Source: Azolla caroliniana (lineage: Eukaryota; Plantae; Polypodiophyta). From it: a DNA stretch of 64,000 nt. Shown here piece after piece: positions 1 through 64,000 of this stretch. Under the pieces are notes generated by a model. It made no database searches and was not told the origin of the DNA. It saw only the letters and a program-made list of their open reading frames with translations. The DNA is taken from contig JBHGNT010000002.1 in the NCBI GenBank assembly GCA_043228905.1, positions 19,468,001 to 19,532,000 of the forward strand, given 5' to 3'. Made by a program: the position numbers and the translations under genes. Every line of letters begins with the position of its first letter. The first letter of the stretch is position 1.

Positions 1-325
1 ACAATAAAAATATAATACACACGAGAGGATTTTACATATGGCACTAATAAGATATGATCAAATTAACATTAACTCACCATTATGACACATAGATATATTA
101 AGCACAATGGGGGTAGATATATGTATAGTAAGTAATAATGTTATAACATTACGTCCAACAATTTTACATGTTAAAACTCTTTCCAAGCCGAATACGTTCC
201 AAAAACCCCAAATGGAGAGAAGCATTCTGTATCAACCAAGCAGAAAGTGTCGAGAAGATATTCTTTGAGGACCCGACACGTTAGTTTCTCCACCATCGCA
301 TGTGTTCTCTTCGTCACCCCTTAAG

Positions 326-327
<2 letters not shown>

Positions 328-358
<31 letters not shown>
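328..358 (+). repeat. (GA)n microsatellite in promoter/5' UTR of the RCC1 gene
   Basis: About 15 GA units read directly. Confidence 0.9.
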
Positions 359-361
<3 letters not shown>

Positions 362-669
362 ATATAAGAACCGAGGATTAGCAAAATGGAGGAAGATTTT
401 GCATCGAGCCGCGGCGTTCATTTTTCATTCGTCTCGGGACGAATCTCTCGAGTTCAATTATTGTCAGTGGTGTGGTTTCGGAGGAATCGCGAGAGGCACT
501 CTTGGAGCTGTTTTTTGTTTGCAGGTGGCATTGTAATTTGTAATGAAAAATTCTTATCCCCAAAATTAATGAACAGAAAATGCTTGGCGTGTGTGTTAAA
601 TTATGTATATATACATTGGAAAGCTTTTCCATTTGAGAATTAAATTTGAGGTGGACAGGGAGGGACGCG

Positions 670-3600
670 ATGCTCCATTGGGATGAGCCAGAAACAGAAA
701 CAGAAACAGAAATAACGAAACAGGGGAGGGGCAGGAAGAAGCAGAAACAGGGGAGGAGCAGGAAGAAGCCGGAACAGGGGAAGGTCTGGGTTGCCTCCAT
801 GCATCATCCTCCTCCTCTGAGCAGAGACAGACAGGCAGAGAAAGCTATGGAGGAGCCCCCCCGCCGCCCCAAGAAACGCCAGTGCCTCTCTCGCCCAAGA
901 TCGAAGCGCGGCCGTCCTTTCCCCCTCTTTTCCCACCCTTACATCCTCCTCCGATTGCTCACGGAATGCCATCTCGACGCCAAAGATCTCGCTCGCCTTG
1001 AGGTATAGTGCACTCCATAAGTGGCTCCTGCATTTGCTTTCCTCTGCGTCTCTCATTCATCCATCATTCATGATCCTCACTGCAGCATTCAAGGTCAACT
1101 CCTTTCTTTTTCAACATGCAACATCACTGATATCATCAGAAGATTTCTTGCTCTCGGTTCATCATCTGTATCTTAATCTCTTGATTTATAGAGCTTGATT
1201 GATTCCATAATAGTAATCCCTGTCTTTTGAGTAGTAGAAATTTGCTTGATTCTCATCAGCTGTATGTGTGCGCAATAGGCATGTTGCAAGAGATTCAGAG
1301 AGCCGGCTGGCTACCATCCCGATGAATCCTTGTCTTTCTCGGATCTTGCAGCCCTCGACATGTGCGAGAAGAGACCCATCTTCAAGCTGATGCGACAAGA
1401 AGACAAACAAGACCTCAGGACTCGATGCGGAGGGAATTGGAAAATCGTGTTGCGTTTCTTGGTTCAGGGAGAAAGATGCTATAGGCGAGAAAAGTCTCAA
1501 GCTGATGCCGGTCCTGGTCACAGTGTTGTGGTAACTTCATCAGGAAAGGTCTACACATTTGGGAACAATTCCTCTGGGCAGTTAGGAACCGGTTCCTTTG
1601 AATCTGAGAGTCGTCCTTGCCTATTAAGGTGTGAGAGCTTTCAAGAAGAACCCATCTTACTTTGTTACATCATGTTTTACTGGGGATTAAATCATGTCCC
1701 TCTGAGGGCACTCGCTCTCTTGGACTGATGCGGGTGCATCATCTATGATATGGATATGGATGTGAATCATAAGGCCTCTTTTGCAACGAGATGAATGCAT
1801 TGTCATTGATATGGATATGGATGCATAATCTATGATATGGATATAGATCAGGAATTGGAAACTATGTGGATATATCATGGATGTGGACATAGATCATACC
1901 TCTTGACTAGATTGATGTGTATCATCTGCTATGATGGACGTGGTGGAGCAAGATTGATTTGTTGGAACAAATTGCAACACATTTAACATCCAGAAGAACC
2001 TGAATTATGTTACATGATAACGAGCTATTTTATGCCTAGAGTAGCTAGAGATGAGTGGAGTAGTTTGTTGTAAAGTTTGCTGAATAATTAAGACTTCGAA
2101 GATAGAGTTTTCCAAGGATGCAGTTCTTAAGCAAACTTGCGTCTTTATACTTTCTGAATGCCATCTATTTGCCCATATTCCATGTTAAGGAGTTGGCCTG
2201 AAGGCCTCCATAGTATTTAAGAGCTGAAAAGCCAACACCTAACTACGACTTCGAGGTAGCTCCATTGCAGGTCGCTTCAAGGCATCCGAATAATACAAGC
2301 GGCGGCAGGAGTAAGCCGAACAATGTTGATCAGTGATTCAGGGCAAGTCTATGCTTTTGGAAAAGACACATATGGGGATCCCGAATTTGGTGCACCCGGA
2401 CCAGCGGGAGCTACTAATGTTACAACACCCCGCCTTGTGGAATCATTGAATGGTGTCTTTGTTGTTCAAGCTGCAATTGGCAACTTCTTTACAGCAGTTC
2501 TCTCTCGTGAGGGCCATGTATATACCTTCTCTTGGGGCTCAGATGCTCGGCTGGGTCATCAAACAGAAGCAAGAGATCAGAAGCCACAACGTTTAAAAGG
2601 AGCATTAGAGAATGTACCCGTAGTGCAAATTGCGGCAGGGTATTGCTATCTCCTTGCTCGCACTTGCCAGGCTTGTGGAATGTAATTCATCTCAACCTTG
2701 ATTTTTTCTGGTTTCTTTTCATTTCTGTGCAATGTCACACTATGGAGGAGGCATGCCACTATTCCAGAGCCTAATGAATATGATTATATCATTGTCAATG
2801 ACAATCCAGAGCCTTATGAATATGATGTGGTGTAATCACATGGTGGATGCTCCACACAATCTGAAATGTCATATGAATGTGATGTGAGCATCACTGTTGT
2901 ACCATAGCTTTGAAATATCTCTTAAGGCTTCATCAAAGCAGATGGGATCAATCACCAAGAGCTTGAGCAACATTTTCAATCAACTTTGATTTCTACGCTT
3001 GAGAAGTATGCACGCAAAAACATTTACAATCATATTGATGCAGGTCAGTGTATTCAATAGGATGCGGTCTTGGTGGTAAGCTTGGTCATGGGAGCCGAAC
3101 GGATGAGCGTTATCCTCGACTAATCGAGCATTTCACATCCTTGAAGTTTCAGCCAGTTTCTATAGCAGCGGGTCCCTGGCATGCAGCTGCAGTGGGAGAA
3201 GATGGTTCAGTTTGTACATGGGGTTGGGGTCGATATGGATGCTTAGGCCATGGTCACGAGGAATGTGAATCATTACCCAAAGTTGTAGAAGCCTTGAGAG
3301 ATGTGAAAGCAGTTCAAGTAGCTACAGGTGATTACACAACGTTTGTTGTCTCTGAAGATGGTGATGTTTACTCTTTTGGGTCTGGAGAATCTGCGAGCTT
3401 GGGACACCTTGCCAACCCCGATGGTGGACAGGTCAGTAACGGGATCATTTGAAACTTTTAGTTTCACTTTAATCTCTAGAAGTATTCAATGTACATTATA
3501 TTCTTCATTTATTACCTCTCATCTTGCATTCATGCAATATGTCCAGATTATTTCGATTCGATCCTTACAATGTAATAACTCTGGTTTCATCTGATCGATG

Positions 3601-3898
3601 GGTATATAGTATAGTAAGTAATTCCTTTTGTTCCTCATTACTTTTATAACAGATACAAAATCGCCATGCGAATGTGATGCAACCAAAGTTAATTAGTGCA
3701 TTTCGAGACAAGAAAGAGGAAGTTGAACATATAAGCCTCACGAGTTGCGTCACATGGGATGCACACACGTTCGCAATCACAAGATCGAACAGGTTATATG
3801 GTTTTGGGTCAGGGGACAAAGGACAGCTAGGTGTGGACATGCCTGATGGCAATTATGAGAAATGTTGCCCTGAGCTTGTTAATATTGACTTGAGCTAA
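670..3898 (+). CDS. RCC1-repeat (UVR8/RCC1-family) protein, similar to Arabidopsis At3g26100/At3g15430 type
   Basis: Exons 670-1002, 1279-1628, 2271-2681, 3044-3431, 3653-3898 join in frame with GT-AG introns. Motifs LTECHLDAKDLARLE, LAALDMC, AGPGHSV, GQLG, GGKLGHG, WGWGRYGCLGHG and C-terminal IDLS. Start codon uncertain (670, 799 or 847). Confidence 0.9.
1686..1945. repeat. Degenerate tandem repeat in RCC1 intron 2
   Basis: Recurrent tgcatc/atctatgatatggatatggatg units. Confidence 0.55.
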
Positions 3899-3911
3899 AA
3901 ACACAAGCCTT

Positions 3912-4338
3912 CATGCATGTTCAGTTTTGTTTTTGCCTTTTCAACTAAAATCGAGTTTCATGATATGAATTGAGTTGAGTTTAGTCATGGATCATTCATC
4001 TTTGCATGTAATTCTTCCATAATACCCCTCAGATAATGAGTGATTCATAAATGTTCAGGAAAATGGGGAAAAAATCAATAATAATTGAATATATAAATTT
4101 TCAAAGTATTATCTCAACACAAGTTGTCGTGCACGTTCATTTTTGTTTTGGTTTTTTTACTAAAATCAAATTTCATGATATCCATTGAGTTGAGTTTATT
4201 CGAAGATCATTCATCATTGCATGTCATTCTTCCATAATCCCACTTCTCAATAATGAAGGATTCATAAATCTTTAGACAAAAATGGGTAAAACCAATAGTA
4301 ATCAAATATATTATTTTTCAAAGTATTATCTTGACATC
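3912..4338. repeat. Tandem duplication (~215 bp x2) just after the RCC1 stop codon
   Basis: Colinear blocks actaaaatc..ttcatgatat..ttgagttgagttta..gatcattcatc..ttcttccataat..ttcaaagtattatct occur at ~3912-4120 and ~4128-4338. Confidence 0.8.
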
Positions 4339-5057
4339 ATGATCATTATGACTCATTTTCACAAACACATGATTGTAAGAAGTTTATTGGTCGTGAGACT
4401 TGCATATGATTGATTATGAATATTGAATACCTAGAGAGAGAAGTAGGCGGTTCCAAAAAACTCATTTATTAAATGAAACTTTGCTGTGTCTAGTAATCAT
4501 TACAAAATAACTTGGTAACTTGAGTTTCTACATCCTTGTCATCTTTGGCGGTCTTTGTTGTATTCCTTTCAAATGGTATGACTAGTGATAAAACAATCAG
4601 GTTGAGAAATGTGGTTTTATTGGTGATATAATAGTAAACATTTTCTATTTAAATCACTACATGATTGATTTGGAAAAATAAATGTTCATGAAATAATTGT
4701 GAATCATGTTAAGTGAAGATTGTGTGACAATGTTATGCCATGGATAGAATAAAGTGTTTAATTATTACCACTTTTGACCCAATGCCAATTTGAAAAGTTA
4801 ATTTAAGCCAAATGGAAATATGGTAACACGAACGATCATCATTTCCAAAAGTTATATCATACCAACTATTTAATGATTTCCTTGACATGTGGTGATAGAG
4901 CAAGCAAAATATAAGAAATTATAGATGAAGGAAAGGAAAGAGGGGTTGTAGACCACTCGACCACCCCCAAGCAATGGTGCGAGATGTACCCAAACCTCCT
5001 TGATGTCCCATACCATTGAGTATTGATGTGAGTCATAACTTGGGTTCCACAAGGATC

Positions 5058-6803
5058 ACATGTGCTTAGCTAACAAGAGCCATAGCCATATTGACATTGT
5101 CTCAATATAAGTCAAGTGTGCCTAATAAAAAGGTAGCTAGCTTTGTTATATAGGTAGAAACCCTAGGCCTTAATATGTTCACAAACTTGACTACTCCATG
5201 TGAAGTGGTGAAGTGATAACACACTTAACAATTATCTCATATTGTAGAATTGTGATTCAATTCATACCCTCATTCATTTCGAAATTAACCCACACATACT
5301 CATCATAAGAGTCGAGAAGACGATGGAAACCTATCTCATGACAAGTTATAGTTATGCATGTAACATACTCCTCCACTGTAAAAGTTTGCACTCTTGCAAT
5401 GATTATTTAGAGGTGTGTTTTGATGTATTTTGGCAACTAGAAGATTGATCAATTAAGCAAATGAATCAATATATTTGAGGATTGTGAAGGTCCACAAACT
5501 TATGGGGGTAATTTAGTGCACTTCCTACAAATTAAACCTTAAGAGTTTTAAAATGCACATATAAATACCTTCATCTAAGATTAAATACATAAGGTTACCA
5601 ATGCTAGTTGGGCATAAAATCACGCTTTGTTTTGAGAAATTGTACATTGAGCAAATTGTGTACAATGTGTAAGGTTCCCTTCTAGTATGTAATGTCTACT
5701 AGCATCTATATTAGATTTGGCACTTACCCAAGATTTTTAAAGGAAACTATCATTAAGGTGCTTTTCTTGAAGGTGATCATAATGATTATATTGATGAAGT
5801 TAACCACGTTAACCTCATGAATAAAACATAAGGCATCAATAACCCTATTGACAAATCATCTTAAGTTATCTAATGGAAAATCAAAGTCCTAAATGAGATT
5901 CGTGCATTGTGCCATACAACCATTGAGGTTCCATTGGTCACAAAATATTTTAATTACTCAAAAAATATTTCTATATTATATAATATTTCCCTATTTGTTT
6001 ATGTATTCATTTATCTCAATTAGTTTTGTTCATGAACTATAAACCAATATTGAGTAAAAGAAAAATTCTTACACTCAAACGAATGAAGTAGGTTAGAGGA
6101 AGGATATTTTCACTCACGTTCTCAAAGTAAGTTTAAGGACTCACTTTCACAATAATTCCAAATCATTGGGCTTGTTGACATGCAGATTTGACCTTGTAGG
6201 AGATTATTAAATGACATCATCAATTATGATTTATTACAAATAGATTCTTGCGATAAACCGATACAACCAAGGAATGAACAAAGTTCTTGGAAATTATAAG
6301 TTGGGATATACAAGAATTCCACTTTCTATATCTTATAAAGGTCAATTTGGAGCCGTCACTAAAATGCCCAAACCAAGTAATATCAAAACATTGTTTCCAA
6401 GAAATTCAAATTTGATGGTACACACTTTATTTTAACGATGATAGTTGATACATAGCCATCATAGTTCATCATAGTTCAAATCTAATAGGACTAACATACT
6501 CTAGTATTCCATACTCTAATTAATAGAAACATGTGCACTACCACATGCTTAGCTCAAAAGAGCCATTCCCACACTATCATAGTCTTAATATAAGTCAAGC
6601 CTCTATTATAAGGTATCTCGCCTTCTCACATAGGCAAAAAGCATACGCCCTAGTGTGTGTTCATACACTTGACTAGTTCACGTGAAGTGATCACATGATA
6701 ACACATTGCAGAATTGTAATTCAGTTTACCCCTTTGTTCCTTTCAGAATTAACCCAATCGCACTCATCGTGACATTAGAGAACCATGGAAAACATATCTC
6801 ATC
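5058..6803. repeat. Old ~280-bp direct repeat pair (5058-5340 and 6541-6803) enclosing a decayed interval
   Basis: Shared tgcttagct..aagagccat..aatataagtcaag..acttgacta..gtgaagtg..tgataacac..agaattgt..aattaaccca..atggaaa..tatctcat. Confidence 0.65.
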
Positions 6804-8816
6804 CTTAATTATGATTATCCACATAACATATAACTTGCACATTATGTTACACAAATATGTATGGATTATTCACTCACCAAAATTATAGATACTAGCATTT
6901 ACTTTAGATATGCAAAACAATATAAGAGATCATTTGCTCATTGGCAAATTACAAAGACAATTATCTCCAAAGCTACACAACTTGTAGTATACAGTATTAA
7001 AACATAGTTTAGATATACTTTATAATATGAGATATGAATTAGAGAGACCACAATGATGATGGCTTTGGTCTAATTAGTATATAATCAGCCTTTAATCTTT
7101 GAACAATACTCAAATTCATAAAAGAGCAAAGACTAATTATACCTATGTGCTCTTGCCAAGTGGTAGCAGATTCCATGCATTGCTTTAAGTCTGGAAGTGA
7201 TGATATTTTATGCTATTTTCTGAAGACAATTCATGAAATTCATGCAATCAATATTAACCCTTCGCCTATGTCACAAATGATTTAAGAAAAAAATCCAAAT
7301 TTATATTGTAAGTAAATCATAGAACATCCACAACATGGAAATTCTGTCCAACCATCATAGAATTTCATTCATTATTTGATGCTTGCCAATTAGAAAAACG
7401 GCAACACACTTGCCAAGAAATTAAATAGGTTGTAATTGATGATCAGAAGTTAGAACCTTACGCTTTCAGAAAGGAGTTTCCAAAACTCCCTTAAAACTTA
7501 CACGAAACTATGATCATAAGCTTCCAAAACTCCCTTAACAGAACAATAGGTGTGAGTTCTAGATATTGGTACTGGCTAAAATCCCTGAGCAGATACAAAT
7601 TTCCATCTTACCATTTATCAAAGCATAATTCTTTTGTGAAAACACAATTGCTCTTTTGCTCCTAACAGTGAAGGCTCTTAGCTATTTTACGATTGATAAA
7701 TAATGAATACAAGTAATACTTTATTTATGGAACTAGGATGAACAATATTATTAATATTAATTATTAACAGCCAATTGTAATTAAAAATCATAATATAAAT
7801 TTAAAACATCAACAAAAAAAATTTAAATCTTTGCTTGATTAAGCCACTTTGAGATGAAATGAATGTCGTCAAGGCAGTCGACATGATTCATCAGAAACAA
7901 GTATGAATATCCACCAATTATCATATTAGAATTAAAACGCAGTAGGTGGGTATAAACAAGCCAACAACCAATGATGGGATATAAATTACAAACTGTGAAG
8001 GATAATGGACTCAAGAGTCACAGAGATTAGCACATATAGTTGTGCTATCTCACCCCTCGTCACATAGCGAACCACCTATCAAATCCATATTCAAAGGGCG
8101 ACATGTCAGAGGTGAAAGCTAGAATTAATAAGAATGCAAAATGGGCGTTTTACTACCATATGACTTTTCATGACATGAATCTTTTACTACTTTGTCTTTG
8201 GTTTGCTGATAAAGAGGGCTATATGTGATTCACATGACCTGCACATATCGGCCTTCCATCTGCAAGGTGCATTTTCAGCCTAAACAGACACAGATAAATT
8301 CTGGTTTCTTTGTTGATCTATTGTATCTAAAGAAGCAGCCCAGCAAACTTTGCTTGGATAGATCTTTTGATGGATCTCTACTAATAACATGTATATACAC
8401 CTATGCATCCCAGATATGTTGTATATATAAAGATACCTTTTTTAATGACCTATATTGTGGGGATAATCTACCATCGATATCATGTTCTAATATATTACTA
8501 GAATAATACCTTGCTTGCCTTAATGTTACAAATTCGGACTTCAGATCAGGTACCTTAATTTGGATCAGAGAGATTCTGCCTAAAAACCATAAAAAAATAC
8601 AGAAGCTCTAAATCAGTAACCAAAGATTACACATACATCAAAGACTAGCAATGAACCAGGCAAGTTACTCTATTAATCAATCAATCAATCAAAATTCTCA
8701 TTGTATACCGTGAACGCTCTTGAAACATCATCCAACAAAATGTCACCTACAAGGTTAACATGTAAAACTTGAGCAGTTGTGAACTAACATGACCTGACGG
8801 GGGTGAAAACATAATG

Positions 8817-10550
8817 CTATGACATAGCACCACTCAATTCTCCCCTTGCAAATTTGTCTTCTGGATAATATACAGCCCGTACGATATTGCCTCCGAACCC
8901 TCTCCCATTTAAAGCTGCCTTAGCTTTCATGGAACCTTGTACATCCATGTATTCCACAAATGCCATTCCTAGACCGGACACATCCTCAGCATTTGAACTT
9001 GGTCGAGGAATAACAAGATTAACTACCTGACCAAACTTGCTACATTCGTCTTGTATATCTTGGTAGATATCTTCAAACTCTTGATCATCTCTCAACTCAT
9101 CTATCGACACAAGTTGGGCCAAGCACAAAACCTTCGTTGGCATCTCAATGCTTACCGATCCCATGGTAGGAAGCTGCCCTGTGAAGAGATTATAAGGAAT
9201 AGTGACTCCTTGTTGTTGGACAGAGAGTTGTTGTTGAAGCTCTTTTTCATCTGGTTTTCTTTCACTTCCTGCTGAGGCTCGTCTCACAGTTAATGTCCTA
9301 TCGCCGATTTTCACCCCATTGAGGACAGTACATGCATAATCACTAATATCTGCATCTTGGTAAACACAAAATGCATAACCTTTTGAATTTCCTGTCTCGT
9401 TATCTTTAACCAAGTCAAGGCCATGAAGGGGGCCAACTGATTCCAATAGCTGTTTTACCTCGTCTTCTTTGAAGTGATGGGGAAGACCACCCACAAAGAT
9501 CTTGTGAGGGCATCCATTGACAATACTACGAGATGTAAGGCCAACAGCGGCAAGGTTTAGAAGAGGATTGGGTTGAATTGGACCAAGAAATGCGGCACAA
9601 TTAGAGTCATAATCAGTTGGCCTTCGTATGCTTACAGCAATACCTCCAAACATGATACCATCCAGAGCCATAGCATTAGTGGCTTCTTCAACAGTCCTCA
9701 TTTCAACAAAGGCGAAATTTTTGTCATAGTTGACATAGACATTAACAACGGGATCGCCAGGGAAGGTGGCTCCACCCACCATATGCATGACTTGGTTGAA
9801 GAAAGTAGATATGCTTTGCTCATTTGCACCTGGTGGGAGGCGTCCAACATAGACTCTTTTTGCATGCTTGACTGCAACTGGGTTCGTGAGGGCAGGGTTT
9901 GGGAAAGCAAATGGAATAGGCAGGGTAGGGTTGATGGTACTTACCGGCGGGGCGGTGCCTCCCGGTGGCGGCACATCAAACCCACTTGACCGCTTTCGAC
10001 CTCGACCCAATGACCTGGATCTAGACCTAGACCTAGACCTGGATCTAGACCTTGACCTGGAGCCCCCTCTTACTTCCCTTGACTTTGACCTTGAACCCTC
10101 CCTTACTTCCCTTGACCTGGATGCCGAACTCCCTCTCACTTCCCTTGACCCATATCTCGAATCCCTGAGTTCCCTTGATCTTGAGCCTTCCTTCACTTCC
10201 CTTGACCCATATCTCGAATCCTTGATTTCCCTTGACCTGGACCTTGAACCCCGTCCGCCTTCCCTTGACCTGGACCTTGAGCCTCTCTGGGCGTCTCTGG
10301 AAGAATCATTAACATCTCTTGAACCTGATCTTGAATCGTTGACCGCTTCCCTTGACCTAGACCGTGAATCTCCGCCTTCCTTTGGCGTTTCTCTGCTGTC
10401 ATCATGAGGTCTATGACGGTCATCTCGACTAGATCTGGTGCCATCAGTGGAAGACCTGCTTTTTCTGTCACGTGAGCGATGGTGATCTTTCATTTCTCTG
10501 CTTGGATCGGAGTGATCGTCTGCATCACCCTTGCTGTTCTTGCTCGACAT
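8817..10550 (-). CDS. U2AF65: Splicing factor U2AF large subunit, intronless CDS (probable retrogene)
   Basis: Single ORF of 577 aa from ATG 10550: RS domain, SGFDVPPPG, RRM1 (KRVYVGRLP..KNFAFVEMRTVEEATNAMALDG), RRM2 (KIFVGGLP..SKGYAFCVY), UHM (PTKVLCL..ECSKFG..LNGRGFGG). Confidence 0.93.
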   Translation of the reverse strand: MSSKNSKGDADDHSDPSREMKDHHRSRDRKSRSSTDGTRSSRDDRHRPHDDSRETPKEGGDSRSRSREAVNDSRSGSRDVNDSSRDAQRGSRSRSREGGRGSRSRSREIKDSRYGSREVKEGSRSRELRDSRYGSREVRGSSASRSREVREGSRSKSREVRGGSRSRSRSRSRSRSRSRSLGRGRKRSSGFDVPPPGGTAPPVSTINPTLPIPFAFPNPALTNPVAVKHAKRVYVGRLPPGANEQSISTFFNQVMHMVGGATFPGDPVVNVYVNYDKNFAFVEMRTVEEATNAMALDGIMFGGIAVSIRRPTDYDSNCAAFLGPIQPNPLLNLAAVGLTSRSIVNGCPHKIFVGGLPHHFKEDEVKQLLESVGPLHGLDLVKDNETGNSKGYAFCVYQDADISDYACTVLNGVKIGDRTLTVRRASAGSERKPDEKELQQQLSVQQQGVTIPYNLFTGQLPTMGSVSIEMPTKVLCLAQLVSIDELRDDQEFEDIYQDIQDECSKFGQVVNLVIPRPSSNAEDVSGLGMAFVEYMDVQGSMKAKAALNGRGFGGNIVRAVYYPEDKFARGELSGAMS

Positions 10551-13010
10551 AGCCTCTTCTTCGCTTAACACTTCGAAAACAGTTTCTGCATATCAAACCA
10601 TAAAACTGCTTATGCCAATCCAAACCCTAGATGTTTTTCTGCGTCTTTGCTTTTTGCTTTTTGCTTTCTGCTTTCTGCTTTTCGATTTTGTGCTTCTTGC
10701 TTTTCGATTTTGGGCTTTTTGCTTGCTGCTTTTTACAAGGATGCATTCTTCTTGTGTGTCGCCTCTACTAGATACAATTTTTGGGCACGTTGGACCATCC
10801 GGGGTGTCCCACGATAGCAAGATCTTCTTCCGTCATGTCCAACCACAAGAAGTCTTTGCTTCTTCAAGCAAATCCCTGAGACTATCATTATTCGATCATC
10901 TGCAACTTTGCAGGCATCCCACTTCGAACTTACATCCTAATATCTTATCTACGCTTTTTGCATCCGCATCGTGCCCAGCTTCGACATCAGTAGAAACTCT
11001 TCTAGCCACCAAGAAGCATCAATAGTATCCCAGATCAATCGGGTTGGTTGTGCCATAGGCTAAAACTCAAGCAACCTAACACACACACACATAGATTTTA
11101 TCACCCTCTTCGGAGCTCAAGAAACCTAATACAGAGAGATGGGCCGACAAAGAATGAATTGTCTAATTTAGAATTAGTTGTTGCTTTGCATTCTGTCTAA
11201 ACATTGGTGACCTTAATGGATCAAGAGAGGAGACCCTCCCTCTCATGATGATGTGAATAACATTCTTCATGGGCTTTCTCACCTAATATTCAATGTTCCC
11301 TACTAGTAATAGGTTACTTTTGGTTATGGTATGAATTCAAGGCTCTATTCTTGTTTCCATCATTTCTTGATCATTATAGTCAACATAAAGATTAGATCAA
11401 CAAAAATTAAAAATAGTTTCATTTCTGTAAATCGCATCTAAATATCATTAAATTTAGAAGATATCGATTGTCATTTACACTAGAGCATGAAGGGAAAAGA
11501 ATGTGGCTCACCAACAACTTCTCATAGCAATTGTGACTCTTTAATATTGTTTAGCACATGTTCAAGGTAATGTGGATTTTACGACATTAAGGGAGCTTAT
11601 ACAAAACCTTATTAATTGTATTTCTCAACCAATTGATGTATATATTTGAGTAAACCAACAAAATCACATTAATGAAAGATGGTGAACGCAAAATGCAACA
11701 AAAAAGCAACATGGAAGATTTGTTGAGGAATAGGGGCAACTAGATTGGTCTGGCAGATTTAGGGTGACGAGAGTCGAATTGTCTACAATCGTGACATGAA
11801 GCAATATTAGTGACTTGACATGGTGAAGATGATCAAGGTAATCACAGGGATCAAACACTTCGTATAAGCATTTGTGTGGCAAAGTGTTTCATTAAATGTT
11901 CCTAGGGGAAGGTTGTGAGATGGCTATGGTACAATCACGATGTTAGAAGTGGTTCTTGTACATGCATATGAGGGTCATTATTATATGGGTAATGATAATG
12001 AGTTTGAGGGTGTGTGTATGATATCAATTTCAATGTTGATAATAGTGTGACAAATTTGATGTTAAGTGTAAGGGTGATGTTTAAAAGGATTTTTGTTATG
12101 TTAAAGATGATGTTAATAATGGTAATGTTAATATGAATGTTATTTATGATTATTGTAGCAAATGGTAAGGATGATAAGGAAACAAGGATAATTGAGGAAA
12201 GAGGAAAGGAAAATGATGTTGAGGAAAGGAAAAATGATGGTAAGGGAGATATATGAATTGGAGAGGATGATAATGATAAGGGAGGTGAGGACAATAATGA
12301 TGACCAGGAAAGAATGATGATGATGAGAGACGATGAAACACATAGAATACAAGAGGGATAAAGACCAACATAACGATGTTTGATAACAAACAATGACTCT
12401 TGAGATGGCCATATGCGCAATGCACGCATGGAAAACAAATAATCTAAAGTCATGTGAAGCACCGGCCTATAGAACAACTTTTGATAATAAAATGGAACAT
12501 TCCAGTTTGGGCACGTACAAGAGGTTTTGTTAGTTTATTGACTTTGTAAAGAAAAAAAGATACGGTATGGGGTTTCAAGTCTTAGACCTTTATATAAGAA
12601 AAGAATCATTATAAATGACCTAGCGATTTTTTAGTCGTCTCATTTTACGTATTTTTACTTACAAGATAAATAGGGAAGCAAATATATACATGCAATAATA
12701 AGAGCTTACAACATAAGTGCAAGGTTGTGCCATGTGAGCATGCATCCTAGCATGGGTGAACCTTTACAAAATCCTAAATAATGCATTCAAGGGGAGAAAA
12801 TACTTGTGAATCTCTATGACAATTGGGGGAGGCAAGGTAACATGATTCAATGAGGGGTAAAGGGGGTGAGCCATAGACAAGGTGAGGTACAATGATGTCG
12901 GATGGAGGGACAATCTTTGGGTAGTGTAGGTGAGGTTATGGGAATGTTTGACAAAGGGTAAAGTTGAGAGGATGATGTGGCATTGAGTGGTAGAGGTAGA
13001 TTAGGGTTGG

Positions 13011-13259
13011 TGTTGGGATCGTAACTGGCCACAACCGGTTTCTTGTATATGTATTCAGGTGCAAAGAATCAACTAAGATACTGTACAGACAGAAAACAGA
13101 AAATGAAAACTCAAAGAGACACAAGATATTTAACGTGGAAAACCCGAATAACCGAGTTGATTTTGGGCCGAGGCCTAGTCGGCCTTGGCCGAGTTTGCCT
13201 ATTGACTCCATTCCATTCGGCTCGTGCTCTTCCCATTCAGAGGGACCTGTTTCCCAACA
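13011..13259. mobile_element. Short Copia-type solo LTR (249 bp)
   Basis: Inverted ends TGTTGGGA...TCCCAACA. 5-bp TSD GTTGG at 13006-13010 and 13260-13264. Shares ggccacaaccg, acgtggaaaaccc and tcccaaca with the LTR of Copia D. Confidence 0.88.
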
Positions 13260-14087
13260 GTTGGGACATGGGTGTTTTGTAGCACGTTGAGGTTATTGCT
13301 ATAATAATCCCTTGCTTCATCATTATTGATTGGTTCCATTACTATTTGATGGGAATTCAAGTAGCTTTTGTATACACATCTCTAAAGGTTGTAGTAGTAT
13401 AGGCCACTACTTCGCATCATTACCCTAAAATGCCCTGGAAAATACCTTCTCCACCAAGCAGGGAGCCAATCGAGGAAAATGTTATGTGAATATAATGTGT
13501 TGGATGTGTAAGCGTTATCCTGTGCATGTTACCAAACATGGACTAGCCACACAAATATGAGAGGTGAGGCATGACCATTGTCATTGTTGAGTGGTTTGAT
13601 TGTGGGTTGTTGAGCAATATCATGCAATTGTTGCAATAGGGTCCAAAGCTTGTTCATAGACTTCGATAACCAATGTTTGCCTAGAAGTTCGGTTGTTAGG
13701 TCAACTCCATCTAGTTGTAGTAATCTAGAAATGGTGATATTGTTGTGTCTAGAAGGGCAATTCCTTCCATAATTTATATTGAATGGATGTAGTAGAATAA
13801 AGCTTGTTAATATAATCTTATACCTAGATATGACAAGAATGATCATGAGATCATCAAAAAGCCAATATCGAAGTAGTAATTAGATCAATCGTAGGATCAA
13901 TAACGTAATTAGAAAATAGATTGCTAGAATCCTAATAATCAACCCTAATACTCGACGGTCATCCCTTTTTAAGACCCTAAGTTACCTATTCATAGTTTTC
14001 TCTCTTAGCTTAAGTTCGCCTTGCCTTCATTCTCTCCAAGCTTTCTATTATTTAGCTTGAGAGTCACCCCCACCAATTTGAAGGTGC

Positions 14088-14510
14088 CATGAGTAATGGA
14101 TGCCAAGTCCTATAATAATGGGTCATATGAGATTTCCTACATCCCTTCCCCCACTATCCTTCTCTAGAGAAAGTGTCGTTGATTTGATTTTTCGATTGAT
14201 GGTCTTGTATTTCGTATTGGTAACAACCTATTCACCGAGTTGAACCTTTACACCAATATCAAGGTGACCTAAATAACTTAGCATAACAATTTCATCTTTA
14301 AAGACATGAGTAATGGATGCCAAGTTCTATAATATTGGGTCATACGATACTTCCTTCATCCCTCCTCCACTATCCTTCTGTAGAGAAATCGCCATTGATG
14401 TGATGTTTCGATTGATTTTCTTTTATTTCGTATTGGTAGCAACGTCTTTACTAAGTTGAACCTTTACACCAATATCAAGTTGACGAAAATAACCTAGCAT
14501 AAGAATTTCT
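14088..14510. repeat. Tandem duplication, 217-bp period
   Basis: catgagtaatggatgccaagt at 14088 and 14305; the copies stay colinear to ...tagcataa. Confidence 0.85.
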
Positions 14511-14547
14511 TTGACCACATGTATTCTTTAGATGTGATCAATCCCTC

Positions 14548-14952
14548 TTCACTTCCCCTTTTGGGTTCAAACACCCTTTTGTTGTAGGCATGGTTGGGTG
14601 AGACCTTATGGAAGCAAAATGATTTGTCACCATTTGGGCTCCAAATCTGTGTGAACACCAAACTGGACCTATGAGTGAAAACAAATATAGAGAATCAAGA
14701 TAACCCTCCTAATCCCCAACATAGTGGAAATCATAGTATTTGGATTTCTTTACTTCCCCTTTTTCAGTGAAACACCTGTTTATTGCAATCATGGTTGGGC
14801 AATACCGTATAGAATCACATTGATTTATCACCATCAAGGCTCCAAATTCACGTGAACACCAAACTAGACTTAAAAGTAATTAAAACAAAATTGGAGGTAA
14901 ACTTCCTAATCCCCAACACAATCACGATCATAGTATTTTGATATCTTTGCCC
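14548..14952. repeat. Second adjacent tandem duplication, ~200-bp period
   Basis: acttcccctttt..aaacacc..catggttggg..ggctccaaat..gtgaacaccaaact..tcctaatccccaaca..atcatagtattt occurs twice. Confidence 0.75.
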
Positions 14953-17568
14953 CCGTTGGTTAAGATTGAGGCCATATTTGACTACGCCCTTAAATTATGT
15001 GAAAGTTATCATCCTAGTTGTCTATTGAATCTTTTTTATTTGCCATTGCATGCGTGGATTTCCATGCCATCTTTAGTGAGGGGTGACATTTGCACAAAGA
15101 CCATACGTTGTCATGCTTTTTATGAAGCCACTAATTTATACCATGTAGTCCAAGTATTTATAGGCCCACAAAAGGATTCTAGTGTGACTCATTGAATAAC
15201 ATCTTGAGAGATTGTAGATGGGGATATCACATAACATCTACCCCAAAAACTAAAAATCTTTGCACCATTATTAGGCTTTGGCGTACCAATCCCTCTTCCA
15301 TAGCATTTGATCATATGTACATAACAATTATCAAAGGGATGCATGCAAAGGATGTTATCTTAATGTCTCCATGGTTGACCTAGCATGATAGGTCATCATG
15401 CCACATCTCACTCCAACACTTGGAGAGCTTGTTTTGATCATGAGCTTCTATTGTGACCACAATAGATTTCTTCAAAACTTTCTTATTGTCATCATCACGG
15501 AGACATTTGACATGTACCTATAGGCTACATTATGTCAAACTTAGAATTTCCCAATAATAAAGTATTATGAACAAAATATATAATGACAAAAGTTTGATCA
15601 TGATGTAGATAGTATGTAGATACAAATATGGTGCATTGATGTCCACTCCTTTTCATAATTGCTATTCATAAACTTGCTTTCATGATCTAGTGACAATTCC
15701 TTGATATTAATGATACCATCATCATACCCTTTCCTGAAGGTAATCTTGCATCTCAGCATCATGTGAATTTGATACATCTCCCATAAAAAATGTAGAGAAA
15801 GCAAAGCTCAAATATGGTCGAAGGCAGAATATTTCAACGATGTGATACCAAAATCATGCACCTGTTTGGGGCAACACATATATTGCCAATGAGTCTATTA
15901 GTCATGGGTGTTTGGATGCATTGACATATTGTCCTTGTTAATTTTCCCAATATTTGTGGCTATAATAAGACTCAAACTTAAATCTATGTCTGGATATTCT
16001 TCCCTCTATATTGAATCTTGTGGTTGAATGAAACATGGAGTCATCTTCTCTTGTCCCTTTCTTTTCTTCTATTTGCATAACACGGGGTGCACTCAATTTA
16101 CACACGCTGTCAAACTCATAATATTTTGTTTTTCTTCCACTCTCCTAGTTGCTCCAAGTGAAGGTATTTTAATTTGCGGGTATTTGAAACAATCAACCAC
16201 TTCGGTTTTCACATCTTCATTGTACACTACTAGCTATTAAACTTCAAATTTGATGATGCTTATCACCATGACTTCTAGTCTTAACCACATCGATTGTTAG
16301 GTTAAATGTTCACAAAAAACATGCATTATATCTAAAAGCTAGAGCATTGTCAACTTAGAATATACTAAAGCTACAACATTGTCTAAATAATTCAAAAGCA
16401 ATACAATGAAATGCCCATGTTTGGTTTTCCTCATGACTCATGTGCTCCTAAGGCTTCTTGACTGAACTCTGCTAGTTGGTCAAAACACGGACAAGATAAG
16501 ATAGATGACAAAGGACATCTTTGTTTCACTTCCATGGTGCTCATGAACCCTCTACACTCTAGAAATGCCTCTATTTGTCTTCGACTTTTACTTTATTTGC
16601 TGGTATAATAGAATCTAATTGCTTTTATGCATGTTGGTACAAGTTTCTCCATTGTCTCTAGTAAATTTTCCCTCGTGATTGTCACAATAGTTTTCTTGAA
16701 ATTTACAAAATGGCAATGCAATAGTTGTTTTTTAAGCCATTTTTTGTCCATTATCCCCCCCACAAACAAATGCTGAAATGATTACTGTTGTGTTTAGGTC
16801 AAAAACTTGTTTGTCCCATTGCTCTCTTGTTTTGTTTTCTAGCCCATTCACTAGGGTAATGTTCAACAAAACATCATATAACTTTGGCCATACAACATCC
16901 CACCAAATCATGTGATAGAGAGTTGATTTCTATTCCCTTATTGTGTTTTGATTATGTTATCCTACCAGCTATATTAACAATTTTATATGATGTTTATATT
17001 CTATTGGTCTCTAAGCCAACTCTTTTAAACCCACAATATTCCATAATTAACCCATAGTCTTTGATAGCTTGCTCTAAATTCTAGAAATCTTCTACATTAT
17101 GTAATAACAAATTGATATTCACATGTTGATGCATTCCTGTGTTTTCAGTTAATTGGCTAGTATTGGCAGCCATCACAAGATTGGAAACCTGGAACCGCTG
17201 TTCTGATTCACATTATTTCTCATTGTGTGATTATTCATTATTTCCTGTTGTGGTATTATTATTGCCATTTGCATTCCAATTTCCTAGTAAATGCCTTTAT
17301 TTTGCCCCAATACTTAATTGTGTTTTTCGCTCCAATATGTTCTTTTGTTTGATGGATTATAATCTCAAATTGTAGATATTAAGATTTAAAATGCCTTCTC
17401 AAGAATAGAGATAGAAAAGCCCAAAAGAGTGGCAAACGATCTTTGCTATGTATTTTGGAATGCTGTTGTAGCCTCTCTGTCAATCAATCTTTGCTATGTA
17501 TTGGTTCAGGAAATATTTTGGGGAGAAGCTCTCCACCTCAGGTCAGTATCCCATATTTGTTCTCTCTT

Positions 17569-21104
<3,536 letters not shown>

Positions 21105-21574
21105 TTCTTCTTCCTCACAGGATCCTCCCCTGTTTCTTCATATTCGTGAAGGAGAGAGAGAGAGAGAAGGACATGCACCTCTTTGATTCATACACACACA
21201 CTCACATATGTATGTATTTATGTATGTATTTATGTATGTATGTAGACATGTGATTCATGAATAAAACATGGATGGGACATGCACATAACATACATATTCT
21301 TATTTTCTATTTCTTACCAGCATCACAATCAATAATATGAGATATACATGCATACATACATAGATTGACCTATTCGTGATATTCGTGATATTCGAGAATG
21401 AAACAATAAGAATTTTATAATCGTTACTCCATAAAGATATATGCACATTGATATTTGTAAGTGCTGCAAACAAGCTTTCGAGAAATAACAACATGGGTTT
21501 GTATAAGCGAAGGACTTATTAACAGACAAATATTGATGGCCATTCATTTCGTTTTGAATTTATATAATAAAAAT

Positions 21575-21850
21575 TGTTTAATTCACTAAAACATTGATTA
21601 AATCACTAAGACAACAATTAATTCACTAAAACATTGATTAAATCACTAAGACAATAATTAATTTACTAATACATTAGTAATTAATTAATTCACTAATACT
21701 TAACTAGTTCACTAACATAATAATTTATCTACTAATACATTAATCAATTTACTATTAATTAATTAATTCACTAATACATTACTTAATTCATTAAAAAATT
21801 AATTACTTAATTGAAACTATTGATTAATTAATTAATAAGCAATTAATATA
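21575..21850. repeat. AT-rich minisatellite (aattcactaa units) into which the MULE inserted
   Basis: Near-exact 40-bp duplication at 21581-21660 plus decayed units. Similar sequence resumes after 24287. Confidence 0.7.
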
Positions 21851-24286
21851 GGAATGGGCTACCCCATTTTGGCTATTTGCCCCCCCCCCCCCACCAAAAA
21901 AAAACATAAATAAAAATAAATAAATAAACCTTTTTGGCCCCCTAAAAAAATAACTTTTTAGCCCCCTATTTTGGCTATTTGCCCCCCACCCCCCCAAAAA
22001 AAAAAAAAAAAAAAAACTTTTTGGCCTCCTAAAAAAAAACTTTTTAGCCCCCCTATTTTGGCTAAACTTACAACACTTCTTTCCCAATAACACTTACAAC
22101 AATACCTTGTTGGAACAAACATGCTTGTCAAGTGATTTGGTTGTTGTTGTGAAGTACCAAGTAGCTAAAATGAGTTATATTAATGGAAGTCAAATACAAC
22201 CTTCTTGGTATTACAAAAATAAAAATAAAAATTTGATAGTTCTCACCTCAACCAAAATGTTTTTGTGATATATATCAACCATTACACTTTACAACCTCAT
22301 AAAAAGGTTTATCAACTATTACATAAAAAGGAATCGTCGTCAATAACATTCTTAGTATTGTAGGGGCAAATAGCCAAAATGGGGGGGCAAATGCATATCG
22401 CAAGTGCGTGCATTGTGACCAGCTTGATCACATTTGGAACATTTGCGACCGGTAGAGTACTCAAATAGTGACTTCTCCCTTTGGTTGGCCTTTTTGTTCT
22501 TCGACCCTGCAGGGCGACCTCGCTTCCTAGTTACCACGACTGGATTGGAGAGAGACTGCAGTGGTGCTTGACTTGCTTCATCCAATCGTGTCATGAGAAC
22601 AACAACCTGGTCATCGTCAGTTTCATACAATCTTTGCTCAATTTTCCTCATCAAACGCTTTCTGGGAGACAAACATGGCTTAGCTATAGAGGCGTGTTGA
22701 ACCATTGAACACGCAATCAAGTGCCATTGACAGTGAATATCTTCAAGATGGAATCTTTCATTTCTTTGGATGCATCTCAAAATGTCACGACAACATGGGA
22801 CACCAAAACTTGATCGAAACAACCCCGTACATTCATCACCATAATTGTTGTCAATAACTTTCTTGTACTGCTCCAATAACTTGTCTAATGCGTGTTTGGA
22901 TATCTTCTTTACTAGCGGCCTCATGAACTTGAGTGCATGTCGATGTGCCTGTGTAGACTTGTCATACTCCATTTTGGTGTTCAATTCTGTCAGTTGTGTG
23001 TCCAGTAGTAAACGGATTTTCTTGAATACAGTGAGCAGATCGTTATTAACAATGCCTAAAACCCTCTTGACAACATAATGGTTGCCTTCAATGCGAGAGG
23101 TGCTGGTCATTCCAAAGTGAGGGAAGCGACCAGTCCAATAACGTACAATCTTGTCTTTGTGAATCAACCAAGTCTCATATACATACTGCACCAACGCATC
23201 GTGACTTGGTCGCCATTTCATTTGAAACGTGGCCCAGTTAGCCTCAAAATCTAGCTCGCTGGAAGAGTATAGAAGCTGGTTCCAGTCGTCCATATAGGCA
23301 TTTGTGTCGTCAATGCTTGCAAACTTCGTCGTTGCATAGGCCAGAATGTTTTTGTTGACATGCCAGATGCAAAGCAAATTCTTTGTAGAAGGGAACACGA
23401 TAGCAATTGCACTCATCAATGCAAGTTCTCGATCCAGTTACAATTACTGATGGCTTTGTCACAAATTCGAATGACTGCAATGCCCAAACATACATGGCTT
23501 CTATCTCGTTGCATATGAATGCAAATCCAGCATTGAACGTACTATTTGTAGCCGTAATTCCAACGATGTTGAGCAATGGCATGCCAAATCTATTCGTTTT
23601 GTAGGTGCAATCCATGACAAATACCACATTGAACCGTCTGGCAAGATCTGCTGACTTTTGATGACAAAAGAAAAGGCCACTGATTGAGCCGTTCGAGTTC
23701 ACCTTGGAATTGAAGATAAAGTCGCCAGTGGAGATCTCATCGTATAACGCTTGAATTGGCGAGCGCCCGTCAAGAAACTCGGCTCTTGCAACCACTTTTT
23801 CATTGTGGATTTCTTTCCTGGTGGTCCATTGATTTCTGGTTTTTTCTCTCAAGTAGGCCAAAGTTGAAGCCGCACCAGTTCCAGCATTTGCCATGTCGCG
23901 AACAATGGTTTTTTCTGTATCAGTTAGTCTACGAGCCGTTGATATACCACTGAGATTGTCAGAAATAGGATGATTGTGTACAATAGCTGCCTTTTTAATA
24001 GTCCATTGTCCCGTTTTCTTCGAGAAGTTTGCTCTAATGAAGAATGGGCAGTCCATTAGACGAGTCCCTATTTGTCTTTTGCGAGTATCGTCAGTCAAGC
24101 CTAGAGGGTTGCGATATTTTCCCCCATAGTAGCACTTGAAAGTGACTTTTCTATTGTCACTATGCTTATCCACCACAACAATTATATTTTGAGCACAAAA
24201 ATGGTCCTTGATAAAACTGATTTTTTTTAGGAGGCCAAAAAGGGTTTTTTTTTTTTTTGGGGGGGGGGGGGCAAATAGCCCATTCC
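21851..24286 (-). mobile_element. Mutator-like (MULE) DNA transposon
   Basis: Terminal inverted repeat GGAATGGGCTA...TAGCCCATTCC, extended by ggctatttgc(C)n(A)n..tttttggcctcctaaaaaaaa blocks. 8-bp TSD TTAATATA at 21843-21850 and 24287-24294. Confidence 0.9.
22352..24220 (-). pseudogene. MULE/FAR1-type DDE transposase with a 1-nt frameshift and no ATG start
   Basis: WRKY-like CPF..HNHP, MDCTYKTN, VT(D)RELAL, CIWH, SRIEGNH, AT-hook KRGRP and CCHC knuckle. An extra base near 23435 (act g gat cga gaa) splits the two ORFs. Confidence 0.88.
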
Positions 24287-24529
24287 TTAATATATTAATG
24301 ATTAATTCATTAGGGTTTCGGCTAAACTTAGGGTTTTAGTGAAACCTTGAGTTTGCAGCCGAGAATAGGATGTAGGATTAGTGTAGAGCATAAATTGACC
24401 CATGCGTGAAATTCGTAATATTCGACATCCGTAATATTCGTAATATTCGAGAATACAAAATGAGCCCAAGAATATTACAGAACCATTCGTTTATTTATTT
24501 ATTATTTTAAAAAATAATTTTATATACTA

Positions 24530-24730
24530 TATATAAAAATATTATTAGTCTAGGTCCCCTTTTTAATGTCAAGAGAGTAAAAAGTGGGGAATTAATGAAC
24601 CTTTTATTTATTAAAAATAAAACAAATACTTTAAAGTTTTTCATCTATTATAAGAATATTATTAGTGTGAGGTCCCCTTTTTAATGTGAGATAAAAATAT
24701 AAAATTTTGTGAGAACCTTTTATTTATTCT
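24530..24730. repeat. Tandem ~120-bp repeat
   Basis: aatattattagt..aggtcccctttttaatgt..gaaccttttatttatt occurs twice. Confidence 0.7.
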
Positions 24731-25012
24731 ATTTATTTTTTGTTTCATTAAAAATTAAAACATATTGTGGGGTCACGTGGTAAAACCACAGGCTAAAACC
24801 CCTCACCTAACCCAAGTGGCTATAACCAAGGTTAGGGGAGTTAGACCTTGGGTTAGTTAGTTATGCTATAGTTAGTAAAAGGTTAGTTAGAGGAAAGTAA
24901 CTAGAAGTATGCCAAAATAACCGAATGGATCTTGGAATGTATTACCAAAGTGTATAAAGGCATTCAGATGGAATGGAAACAAGCAGAGAGTTTTGAGGCA
25001 TTTTACACACAT

Positions 25013-25030
25013 TGGTGGAGAAGACGGGCA
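25013..25030 (+). promoter_or_regulatory. Primer binding site, tRNA-Ala-like
   Basis: TGGTGGAGAAGACGGGCA, 1 nt after the LTR end; complementary to the ...CTCCACCA end of tRNA-Ala. Confidence 0.6.
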
Positions 25031-25460
25031 ACAATCAACACACCAAATCAAGAAAAAACTAAAGCAAAAACAAGACGCTACTCCAACATATTAGACACCA
25101 CCACATTAAGAAGTAGAAGCCGCAACGCGACCCCAACACAACAAGACGCAACAACAGCAAGTCGAAACCAACATACATATGGCATCTCCAATATAGAACA
25201 ACGGTGCAACAGAATGCACCGACATGAATCCTGAGTTTCTACAAGAACATAAAAAAAATCGTCAAACTTTTCAGATGGATCAACTAATACAAGCGGTATC
25301 TAACATCACAATACAATTGAATTTGACTAATCAAGCCATGCTATCTTTTTTCTCTTCGCAGATAGATAGGCACGCTAATTGCCTAGATCCACGAGTATGA
25401 CCTAAATCCTTCTCGGGTCTGCCGTTTGAGGACATCCTTTCTTGGCTCGATCATTTTGAA

Positions 25461-26147
25461 ATGGTGGCAAGCTATCATCAATGGCCCGAAGCACGGAAAG
25501 CACTAGAGATGCGAACCTTATTGGAGGGCATTGCGGCCACATGGTTCATACAACAAACAGAGGAGTCCAAGAACAATTGGTCGATACTTAAATCCCTCAT
25601 GATCGGCAATTTCACTCACCATGACTCAACTCAGACAACACTACAACAATTAGAGACCATCAAACAACAACAACATGAGCCAGTGACACAATTCGCAATC
25701 CGATTACAACAATTACTTACTCGCCCAAATCCAACAATGCTAGAATCGATGAAGTTATTCTTCTTGTGGCCATGGCTACGCCCAAAAATATATCGTCGAG
25801 TGCACGACCAAGGCCCCAAAACATTTCAAGAAGTCATCCTCATTGCGCAACGCATTGAAGTAGCAACACAAATAGAACTCCAAATGAGCTGGTCGTCCAA
25901 TGTCAATTCCGAGAAGCAGTACAACAGCAACGCCACGCCGATGGAAATCGATATCCAGAATGCTCAACTACAAGCAAGAAGGAACCTACCAACACGTGAT
26001 GCACAAGGAAGACCTAAGTGTTTTTTTTGCAACAACTATGGGCACGTGAAGAAACACTGTCGGAAATGGAGCAACCAAACACAGAAGCAAAATGTGCAAG
26101 TACAATTGGCTGTCAACAGTTACCGGGCCAACCTATCGGAAAACTGA
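25461..26147 (+). pseudogene. Gypsy E gag (5' part disrupted)
   Basis: Capsid-like region, PMEID, CFFCNNYGHVKKHC; ends SEN*. Confidence 0.85.
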
Positions 26148-28437
26148 GTCGCGGGGTGTTGAAGGGAGCACAACCCCCGCACATACAAGCATCCACATCC
26201 TCAAGTTCTCCCGTGTGCACGACCATGGCCACAATTCTCAATAGCCCGCAAGAAGTTCTCTTCAATTCCGGTAGTAGCATATCTTCCATCAACCAAGATC
26301 TGGTTGATCGCCTCAATCTTTCAACCTTCAAAGCTCCCCCGATCAAGGTGTTGTTCGGCGATCACCAACGCCTATATAAGTCCAACACCACAACCGCATG
26401 CACACTCAAGCTAGGATCCACCACAATCACGCACACCTTCTACGTACTTCCACATCAATTGTTCCCACTCACACTCGGATGTGATTGGTTCATCAAGAGC
26501 AGGGCCCAACTCGATTTCCATACGCGTCGCCTCACATTACCACAAGAAAGTTCAGTTCCCCTGTTCACAAGCAAATGCAACCAACAAATCAGTAATGCAC
26601 ATGTAGCATTAAGCAAGGAGGTTCACCTAAATGATGTCCACAAGATTTTAACTCAATACCCTGAGCTAATCAACTCATCTGACAAGCCCACTATAGTCTC
26701 TTTCCCAGTCCAACATGTCATCAACACAGGAAGCGCAACACCTGTCTGGACAACAGCAAGACGACGTTCTCCTTTAGATCATGCATGCATTGACCAAGCA
26801 GTGAATGAGATGCTTAAAAAGGGGATCATCTCACCCTCACATAGTGATTGGGTATCGGAGCCACACATGGTCAAAAAGGATGGTGGCACATACCGATTTT
26901 GTGTTCACTTTTGCAAGCTCAATCAAGTTACCATCCATGACCTTTACCCTCTGCCCCGAATAGATGACCTCTTGGGCCAGTTGGGATGCTCCAAGTACTT
27001 CACCTCTATCAATCTTGCGGTCGGATATTGGCAGATTCCAATGGACCCAAGAGATGCACATAAGACAACTTTCAGAACACGCAAAGGCCTATTCCAGTTC
27101 AACAAGATGCCATTTGGCTTGTCCGATGCAGGCAGCACATTTCAATGGATGGTAAATTCAATCTTCGCTGAATTGATCGCTGACGGTACAGTGCTCGTAT
27201 ACCTAGATGACATTCTAATTCATATTTCCACATGGCCACAACATATTCAGGTATTACAATCAGTTCTACAACGAATACAACAACACAATCTGAAATTACA
27301 GTGGAAAAAATGCAGATGGGATAGCACACAACTAAAGTTTTTGGGCTACATAATTTCTGTCGAAGGCCTACAGATGGACCCAAAGAAGACCGAGGCCGTG
27401 ACTAATTTTCCCCGACCAACCACAGTCAACTCCTTGCAGCGTTTCTTAGGCATGACAACTTTTTCACTCCGATTCATTCCGAATATGGCCACCATGACAG
27501 CACCCCTACGACACCTATTGCGAAAAGGCTCCAAGTTTGAGTGGACAACAAAATGTGAGAACAGCTTCATCCAATTAAAAACTACACTACACCAAGCAGG
27601 TCAGTTGGCTCACCCAGATTTCTCACGCCCCTTTCTTTTGCAGACAGACGCATCCAATCATGGATTGGGAGCCGTCCTACAACAAACGGATGCAACAGGA
27701 GTGGAGCACCCAGTTGCCTATATAAATCAATCCCTTACTCCTGGAGAAAAGAATTACTCCACAACAGAAAAGGAATGGTTAGCAATCGTATGGGCGTTCA
27801 CAAAGTTCCATCCCTATTTACACGGCACCCACGTCAACATCGAAACAGACCACCAACCCCTAGTCCATCTAATTAACAAGCCACACCCACCAGGTCGCCT
27901 GTTAAGATGGGCAATGGCTTTACAGGAGTATCGGTACACATTAACTTATAAAAAAGGAGTCCAAAATGTGATTGTCGATGGGTTGTCAAGAGTAGAAACA
28001 CAATGTGCTCAATTCAACCCTACAATAGTCCAATTACCCACAACGATCGCCCAGATAGCAGCCCTACAACAAGCCGACGAACAAATACGACAAATCACCC
28101 ATGACATCCAATCGACAACAAGCAAAAAGGTACACAACCATTTCCAATTGCAAAACAATGTCTTATACTTTATACAAACAGGGAAAGAGCCACGAATCTA
28201 CATACCACAAAGCTTGAGGAATTTATATAGGCAATTTTTTCACAATCACTCGATGTCTGGCCACCTTGGATTCCACAAGGTGTTGGACAAGATCTGTCTC
28301 TGATATTATTGGCCGCAAATGCATACAACGATTGCAACCTACATCAAACAATGTTAGTCATGTCAACAAATTAAGCCGCCCCATTCCAATGGCGGCCTAC
28401 TCTAGCCTATTACTATTTCTGAACCCTTTGAATTAAT
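26138..28437 (+). pseudogene. Gypsy E pol (PR-RT-RNaseH-partial INT) in the -1 frame
   Basis: LFNSGS (protease D>N), YPLPRIDD, GYWQ, MPFGL, YLDD, LQTDAS, ETDHQPL, GHLG; stops at 28301 and beyond. Confidence 0.9.
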
Positions 28438-28564
28438 CGAATCTTTAGTACTTTTGGGCTGTATGGCCTAAGCAAGGAGTGCGAGTGTATAACCTTCGGC
28501 AGTTGGATAGTTAGGGTAAATAGTATGGTACCTAAAGAATAGTATAAAAGAGAGTGGTAGGGGA

Positions 28565-28570
<6 letters not shown>

Positions 28571-28610
<40 letters not shown>
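28571..28610 (+). repeat. (GA)20 microsatellite in the PLE 3' region
   Basis: Read directly. Confidence 0.9.
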
Positions 28611-28615
<5 letters not shown>

Positions 28616-28637
28616 AATTTCAATTTATGTAAGAAAA

Positions 28638-28690
28638 GGTCTTTTGGCAAACATGTTTCGCTCTATATGAGCTCATCAATGCTAAAGGCC
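28638..28690 (-). ncRNA. Minimal type I hammerhead ribozyme (C3>U variant)
   Basis: Minus strand reads ggcctttagca-TTGATGA-GCTC-atata-GAGC-GAAA-CATGTT-tgccaaaagacc: imperfect stem I, core UUGAUGA, perfect 4-bp stem II, GAAA, palindromic AACATGTT stem III. Confidence 0.8.
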
Positions 28691-28917
28691 CGTATACAAA
28701 AATGTGAGAGGCTTATATAGGGAAAGATGCAAGAAGAGTGAAGGGGAGTGGTGGGGATGGATGAGAGGGGATTTGAATGTGTATAAAGGAGGATGTGGGA
28801 GTTAGGGAGGTAGTGAATGTAGAGAGGGATAGCTTAATGAGTTTGATGGTAAGGGATGATTTGGGGATCTATTATATTTAGTTCAAGTAGAATGATAGCA
28901 ATAGTAGTTGTGATGTT

Positions 28918-30669
28918 TTAATGGGGATTTGGGGATCTAATATATTTAGTTTTGACTAGATAAGAATAGAGTGATTTGGACTTGGTCCAACATATGAAAG
29001 GCTTAGGAATGTTTTTTAGTTGGGAATCTAGGCTAAGGTCGGTGTGTAAGTCTTTTAAGAACGAGTGGATACCTAATTTAGGGGAGTTTTTAGAGTACCT
29101 AAGCTTGAATATGGTAGGTGTAAGGGAAGTTTTGTTTTTATGCTTATGGATGAGAGTATTCCTAAGGGAGAAAGGATGTTTATTAAAGGCTTTAAGGATG
29201 AAATTTGGTGGGTAACCTCGGCTAATGAGTCTAAGGAAGAAACGTTTTTTCATTTCTAGGTACCCTATAGGTGTGCTTTCTCTAACTAGGTAGCGTTTTA
29301 ATTCGTTCGAAATAAAATTTTGTTTGACGTGTATAGGATACTCTGAGGACTAGGGAAGATATTGATAGGAATTTAATGGTTTTTGGAAACAATTGAAAGA
29401 GAACTTAGAGTTCTCTAGATTGATCCAAATATCCAAGAAAGGGAGCCTAGTGGGGGATGTATGGATCATAAGTTTAATAGAGTTATTGGTCATAAGGCTA
29501 TAGAAAATGAGGTAGTCTAAGAGTTGGGGTTTCGTACCTGTCCAAACCCCGAATGCATCATCTATGTACCTAGTAAAATAGAAGAGATGGGGTGTGGTTT
29601 GTGAGTTTTCTAGGTGTGATAAGAAAAGGCATGCATAGACAACTGAGAAGTTGCTACCCATGGCTATTCCTTTGATTTGTTGGTATACTTGATTATCGAA
29701 GGTTAGATAGTGATACTCTAGGGTTAGAGCGCTAAGGGTATAGATAAGATTGGTCTTGGCTAAGGAAAATTGGGGAGAGATGATATGGCGAAGTGCTTCG
29801 AGTCCTAACTTAGGGGGGATGTTAGGATAAAGGGATTCTACATCAAAAGAGAAGATGAAACTGTTAGGAGGGGGGGTTAGTTGTTCTAGTTTTTGGATGA
29901 GTGAGTGTGAGTCTTTTAGGTATTGTTTTTGGAGTACTAGGATGGGTAATAGTTGAAAATGTAGCCATTTCGAGGTTTGCTCGAATATCGAGTTATTATA
30001 AGAACAGATGGGTCTAAAGCTAATGGGTGTTTTATGGAGTTTAGGGAGAAAGTAAATGTTAGATACTTGATATCCCTTTACGGGTTTATGGAGTATGTAA
30101 TTAGCTTCGATAAAGGAAAGTGTCCTTAGATTTTTTTGCACTATACTATTTAGGCGATATAAGAGTTCTTCTAATGGAAAATGGGTTACTTTTCTATAGG
30201 TGGTGGTATCCGAGAGGTGGTTTATAGCTTTTTCATAATAGGTATCTTTGTCTAGAACACATACTCCCATGTTCTTATCAGCCGGAAGAACGATAATTTG
30301 GTTGTTTTTCCTAAGGCTCTTAAGGGTTGTGCGAAGGTGAAATGGTGTCCTAATGGGTTTGGGTTTAGGTTGTTGGAGTTTAGACAAAAGGAGGGTTTCA
30401 TGTTTTTTAATAATATTTTCAAGAGGGGGATATTGAGATGGTGGATTCCAGTTAGAATTTGGTAGTTTAAATGGATTAAGGGGGGGTGAGTCCATGTCTC
30501 TAAAGAAATGTTTTAAACGTAAAGATCTACTTAAACTAGCAAATTCTTTAATGATAGTATTAGTGGAAGGTAGAGAGGATGGTGGAATGTATTTGAGTCC
30601 TAAGCTTAGCAATTGTGTTTCATTATTTGTGAGGGGGTGTTTAGATAAATTGTGAATTTTACTTTCTAT
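28918..30669 (-). pseudogene. Penelope-like reverse transcriptase, one internal TAG at 29350, no C-terminal GIY-YIG
   Basis: HNLSKHPLT..LLSLGLKY, PADKNMG, LPKLHK..RPI, FDVESLYPNIP, GIAMGS, RYIDD, PFLD, QKP..QYLP*SS, RGYP; the two ORF pieces share a frame. Confidence 0.9.
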
Positions 30670-31197
30670 TCAAAGGGTAGCACTAAGTGGTTTCCAAAAC
30701 TTTTTTCGTGGTCTATTACTATTGGATTTTTTATGGCGTGGGCAGAAGGGGAAAGATGTATTTGTATTACCTAGCCACATAAAAGTGTCTGGGGTGGAGG
30801 TGGTCCTATTAAGAAGATAAAATAGGCATCTACAAGGATGCACGACGTGTCTAAAGTGTTTGTTAACACGCTTAGCACGCCGTGCTAGTCGTTTTTTGGT
30901 CGGCTAGAAGGTGGGTTCCTATGGTGTGTGGTAGGGGGAGGATTAGTGGAGTGTGGTGTATTTCTATAATGTTTATGATTAGGATAGGAGGGAGGGGTGG
31001 TGTGGTGGGTGAAGGGGGTTTTTATATTAGAGAGGGGATAATAAGAAGGAGGTTTATTAAGATACGAGGAAGGGGTAGAGTATGAATTAGAGGGGGGGGG
31101 TTTCAACAAATGGGGTAAAAAAAAAGTGAGATAAAGGAGGGGGAGGGGTAGTATGTGAATTAGGGGCAAAATAGGGGGGGGGGGGGGGGGACATGAG

Positions 31198-32490
31198 TTA
31201 GATTATCGGGAAGTAATGCAGGGGCATGTATGAGATATGGAAATAATTGAGAGGGAGAGGGGAGGGGATGAGGCATTTGTTCATAGAGGCTGCCTCCATA
31301 TGAAGACAAAGGGGGATGTGAGGAGGGAACCGAGAAATGGGAGTAATTAGGGTTCTAAAAACGTGAGAGGTGAGGCTGTTGTGAGCATGGATGAGGGGTT
31401 GGAAGGAGGGGCGGCGCAAATGTGTGTTGGCTGCCTTGCGCAGTCCCAAACAACGCACCATGTAGGGAGGGGGAAGTGTGCACGAGATGGCTGTCCATAC
31501 TCGTTTACAATAGGGGGGGGGGAACGATTGATGAAAGAGGCCACGATCAACCACGGCATGTTGCTGGTTATTGTGCAGTGGATCACGTTTCTGTGATGTC
31601 CAATTATTGTAGGGCGTACCATGTGTACAGCGGAGAAGGGGCGGTGGCGGCGGCGAGAAGTTTTGTTGGCGGCTTTGATTCGTAACAGAGTGTTGAAATT
31701 GTTGTCTTGAAATGTTTGGCAGGTGCGGTTGACGATAGTATGGTGGATGGAGCTCGGGGACGGTGTTAGGAGCCGGAGGACTTATATGAGCGGGGAGATG
31801 ACCGAGGCCTATCGTTGCGAAAGCTTGTGGTGAGCGAGAATGGTGCGGTTCATTATTGGCAAAGTTTGGGTTATGAAAAAGAACTTGAGGCCCTCCATGG
31901 TTGGGATAAGGTTTAAATGCTTGTTTAACCTCATTAGTTGCGGTGTTGCAGGTGAAAAGGAGGTTAGATGCTCGATGACAAGGACGTTGCGCTTGTTTGG
32001 AGTTATTATTGGAGCGGTGGTTTGGGTTAGGGTGAGAGTTAGGAAAAGGGTTAGTGGTATTTTTGGAATTAGAGTTAGTGTTTGGGTTAGACTTAGGTTC
32101 TGGATTAGGGTTTAGGGTAAAGTTTAGATTCTTTTTGGGGTTGGGTGTGGGTGTGTGATTAGAATTTTTATTTAGGTTAATAGTATGGGGGACAGAATTT
32201 TTAGTGTTATTTATCTCGACTTCTACGGGAGCAATGTACGAGGGACTGTCATAAAACATTTCATTATCATTTTCTTCTTCCCCTTCATACATTGTAATGT
32301 CTATATCTCTAATATTAGGGTTTTCATATCTATTTTGTGCTCTTGTTTTATCTCTAAGTTCCGTGGCCGTTCTCTTAAGTGTATCATCAATGTTGTGATT
32401 TAGTGCGAAATCGTCACACATTTTTAGGATTTCAGAGCCGAAATCTTGTAGTAACGTATTAATTGTTTCTTGAAAATTAGCTGACTCAAC
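31198..32490 (-). CDS. PLE ORF1 (N/P/Q-rich, 5'-truncated, unknown function)
   Basis: Over 400 open codons upstream of the RT on the same strand; frame is open to the junction near 32490. Confidence 0.5.
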   Translation of the reverse strand, partial: VESANFQETINTLLQDFGSEILKMCDDFALNHNIDDTLKRTATELRDKTRAQNRYENPNIRDIDITMYEGEEENDNEMFYDSPSYIAPVEVEINNTKNSVPHTINLNKNSNHTPTPNPKKNLNFTLNPNPEPKSNPNTNSNSKNTTNPFPNSHPNPNHRSNNNSKQAQRPCHRASNLLFTCNTATNEVKQAFKPYPNHGGPQVLFHNPNFANNEPHHSRSPQAFATIGLGHLPAHISPPAPNTVPELHPPYYRQPHLPNISRQQFQHSVTNQSRQQNFSPPPPPLLRCTHGTPYNNWTSQKRDPLHNNQQHAVVDRGLFHQSFPPPYCKRVWTAISCTLPPPYMVRCLGLRKAANTHLRRPSFQPLIHAHNSLTSHVFRTLITPISRFPPHIPLCLHMEAASMNKCLIPSPLPLNYFHISYMPLHYFPII

Positions 32491-32998
32491 ATATGATGAT
32501 ACATCCTCAAAATGGGAGACGGTTCACGCGCAAAGAGAAGGGGAAGAAGAAGATGTCAGATTATGAAACCGGTAATGATGAGTCAGATCAGAGCGGATCC
32601 GACTCCGGAAAGGAAAATGACGGCTCTTCGGCACCAAAGACCGAACCGGCCAAGAAGGGCCTCAAACCGGGTAACGGTGGGTTACGCCGGTCAACCCGCC
32701 AACAGGAACCTGTTAAGTGGTATGGGTACAATGAGTACATGGCGCATCACTATGCGTACATGACCTAGGTGGTGGAAGTGCGTGAGTCAGAGAGTTACGC
32801 AGAAGCGGCAAGGGATGCAAATTGGCGTGCCGCTATGGAGGAAGAGATGCGGGCACTTGATGCCAACGATACATGGGACCTGGTTGACCCTCCCCATCAC
32901 AGTAAACCGATCGGATGCAAGTGGTTGTACAAGGTAAAGTACAACGCCAACGATTCAATTAACCGGTACAAGGCCCGGTTAGTGGCAAAGGGATACGC

Positions 32999-33796
32999 TG
33001 TCGAGATATTACGCAAGTGCGTGTGGAAACGAGGCGGGACCGCGGGGGTCTCGAACCAAAGAGCAAGCGAGGGAGGAGAAAGAGAGAGAACCGGCTACGC
33101 AGGACCGGGGATACACAGGGACACGGCCCTTCAGCACGGAGAACGCGAACAGACACCGACACAGACAGATGCGAATGACTAAATATGTATATTAACAAAA
33201 AAAAAAATGGCTAACACGACTACAACCCTCGATGGGGCACAGGTTGGTTACAACCGAACAGGCCGGCGAACAGATGCCGATGCTTGTTCGCTTCGACGCA
33301 CAAAGGGGTAGCAGGTCGGAGGTGCTACCGGAAGCACTCGGGCGTTCCTCGAAACAGCGCGAGCCTCCTCGGAACCCTGCACAGAAAGCTATGGAGCTCA
33401 AGAAGGAAGGAAACAGAGAGAGAAGCGTCCAGAAACGGTCCGACAGCACTTCGTCCTCTCTGCGCGAGATGCCTGCAACAGCTCTTTCCTGCTCCTTATA
33501 TAGGCCGACGAGCAGGCCGTCATGTCAGCTTTATTCCCTGTCCCTTTCGGACAGGGATCCGCTCCGTTCTTCACGCATCCGCGTAGTTACGCCGCCGACT
33601 CGTACAGTTCCTTAGCTCGCGCGCGCGACCGAAAAGACTGTTCGCGCGGTCTTTGTCTCCACTTGTCTTAGGGCCCGTTCCTGCCGATTATCCTCCTAAT
33701 TCGCTTCTATGTACAACTTGGAGCGTGCGCGCGTGAAGAACCGGTTCCCACGCCTTGGTGCGCCGATTCCGCTTATGGACGGTTTTCTTCACGACA
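32999..33796 (-). repeat. 3' LTR of Gypsy A (798 bp)
   Basis: TGTCG...CGACA ends; 33030-33796 matches 47398-48161 with 4 substitutions and one 3-bp indel seen. Confidence 0.92.
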
Positions 33797-33867
33797 TCCG
33801 CCCCCACCTAACCGCGCATCCTCCGGTATGCGCCAAGAGAGTTGGGACGGAGAAAACCGGCCCGTCT

Positions 33868-36551
33868 TCATTCCTCGCCCGTCGGTTCTTCCTCGCTTTC
33901 GGATCGTTCGTCACTGCTGACTAGGAGAGCCGGGTCTGGCTCGTCGTCGTGTTGCTTCTTGAACGCTTTGATCCGCTTCCCTGCAACCGGTATCGCCATT
34001 CTCGTGCCGTCGAGTTCCGCCAGGTGATATGTCCCGTTGTCATTGGCGCTCCGTACCACGTAAGGCCCGAACCACCTTCGTGCGAACTTCCGTGTAGCTC
34101 GGTGCTGGTTGTCGAGGCTGCTGTCGTAGACGAGCACCCAGTCACCTTCTTCGATTTTCTTCTGTCGGAGCCGGTGCGTTCGGTCGAACCTGGCTTTGTT
34201 CTTTGTCCTCGCCACCCGGAGCTTCTCCGCAGCCAGTTCCACGTCCTCCGGTCTCCGCTCGAGCTGTCATATACGCGCAGCCAACAACTCCTCCCGGCTC
34301 ATCTCGTCCCTCCAGTCGACCGTTGCCCACGAGGAGATCGTCCGTTCCATCGGCATGATCGGCTTCTGGCCGAACATGAGCTCCGTCGGCATGTACCCGG
34401 TTACCGAACTGTGCGTGGTTCGGTCTGCCCACAAAGCATAAGGTAGCAGCCGCGGCCAGTTACCGACTTGGCCTCCGCATGCTCGAACCAGCGCCTTGAC
34501 AATCGGCCCGTGTCTGCGCTCCACCTTTCCATTCGCCTCCGGATTGTACGCAGTGGTGAGCGAGAGCTTGACTCCCAGCCGGTCCAACAGCTCCGCGGCT
34601 TCTTCGGCGTCCAACTCCCCTCGGTCAGCCACGATCTTCCCGACGCATCCGTTCCGGCATATCACGTCCTCGATTAGGAACCGACATACGGCCGTAGTCG
34701 TTTTGTTCCGAAGGGCTCGGCATTCCACCTGGTTCGTCAGATCTTCCCGCGCTAGGACCAGATACCGCATCTGTCCTACTCCCATTGGCATCGTTACCAG
34801 ATCTACCATCCATTTGAAATGGATGGCCGGAGGGTACGTAGGGTGAAGCGCGTCTCGATGTCGGACTATGGAGTGCATCTGACAGCTCTCGCAAGTTGTC
34901 ACGAACCGATGCACGTCCTGGTACTGCCCCGGCCACCAATACTTCCCCTTCAGTTTCTCAAACGTAGCCCATGTTCCACGGTGTCCAGCCCAAGGGCTGT
35001 CGTGGTAGGCCGCTAGCAGCTCCTCCTGATCTTCCTTCATTGCCACCACCCGGAGCGGGACGCCGTTCCTCTTCTTCGGGTGCTTCCACAAGTATCCATC
35101 CCGGAGAAAGAACCGGTACGCTTTCTTCCGGATCCGGTTGGCCTCGTCCTTCGTCCATGACGCATCGGGCGTCATTGTCTTCAAAAACCCACCGATCTGC
35201 AGCCACTCCCCGTCGTACTTGCTCGCGTCGAAGTCGTTAAGCGCCGGAGTGCTTGTTCCGTCGGTTGTTACATACGCAGTCTCGAAGAAGTCCACGCCGA
35301 CCTCTTCGTCCTCCGAAACCATGCCGCCCTCGTCATCGAATCTCGCCCTTGAAAGCATGTCGGCCATGGCGTTGTCTTTCCCGGAAATGTGTCGTATTTC
35401 CGGGTCCAGGGACTTGATGTACGCTATCCACCTGAGCATTGCCAGGTCCGGCGTCGCGCATCCGGAAACCATGCCGAGAATCGGCATGCAATCCGTCTCT
35501 ATGATTACCTCTATCCCGATCAGATAGTCCTTGTCGGCCTTCACCGCCGAAACGATACCCCAGAGTTCGCGTTTAACCTGGGCGTATCCTCGCTGCCGCT
35601 CACTGAGGACCTTCGCGCCGAATCGGATCGGAAACCGATTGCCGTCCTCGTCTTCTTGGTTGACGACCCACCCGATTCCGGTCGGACTCGTGTCAACCGT
35701 TATGTACACTGGGGTGCCCTTCCTGTAGACGGCCTTTCGGAGCGCCGGTGCTGCCGAAAGAGCCTCCTTCAGCTTCTGGACCGACTCCGTGTGCTTGTCT
35801 AGCCATTCGAATCTTCGCCCTTTCTTCAATAATCCGTACAGCGGCTCCGCGACGTGCGCGTAATGCGGGATCCATATGTGGTAGAAGGCGCATGCTCCCA
35901 AGAATCTTCGTACTTCCATGACCGAGCTGCAATCAGGCTTCATCGCGGAGATGGCTTCTACCTTTGCCGGAGACGGTTTCCGGCCATATGGTCCACATAA
36001 ATGTCCGACCACCATGATTTCCGACTGCCCGAAGGCTGACTTCTCCCCCGAGAAGGTGAGCCTCGCATCCTCTAGCCTTTGCAGCACCTTCTCGCAGTCG
36101 TCGACGTGCGTCATCACGAATCGCCGGCATCCGTCCGGCCCGATCGTCTCGTCCTTCTCTTCTACCGGGCATCCCTTGATCGGGATGTCGTCTAGAAACC
36201 GCATGGTGATGTCCGGGATGCAGTCCCTCAGCACCTTGTTCATTGCATTCACCATGTGGGCCACCGAGTTGGTCCCTCCTTGCGGCAGCGTACACATCCG
36301 CACTAGGCCGAGGGGAGTTCGCATCGTCGTAATGTCTCTGCTCTCCACGGCTAGCTGGAACTAGTCGTACCCTGAGTATAGATCACCGACCGAGTAAATC
36401 GACCTTCCGGCGAAGGCCTCCGCGAACTCGTCTATGGTCGGTCCGATCCCTGCGTTCCGAATGGTCACCCTATTGACCGGTTGCAGGTCCTGAATGAAGC
36501 GCAATGATCCGTTTTTCTTTGGTACGGTAAACCATCGGTTTGAATACGGGG
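33868..36551 (-). pseudogene. Gypsy A pol (RT-RNaseH-INT)
   Basis: LPQGGTNS, FLDD, TVDTS, ETDC, HDSPWAGHRG, MVDLV, ADRGE, NGKVER; nonsense codons at 36361 and 34267. Confidence 0.9.
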
Positions 36552-37686
36552 TGTCGTGGCGTGGCTTGCCTAGAAGCGTAGCGTTGCGTAGACAAATGAA
36601 ATCGTGAAAGTGAGGAAGGAATCACTGGGATTATGGACGGAAGAGACGAAAGAGTAGAGATAGATAAATAGTGATCAACAAGATATGACAATATAGGATA
36701 TAGAATGATATTTGAAGCAATAAAAGAGATTTATAATTATTTGATAAAAGAGTTACAAAATGATTGTGCACATCGTTGAACCTCCGAACTTTGTCTTGCA
36801 AGGTAATCGCTCTTCTCTTTCTTGATCGTAGACCATTACAATCTTCACTTCAATATTTTGATGAAGATAAGGCTCGAACCGCCTCCCTCTTGTTGAGAGT
36901 TGACCACCACGACCGCCAAGCTAGAGCTCTACGTTTATGTTAAACTTCTTCCCTTCTTTCTCTATTTTTATGGTATCTCTTATGAAATACATAATTTGAT
37001 TGATATCTCATACATATCTCCCTTTGATATTCTCTTTCACCATTTAAATAGGTGCCCCCATGCATATGATGCATTGGAGGGTACAAATCATGCATGTAGT
37101 GCATGAAATGCATGTGATGCATGATCGTCATTTGGCGTTCATGTATTACATGTGATGCATGATAAACATCTCGCTCATTTGAGCTTTTATGTATGAAACA
37201 ATATATGCAATAACAATAAACATGAAAACATAATCTTAAAGAGAAAGGGCCTATCCTAATGGTAGGTGTGTCAACTTTGGTGTATGAGGTTGTGGGTTTG
37301 AGTCTCAAAATGCTATTGAATACAACATACAACTTTATTTTTATATCATGAAGCAAATCCTTTATGTAATATAAAGTATATATAAAGTATGTTTTATTTT
37401 ATGTATATTACTAGTATAGAGTAAATGGTAAGATTTGAGAGTCATAGGGTGGGGTTATTGGTTCAAGTCCTCTCTTGTTTGTGTAATATAATATATTTAT
37501 CTATATATATATATTATTTTTCTTTACATATATATAATATTATCATATGTGTTGTTAACATTATATAAAACATTATCAAATGTTATTTTAGTTACGTATT
37601 TATCTTATTGTAGACTTTTAATGTGAAGCTTTCGTACTTCACGACATCCACCCCCTCTAGACCTGCACATCCTCCGGCATGTGCCA

Positions 37687-40600
37687 CTATCTTTCATCTT
37701 CATGTTGATCTATTTGAGGAGGTTCAAGCTCAAACCTTTTCTTAAATACTTTTATCCTCTTTCCAGCTACCACGTTTAGGATTAGTGTCCCATCCAATTC
37801 ACTAAGCTTATAAGTAAAGTTATCATATACTTTTCTTACTATATAAGGCCCAAACCATCTTTCAGCGAACTTGCGGACGGTGCTATGTTGATTATCTAAA
37901 CTGCTATCATACACGAGCACCCAATCTCCTTCTTCTATTTTCTTAGGTCGAATTCTATGACTTTTATCAAAACGGATTTTATTCTTTAGTCGAGCCTCCT
38001 TCAATCGTTGGGCTGCTATTTCTATATCTTCAGGTCGACGCTCTAATTGTTGAATTCGCAAAGCAAGCAATTCTTCTCTGCTCACCTCTTCTCTCCATGG
38101 AATAGATATCCATGACATAATTGATTCTTCTATCGGCATGATGGGCTTTTGGCCAAGTATCAATTCAGCTGGCATGTATCCTGTTACTGAACTATGAGTT
38201 GTTCGATCCGCCCATAGTGCATAAGGTAGCATGCGTGGCCAATCTCTTATTTTACCTTTACAGCTTTTCACGATCGCCTTAACTATTGGGCTATGTCCTC
38301 TTTCAATCTTTCCATTGACTTCTGGATTATACGCAGTTGTAAGTGATAATTTGACCCCTATTCGGCTGAAGAATTCTCTAGCTTCTTCAGAGTCGAGTTC
38401 TCCTCTATCTGCAATTATTTTACCAACACACCCGTAACGACATATTACATCTTCTAACAAAAATTTACATACAGCTCTAGTTGTTTTTTGTCGTAGTGGT
38501 CTTCCTTCTACTTGGTTTGTAAGGTCTTCTCTTGCTAGTACTAAATATCGCATTTGACCTTCCCCAAGTGGCATTGTCACTAGATCAACCATCCATTTAT
38601 AATGCATTGATGATGAATATGTTGGTTTTAGCTCATCTCGATACCGGATAGTTGAATACCTCTGGCAAACCTCACAGGTTTCCACAAATTTCGTTACATC
38701 TTTATACATATGTGGCCACCAATACTTTTCTTTCAACTTCATAAATGTCGCCCATATGCCTCTATGTCCTGCCCACAAACTATCATGGAATTCATTAATT
38801 AATTTTCTCTTAACGTCATCCTTACAAATGACTCGAAGAGGATTCTCGGTTGGCCTTTTTGGACGCCTCCATAAATGCCCTTCATGTAAAAAAAACTTCA
38901 ATGCTCGTCTTCGAAATTCATTTAATTGTTTCTTTGACCATGATGGGTTGGCTTCTTGAGTCTTTAGAAAATTTCCTATTTCTAACCATTGACCTTCATA
39001 CTCTGTGTCTTTGAACATTATACTTACATAAAACTCATCATGAGGCGTAATAGATTCTTGATGAGCAAATTGATGGCTTGTAGTTGCCCAGTACTTATCT
39101 TCAGTTTGCATCACCTTTTAATTTATGAACCTTGCCCTTGACAGCATATCTGCAACTGGGTTGTCTTTTCCTTTTATATGCCGCAATTCTGGGTTCATGG
39201 TTCTGATGTATGCAATCCACCGAAGCATTGCAATATCTGGTGTCGTGCAACTTGCTATCATTCCAATGAGTGGCAAACAATCTGTTTCAACCACTACATC
39301 TGCTCCGATCAAGTAATCTCTATCTGTTTTTAATGCAGTAAGCAAACCCCACAATTCTCGTTTAACTTGTGCATAGTTTCTTTGTCTTTCATTTAATATC
39401 TTTGCTCCAAATCTGATAGCATATCGATGTTGGTCTTCATCTTCTTGGTTGATAACCCAACCGATCCCGATTGGGCTAGTATCAACTGTTACTATAATTG
39501 GTCTTTCACCTTTGTAGTCTGGTTGACGAAGAACTGGTGCTTTCAGTAATGCTTCTTTCAACTGTTGAACAACTTGTGTATGTTCATCAGTCCAAATAAA
39601 CTTCTTTCCTTTTCTTAAAAGTTGGTAGAGAGGATCTGAGACATGTGCAAAGTGTGGTAACCAAATATGATAAAACACACATGCACCCAAAAATCTTCTC
39701 ACCTCTGTTACCGAGTCGCAAACTTCCTTCATATTTTGTATTGCGTTAATTTTGATCGGTGAAGGCTTCCTCCCATACCACCCACACATATGACCAACTA
39801 TTAGAACTTCGTTTTGCCCAAAGCAAGACTTTGTTCCTGATAGTGTCAAATGTACCTGCTCAAGCTTATTTAAAATACTTTCACAGTCATTAATGTGATC
39901 CATCACAAACTTTCTACAACCATTTCCAACCATAGTCTCATCTTTCTCTCTTTCTAAGCATCCCTTAATAGGAATATCATCTAAAAATGGCATAGTTACC
40001 TTTGGGATGTACTCATGTAGAACCTTGTTCATTGCATTCATCATATGAGCAACTGAATTTGTCGCACCTTGAGGTAGAGTGCACATTCGAACCAACCCAA
40101 TTGGTGTTTTCATTGTTGTGATATTGCGACTATCAATTGCTAGTTGAAATTGGTCGTATCCTGAATATAGATCTCCCACAGAGTAAATCGCTCTTCCAGC
40201 AAACGCTTCTGCAAATTCATCAACGATCGGTCCGATTCCCGCATTTCGGATTGTGACCTTGTTGACTGGTTGTAGATCTTGAATGAATCTTAGAGAACCA
40301 TCTTTCTTCGGAACTGTGAACCATCTATTGGAGTATGGTGCATTTGAAGGCTCTAAAATCTTCATCTTGACTTTATCCTTCAACAGCTCCAACAATTGAG
40401 GTAATCGAGCTCTTGGTACTGCAATAGGCTTAAAATTCCAAGGAATATGAGGGATAGTAAATATTACCATTGGCGTCACCACCTTTGGATTTACACAACC
40501 AATCTCCTCAGCTTTGAATGCGAACGCTTTCCCATGCCTAAAGATCATTTCTTTGAAAGTCGCGATCTCTGATTGCAGAAGAAATTCACCCCTTCCGATT

Positions 40601-41150
40601 CTCAAGTTATTTATTGTCTCCGAAGTGAAGTGATGTCCAATCTTCTCTATTGGTCGAAGCATAGGCTCAGTTGCTGCTGCCTCCATCTTCTCTTCACTAC
40701 CAATAGGTAATGGTACTGCAGCAGGTTTGACCTTTTTATCTATTGTTTTGTATTTTGTATTACATAAACTTTCTACTTCTTCATATTTACAATTATACCT
40801 ATCAATCTCATAATACATATCAATTGAGTTTACATGTATCTTTCTAACATTCTCATCACCTTCTTTCAAATACATTTCTAACTCTTCTAAAGTATTTGCA
40901 AAAGAAATTTCTTCCATAACACTTTCAATCTGCTCTTCCATTTCAAGTACTCCATTATCCTTCAATGCCTGCTGAAACAAATTAGCATTCTTTTTCAAGT
41001 TCCTCTTGCATTCATACATCCTAGTCACACATATAGCACCACTTTCAGAAACATGAAATGACTTATTCATATGTTGTAATGCCCTATATGAGGGTCTTTT
41101 AATAATGGGACTATTGCAACCCTCACTCGCAACAGTCCTAGTCAAAAACC
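37687..41150 (-). pseudogene. Gypsy B pol (RT-RNaseH-INT), one in-frame TAA at 39118
   Basis: FIQDLQPVN, DLYSGYDQ, LPQGATNS, PFLDD, HDSLWAGHRG, GKIERGH; ORFs 39118-41169 and 37687-39114 share a frame. Confidence 0.92.
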
Positions 41151-43312
41151 TGATTATCAAAATCATCACAGTCTTTTGGTATTAAATGATCACGAAGCTC
41201 TTGCTTGTTTCTCTCATGATTTGGGCGAACTGTCATAAATTGTACAGTTCGTCGTCCATCTTGGCTACGGATTTTCGCATAGGCAGAACCATTGTCAAGG
41301 ACTTTGGTCTCCATCCGTACCGCTGTAATGTATGGTTGCCCTAGGATTATTGGATAGGTAGATCCTTCCTGCACAAAGAAATGTTGATCTACCTCTATAT
41401 CACCAATAGTAACCTTTACATTTGGGCATGCACCAAATAAATCTTCCGTGACTGATGTGGCAGCTTTTACTCGCCAACCATGTTGAGTATCAATTGGCCA
41501 TCTACCTTTCCTGTAAAAATCAGCACTCATTATATTTATTTCAGAACCATGATCAATAAGTGCCATCACGGGGTCTGGAACATTTCCAATCTTCACATGA
41601 TGCTCAGTAGTGGCTCTTGCCCAACATTTGAGAGAGTAATGGCTTCTTACATCTGTTGAATTTATCATTGAGGTTGATGCATGTTGAGAGTCAACAACAA
41701 TATTGTTTGACTCGTTGCTCACCACTTCATATGCCACCTTCGGATTTGTCTCTTTAACCTGCTCATTTACTTGCTTCTTTCTTCGCACAATATCAATTAT
41801 TTCATCATGAAATTCCTTTTTTGCAATACCTAATACTTCTCTTAGTGTAAATTCTACTCGACTGTCTAGTATTCTTGTTTCTAAAACTTTCTTTAAATCT
41901 GTATCCTTTTCAATATCAGACATTAATTTGAATGAAGGACCAGATTTACCTTTTTCAACTTTTGCGTCCATCTCTTTTCTTTTGCTTTCTCTTGTTTCAT
42001 GCTTTTTGGTTGAGCCAATCTCATCATCCGATCTTTTCCTTTTTTCTTCCACTATCACCTCATGCTCTTGGTGTTCTGCCATTTGAGCATAGACTGTCAT
42101 AACATCTACTGGAACATCCCATCCAGTGTTTTTCCTCACAGAATCTCCGGCAACACGAAGGTCTTCCATCTTCATCTTTTGTTTTTGTGCGGTACTTACA
42201 ACCTTCTCCCAGAATGGTGATCGGGATGGCATGTCATCGAGGCGCACCCCTGCCGTTGCCGAGTAGTACATTGCGGAAGCCTTCTTTGCTTCAGCTTCTT
42301 CAAATTTAACCTTAACACCACCATCACCAAAGTTCTTTGTAAGCGGAGATCTAGTTTCAGTTAAGTAAATGTTACCATTTTTCCAATAGACCAAGTCTCG
42401 ATTCTCCATGTCTTTATATTCTTCACAATCACGTAGACGATGGTCGAGACTATCACACCACATGCATCGAGGTCGAAATGGTTCCCTTGACCTCGAAGTC
42501 TGACCATTCTCAAGCTTTGCCACTTTAATTGTTAGATCTTTCATACTTTGAACTAAATCATCAAGCAAAAACTCACTCTTAGTTCCCGTCATTTCTCGTG
42601 GTTGATGGACCATTTCGTGTGATGGTTCTCGACCAAGTCTTTGAACTTCGATGTTTTGCTCAAGCCGATTTGTGTTTCCCACATGTGGTATTTGTAGCAT
42701 TACACCATTCCTTTGCATTCTTTTCATAAATTTATTACAATCATTTGTTACCTCATTCCAATCTGTCGTTATACCATCCTCGGTATTTGGCACTTCAAGC
42801 ATAAATTCCAATTCTTTTCTATATCTCTTGTCAACTGCCTGCAAAAATAAAGCAACCTTTTGCCAAGACAAAGAATTTCTTTCTTCTGGCTTTAGGTGTC
42901 CATACATCCTATCAAACTCTCTTTTTGTGTCAGACACAGATAACCCTTTATCTTCTTTTAAGATCCATTCATGAAATGAACGCATAGTAACTCGAGAGAA
43001 ATCCTCACGAGCATATTCAGACACAAGTGCTTCTTCGAATGCATTCCAATCCAAACTATGCAATGCTTGTATTTCATGAATTCTATCTCTTAATTCCATG
43101 TCCACTAATTTATAAAAGTTTGCTATCATATTGACATCATTTATACCAAACATTTCCATTTCATCATAATATATATTCACATACTTCGAAATATTTGTGC
43201 CATCAAACATACCAATCTTCTCTCGGACTTCTCGTAAGGCATGAAATAATCGATCTTGATTCAACTTTTCAATAAACAACATTACCGGATCCATTGTACT
43301 CGTACTTGCCAT
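41138..43312 (-). CDS. Gypsy B gag-protease ORF (724 aa)
   Basis: CMWCDSLDHRLRDC knuckle, ALIDHGSEIN protease motif, ILGQPY. Confidence 0.9.
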   Translation of the reverse strand: MASTSTMDPVMLFIEKLNQDRLFHALREVREKIGMFDGTNISKYVNIYYDEMEMFGINDVNMIANFYKLVDMELRDRIHEIQALHSLDWNAFEEALVSEYAREDFSRVTMRSFHEWILKEDKGLSVSDTKREFDRMYGHLKPEERNSLSWQKVALFLQAVDKRYRKELEFMLEVPNTEDGITTDWNEVTNDCNKFMKRMQRNGVMLQIPHVGNTNRLEQNIEVQRLGREPSHEMVHQPREMTGTKSEFLLDDLVQSMKDLTIKVAKLENGQTSRSREPFRPRCMWCDSLDHRLRDCEEYKDMENRDLVYWKNGNIYLTETRSPLTKNFGDGGVKVKFEEAEAKKASAMYYSATAGVRLDDMPSRSPFWEKVVSTAQKQKMKMEDLRVAGDSVRKNTGWDVPVDVMTVYAQMAEHQEHEVIVEEKRKRSDDEIGSTKKHETRESKRKEMDAKVEKGKSGPSFKLMSDIEKDTDLKKVLETRILDSRVEFTLREVLGIAKKEFHDEIIDIVRRKKQVNEQVKETNPKVAYEVVSNESNNIVVDSQHASTSMINSTDVRSHYSLKCWARATTEHHVKIGNVPDPVMALIDHGSEINIMSADFYRKGRWPIDTQHGWRVKAATSVTEDLFGACPNVKVTIGDIEVDQHFFVQEGSTYPIILGQPYITAVRMETKVLDNGSAYAKIRSQDGRRTVQFMTVRPNHERNKQELRDHLIPKDCDDFDNQVFD

Positions 43313-43356
43313 GTTGATGTTGATCTTTACTTTAGATGTCTCTTCTACTTCCCCGT

Positions 43357-43374
43357 TTCACGTCGGGTTCACCA
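43357..43374 (-). promoter_or_regulatory. Primer binding site, tRNA-Trp
   Basis: TGGTGAACCCGACGTGAA, complementary to the recalled plant tRNA-Trp 3' end TTCACGTCGGGTTCACCA. Confidence 0.8.
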
Positions 43375-43379
43375 AATTG

Positions 43380-44474
43380 TGTCGTGGCGTGGCTCGCCTA
43401 GAAGCGTAGCGTTGCGTAGACAAATGAAATCGTGAAAGTGAGGAAGGAATCACTGGGATTATGGACGGAAGAGACGAAAGAGTAGAGATAGATAAATAGT
43501 GATCAACAAGATATGACAAGATAGGATATAGAATGATATTTGAAGCAATAAAAGAGATTTATAATTATTTGATAAAAGAGTTACAAAATGATTGTGCACA
43601 TCGTTGAACCTCCGAACTTTGTCTTGCAAGGTAATCGCTCTTCTCTTTCTTGATCGTAGACCATTACAATCTTCACTTCAATATTTTGATGAAGATAAGG
43701 CTCGAACCGCCTCCCTCTTGTTGAGAGTTGACCACCACGACCGCCAAGCTAGAGCTCTACGTTTATGTTAAACTTCTTCCCTTCTTTCTCTATTTTTATG
43801 ATATCTCTTATGAAATACATAATTTGATTGATATCTCATACATATCTCCCTTTGATATTCTCTTTCACCATTTAAATAGGTGCCCCCATGCATATGATGC
43901 ATTGGAGGGTACAAATCATGCATGTAGTGCATGAAATGCATGTGATGCATGATCGCCATTTGGCGTTCATGTATTACATGTGATGCATGATAAACATCTC
44001 GCTCATTTGAGCTTTTATGTATGAAACAATATATGCAATAACAATAAACATGAAAACATAATCTTAAAGAGAAAGGGCCTATCCTAATGGTAGGTGTGTC
44101 AACTTTGGTGTATGAGGTTGTGGGTTTGAGTCTCAAAATGCTATTGAATACAACATACAACTTTATTTTTATATCATGAAGCAAATCCTTTATGTAATAT
44201 AAAGTATATATAAAGTATGCTTTATTTTATGTATATTACTAGTATAGAGTAAATGGTAAGATTTGAGAGTCATAGGGTGGGGTTATTGGTTCAAGTCCTC
44301 TCTTGTTTGTGTAATATAATATATTTATCTATATATATATATTATTTTTCTTTACATATATATAATATTATCATATGTGTTGTTAACATTATATAAAACA
44401 TTATCAAATGTTATTTTAGTTACGTATTTATCTTATTGTAGACTTTTAATGTGAAGCTTTCGTACTTCACGACA
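43380..44474 (-). repeat. 5' LTR of Gypsy B
   Basis: Five substitutions seen relative to 36552-37646. Confidence 0.95.
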
Positions 44475-45275
44475 ACGGGGCGCTCGACGGCTCGAGAATG
44501 CCCATATCAACTTTCTGCTTCAACAGCTCCATTAACTTCGGGATGTGAGCTCTCGGAACCGGAATTGGCTTGAGATTCCACGGTACATGCGGTACTGTGA
44601 ATATCACCATCGGTTTTACGATCGTCGGGTCTACGCACCCGATTTCCTCCGGTGAGAATGCGAAGGCTTTCCCGTGCCTTCCGAGCATTCTCCGAAACCG
44701 GTCTTCCTCCGTCGGTAGTAGGAACCCGCCCCCACCGATTTTGAGCTCCCGGAGCGTCTCGTTGGTGAAGGTGTGTCCTATGCAGGCCGGATCTCGTAAG
44801 CTGGGGTCCGATGCAACCCCTTTGATTCGCGACTCGCTGCCCTCCGATAAGGGCGCCGCAACTGGCCTCACCTTCCGGTCCACAGTCTTGTACTTGGTGC
44901 TAACTCGGGCCGTCCGTTCCGACTCGAGCCCTCGACCGAAGTCCGCGATGACTTCGTACATTTCTTCGGAACATACCGGTATCGTCCGGTCTTCGTTAAG
45001 GTCTTCTTCGACTACCTTCCCCAGCATTCCCAAGGTGTCGTCGAAGGAGACTGCCTCCACGGCTCCGTTGATTTCTTCGTCAGGGCCGAGAACTCCGCAC
45101 GCTCGAAGTCTCCCCTCCGTCTTTGTTTTCTCCCGGCCGGCGATGCCGACCATCGTACATGCTCCGCTGTCGGAGAAGCAAAATTTCCTACCTATTGTAC
45201 ACGGTTTTATCGTACAGATGTGGGGTTTTCCCGGAGCATCCGGACTGTCGCGGCCCCACGCCTTGGCAGTCCTCT

Positions 45276-47375
45276 CTAAAAATCCTCTCGGTTTTCGGAA
45301 CCGAGGGAGTCGCGGTTACGTTCGTGGTTCGGCCGTACCGTCAGAAACTGGACCGAATGGCGCCCGTCTTGGCTTTTGACCCTCGCGTAGGCCGAACCAT
45401 TGTCCAGCACCTTGGTCTCCATTCGCGCCGCCGTGATGTACGGCTCTCCCAGTATGACCGGATGCGAAGACGTCTCCTGCACGAAGAAGTGCTGGTCAAT
45501 CTCGACGTCGCCGATCTTGACTTGCACATTCGGACAGGCCCCGTGCAGTTCCTCGGTGGCGCGCGTTGTTGCCCTTATTTTCCACCCGTGCTTGGTGTTG
45601 ATCGGCCATCTGCCCTTCTTATAGAAGTCCATGGACATCAAATTGATCTCCGATCCGTGGTCCACCAAAGCTATCACCGGTTCCTGGACATCGCCGATCT
45701 TCACCGGGGTTTCCGTGGTCGCTCGGGCCCAGTGTGGTCTCGAATAGTGGCTTTCCGCCCACTCGTCTCCCAGCGCCATGTCGTCTAGGTGCGTCGTCCG
45801 CACTTCCACCGGTCTTTCCGGTTCTGTCTCCGTTGACAGCCTCTTCCGTTTTACCAAGTCCACGATGGAGTCGTGGAACTCCTTCTTGGCGATTCCCAGC
45901 ACCTCTCGTAACGACAGCTCCACCTTGCTGTCGAGGATCCGTTCCTCCAGGACCTTTCGTAAGTCCGTGGTCCTTTCTATCTCCGTCCCCAGACGGTACC
46001 CGCCCTTCTGGGGTTTATCTTGCGTACCGGCCCCGCCGTCTTCGTCCCGTCATGGCCCGGACCGGGTCTCGTATCGTTGTGAGGGCCCGGTCGTCCCGGG
46101 TTTCCCCACCCGCTTCTCTTCTACCAGAGCCTCGTAGTTCTGGCAAGCGGCTTCCACGAAGCCCGTCTTTTCCTCGACCGGGTCGCTCCACCCGGTCATC
46201 TCCCGTACCCGTTTCTCCGCACGGTCCGATTCCTCCCTTTTAAGCCTTGCACCGGCAAGGCCTTCCAGCATCGTCGGCCAGAATCCGGCTTTGCTTTCCC
46301 TTCGGGCCTCGCCGCCCCCGACTCGAATGTCGGCCGACGCCGAGTAGTGGACGGTTTCCGCGTGTCGGGCCGCCGCCTCTTCCATCAACCTTTTCATACC
46401 ACCTCGCCCGTCGTTTCGGCTCAGGGCCCTTCGGGTGTCGCTGGCATGCACCCGTCCTTCCCACAGGTACACCACCCTGTTCCTCAGCGCCTCCGCGAAG
46501 TCGCCGCAGTCCTTCCGAATGTGGCCGACTTCATCGCACCACATGCACCTGTTTCCTGCCGCCGGCCGTCGGTCACGAGCCAGTTCGCCACCTTCCCTTC
46601 GGGCTTGCACGATTTGGAGGTCCTTTATCGCCCTCGTCAATTCCTCCAGCGCCGCTCCTCCGGTTGAGCCTCTGACTACGCCGGTCGAAGCCGAACCGGT
46701 TTCCAACCACTCTCGGGTCTCTTCCTTTCGCACCTGTGGCGCTGGTTCGAGCTTCCTTGCTGCGACCGAGCCTGACCCGGTTGCCCCATTATCCGCCCAT
46801 TCTCGCCGTTTGTCGAAACGGCCACAGACTTTCTTGACAGCCGCCCAGTCGGTAGTGAGCCCGTCTTCGGTTTCCAACAAGAGGCCCACTTGCACCCGAT
46901 CCCGCTCGTCGACCGACTTGACAAACAGCAAGACCCGGCTCGTGTCCAGGATGGTTCGGTCGAGCGCCGAAAGGCACGCAAAGTTTTCCTCGAACTCCCG
47001 GAGGAGTGCCGACGCGTTTCTTCCCTTCCCCGGGGACTCCACCCATTCCATGAGCCTTCGCTTCGAAAGCCGGAGCGCGTCGTCCAGCCCGTATTTCTCT
47101 AGGAGCCGACCTTCGAACTCCTCCCAGGTACGGCTCTCCGCCCGCACCTCGAGCACCTCCACATGGATGCTCGGCATCGCCACTCGGGGAAATCCGGCAA
47201 GACGCCCTTCTTCCGGAATGTCCCGCATCAACATCTCTGCACCGTAGGACGCCAAATACTTCGTGGCATCCTTCCCATCGAACCGGCCGATCGTGCCGAC
47301 AACCGCCTCAATGGCTCTGTTGAGGGCACCGGTGCCCTCCCGCGCGTTTACAATCCGATCCACGGCCGAAGCCAT
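45276..47375 (-). pseudogene. Gypsy A gag-protease, one in-frame TGA at 46050
   Basis: CMWCDEVGHIRKDC, ALVDHGSEIN, ILGEPY; colinear with B gag-PR. Confidence 0.9.
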
Positions 47376-47397
47376 GGCCTCTGCAAGATCCGACCCC

Positions 47398-48161
47398 CGA
47401 GGCGGGACCGCGGGGGTCTCGAACCAAAGAGCCAGCGAGGGAGGAGAAAGAGAGAGAACCGGCTACGCAGGACCGGGGATACACAGGGACACGGCCCTTC
47501 AGCACGGAGAACGCGAACAGACACCGACACAGACAGATGCGAATGACTAAATATGTATATTAACAAAAAAAAAAATGGCTAACACGACTACAACCCTCGA
47601 TGGGGCACAGGTTGGTTACAACCGAACAGGCCGGCGAACAGATGTCGATGCTTGTTCGCTTCGACGCACAAAGGGGTAGCAGGTCGGAGGTGCTGCCGGA
47701 AGCACTCGGGCGTTCCTCGAAACAGCGCGAGCCTCCTCGGAACCCTGCACAGAAAGCTATGGAGCTCAAGAAGGAAGGAAACAGAGAGAGAAGCGTCCAG
47801 AAACGGTCCGACAGCACTTCGTCCTCTCTGCGCGAGATGCCTGCAACAGCTCTTTCCTGCTCCTTATATAGGCCGACGAGCAGGCCGTCATGTCAGCTTT
47901 ATTCCCTGTCCCTTTCGGACTGGGATCCGCTCCGTTCTTCACGCATCCGCGTAGTTACGCCGCCGACTCGTACAGTTCCTTAGCTCGCGCGCGCGACCGA
48001 AAAGACTGTTCGCGCGGTCTTTGTCTCCACTTGTCTTAGGGCCCGTTCCTGCCGATTATCCTCCTAATTCGCTTCTATGTACAACTTGCGTGCGCGCGTG
48101 AAGAACCGGTTCCCACGCCTTGGTGCGCCGATTCCGCTTATGGACGGTTTTCTTCACGACA
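47398..48161 (-). repeat. 5' LTR of Gypsy A (inner 31 bp missing)
   Basis: Matches 33030-33796 only. Confidence 0.88.
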
Positions 48162-50663
48162 ACGCGCAGACCCACGGAATCGACTACGACGAGACCTTCG
48201 CTCCGGTAACGAAGATGATGACGGTTCATGTGGTGCTGGCGGTTGCTGCAGCAAGGGAGTGGCATCTTCACCAAATGGATGTGAAGAATGCATTTCTTCA
48301 AGGCGATCTAGAAGAAGAGGTCTTTATGACCCAACCTCCCGGTTTTCAGTCGGAGATGAACAAGTCAGTTGTATGCCGGCTGAAGAAGTCACTTTATGGC
48401 CTGAAGCAAGCCCCCCAAGCTTGGAATGCAAAGATTACGCATCGGTTGCGTAAGTTGGGATTTGCAGCCTCCAAGTCCGACTCTTCGTTGTTCATCCGGC
48501 AAGGTCCGGATAGTCCGATTTGCATCTTGCTGTATGTTGATGATCTAGTCATCACCGGACCCGGACTCGATGAAATCAGCCGAGTCAAGTCCCAGCTGTC
48601 AGACGCATTTGAGATGAAGGACCTGGGGGACCTTCACTATTTCCTTGGGATCAAGGTGATCCGAACCCCGACGGCATATTGCTCTCACAAAGACACTATG
48701 TGTTGAATATGTTGTACAAGTTCGGCATGACGGAATGCCGCCCTATTTCTACACCCTTGGACCGGAAACAGAAGCTCTGTCCCAACTACGAACCGGCCTG
48801 CGGTGAGAAACGGTTTCGAAAAATTGTCGGAAGCCTTATATATTTGACCATCACCCGACCTGACATCAGCTATCCGGTCGGTGTGATTAGTCAATTCATG
48901 CAGAAGCCGACCGTCGAGCATCTTCAGTGCGCACACCGAATACTGCGGTATGTGAGTGACACGAAGGACCGGGGGCTGTTATACCGGGGAGGTATGACCG
49001 AAGAGCTAGTCGGCTACACGGATGCCGACTGGGCCGGTGATGCATCAGATCGCCATTCCACTTCCGGCTATATGTTTTCCCTTGGTAGCGCGGTTGTTGT
49101 GTGGAGCAGCAAAAAGCAGCCAACAGTGGCTCTGTCGAGCACTGAGGCTAAATATCGGGGCGCTACCGTTACCACCTGTGAAGCCGTTTGGCTTCGGCGA
49201 CTGTTGCAAGACTTGCGGATCGAGGTGCCGACCCCAATCCTGATCTACTGCGACAACATAAGTAACATGTAGCTCGCCAAGTACCTCGTATTCCATGCTC
49301 GCACAAAGCACATCGAAGTGCACTACCACTTCGTGTGTGACTGTGTCCTGAGCGGTGAAGTTGTTCATACGGATCGGCAAGTTGCCGACATCTTCACCAA
49401 ACCGCTCGGATCGGACAAGTTGCAGCACTTCACCGAAATGCTTGGTGTTCAGCATCTCGACGTGCCACACTTGAGGGGGAGAATATGCAAAGACGCCACC
49501 GGAACGGGCAAAGGCAAAGAGACTACCGATTGCGCCGGTGGGGAAAGAACCGACAAGGGGAGAGACAAGAAGAAGAAAGGAGCCGAGTCGACAAAGGAAG
49601 TTGACACATCCGAACAAGTCGGAACAAGCGGCAACGGAGGCAGAATCAAGAAGGACAAAGTCGACCGGAAGAAGAAGGCCAAGACCCGGACATGGTCTGA
49701 TGTGGTGAAGGGCTTGGAACCAGAAGACGAGTCGAGAGCAACCAATTCGGACAAGACCTGGAACGAATCAGAGACAGCCGATTCGGTTCTACAGAAGGAT
49801 TCGGAAGAACCGGATCAATTCAAGGCCAAGAGGACAAGAAGGAAGCAAAAGTCGACGCCAACACGAAGGGATCGGCGAATCGGCAAAAGCCAAAGTCACA
49901 ACAACGAGTGAGCTGAATTGGGCCTATTGAGCAGACAAGCCGACTAAGGAAGTCGAGGTGTGCAGGAACAGAAGGGTCGCGGCAAACGGGACCAGACCGG
50001 ACGAGGAGCGCGAGAGAGGCGAAGTGACGCTAGAAGGAGCCAGGTGGAAGGATCAACTGCCATAGAGACTGACACTACGATCCGACCTCAAATTGAGCTT
50101 GAGGGGGAGTGTTGAGCGGCAAGCTCAACCGGATCCGGAATCGGCTGAATAAGCCTAAGCCGGATCGGCATCCAGAAGGGTGAGCCAGTGAGCAAGTTGT
50201 TGAAAAAACAGTGCTCTCGGCCACAACCGAGGAATAGGATTAACTCACAGAAAACGGGAAATACAAAGTGCACGAGGATAATAGAGAGAAAGGTACACTG
50301 GATGTTTTACGTGGAAAACCCTAAATGGGAAAAACCACGGGAGTCCTCAAACTCCAACTATCACTATGAACAGAGATGTACACTGGTGAAGCTACAAGGC
50401 AACAACCTTGAGCTCACTGTCTTCGCCACAGGCGGCGGTAATACACAGAGGCAACGACCTCTTCGTCTCTCTCTCTCTCTCTCTCTCTCGGCTGCTCTCT
50501 CTTCGCATAAAAAATGAGCAACAAAAAACATGAAACTGTTTGCCCTAAGTCATATTTATACACATATGACTTTCGGGCTATTTACAATTATAGCCTCAAG
50601 GGCTCGTGGCAAACATATTCACAAATATGTCCCCGCATCCGGATCTCTCTCCGGGTACACTCG

Positions 50664-50830
50664 TCATCCGGCTCCGTAACCTGGGTCTTCAGCATCCGGC
50701 TCCGTAGCCGGGGTCTTCATCATCCGGCTCCGTAGTCGGGGTCTTCAGCATCCGGCTCCGTAGTCAGGGTCTCTTCATCCGGCTTCATGCCGGGTACTCT
50801 TCATCATCCGGTTCCGTAACCGCAACCGGG
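50664..50830. repeat. ~27-bp tandem array inside the D LTR (also near 56561-56727)
   Basis: catccggctccgta..cggggtcttca repeated 4-6 times. Confidence 0.85.
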
Positions 50831-50893
50831 CTTGCCGTCATTCATCTCCGGACATCCCATCCGGAGAGACCGAAATCCCAACAAACTCCCCCT

Positions 50894-53800
50894 TCACTTC
50901 GGCATGGGATGTCTCTCCAATCCGATCCTCTTCCGGCATGCTTCCAGCTTGTCGGGTGTAAGCACCTTGGTCAGCATATCCGACCCGTTCTCGTCCGTGT
51001 GGATCTTCGTCAGCACGAACTCCTTGTCTTCTATCCTTTCCCGGATCCAGTGGTATCTACGCTGGATGTGCTTCGTCCGGGAGTGATAGGTCGCATTCTT
51101 CGCAAGGTGGATGGCACTCTGACTGTCGCAGTAGAGTCGGTACTCCTCCTGCCGGATACCGAGCTCTCTAATGAAGTCCTTCATCCATATTATTTCCTTG
51201 CCGGCTTCAACAGCCGCCATGTACTCCGCCTCTGTGGTTGACAACGCAACCGTCTTCTGCAGCCTCGACTGCCACGAAACAGCTCCCCCTGCATACGTCA
51301 TCACATACCCTGATGTGGACCGGCTGGTATCTGCATCAGCCGACATATCCGAATCGGTAAAGCCGTCGAGTTCGGGCTTACCGGAGCCGAATCGGAGGCA
51401 CACGTTTGCCGTGCCCTTCAGGTATCAGAGTATCCACTTGACCGCGTTCCAGTGCTCTTTGCCGGGATTGCTCATGTATCGGCTCACCAATCCGACTGCG
51501 TATCCTATGTCCGGTCTTGTACACACCATTGCGTACATCAAGCTTCCGACGGCAGAGGCATATGGTACTTTCATCATGTCCTCCTTTTCAGCCTTTGTCT
51601 TGGGGCTTTGCTTGCTGGACAACTTGCAGTTTGCCGGGAGGGTTGACCCGACCGGTCTTGCTTCCGACATGTTGAACCGGTGAAGCACCTTTGTCACGTA
51701 CTTCTCCTGTGACAGCCACAACTGCTTCTTCTTCCGGTTCCGGATGATGTGCATCCCTAGTATTTGCCTCGCCGGACCCAGGTCCTTCATTGAGAAGGTT
51801 CGGTGGAGTGCTTTCTTCAGCATCCGTATCTTGACCTGGTCCCGTCCGACGATCAACATGTCGTCCACGTACAGGAGGAGTATTAGAGAGTCTCCTCCTT
51901 CGAACTTCTTCACAAACACGCAGTGATCGGACTGCGTTTTGTGGTACCCTTCGTCGGTCATGAAGGAGTCGAACTTCCGGTACCATTGCCGGGGAGCCTG
52001 CTTCAGTCCGTAAAGGCTCTTCTTCAACCGGCATACCAGGTGCTCCTTCCCTTTCTTCTCGAATCCTTCCGGTTGCTGCATGTAGATCTCTTCTTCGAGG
52101 TCACCGTGAAGGAATGCCGTCTTCACGTCCATCTGTTCTACCTCGAGGTCCATGCTTGCCGCTATGCTCAGCACCGTCCGGATGGAGGTCATCTTCACCA
52201 CCGGGGCAAATATCTCGTCGAAGTCGACGCCCTTCTTCTGCTGGAACCCCTTCACCACGATCCTGGCTTTGTATCTCGGGGGGTTTCCGGCATCTCCCGG
52301 TTTCAGCTTGAACACCCACTTGTTTCGAAGTGCCCGCTTTCCTTTCGGCAACTCCACAAGTTCGTATGTGTGGTTCTCATGCAGGGAATCCATCTCCTCC
52401 TGCATGGCACTTAACCACCTGCGGCTATGGGTGTCAAGCTTTGCTTCTTCAAAACTCTCCGGCTCCCCCTCGTCGGTTAGCAGTACGTGCTCTGGTTCCG
52501 GAAATCTCCGGGGGGGCCTTCTCTCTCTTAGAGGATATCTCCGTTCCGGAGCTTCAGTAACCGGTTCCTCCGTTTCTTCTTCATCCGAATCCATTTCGGA
52601 TCGGGGCCGGTTCCGGTATCAGTTTCATCTTCCTCGGCCGGTTCTGTTTTCTTCACCGTCTTCGGCCGGGTCCTCGAGTGCTAACCGGTCCCTTGCCGGT
52701 CGGGACTGCTCCTCGTAGAGTTTATCCTCACCGGTCGACTTGGAGCTCTTCATCTTCTTCTCCGACTCCCAGTCTGCGAGTGTCTTGTCCTCCATGAAGA
52801 TGATATCTCGACTCCTGAATATCTTCTTGTCGACCGGGTCCCATGCTCGGTAGCCGAACTCGTCATCGCCGTAACCGAGGAATATGCATGGCCGGGTCTT
52901 TGGATCTAACTTTCCTCTCCGGTCCTTTGCCACATGCACGTATGCGAGACACCCGAACACCTTCAGATGCCGGTAGGATACTTCCCTACCGGTCCACACT
53001 CTCTGCGGCGTGTCTCCGTCCAAAGGTACTGAGGGTGATCTGTTTATCACGTATGTCGCCGTTGACATCGCCTCAGCCCAAAACCCCTTGGGTAATTCCG
53101 CATGCGCCAGCATACTCCGGACCCTCTCCAATATGGTCCGGTTCATCCTCTCGGCCAGCCCGTTTAGTTCCGGCGTCTTCGGCACAGTAAACTCGAGCCG
53201 GATTCCCTTCGAGCGACAGTACTCCGCGAACTGCCCCCGGTATTCCCCTCCGTTATCCGCTCGTATCGCTTTCAGCTTCTTGCCGGATTCTCTTTCCACT
53301 CTCGCGTGGAGTTCTTTGAAGACGGACAATACTTGGTCCTTTGTCTTCAACGGTGCCGTCCACAGCTTCCGGCTGTGATCATCAATGAATGTTACGAAGT
53401 ACTGGGCTCCGCCATGTGACTTCGTTTCTACTTGACACACGTCAGTGTGCACCAACTCCAATGGTGCGCTACGTCTCGTCGGTGGCCTTGAGTGGAAGGA
53501 GGTTCGGTTCTGTTTACCTACCAGGCAATCGATGCACTTCTCCAGGTGCACATGCTTCACTGGAATAAGGTTGTCTTCTGCAAGCCTCTTCATCCCCTTC
53601 TCACTCATGTGACACAGTCTCTTGTGCCACAACTCACTGGTGTCGTGGCGTGGCTCGCCTAGAAGCGTAGCGTTGCGTAGACAAATGAAATCGTGAAAGT
53701 GAGGAAGGAATCACTGGGATTATGGACGGAAGAGACGAAAGAGTAGAGATAGATAAATAGTGATCAACAAGATATGACAAGATAGGATATAGAATGATAT

Positions 53801-56066
53801 TTGAAGCAATAAAAGAGATTTATAATTATTTGATAAAAGAGTTACAAAATGATTGTGCACATCGTTGAACCTCCGAACTTTGTCTTGCAAGGTAATCGCT
53901 CTTCTCTTTCTTGATCGTAGACCATTACAATCTTCACTTCAATATTTTGATGAAGATAAGGCTCGAACCGCCTCCCTCTTGTTGAGAGTTGACCACCACG
54001 ACCGCCAAGCTAGAGCTCTACGTTTATGTTAAACTTCTTCCCTTCTTTCTCTATTTTTATGATATCTCTTATGAAATACATAATTTGATTGATATCTCAT
54101 ACATATCTCCCTTTGATATTCTCTTTCACCATTTAAATAGGTGCCCCCATGCATATGATGCATTGGAGGGTACAAATCATGCATGTAGTGCATGAAATGC
54201 ATGTGATGCATGATCGCCATTTGGCGTTCATGTATTACATGTGATGCATGATAAACATCTCGCTCATTTGAGCTTTTATGTATGAAACAATATATGCAAT
54301 AACAATAAACATGAAAACATAATCTTAAAGAGAAAGGGCCTATCCTAATGGTAGGTGTGTCAACTTTGGTGTATGAGGTTGTGGGTTTGAGTCTCAAAAT
54401 GCTATTGAATACAACATACAACTTTATTTTTATATCATGAAGCAAATCCTTTATGTAATATAAAGTATATATAAAGTATGCTTTATTTTATGTATATTAC
54501 TAGTATAGAGTAAATGGTAAGATTTGAGAGTCATAGGGTGGGGTTATTGGTTCAAGTCCTCTCTTGTTTGTGTAATATAATATATTTATCTATATATATA
54601 TATTATTTTTCTTTACATATATATAATATTATCATATGTGTTGTTAACATTATATAAAACATTATCAAATGTTATTTTAGTTACGTATTTATCTTATTGT
54701 AGACTTTTAATGTGAAGCTTTCGTACTTCACGACACCGGCAGTATCGGCTGCCACGTTCAGCTCCTCCGGACATAGCCGGGAATTCATGAGGTACAGTGT
54801 GTTGATCTTCCGGGCCCGAGCCACTATCAGGCTCCCTTTGCTGAACTTCATGACACCGTTCCGGATGCTACCTGTGTAGCCTTCATCATCTAGCCTCCCG
54901 GCCGAGATCAGGTTCAATCGGACCTCCGGAACGTGTCGAACATCCTTCAGCAGCATCTTGCATCCGGTTGATGTCATCAGCCACACGTCTCCTATGCCGG
55001 CAATCCGGCATGTACCTTCATTTCCCATCCGGACACAGCCGTGCTCACCGGTTGTGTAGGATGAGAAGTATTTCTTCTCCGGGGTCAGGTGGAACGATGC
55101 TCCGGAATCGACCACCCAGGTCATCTCTTCACCGTCAAGGTTCAGCTCCGTCTCTTCGGTAATGAGCATTATCTCTTCTTCACTTGCCGCGAGTGTTGTC
55201 GTTCCTTTCCGGTCCTGCCCTCGCCGATCCGGACCTCTCCGGTCCGTGGCTCCTCGGTATGCACCGTTTCTCTCCGGTGACTTCTTCGAATCGGTGTCGT
55301 CGGCTCCGTTGTCCTTTCGGTAATGCCGACAATTCTTCCGGAAGTGCCCCGGCTTCCCACAGTGGAAGCATGTGGGTCTTCCTCTTGACTGCGACCGGGT
55401 CCCCGACTTCTCCCGTCTTTGCGGACTCCGGTTCCATTGTCTTCCCCGTTCCGATTCGGTAAGCAGCGCCTTCGAGTCGGAGGCCGGTTCTTTATCTCTC
55501 CGACGCGCTTCTTCATTTAGAATACTTGTCTTTACCGTTTGTAGAGACAAGTTATCTTCGGTGCAGGAGGTGCTGAGAGTCACCACCAAGTTCTCCCAGC
55601 TTTCCGGCAATGTACACATCAAAATGATGGCTTGCATTGCATCCTCCAACGGGAACTTGATCGCCGCAAGCTGGTTCACTAATCCCATGAACGTGCTCAT
55701 GTGTTCCACCATATTCTCGCCATCCCGGTACTTGAGGTTCACTATCTTCCTCATCAGGGAGGTCCGGTTCAACGCATTCTTCCTCTCGTAGAGGCCCGAC
55801 AGCTTCTTCCACATCTCATATGCGTTGGTGTCGTTCGCCACATGTTGCAGAACACTTACATCTACATATTGCCGGATCGTCGCTACGGCTTTCCGGTTCA
55901 GGAGCTTCCACTCCGACTCTATTACCCCCTTGGGTATCTCGGCATTGTCGATCGGTTCATACAGGTCTCGGATGATGAGAAGGTCTTCCATCTTTATCTT
56001 CCAGTCGGCGTAGTTCTGTGAGTTCAACACCATCATGCCCGGAGGCCCACTACCGCCGCCTTCCAT
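50894..56066 (-). pseudogene. Copia D gag-PR-INT-RT-RNaseH polyprotein
   Basis: CFHCGKPGHFRKNC, VDSGAS, WHKRLCH, ADNGGEY, NGLAER, LYVDD, GFTDSD; in-frame TGA at 52625 and 51425; insertion at 53641-54735. Confidence 0.93.
53641..54735 (-). mobile_element. Solo LTR of the Gypsy B family
   Basis: 1095 bp, TGTCG..CGACA, flanked by CTGG/CCGG; removing it restores Copia ADTAGELWHKRL. Confidence 0.95.
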
Positions 56067-57083
56067 TTTCTGTGTTACCGTCGCTCTGATACCACTTGTT
56101 GAAAAAAGAGTGCTCTCGGCCACAACCGAGGAATAGGATTAACTCACAGAAAACAGGAAATACAAAGTGCACGAGGATAATAGAGAGAAAGGTACACTGG
56201 ATGTTTTACGTGGAAAACCCTAAATGGGAAAAACCACGGGAGTCCTCAAACTCCAACTATCACTATGAACAGAGATGTACACTGGTGAAGCTACAAGGCA
56301 ACAACCTTGAGCTCACTGTCTTCGCCACAGGCGGCGGTAATACACAGAGGCAACGACCTCTTCGTCTCTCTCTCTCTCTCTCTCTCGGTTGCTCTCTCTT
56401 CGCATAAAAAATGAGCAACAAAAAACATGAAACTGTTTGCCCTAAGTCATATTTATACACATATGACTTTCGGGCTATTTACAATTATAGCCTCAAGGGC
56501 TCGTGGCAAACATATTCACAAATATGTCCCCGCATCCGGATCTCTCTCCGGGTACACTCGTCATCCGGCTCCGTAACCTGGGTCTTCAGCATCCGGCTCC
56601 GTAGCCGGGGTCTTCATCATCCGGCTCCGTAGTCGGGGTCTTCAGCATCCGGCTCCGTAGTCAGGGTCTCTTCATCCGGCTTCATGCCGGGTACTCTTCA
56701 TCATCCGGTTCCGTAACCGCAACCGGGCTTGCCGTCATTCATCTCCGGACATCCCATCCGGAGAGACCGAAATCCCAACACAAGTGAGCCGGTTAGCTGG
56801 ATCAAGCAGTAACCGGAAGCCAAGTAGCAACTAGTCTACTAGGGAGTTAATATCTCGTAGTTAGTGTTTGACGCTCGTGTGAGCATTGAAGTGCACTGTA
56901 CTTCTGTCAGTCTGGATGGACTTGTATAAAAGTGTTCACTGAACACATACGATGTACAGATTGAGTAGTATTTTTTGAATTGAGTTTCTATGTTCTCTCT
57001 CTCTGTCTTTGTCTCTCCCGCATACTGTTAAGCTCTCCATTAAACCTGTTTTCTATTGCTTCCACACACTATTTGTTTCTACA

Positions 57084-58495
57084 CATGGGAAGCAAGCAAA
57101 AAGATCCAAAACACGCATAAAAGCAAAATTTTGTGTTCTTGTTGGATGCAAGATATGGAAAAATGGTTTGGTAGATGGGATGCAACACACTCGCTTCATG
57201 ATGCAACACTAGATTCCTTTGTAAATGAGGCATTTTTGCAATGCCAATGTATCATGACATGGGACAAATGTGGAGGTTCACGCTTCACACATTATACTAC
57301 ACATATTGCACCTTACTACAAAACCATATTCTTCACAAAATAGGGAAACCGTACACATTGATACATGTTAGAGCCCGTCTCGTTGTCTACCATTTGAATC
57401 ATTGCTTCCTCGCGACTTACCTCATATGCATTACAATATGAGACGAGACATTGGGGCACAAGTGATGAGAATAGTCAACTATGCACACTTTGCCCAAAAC
57501 AAGTTTGGAAGTTTGAGTATCACACTTTGATGCAATGCTCCACCTTTGATCATATTCGACCATGTTTTCCACACATCTTTGACAAAACCCAGTCCTTGCA
57601 CAAATTTCTCTCACAACTACAATGTGCACTCTCGATTGCAACATTCATTGGTAAAGTTCTAGAACATTGAGAGTCGCTACTCACTTTCACATGTATTACA
57701 TGAAATGTAATATTCTTGGTCTCATAGGTCATATTTGACCTCCAAATACGATAATAGAATCTATCTATCTATTTCACACACAAACACACATACATTGACT
57801 TCCTAAAATCGCATGGGGAGCAAACAAAAAGATCCAAAAGAAACATAAAAGCAAAACTTTGTGTTTCAGTTGATGCGAGATATGGAAAAATAATTTGGAA
57901 GATGGTATGCAACACACTTGCTTCATGATTCATCAATAGACTCCTCTACAAATGAGGCCTTTTTGCAACCCCAAAATATCATGACATGAGAAATATGTGC
58001 AGGCTCACGCTTCACACATTATACAATGTATGTTAATGCACCTAACTACAAAACCATGTTTTTCATCAAACAAAGAAACAAGACACATCAATACATGTTA
58101 AAACTCATCACTTTGTTTGTCATCCGAACCATTGCTTCCATGCGACTTAGCTCACACTCACTATAACAGGAGAGAGGGCATTGGGTCACAAGTGATATGA
58201 GTAATAAATTATGCACATTTGCCCTCAACAAGTTTTGAAGTCTAAGTATGGTACTTTGATACAATGCTCTACCTATGATCACATCCTAATATGCTTTCCA
58301 TAGTTCTTCAACCAAACCCAATCCTAGCACAAATTTCTCAATCACAATGTGTACTCTTGATTGCAACATTCATTAGTAAAGTTTTTGAACATCGAGAATC
58401 GCTACCCACTTTCACATGTACTATGAGAAAATGTTATATTTTTTTGTCTCATCAATTATATTTGATTGACCTTCGTAGACAAATAAAATCTATTT
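57084..58495. repeat. Old tandem duplication, ~728-bp period
   Basis: catggg.agcaa.caaaaagatccaaaa at 57084 and 57812; colinear throughout but visibly diverged. Confidence 0.85.
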
Positions 58496-59064
58496 TTCTC
58501 TCCTTGAGGTAATGGGTATTTGTCACATTGTTACCCAAAACTAAGACAATGGGTATTCACTCAATTTACACAATATGACCGAGCTTCATAGGTAGAGATC
58601 ATATTTCTTTTTTGGGGGTATGGAAAGCTAGATCATAATTAGGAGACGTGGAATAATTTATTACTACTCCTATAGATGGCTACTCCAAAACCTATTTATT
58701 TAATGCAAGGAAAGTACAACTTTATATTCAAAACAAACACAAATGCACAATGTACTTAATATGTCCATACAATTTATGCAATGTATCCAAATTATGTACC
58801 CACAACTCGCTAGGGACTCTGTCAATTTCTACACTAAAAATAGACTCCACTTTTGCTTATTACAACTTCTTGTACATAAAGAGTTGTAAGGAGATGCAAG
58901 AGAATGAAGCATCATCATGATTCATAACCATTAAGAAGGAAATCTAGACATATTTGGTATGCAAACCTAGACTTATTGAGGGCTAGAAGCTAGTGCAAAG
59001 AAACACACAAATACACACTCTCCCCCCTCAACTACCTACACACTTTTCTTTCTTAACTAGGGTC

Positions 59065-59310
59065 CTACACCATGAGAGTTACACCATGAGTGTTGCCAAT
59101 TAACTATGTACAACACAAAGTACACCTTGGCATTGTGTGCCAACCAATTACTTATATAAAACACAAGGTACACCATGAGTGCTATGCATTTGAAGCTTTT
59201 GGTATACATACCACAAAGTACACCATGGTATGGTGTGCTAGCCAATTATCTACGTTCACCGCAAGGTACACCATGAGTTCTATGCTTTGAAATTTTTTGT
59301 GTACATACCG
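59065..59310. repeat. Short degenerate tandem repeat downstream of the LysM gene
   Basis: Recurrent (caag)gtacaccatgagt motif. Confidence 0.6.
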
Positions 59311-59791
59311 TGTAGTCTGTGTACATTATTAGTAAAGAAGTGTACAAGTAAAGCATAAAAACAAGCTAGTTACTTAGAGAGAGCAAGAGACAACAAACAT
59401 GGTTCGGCTTATTTACAAAGGTCAAAGAAGGTAAGGTGCCACTACCAATCGGTCCTTAAATAAAAAAGACATGAAGACACAATGTTGCCAATCCCCCCTA
59501 GAAAAAGTGTCATTTTGCCAATGATTTGCCCATATGCTAGTAAATAACAAAACAAAACAAAACAAAAGCAAAAAGTAACAGGGAAAAAGGCACAAAGCTT
59601 CTTTTATCAAAAGACAGACAAGTTCCTTTCCCTCTGGGTTCTTGTTGTTTACATACAATATAAACAATGAGAATGCAAATTTTCACACACTGATTAAAAA
59701 AGAAGACACCATCCAGCCTTTCCAATAGCAATAATGATGATATTAACCTATTATTGTTATGGTTAGGGTCTGCATTGGACGATCTTTACAT

Positions 59792-61626
59792 TTACTCGGG
59801 CAGTGGTATAACGAGCTTTTCTCCAGCATATATCTTGTCGCCATTCAAGTCATTGGCAGCTTTCAATGTCTCAAGAGAGATCTGGAGTTCAAATCATATA
59901 AAAAAATCCAAATCCAAATTAAAATGATAATGCATAATGTGAGTTTTATTTTGTGTGAGTGTGTGTTTCGGGATCGGATAACCCCATGTCCACAATTTCA
60001 TACATTGACGAATTTGATGCGTAGATAACCAAGATTCAAGAGAAATTCATTAATAAGCCCATATTAGGACTCACCCCATATTTTCCAGAAATTGCCCACA
60101 AGGTGTCTCCCTTCTTGATGTCGTGATGATGGTCATTGCTCTCTAATTTAGAAGAAGGCTTCACCTCTGGTCCTGGGTTAACCTTATCCTTAAATATCCC
60201 GAGTAAAGATTTCTTCTTCTCATCCCCAAGACCATCGACAAGGGAACGAAACCATGGCTTCTTCTTCTCCTCTGTCACTTTCTCATCAACAGCATTATCC
60301 TGCAAAGCAAAACAATTTGAAATAAAACAAAGCAACTTAGCTTTTTTCCTAGAGAGGAAGAAACCAAAACAAAGATAACCTCTTCGCTTTCCACATAAAT
60401 AACATCTAAATGCATGATTATGATAAAAAGAACTACAAATTTACAGCTAAGAAAAGAAAACAGAGAGAAACTTGGCTAAAGAGGCCAAACAAAAACTAAA
60501 CTTTCTCAATCACTCGTCTTTACCCCACCTAAAATCAATGCTCCATTGTTGCACGATGAATTAAAACCGCACAGCTTTTGCATGAATGAATGAATCAACA
60601 TGGTTGTGTTTATGTATGAATTTGATGGATGTGAACATTGAAATATACCATGGCTTTAATATTAGCGAAATGTAGACAAACACATTCATTGGGTAACCGT
60701 TCTAGATCTAATGTTTACAAAAACTCATCTTTCCACAAAAATAGCACAAACACATCATGAATGAATGAATGAATGTGAAAGAAACAGAAATAACCAGAAA
60801 TTGCTTCTCTTTACACAAAAAAAATCATCAATTTATCATGAATATGCAATCAAAATGGTTGCACAGAGAGAGAGAGAGAGAGGCAATAAGTTCTAACTGA
60901 AGAAATTAAAACTTACCATATATAAAGAACATAGATGCATCATGAAATAGAAGAAAGTTTAAACCTAACATCCTGACAATAAAACTTTTCTTCCCCACAT
61001 CAACAAAGAGTTTCAAATGTACCAATAAATACAAGCTTCTCTTCTTCCGCATCATAAAAGAAGTTTTTATCATTAAAAAAAACTATCAGGTATTAATGAT
61101 GAATCCCAGAAAATAGAAAGTTGTTCTGAATCTAAGCGTTTAACACGCTGGACTCTCTTTCCACATAAAAAAGAGTCGCAAATGTATAATGGATGAATGC
61201 ATGTACAAAAATATATATCAAATCTAAGGTTAAACAAGGAAAAGAATGGAGAAGGGTAAAAACCTCCAGTTTCTTGGCAACATCGAGGATGGCGATCACT
61301 TCTTGTTCCACATAAACAACACCAACATCGATGCTGCCTCCCTCTTTGATCTTCTCTACCGAATCTTTAATCTTCTCTACTGAATCTTTGATCACCTTCT
61401 CATTGTAGTAATCATCTCCTTCTGCATAGTTGGTAGGGGAGATGTCGTTGTTGATTTCTTCTTCATTATCACCATCGTCTAATATTATCGATGATCCTCT
61501 TTCTTTAACTTTTTCTTTCTTTCCTTTCAAGATGCTGATGATGCTCCATACAACTCCTGCTACCACAGCAGCCCCTGCAGCCTTAACCGCAGCCTCTTTC
61601 TTCCCATCCTTATCAGGGGAAGCCAT
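59792..61626 (-). CDS. LysM (peptidoglycan/chitin-binding) domain protein with an N-terminal hydrophobic segment, 225 aa
   Basis: Exons 61626-61264, 60299-60075, 59881-59792 with phase-0 GT-AG introns. AAGAAVVAGVVWSIISIL; C-terminal HDIKKGDTLWAISGKYGISLETLKAANDLNGDKIYAGEKLVIP. Confidence 0.9.
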
Positions 61627-61749
61627 TAGAATCAATAATCTCTCTTTCTCTCTCTATCTCACACACACACACACTCTCTCTTATCTGTTTATGTAACATA
61701 AATGGTTCATCACTCTTCAATTGAATATACCACCACCATGCTATCTATG

Positions 61750-61788
<39 letters not shown>

Positions 61789-64000
61789 TTTTTCTATCTT
61801 ATACAGACATGCGAAAGTTTGTGTGTATGGCTAGCAAGCGAAGCTCCCATGGATATGGAAGGAGGCTTGAGAGATGTGGGGTGATCTTCTTCTTTCTGTG
61901 CCTGCCCCACATGCACAAAATGGGTCCTTCCCTTCCCCCTTTTCACACAATATGCAGGTGTAAAAACAATAACACTACTCACCCTCGCCATAGCCAAGAG
62001 ACTCTCCGGAACACCACCACATGGATCGAGGATATGGTGCTCTCATCATTTCTTCGCCCGTAGACCCCGCCCGATGATTTATGAATGAATGTATGTATAT
62101 ATGTATGAATATGCTTTCATTCCATTCCTCATTGACCGCCCATTGGAACCAAGTTATTCTACCTCGAACTGTAAATACCAATCAATCATTTTGCCCATAG
62201 ACCCACCCTTGCCTCCCCCTCCAGCACACTTTGAAGATGAAGCTATCCTTGGCTCTGGTTCACATGCATTTGTAAGTCGTTGTTACCTACACTGTTGTCG
62301 CATTTCCTTAAGGCCATGTTATTACTTTCAAGTTTCACCCCATGGGTCGTGGAAAGCAATTTTTGGGTAAGACATATTTTCAAGAGAAAAGTATCGACAC
62401 TTGGGGAATGTTAAAGTCGTGTCTTCTTAGAAGAAACCCATTGACATGCACAATCTCACACTGAAAAAACACAGAGTGTTAAAAAGTGGAGATAACATCA
62501 ACCCCATACATAGTTTAGTGAGCACGAGGGTTATTCGAGATCATATCTCGCCACTTGCTCATGCATTACTTCTTCGTTGCCTCCTTGTCAAACAATTGTC
62601 TGTTGTTCATCAAGTCTAAAGCTCCCTTCGTTGCCAAAACCTAAGTCATCCTTATCTAGAGCCAATTAGTAATTGATATAGGATCACACAAGGTCTAGAT
62701 AGGAACCTAGTGACGATTTGGGGGTTCCTAGGGATTCATCATTTTTCACAAACCCTTCAAATATTATACATTTGAAATTAAATTAGTTTATAAATTTGAG
62801 CCCTTTTGCATAGGGTGACAGAACTAAAACGAAAGAAAGTGACGGGGGATATCCTTGAGCTTCGGCATGGCGAATCTACAATCAATGGCATGTCACCTTG
62901 ATTGTCGTAGGCCTCCCATGAGATCCTCATGATTCGCTACCCTGTGATTTTGTTTGTCAACAAAGCCTAGTTGCTCAACTCCCAAAAATGTTGAACTTGA
63001 CAATGAGCTCTTACATTTCAAAACATAATGTTACAAGTCTACTTATGTCAAAACCTTAGGGTTAACTTAACCCTTTTTGGTCATTTTCATAAATAACCAC
63101 TTCAAAGGCTCGTAACATAAAGCATTTGTATTTCACCGTTGCCACACGCACTAAAATTTAACACCCCCTGTCAATGGGCATATACAATGTAATTGAGTGG
63201 GCAAGGATCATTATCAATCTATCAAAAGACTTTTGGTCATGGCATCCAATACATGGTCAAGTGTCAAAATTTTGTAAATAGCACGTTTATTCTCCGTGAC
63301 ACATTCCCATACTAAAGTGATATCGAACCTCTATGTGTTATGGTGTCAAATGATGTATTAGATTCTTTTCCAAACTGATAGTACCTTGACTATTGCTAGA
63401 TAAGGTCGGACCTGAGTTTGGAATGATTGGTCGAAAAGTGTCAGCTTGTTGATTGAGCCATATTGTTTGCTTTAGCATGTTGGATACATGTGCATATTTT
63501 GCTTCAATCATCAAGGTCATCATGCATTCTTGGAGTTTTGATCTCCACGAGATTTGGCCAAATGAATTTCTTGAAATCTTAGCATTCAAAGTGTGGCACT
63601 CAAATTTTATGTGACCGAGCTTCTTGCAACAATTGCGAGTTCAGAAGTCCCAATACTTGATTTAGCTCCTTGAATTAATCAGACCCTGGAAGGTGCTCAA
63701 ACTTATTTTGAGTTGCAACCAATAACTCAAAGTTCGTACATTGTAGGAATCACCAATTTGGTGCTTTGTGCAAACATTTTATGTTGGCTCCAAAAGGAAA
63801 AAAGGAATTGTAAAATAAAAGAGAAAAAAATAACAATTCTCAGGTGATTAAGGTTATTGATTTCATGGAAGAAGTTATAAGGTTCGTGTTGAGAATCAAG
63901 CTCAACCTAGTCTAGCGTGCGAACACACCTTTTGAGAATCTATGAGCACCAAAAGGTCAAAGGTCACCACTACTTTCTACCCATTAACTATGTGTCATAG

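Follow-up and report, generated by a model that had tools for sequence, protein, structure and literature searches.

Endonuclease (EN)-less Penelope-like elements (PLEs) are already known from plants, and the excerpted text of PMC9033089 lists EN(-) PLEs from Selaginella, Pinus and Picea. As far as the excerpted descriptions go, Coprina (Selaginella Sm1/Sm2 and fungal elements) and the conifer EN(-) PLEs share with the Azolla elements analysed here the lack of an EN, a DKN-RT-thumb arrangement, a hammerhead in the terminal repeat, 5' truncation and telomeric repeats on some 5' ends, and an excerpt on Coprina-1_Alen adds a coiled-coil ORF upstream (PMC13159263). Athena and the Terminons of bdelloid rotifers are described in part as having two ORFs with a frameshift and a coiled-coil ORF1 (PMC8557442), both of which are predictions in our case, together with a hammerhead and head-to-tail chains (PMC8557442, PMC12477314). 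PLE-X, the EN- Chlamys elements of Chara and Selaginella, is likewise an EN-less, hammerhead-bearing, non-telomeric plant PLE; it occurs genome-wide in Chara by a mechanism left open, and the insertion of EN-less PLEs away from telomeres is stated to be an open question (PMC8557442). Priming at double-strand breaks has already been proposed for EN-deficient PLEs, according to the excerpted text of PMC3846280. Two further systems work alike, as partially available accounts have it: endonuclease-independent L1 insertion comes with target deletions and a proposed role in break repair (PMC1920257), and Dualen, a dual-endonuclease LINE, leaves long, variable flanking duplications with a median of 900 bp (PMC9977147). 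However, L1 and Dualen belong to another RT class and both encode endonucleases, whereas an EN-free route appears to be the sole one here. In the literature searched, we did not find interstitial spread with kilobase duplications reported for EN-less PLEs.

Here, we analyse a PLE copy in a 64,000-nucleotide stretch of Azolla caroliniana DNA (hereafter, the window) and the families to which it is related. These families, which lack a detectable DNA-cutting domain, are scattered across chromosome interiors, likely because the element copies into breaks of other origin; we consider it probable that its RNA is reverse-transcribed onto the free 3' ends that such breaks expose.

The window copy and its flanks

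The copy, a member of family A, lies on the minus strand at 28438..32514, extending beyond the 5' limit of 32492 given in an earlier note on the window. It is 96.2% identical to positions 842-4904 of L063, a full-length natural family-A copy. In order, it contains a coiled-coil/low-complexity ORF1, a conserved frameshift site, an RT of TERT-like type that stops after the thumb, and a hammerhead-like motif. The copy is a dead fragment, 5'-truncated and interrupted by stops, and its value rests in the family.

The earlier note located the element inside a Gypsy integrase. This is accurate for the 3' end, which abuts a plus-strand Gypsy gag-pol (25401..28437) cut where the integrase core starts, with 2-3 nt of microhomology between the two, but the 5' end abuts a plus-strand fragment of an abundant Copia element (32515..33029) that extends into the Copia RT. 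In the 20 kb outside each edge of the window, we did not find the missing halves of the Gypsy and Copia elements, nor does either flank recur there; a long flanking duplication at this copy was rejected for that range. Elsewhere in the genome, the best matches to the flanks were 94-95% identical (40 candidates scored in each search). The Gypsy-Copia join probably reflects a larger deletion or rearrangement, either during the insertion or afterwards.

Reverse transcriptase and relationships

ORF2 (28918..30903, minus strand; 661 codons) encodes GLKY, DKN, RT1-7 with YIDD, the thumb and a C-terminal extension, and terminates, without an endonuclease domain, in KYIRSPNPH. Two premature stops (at about 30672 and 29352) interrupt the frame in the window, and sister copies have open frames of 660-679 aa. 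The match of the window RT to Pfam RVT_1 was weak (E 4e-5, under the cut-off). The 12 best Foldseek PDB matches of an AlphaFold model of the RT (pLDDT 85) were all TERT, suggesting a TERT-like fold, and together with GLKY and DKN this confirms the initial identification of a PLE-type RT ending after the thumb. The family displays the hallmarks of the PLE order, namely an RT closest to TERT with GxKF/Y and DK motifs, partial tandems resembling LTRs (pseudo-LTRs), frequent 5' truncation and a hammerhead in the repeat, the last scoring below the Rfam threshold in the window copy. Families A-E, which are 65-77% apart in ORF2, and complete gymnosperm and other relatives have a common ORF2 end after the thumb.

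In the RT tree, for which 157 rows were kept and rows without a DK or YxDD match were left out, the window RT belongs to a 27-row clade (SH-aLRT 100; quick method without bootstrap or named outgroup) that includes no EN+ member and is separate from all 22 EN+ rows. Its nearest named relatives, proteins of Cryptomeria and Ginkgo, are in the same clade, among EN-less PLEs. The comparison was made among unnamed EN-less RTs, with no named Coprina among the protein-search matches and no named Athena sequence. Calling the family little-described, as was done initially, is fair for the family itself, but its kind is known from the Selaginella and conifer records cited above.

Penelope/Poseidon (including Dryad), Neptune, Nematis and Hydra carry a C-terminal GIY-YIG that is absent from the Azolla family, and the N-terminal GIY-YIG of Naiad/Chlamys was not found in full-length Azolla units with an HMM that is less sensitive to Chlamys ENs. 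Unlike PLE-X, the family has no CxC upstream of the RT, no insertion in the fingers and no long cysteine-bearing N-terminal extension, and its ORF1 is separate. In Naiad, Chlamys and PLE-X, the insertion adds 20-40 aa to the interval that separates motifs A and B of the RT; this interval has 58 residues in close relatives that align to family A without gaps, versus 60-63 in two EN+ controls. A CRC in the window copy was rejected as a Chlamys CxC, the corresponding residues in other copies being CRR, SKR, AKR, CKR or TKR.

Search for an endonuclease

Pfam detected no GIY-YIG in the window copy or in ORF1 or ORF2 of the families, A-E alike. A PLE-specific GIY-YIG HMM, built from C-terminal, CCHH-type ENs, was run in six frames over the window as well as over related loci totalling 1.28 Mb and matched no PLE; its top scores of 10-12 bits were on sequences with flanking Gypsy, and 55 stored proteins gave 19-142 bits. 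The absence of GIY-YIG downstream or upstream of the RT, first noted in the window, extends to the related loci. A genome-wide search for EN+ PLEs with two queries, both weak, found none (three hits for PF01541, zero for one EN query), and no nuclease fold was apparent in the predicted structures of the RT and ORF1. The string LFY...WLG was considered as a decayed GIY-YIG and rejected, being neither conserved nor scoring.

Chromosomal distribution

The 68 chromosomal RT loci, drawn from the best 96 of 519 RT candidates, are evenly spread along the chromosomes (KS p 0.40), as are 38 family-A 3' ends (KS p 0.22), and neither set shows an orientation bias (36/68 and 21/38, respectively). There is a mild terminal excess, with three of the 68 loci within 100 kb of ends versus 0.6 expected, and several copies reside in subtelomeric satellite on unplaced contigs; the count of terminal copies may be too low, since scoring was limited to the best 96 candidates and the assembly of some chromosome ends is incomplete. 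Mapping relative to telomeres thus bears out an internal location. The window itself contains no telomeric array and is 8.9 Mb from the nearest contig end, but the absence of telomeres noted there does not hold for the family at large, in which telomerase has left traces: the host telomere repeat is TTTAGGG, and telomeric repeats occur at break junctions and in the 3' repeats of two families. In contrast to Coprina, the Azolla copies are mostly interstitial and uniformly spread rather than terminal, with the reservation that some chromosome ends are unfinished, and family A lacks a C-rich tract complementary to the telomere.

Insertion junctions

Of the insertions, 49 could be scored. Flanking duplications of 97-100% identity are present at 13 of them, with lengths of 38, about 60, 109, 120, 125, 354, 391, 482, 979, 1438, about 3050, 3138 and 3826 bp. 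Five show target deletions of 0-37 bp, judged against uninterrupted homologues, two have a partial duplication only, one has a weakly supported deletion, and the remaining 28, the window copy included, have no assignable outcome. The duplication count excludes four satellite or telomere loci (L091, L099, L139 and L140), and the scoring excludes L068, L069, L074-L076, L077, L079, L080, L100, L113, L114, L116, L119 and L120, along with arrays located on unplaced contigs. At L068, a LINE-like ORF, named by eye, adjoins the PLE copy. The apparent 5' ends at L061, L064, L066 and L104 proved to be later nested insertions, and these loci were re-scored. Later deletions could mimic truncation.

None of the 51 copies examined has a convincing target-site duplication (TSD) of 6-30 bp. 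The 11 duplications tested were not pre-existing tandems (of 150 random pairs in the control, 2 scored, and each of these lay in pure satellite); the youngest, at 99.9% identity, are taken from the assembly and are candidate duplications. Kilobase-scale duplications may set the Azolla family apart from Coprina-type and conifer EN(-) PLEs as these are described. One 23-kb insert, consisting of four units 99.9-100% identical, is flanked by the 3,826-bp duplication. The 3' junctions have 1-7 nt of microhomology in 8 of 8 measured cases (mean 3.0 vs 0.78 expected), no shared target sequence was evident by eye among 10 targets printed, and the resolved flanks are other repeats at many unrelated sites. 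In Selaginella, PLE-X inserts specifically into 28S rDNA. Within the element, copy 3' ends cluster 31-51 nt from the start of a conserved motif, GCACTCCTYG (28473..28482, minus strand, in the window; the same motif is present in families B-E), for 32 of 41 family-A ends, just 5' of the ATG with which ORF1 starts in the tandem unit. Telomeric repeats are present at two loci. The duplicated target end at L095 bears three TTTAGGG ahead of the cDNA join, and the 38-bp duplication at L141/L062 surrounds two copies, one of family D extended from the left end and one of family A extended from the right, both of which terminate in telomeric repeats.

Insertion mechanism and alternatives

The lack of short TSDs, the long duplications, the deletions, the microhomology, the telomeric repeats and the site shared by two families lead us to infer priming at break ends, and the family-wide evidence supports the suggestion of the earlier note that the element inserts internally at DNA breaks. 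In our scheme, the RT would pair a few RNA bases located 30-50 nt beyond GCACTCCTYG with a broken end and copy until it falls off or continues into further tandem units, whereupon host repair would link the cDNA to the opposite break end. Trimming of that end would yield a deletion; a long 3' overhang, or prior extension off the sister chromatid, would duplicate tens to thousands of host bp, and telomerase or a second PLE may sometimes extend the end beforehand. Athena, described as rotifer-specific, primes on G-rich telomere overhangs, whereas the Azolla family would prime on arbitrary internal ends with 1-7 nt of microhomology.

Ordinary target-primed reverse transcription with a far-off second nick, the nicks being made in trans (by LINE APE/RLE or an EN+ PLE that escaped detection) or by a nuclease hidden in ORF1/ORF2, is the strongest competitor, although we regard it as unlikely. 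Dualen, as excerpted, makes long variable duplications with its own nucleases (PMC9977147), so that such duplications are no proof against an element-directed nick, and the LINE-like ORF beside L068 can be cited in its favour. Against it, short TSDs are absent and no target consensus is evident, the models predict no nuclease fold, and telomeric repeats and two families at one site require a persistent two-ended break. The supply of a nuclease by an EN+ PLE, which the earlier note had offered as an option, finds no support, since the two queries recovered no such element and, according to the part of PMC3846280 available, rotifer EN- PLEs are not cross-mobilised by EN+ PLEs; nicks may still come from LINEs or other host enzymes.

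It is still less probable that these are ordinary telomeric Coprina elements whose copies join chromosome ends and are subsequently carried inward through fusion or rearrangement. The CCCTAAA-like repeats that families D and E have next to the hammerhead, the small terminal excess, the subtelomeric copies and the telomeric caps at L062 would fit such an origin, but 18 loci have both flanks from a single target, the chromosomal spread is uniform, the C-rich repeats are absent from family A, and no PLE 3' end is joined to CCCTAAA repeats among the junctions printed. On the telomere-bearing contigs C46 and C60, moreover, the PLE 3' end faces the telomere, opposite to what a terminal model predicts, and on C294 the PLE and the telomere are separated by satellite. 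The notion that the family spread with a GIY-YIG and lost it recently is already largely refuted and seems to us very improbable: EN loss within EN+ clades is documented (PMC8557442), but five families and the gymnosperm and other relatives share the end point after the thumb, identical young copies lack an EN, and the neighbouring branches are EN-less.

The junctions can be read directly in numerous young copies, a few of them with an open RT frame, which makes the family a system open to testing. The addition of telomeric repeats and a TERT-like RT meet at one internal break, and a nuclease-free element is linked with host duplications that equal in length those in the excerpted account of the dual-nuclease LINE (PMC9977147). 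We lean, with less assurance, towards a broader picture in which a land-plant clade of telomerase-related retroelements left the telomere niche, lives entirely on internal breaks, competes with telomerase for 3' ends and routinely creates tandem host duplications up to several kb long; each insertion would then be a record of how one natural break was repaired.

Terminal repeat, ORF1 and frameshift signal

A hammerhead-like motif of type I, whose minimal helix III is palindromic, is located at 28632..28695 (minus strand; Rfam HH9 18.6 bits, E 0.79, under threshold); the earlier note overlooked it (28679-28646). The window version has UUGAUGA in place of CUGAUGA and a predicted cut after GUU at about 28650, and the core is kept across families. 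Folding z scores range from -2.7 to -3.9 in four other copies, versus -1.1 in the window copy, and self-cleavage is predicted. Next to the hammerhead, where Coprina is described as carrying reverse-complement telomeric repeats, families D and E have degenerate CCCTAAA-like tracts, which are absent from A, B and C. About 40 nt upstream of the core, a TATA-like box (28712..28721, minus strand), present in all five families, is the likely promoter for the following tandem unit, whose transcription would start from the box of the preceding terminal repeat and whose RNA the hammerhead would trim. A (TC)n tract (28566..28610, minus strand) was rejected as a target site, as it belongs to the terminal repeat of the element.

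The long low-complexity ORF1 noted initially upstream of the RT is present, but as a remnant (30885..32514, minus strand) that lacks the first ~209 codons and is frameshifted in the remainder. In L063, it comprises ~755 aa, with an all-helical coiled-coil domain followed by an N/P-rich low-complexity tail. Its conserved part was modelled as helices only (pLDDT 55), and a fold search with this low-confidence model gave no match at E<=0.001; the top score in an ESM Atlas search, 0.80, is a lead only.

A predicted -1 ribosomal frameshift signal (30840..30899, minus strand), also overlooked by the earlier note, consists of A AAA AAC just 5' of the ORF1 stop and a GGCGTG...CACGCC stem, and would yield ORF1 plus an ORF1-RT fusion. 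The heptamer (30899-30885 in the window) is unchanged in 7 of 7 aligned sequences, and the stem, predicted on six sequences, shows two-sided changes at 3 of 16 pairs.

A Penelope-like element lacking a detectable endonuclease

The Penelope-like element (PLE) lies on the minus strand of the window (28438–32514), and its reverse transcriptase (RT) frame, ORF2 (30903–28918, minus strand), carries two premature stops, ends in KYIRSPNPH* and gives a weak RVT_1 match in Pfam. As the earlier note had claimed, this PLE-type RT has no detectable GIY-YIG endonuclease (EN): Pfam detected none in the window copy, nor any EN in either ORF1 or ORF2 across several families and relatives. An HMM built from 18 PLE GIY-YIG domains scored 55 stored proteins, its 18 sources included, at 19–142 bits and matched no PLE in 1.28 Mb of loci. 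Genome-wide, PF01541 matched three of nine candidates (L161–L163), the sole GIY-YIG matches in the genome, with short, open frames that are probably host genes; this is a weak negative, as is a genome search with one EN query, which gave zero matches. The element is a real EN-less PLE.

The window (contig C2, 19468001–19532000, of the 523-Mb genome G000) is internal: C2 starts with a CCCTAAA array, and the nearer contig end lies 8.9 Mb from the copy. The proposed insertion into a Gypsy integrase holds for the 3' end, which adjoins that gene with 2–3 nt of microhomology; the 5' end adjoins Copia instead, and the missing halves of both flanking elements are absent within 20 kb beyond the window.

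The surroundings include a DNA transposon with terminal inverted repeats (21839–24280; minus-strand ORFs 22352–23437 and 23310–24335), Mutator-like by eye, and nested LTR elements (33030–47697, 36550–54630, 50197–56719) with a 99% LTR pair 14.4 kb apart within Copia, a three-copy repeat at 99–100% and a further pair 5.9 kb apart. A 591-codon frame at 8817–10592 (minus strand) abounds in Arg/Ser repeats. The strong G skew (0.46) at 12001–13000 resembles that of the PLE, and this segment has no RT match and no DNA match to the PLE.

Families and unit architecture

Searching the genome with the RT gave at least 98 matches at 67–100% identity (the best 96 of 519 candidates scored), among which five groups, A–E, were distinguished, the window copy belonging to A; many of the matches listed keep open frames of 660–680 aa. 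As defined by tandem arrays in C, D and E together with L063, a full-length A copy of 4,904 bp, the unit comprises, in order, a TATA-like box, a hammerhead core, a pyrimidine-rich tract, a GCACTCCTYG motif, the ORF1 ATG, ORF1, a slippery site, ORF2 and the 3' UTR. The heptamer A AAA AAC is unvarying (7/7 sequences) and followed by a conserved stem. Family E lacks a Met at the position of the first one in the other families, which favours frameshifting. The full-length A copy starts 1 nt past the predicted hammerhead cut (n = 1), and 32 of 41 family-A 3' ends lie 31–51 nt from GCACTCCTYG. Frameshift, self-cleavage and promoter are all predictions. CCCTAAA-like repeats follow the hammerhead in families D and E, not in A–C. 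The conserved part of ORF1 forms long helices in a low-confidence model, and the ORF2 model best matches TERT.

Pro-Asn repeats of ORF1 are encoded by CCCTAA-like DNA (window 32020–32120; ORF1 of L082), and the truncation of the telomere-capped A copy in L062 falls at such a site. Template jumps are hinted at by copies at L115 (6630–7017) and L071 (5304–5421), in which the terminal repeat is duplicated, restarting at the hammerhead cut, or the 5' end bears an inverted 3' piece.

Genomic distribution and insertion junctions

Mapping against chromosome ends bore out the interstitial location proposed earlier. Among the matches listed, 68 chromosomal loci are spread uniformly (KS p 0.40), with 3 of the 68 within 100 kb of an end versus 0.6 expected; 38 family-A 3' ends are likewise uniform (p 0.22), none lying within 100 kb of a chromosome end, and there is no orientation bias. 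Copies on unplaced contigs often sit inside a 178-bp subtelomeric satellite. Where this satellite adjoins telomere arrays (L090, L144–L147, L226, L228, L236), it houses numerous young copies, as well as tandem arrays, of families B–E, and one satellite-hosted insertion has microhomology with the family-E 3' end.

We inspected 53 insertions (51, one composite locus and one array) and dropped four in satellite or telomeric DNA. Complete flanking duplications of 38–3,826 bp accompany 13 of the remaining 49 and partial ones two; deletions of 0–37 bp occur in five (5/49) and a weak deletion in one, while 28/49 were assigned no junction class. Short-TSD candidates were limited to a 22-mer inside satellite and two offset 7-mers, of which one lay at a dropped satellite locus. 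None of 11 complete duplications checked was an old tandem, and the control was positive in 2/150 cases, both satellite. The older duplications are not assembly echoes, since they have diverged by 2–3% and one copy of one of them holds a later insertion. The longest flanking duplication, 3,826 bp, accompanies four near-identical units that run for 23 kb on contig C22. Microhomology at 3' ends averages 3.0 nt versus 0.78 expected (8 loci).

At L095, three TTTAGGG repeats separate the end of the duplicated target from the cDNA; at L141/L062, a D copy grew from one end of the site and an A copy from the other, both ending in telomeric repeats, with a 38-bp duplication enclosing the pair. No 3' junction on CCCTAAA repeats was seen among those displayed. 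At L140 (8935–9015), a family-E 3' end joins a short internal TTTAGGG tract on the sense strand, whereas terminal junctions of Coprina have the reverse orientation.

Insertion mechanism and relationships

For the earlier proposal of internal insertion at DNA breaks, the architecture, the lack of a detectable EN, the dispersal and the junction classes are observed; for the priming itself, we infer that the element works like Coprina and Athena, but at internal breaks. The RT would prime on host-made 3' DNA ends, flanking duplications would arise from long 3' overhangs or from repair synthesis at the opposite end, and telomerase would be the source of telomeric repeats at junctions. No named Coprina or Athena stood among the protein-search matches.

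Nicks might instead come in trans or from a cryptic nuclease, which we regard as unlikely. A telomeric origin with later displacement appears less probable still. Recent loss of EN is very improbable. In an RT tree of 157 rows, families A–E group with 22 close relatives in a single clade (SH-aLRT 100), and these 27 rows stand among unnamed EN-less RTs, separate from all 22 EN+ rows. Naiad, Chlamys and PLE-X (EN-less Chlamys-type plant PLEs), as defined in PMC8557442, were ruled out because the family RTs have neither CxC nor the IFD (an insertion in the fingers between RT motifs A and B).

Excerpts of earlier work list EN-less PLEs for Selaginella, Pinus and Picea (PMC9033089), describe those of Selaginella as telomeric, with hammerheads (PMC4209133; PMC12477314), propose priming at breaks (PMC3846280), report Coprina with two ORFs (PMC13159263) and give long duplications for Dualen versus 126 bp for R9 (PMC9977147); those of PMC9940879, PMC4700185 and PMC10473749 hold nothing further on the subject. 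In the literature searched, such duplications were not reported for any EN-less plant PLE with dispersed copies; Lin 2016 may already have described the clade in conifers. Among named proteins, those of Cryptomeria japonica and Ginkgo come closest (40–42%). A Cryptomeria cluster (P0017) of eight near-identical RTs (626–639 aa), seven of them on contigs of 15–52 kb, suggests young arrays in this conifer.

Follow-up and report, generated by a model that had tools for sequence, protein, structure and literature searches.

A decayed type I hammerhead in an endonuclease-less Penelope-like element of Azolla caroliniana, and sister copies with 5′ ends clustered at its predicted cut

The role of hammerheads in Penelope-like elements (PLEs) is described as unclear (PMC8557442), and the motif in the window (by which we mean the whole 64,000-nt stretch analysed, C2:19468001-19532000 in a searched genome of 523 Mb) raises the question in two forms: whether this copy could still cleave, and whether cleavage in its relatives leaves a mark on the copies they make. 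The initial annotation placed a hammerhead on the sense strand of a PLE, about 230 nt after the stop codon of the reverse transcriptase (RT) and with cleavage after GUU at 28650. All three points were borne out, the last as a motif position.

The hammerhead motif and its class

Predicted from sequence, the motif is a decayed copy of a type I hammerhead at 28637..28691 on the minus strand, with stem I beginning 227 nt 3′ of the RT stop (28920-28918). Stem I pairs 28691-28680 with 28649-28637 and carries a C·A mismatch at 28688/28640. The core segment UUGAUGA (28679-28673), with U at position 3 (28679), is followed by stem II, GCUC/GAGC (28672-28669/28663-28660) around an AUAUA loop, then by the GAAA box (28659-28656) and CAUG. 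Helix III, A15.1-C15.2-AU-G16.2-U16.1, occupies 28656-28651, and the predicted cleavage site is GUU/U, with U16.1 at 28651, U17 at 28650 and the cut at 28650/28649, all on the minus strand. Stem I had been described as degenerate, which is correct for the damaged window copy but not for the family, where it is well formed. An Infernal search (cmscan) returned a match to Hammerhead_HH9 (Rfam RF02275) at the site (28629-28693), but a weak one: the window copy, the only one scored, reached 18.6 bits (E=1.2) against a gathering score of 52 bits. Taken alone, the window hammerhead folded no better than shuffled sequences (z −1.20), and that of the sister copy L002 folded better than its shuffles (z −3.23). 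Genome-wide, the core pattern gave 360 matches, of which the first 100 were listed, versus 55 for its reversed control.

The family comprised 45 distinct copies from 65 loci, from which 14 structural representatives were picked by hand. Standard pairing was found in 126/126 cells when nine pairs were scored across these representatives. The stem covariation sought in other copies was present in part. One stem II pair alternates between U-A and C-G (7:7), other pairs being invariant or changed on one side, and distal stem I pairs in 14/14 representatives despite differing sequences, including a swap from GGUC/GACC to GACC/GGUC; the proximal stem I and helix III pairs, however, are invariant and therefore contribute no covariation. 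The helix III palindrome reads AACUAGUU in 12 representatives and AACAUGUU in two, and the stem I bulge and loop 2 differ between families. The catalytic core was kept across all families. All 11 core bases were canonical in 25/45 family copies and the majority base was canonical at every position, the window copy itself departing from the canonical core at C3.

By the definitions in PMC4209133, the motif is a canonical type I hammerhead and not a minimal one. Minimal hammerheads, as described there, lack helix III; their helix II is long, at 7-8 bp, and is preceded by an extra base between A9 and 10.1. The present motif has a helix II of 4-5 bp, with G10.1-C11.1 straight after A9 and no extra base between A9 and 10.1 in 14/14 representatives, and a 2-bp palindromic helix III with a 2-nt loop. 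Helix I is open, helix II has 4 bp and helix III has 1-2 bp with a palindromic loop, as in type I, and at the family level the core is C3-U4-G5-A6-N7-G8-A9, G12-A13-A14, A15.1-U16.1, H17. The palindromic stem III had been taken as the signature of minimal hammerheads proposed to cleave as dimers; the palindrome does favour a dimer, but the label "minimal" is contradicted by the features of helix II and helix III. Energy predictions put the folding cost of the active monomer at 7.3-10.6 kcal/mol and that of the active dimer at −1.0 to +2.2 kcal/mol per core, and the lowest-energy dimer, which over-pairs the 10-nt palindrome, at 3-13 kcal/mol below the active dimer. As the active monomer is costly and the over-paired dimer lowest in energy, weak, regulated cleavage would be expected.

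The host element and the decay of the window copy

The hammerhead lies in the remnant of a PLE at 32514-28437 on the minus strand, inserted in a Gypsy integrase remnant and without its 5′ part in the window. ORF2 (28918..30903, minus) encodes a PLE RT with DKN and YIDD motifs and a thumb, interrupted by in-frame stops at 30672-30670 and 29352-29350 (minus), and ORF1 (30885..32514, minus) is a frameshifted remnant whose first ~220 codons are missing. In L079, a natural full-length intact sister, a 768-codon ORF1 frame overlaps an RT frame of 661 aa that stops at the thumb; a GIY-YIG domain was found neither by Pfam in the window pieces nor in the 661-aa ORF2 of L079. L075 is likewise intact and young, and many RT frames measure 660-668 aa. 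At the ORF1/ORF2 overlap, a slippery heptamer, A AAA AAC (30891..30897, minus), is followed by a long hairpin; both are kept in the window family and in six sister loci (L135, L137, L139, L140, L147 and L148), and from them a −1 frameshift is predicted. The elements show the PLE features of an RT with a DKx motif and thumb, a pseudo-LTR from partial tandems, and inverted 5′ pieces. A protein search with the RT returned 119 proteins, and a tree was built by a quick method from 90 rows (those of at least 480 aa among the first 92 proteins), with no named Coprina included. The query fell in a 22-row clade (SH-aLRT 100), apart from the endonuclease-bearing (EN+) group and together with five named Cryptomeria and Ginkgo proteins; PF01541 (GIY-YIG) is listed for 0/22 clade members. 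Proteins P0017 and P0021-P0024 are endonuclease-less RT relatives that are annotated as uncharacterised in Cryptomeria japonica and Ginkgo. Gymnosperm relatives, CCCTAAA telomeres and CHG-biased decay together indicate a land-plant host.

Several copies continue past 28437 straight into ORF1, so the hammerhead region is a pseudo-LTR, ordered as TATA box, hammerhead, (UC)n leader and next unit. The TATA box (TATATAA, 28713..28719, minus), a predicted pseudo-LTR promoter, lies 40 nt before position 3. Among the core matches listed, 21/30 loci have a TATA box 36-42 nt before C3; of the nine loci without one, five are chance matches, three are copies with a truncation or deletion, and one is a variant. 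The original assignment of the motif to the PLE 3′ region is correct in that it lies 3′ of the RT, but incomplete: the pseudo-LTR is both promoter and 5′ end of the next unit, so that the ribozyme would also stand at the 5′ end of the RNA. The (UC)20 tract said to follow the cut (28571..28610, minus) is indeed downstream, but starts 39 nt past it and is internal to the element, as part of a 5′ leader with a tract length that varies between copies. This internal position rules out (UC)n as a target site or tail. Other remnants in the window are a MULE transposase (22352-24335, minus), a Gypsy gag-pol interrupted by the PLE (25401-28436, plus) and a Copia-like RT fragment at 32515-33182 that abuts the 5′ break of the PLE.

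The U in place of C3 had been ascribed either to CHG deamination in this copy or to a family variant with a U3-G8 wobble. Comparison across copies shows C3 to be the family state, with C3 in 37/45 and U3 in 8/45, and the same 45 copies also record G5-to-A five times and G12-to-A eight times. The CHG positions of the motif (C3, G5) were changed in 13/90 cells versus 95/627 CHG cells in ORF2, where CHH changes numbered 46/1603 (ORF2 changes scored against L079). On a tree of 37 copies U3 requires six changes and a single U3 clade was recovered in 0/200 bootstraps; shuffles did equally well in 54/500. A U3 subfamily was ruled out by this scatter. Because U3 is scattered on the tree and occurs at the neutral CHG rate, it is, on these sequence comparisons, post-insertion decay with about six origins, which leaves standing the deamination option and not the family variant. 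That U3 should instead be a functional variant, its wobble with G8 keeping the window copy active, we regard as very improbable. U3 does occur in 8/45 copies, and PMC4209133 describes a U3-A8 core variant in Schistosoma PLEs, but A8 was found in none of the 45 family copies, U3 occurs alongside the G5-to-A and G12-to-A decay, and the window copy has in addition a mismatch in stem I and two stops in ORF2, and lacks its 5′ end. The anole hammerhead was killed by C3G and G8C (PMC11167929). The window hammerhead is probably inactive through U3-G8, and the copy as a whole is probably a mutated fossil with a dead hammerhead.

5′ and 3′ ends of sister copies

Copies were listed by anchors downstream of the cut and their upstream sequence was then inspected. 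The anchors gave 54 tail matches in the window family and 71, 50, 69 and 28 matches in sister families, for which the patterns overlook roughly one truncated copy in four, at random. Before counting we removed five internal deletions, a single chance match, window-family ends beyond +13 and duplicates of one event (seven of the eight copies that form a C5 array, one member of a C6 pair, and C399). Junctions were read by eye from printed matches, with a blur of 1-3 nt from microhomology. With related families pooled, 33 independent 5′ ends fell within +13..−45 of the predicted cut, and 13 of these lay at −1..+2, where 1.7 were expected (p 4e-9, or 2e-7 after correction for scanning, the test interval having been chosen after the first junctions were seen). 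Six of these cut-site ends were at −1, four at +1 and three at +2, and within the 3′ arm of stem I they accounted for 13/23 ends (p 2.5e-4), the remaining ten falling at +4 to +13, three of them at +9. Four ends were in the core (including one that is probably an LTR insertion and was counted), and six were 4-14 nt upstream of C3; these six lie 23-34 nt from the TATA box, as TATA-to-start spacing predicts for the start site. Across the cut the number of ends per nt drops from 1.64 to 0.14, and 5′ ends accumulate at the predicted scissile bond in six families. A transcription start at the cut was rejected, since the TATA box, 66-72 nt upstream, is farther away than plant TATA-to-start spacing.

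Eleven of the 13 cut-site ends are clear insertion ends. Past the 3′ end, a duplication of the flank is present in L079 (112 bp), L118 (113), L104 (435) and L103 (500 or more); in L027, L112, L113 and L115 the end is joined to a preceding tail or partial repeat; three are head-to-head joins with another family, in L101 (C1:9209341) and L119 (C16:4601350), where each partner ends at its own cut site and the two have TGC in common; and two, in L105 and L109, have no assigned context. A non-templated A was considered as the cause of the six −1 ends: the extra base is shared with the target in L103 and L118, and is not explained by upstream sequence in L027 and L115. The full-length L079 starts at +2 and ends past an intact second hammerhead. 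Contigs of four sequencing runs (of guessed type) compared with L079 contained related sequence and no ends. Given the clustering of 5′ ends at the predicted cut, cleaved RNA probably does serve as a template in vivo.

At L003, L061, L079, L103, L104 and L118 the flank duplications are unusually long (24 to 500+ bp), and their joints show 1-6 nt of microhomology; BLAST detected no flank duplication at 31/31 ordinary copies, and duplications of 8 bp or more were absent at 5/6 copies in a separate check. Pieces of different families are joined head to head or tail to head in L101, L119, L056/L057, L010 and L113, which suggests template jumps between RNAs of different families.

At the other end of the element, family 3′ ends cluster (28437..28450, minus), the window insertion ending at 28437 inside the Gypsy integrase remnant. 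A conserved tail signal, CGCACUCCUUG with a small covarying hairpin, lies at 28457..28483 (minus), and in 23/28 scored copies the 3′ end falls 5-25 nt past the hairpin that follows CGCACUCCUUG. Signal and hairpin are kept across families, including sister loci L033-L059, with two-sided changes at three pairs among 12 sequences, and together they likely mark the start of reverse transcription.

Template cleavage, rival readings and known systems

We consider it probable that the window holds, within the pseudo-LTR of a two-ORF, endonuclease-less PLE, a canonical type I hammerhead that is decayed and likely inactive, and that in intact sisters the ribozyme likely cuts part of the RNA in vivo, the RT running out at the cut. 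We infer that transcription from a TATA promoter would begin at the 5′ arm of stem I and that cleavage after GUU would be inefficient and leaky, probably needing a dimer or help from protein. The RT would bind near the CGCACUCCUUG hairpin, use short microhomology to prime on the end of a broken chromosome, and copy leftwards. Most templates, uncut or re-ligated at the ribozyme, would yield copies with an intact hammerhead, like the window copy, and cut templates would yield copies beginning at the cut site; on uncut templates the RT would stop at the start site. Since most copies have an intact hammerhead, cleavage would not be obligatory.

The same ends could arise if the fold were only a roadblock or binding structure, with the RT stalling on uncut RNA in stem I or the three-way junction. 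The ten of 23 3′-arm ends at +4..+13, with three at +9, are what stalling in stem I would give, and insertion in vitro was unaffected in hammerhead mutants of PAc (PMC11167929). Yet the peak sits at the scissile bond, at the far end of the arm (13/23 ends in 3/14 positions), and not at the stem base, which a polymerase meets first; the drop in end density across the cut and the retention of the catalytic core in all families also speak against a passive structure, and we judge stalling unlikely. More credible, though still less likely than not, is the model of PMC4209133 in which cut-to-cut monomers re-ligated into circles are the main template, intact-hammerhead copies and tandems arising by rolling and cut-site copies from re-opened circles. 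A sister family with seamless, identical 5581-bp tandem units bearing an intact hammerhead at each joint, and the many copies that run through the hammerhead into ORF1 of the next unit, would fit such circles, but uncut read-through RNA accounts equally for both. L079 needs a template cut at its first hammerhead and intact at its second, for which linear, partly cut RNA is simplest, and linear uncut RNA is also indicated by the six ends close to where the start site is expected. As a ligated junction is identical to the genome, DNA cannot tell circles apart, and circular templates are compatible with partial cleavage in vivo as set out above.

A textbook telomere-attaching Coprina, whose hammerhead would expose telomeric repeats for priming at chromosome tips, is a quite unlikely description of these elements. 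They share with Coprina the absence of GIY-YIG and an ORF1 linked by a predicted frameshift signal; about 140 nt of CCCTAAA-like repeats follow the hammerhead of a sister family, and 8/53 RT copies (all families) lie within 500 kb of scaffold ends versus 2.4 expected (p 0.003). Against this, overall RT-match positions are consistent with a uniform distribution (KS p 0.20, 53 matches), and 38/45 window-family copies are >1 Mb from a scaffold end, with 2/45 within 200 kb and 7/45 within 1 Mb (one scaffold length approximated), several near-end copies sitting in subtelomeric satellite. The tail of the window family has no CCCTAAA-like repeats, no telomeric run follows the 3′ end in any of the 29 of its copies checked (one flank holds a single heptamer), and attachment to telomeres by reverse-complement repeats beside the hammerhead was not found in this family. 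The one telomere-capped copy examined has its 3′ end directed at the telomere. At six scaffold ends (both of C2, the left of C3, C7 and C14, and the right of C8), three begin with telomeric repeats (CCCTAAA), and an element adjoins them at C7 only; the sample being small, sister families, one of which has CCCTAAA-like repeats, may still attach truly to telomeres. Most of these elements are interstitial, which sets them apart from the textbook Coprina. Seamless tandem arrays of intact 5581-bp units of the sister family with CCCTAAA-like repeats were seen at L139 (C22), L140-L141 (C400) and C29.

Canonical type I hammerheads have been described in the pseudo-LTRs of endonuclease-deficient Selaginella moellendorffii PLEs (PMC4209133, by Cervera and de la Pena, 2014). 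The present elements resemble these, as judged by description and not sequences, in being plant endonuclease-less PLEs whose pseudo-LTR holds a type I hammerhead with a 4-bp helix II, G10.1-C11.1 and a small palindromic helix III; they differ in the GUU triplet and in being mostly interstitial, the Selaginella PLEs being described as telomere-associated, and in their cut-site 5′ ends, none being reported for Selaginella PLEs in the account of PMC4209133. PLE-X Chlamys (Chara, Selaginella) is likewise endonuclease-less with a canonical hammerhead, and its Chara copies lie genome-wide; its defining marks are a CxC motif and another N-terminus (PMC8557442), and CxC was not seen by eye in the present ORF2. 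With Coprina EN- PLEs, as described in PMC8557442, PMC13159263 and PMC6431247, the elements share an RT without GIY-YIG, the DKN motif, a frameshift-joined ORF1, a hammerhead near the 3′ end and, in some sister families, telomere-like repeats, whereas dispersed insertions with microhomology, occasional long flank duplications and a window-family hammerhead free of telomeric repeats set them apart. PAc Poseidon of Anolis also starts reverse transcription internally, at a small stem-loop downstream of its hammerhead, and has clustered 3′ ends, but it encodes a GIY-YIG endonuclease in a single ORF, and PMC11167929, the one biochemical study, gives no indication of cleavage in vivo: insertion persists in catalytic mutants, and none of the RNA reads ends at the site. 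In R2 elements with HDV-like ribozymes, too, the cut site sets the 5′ junction and chance microhomology joins it (PMC3774820). R2 has a different ribozyme, a site-specific endonuclease and an rDNA co-transcript, and here, unlike in R2, the footprint is found in a minority of copies only.

Hammerheads in plant endonuclease-less PLEs were already known from Selaginella, and what is added here is the interstitial spread and the cut-site footprint. In a literature search by title and start of abstract, with supplements and some key papers outside its scope, neither a printed cut-site footprint nor fern or conifer EN- PLEs were found. We are evenly divided on whether the present data would constitute the first genome-wide record of a Penelope hammerhead cutting its retrotransposition template in vivo, in a land-plant clade (extending to Ginkgo and Cryptomeria) of endonuclease-less elements that would have left the telomeres and would patch internal breaks, with cut-site cDNAs of different families joined head to head and with the start of copying set by another conserved RNA signal. 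Ends of copied RNAs recorded by the genome itself at the predicted scissile bond are a rare genomic indication that the ribozyme likely trims the RNA template, and the intact young copies L079 and L075 make the role of cleavage directly testable and illustrate how a nuclease-less element spreads through chromosome arms.

Further hammerhead-like repeats were seen elsewhere in the genome. Tandem arrays of short hammerhead-derived units at C5:3884922-3892419, C20:13309043-13316340 and C14:144027-144482 comprise eight units of about 1058 bp without the core and, with the core, five units of about 1800 bp and three of about 190 bp, resembling non-autonomous retrozyme-like repeats. Among the matches listed, a second repeated class of the core pattern, CTGATGAG..GGCCGAAAC.GGATGT (e.g., C4:4949694, C5:9289352, C6:1352635 and C8:1296461), may represent another kind of hammerhead-like repeat, perhaps carried by LTR elements.
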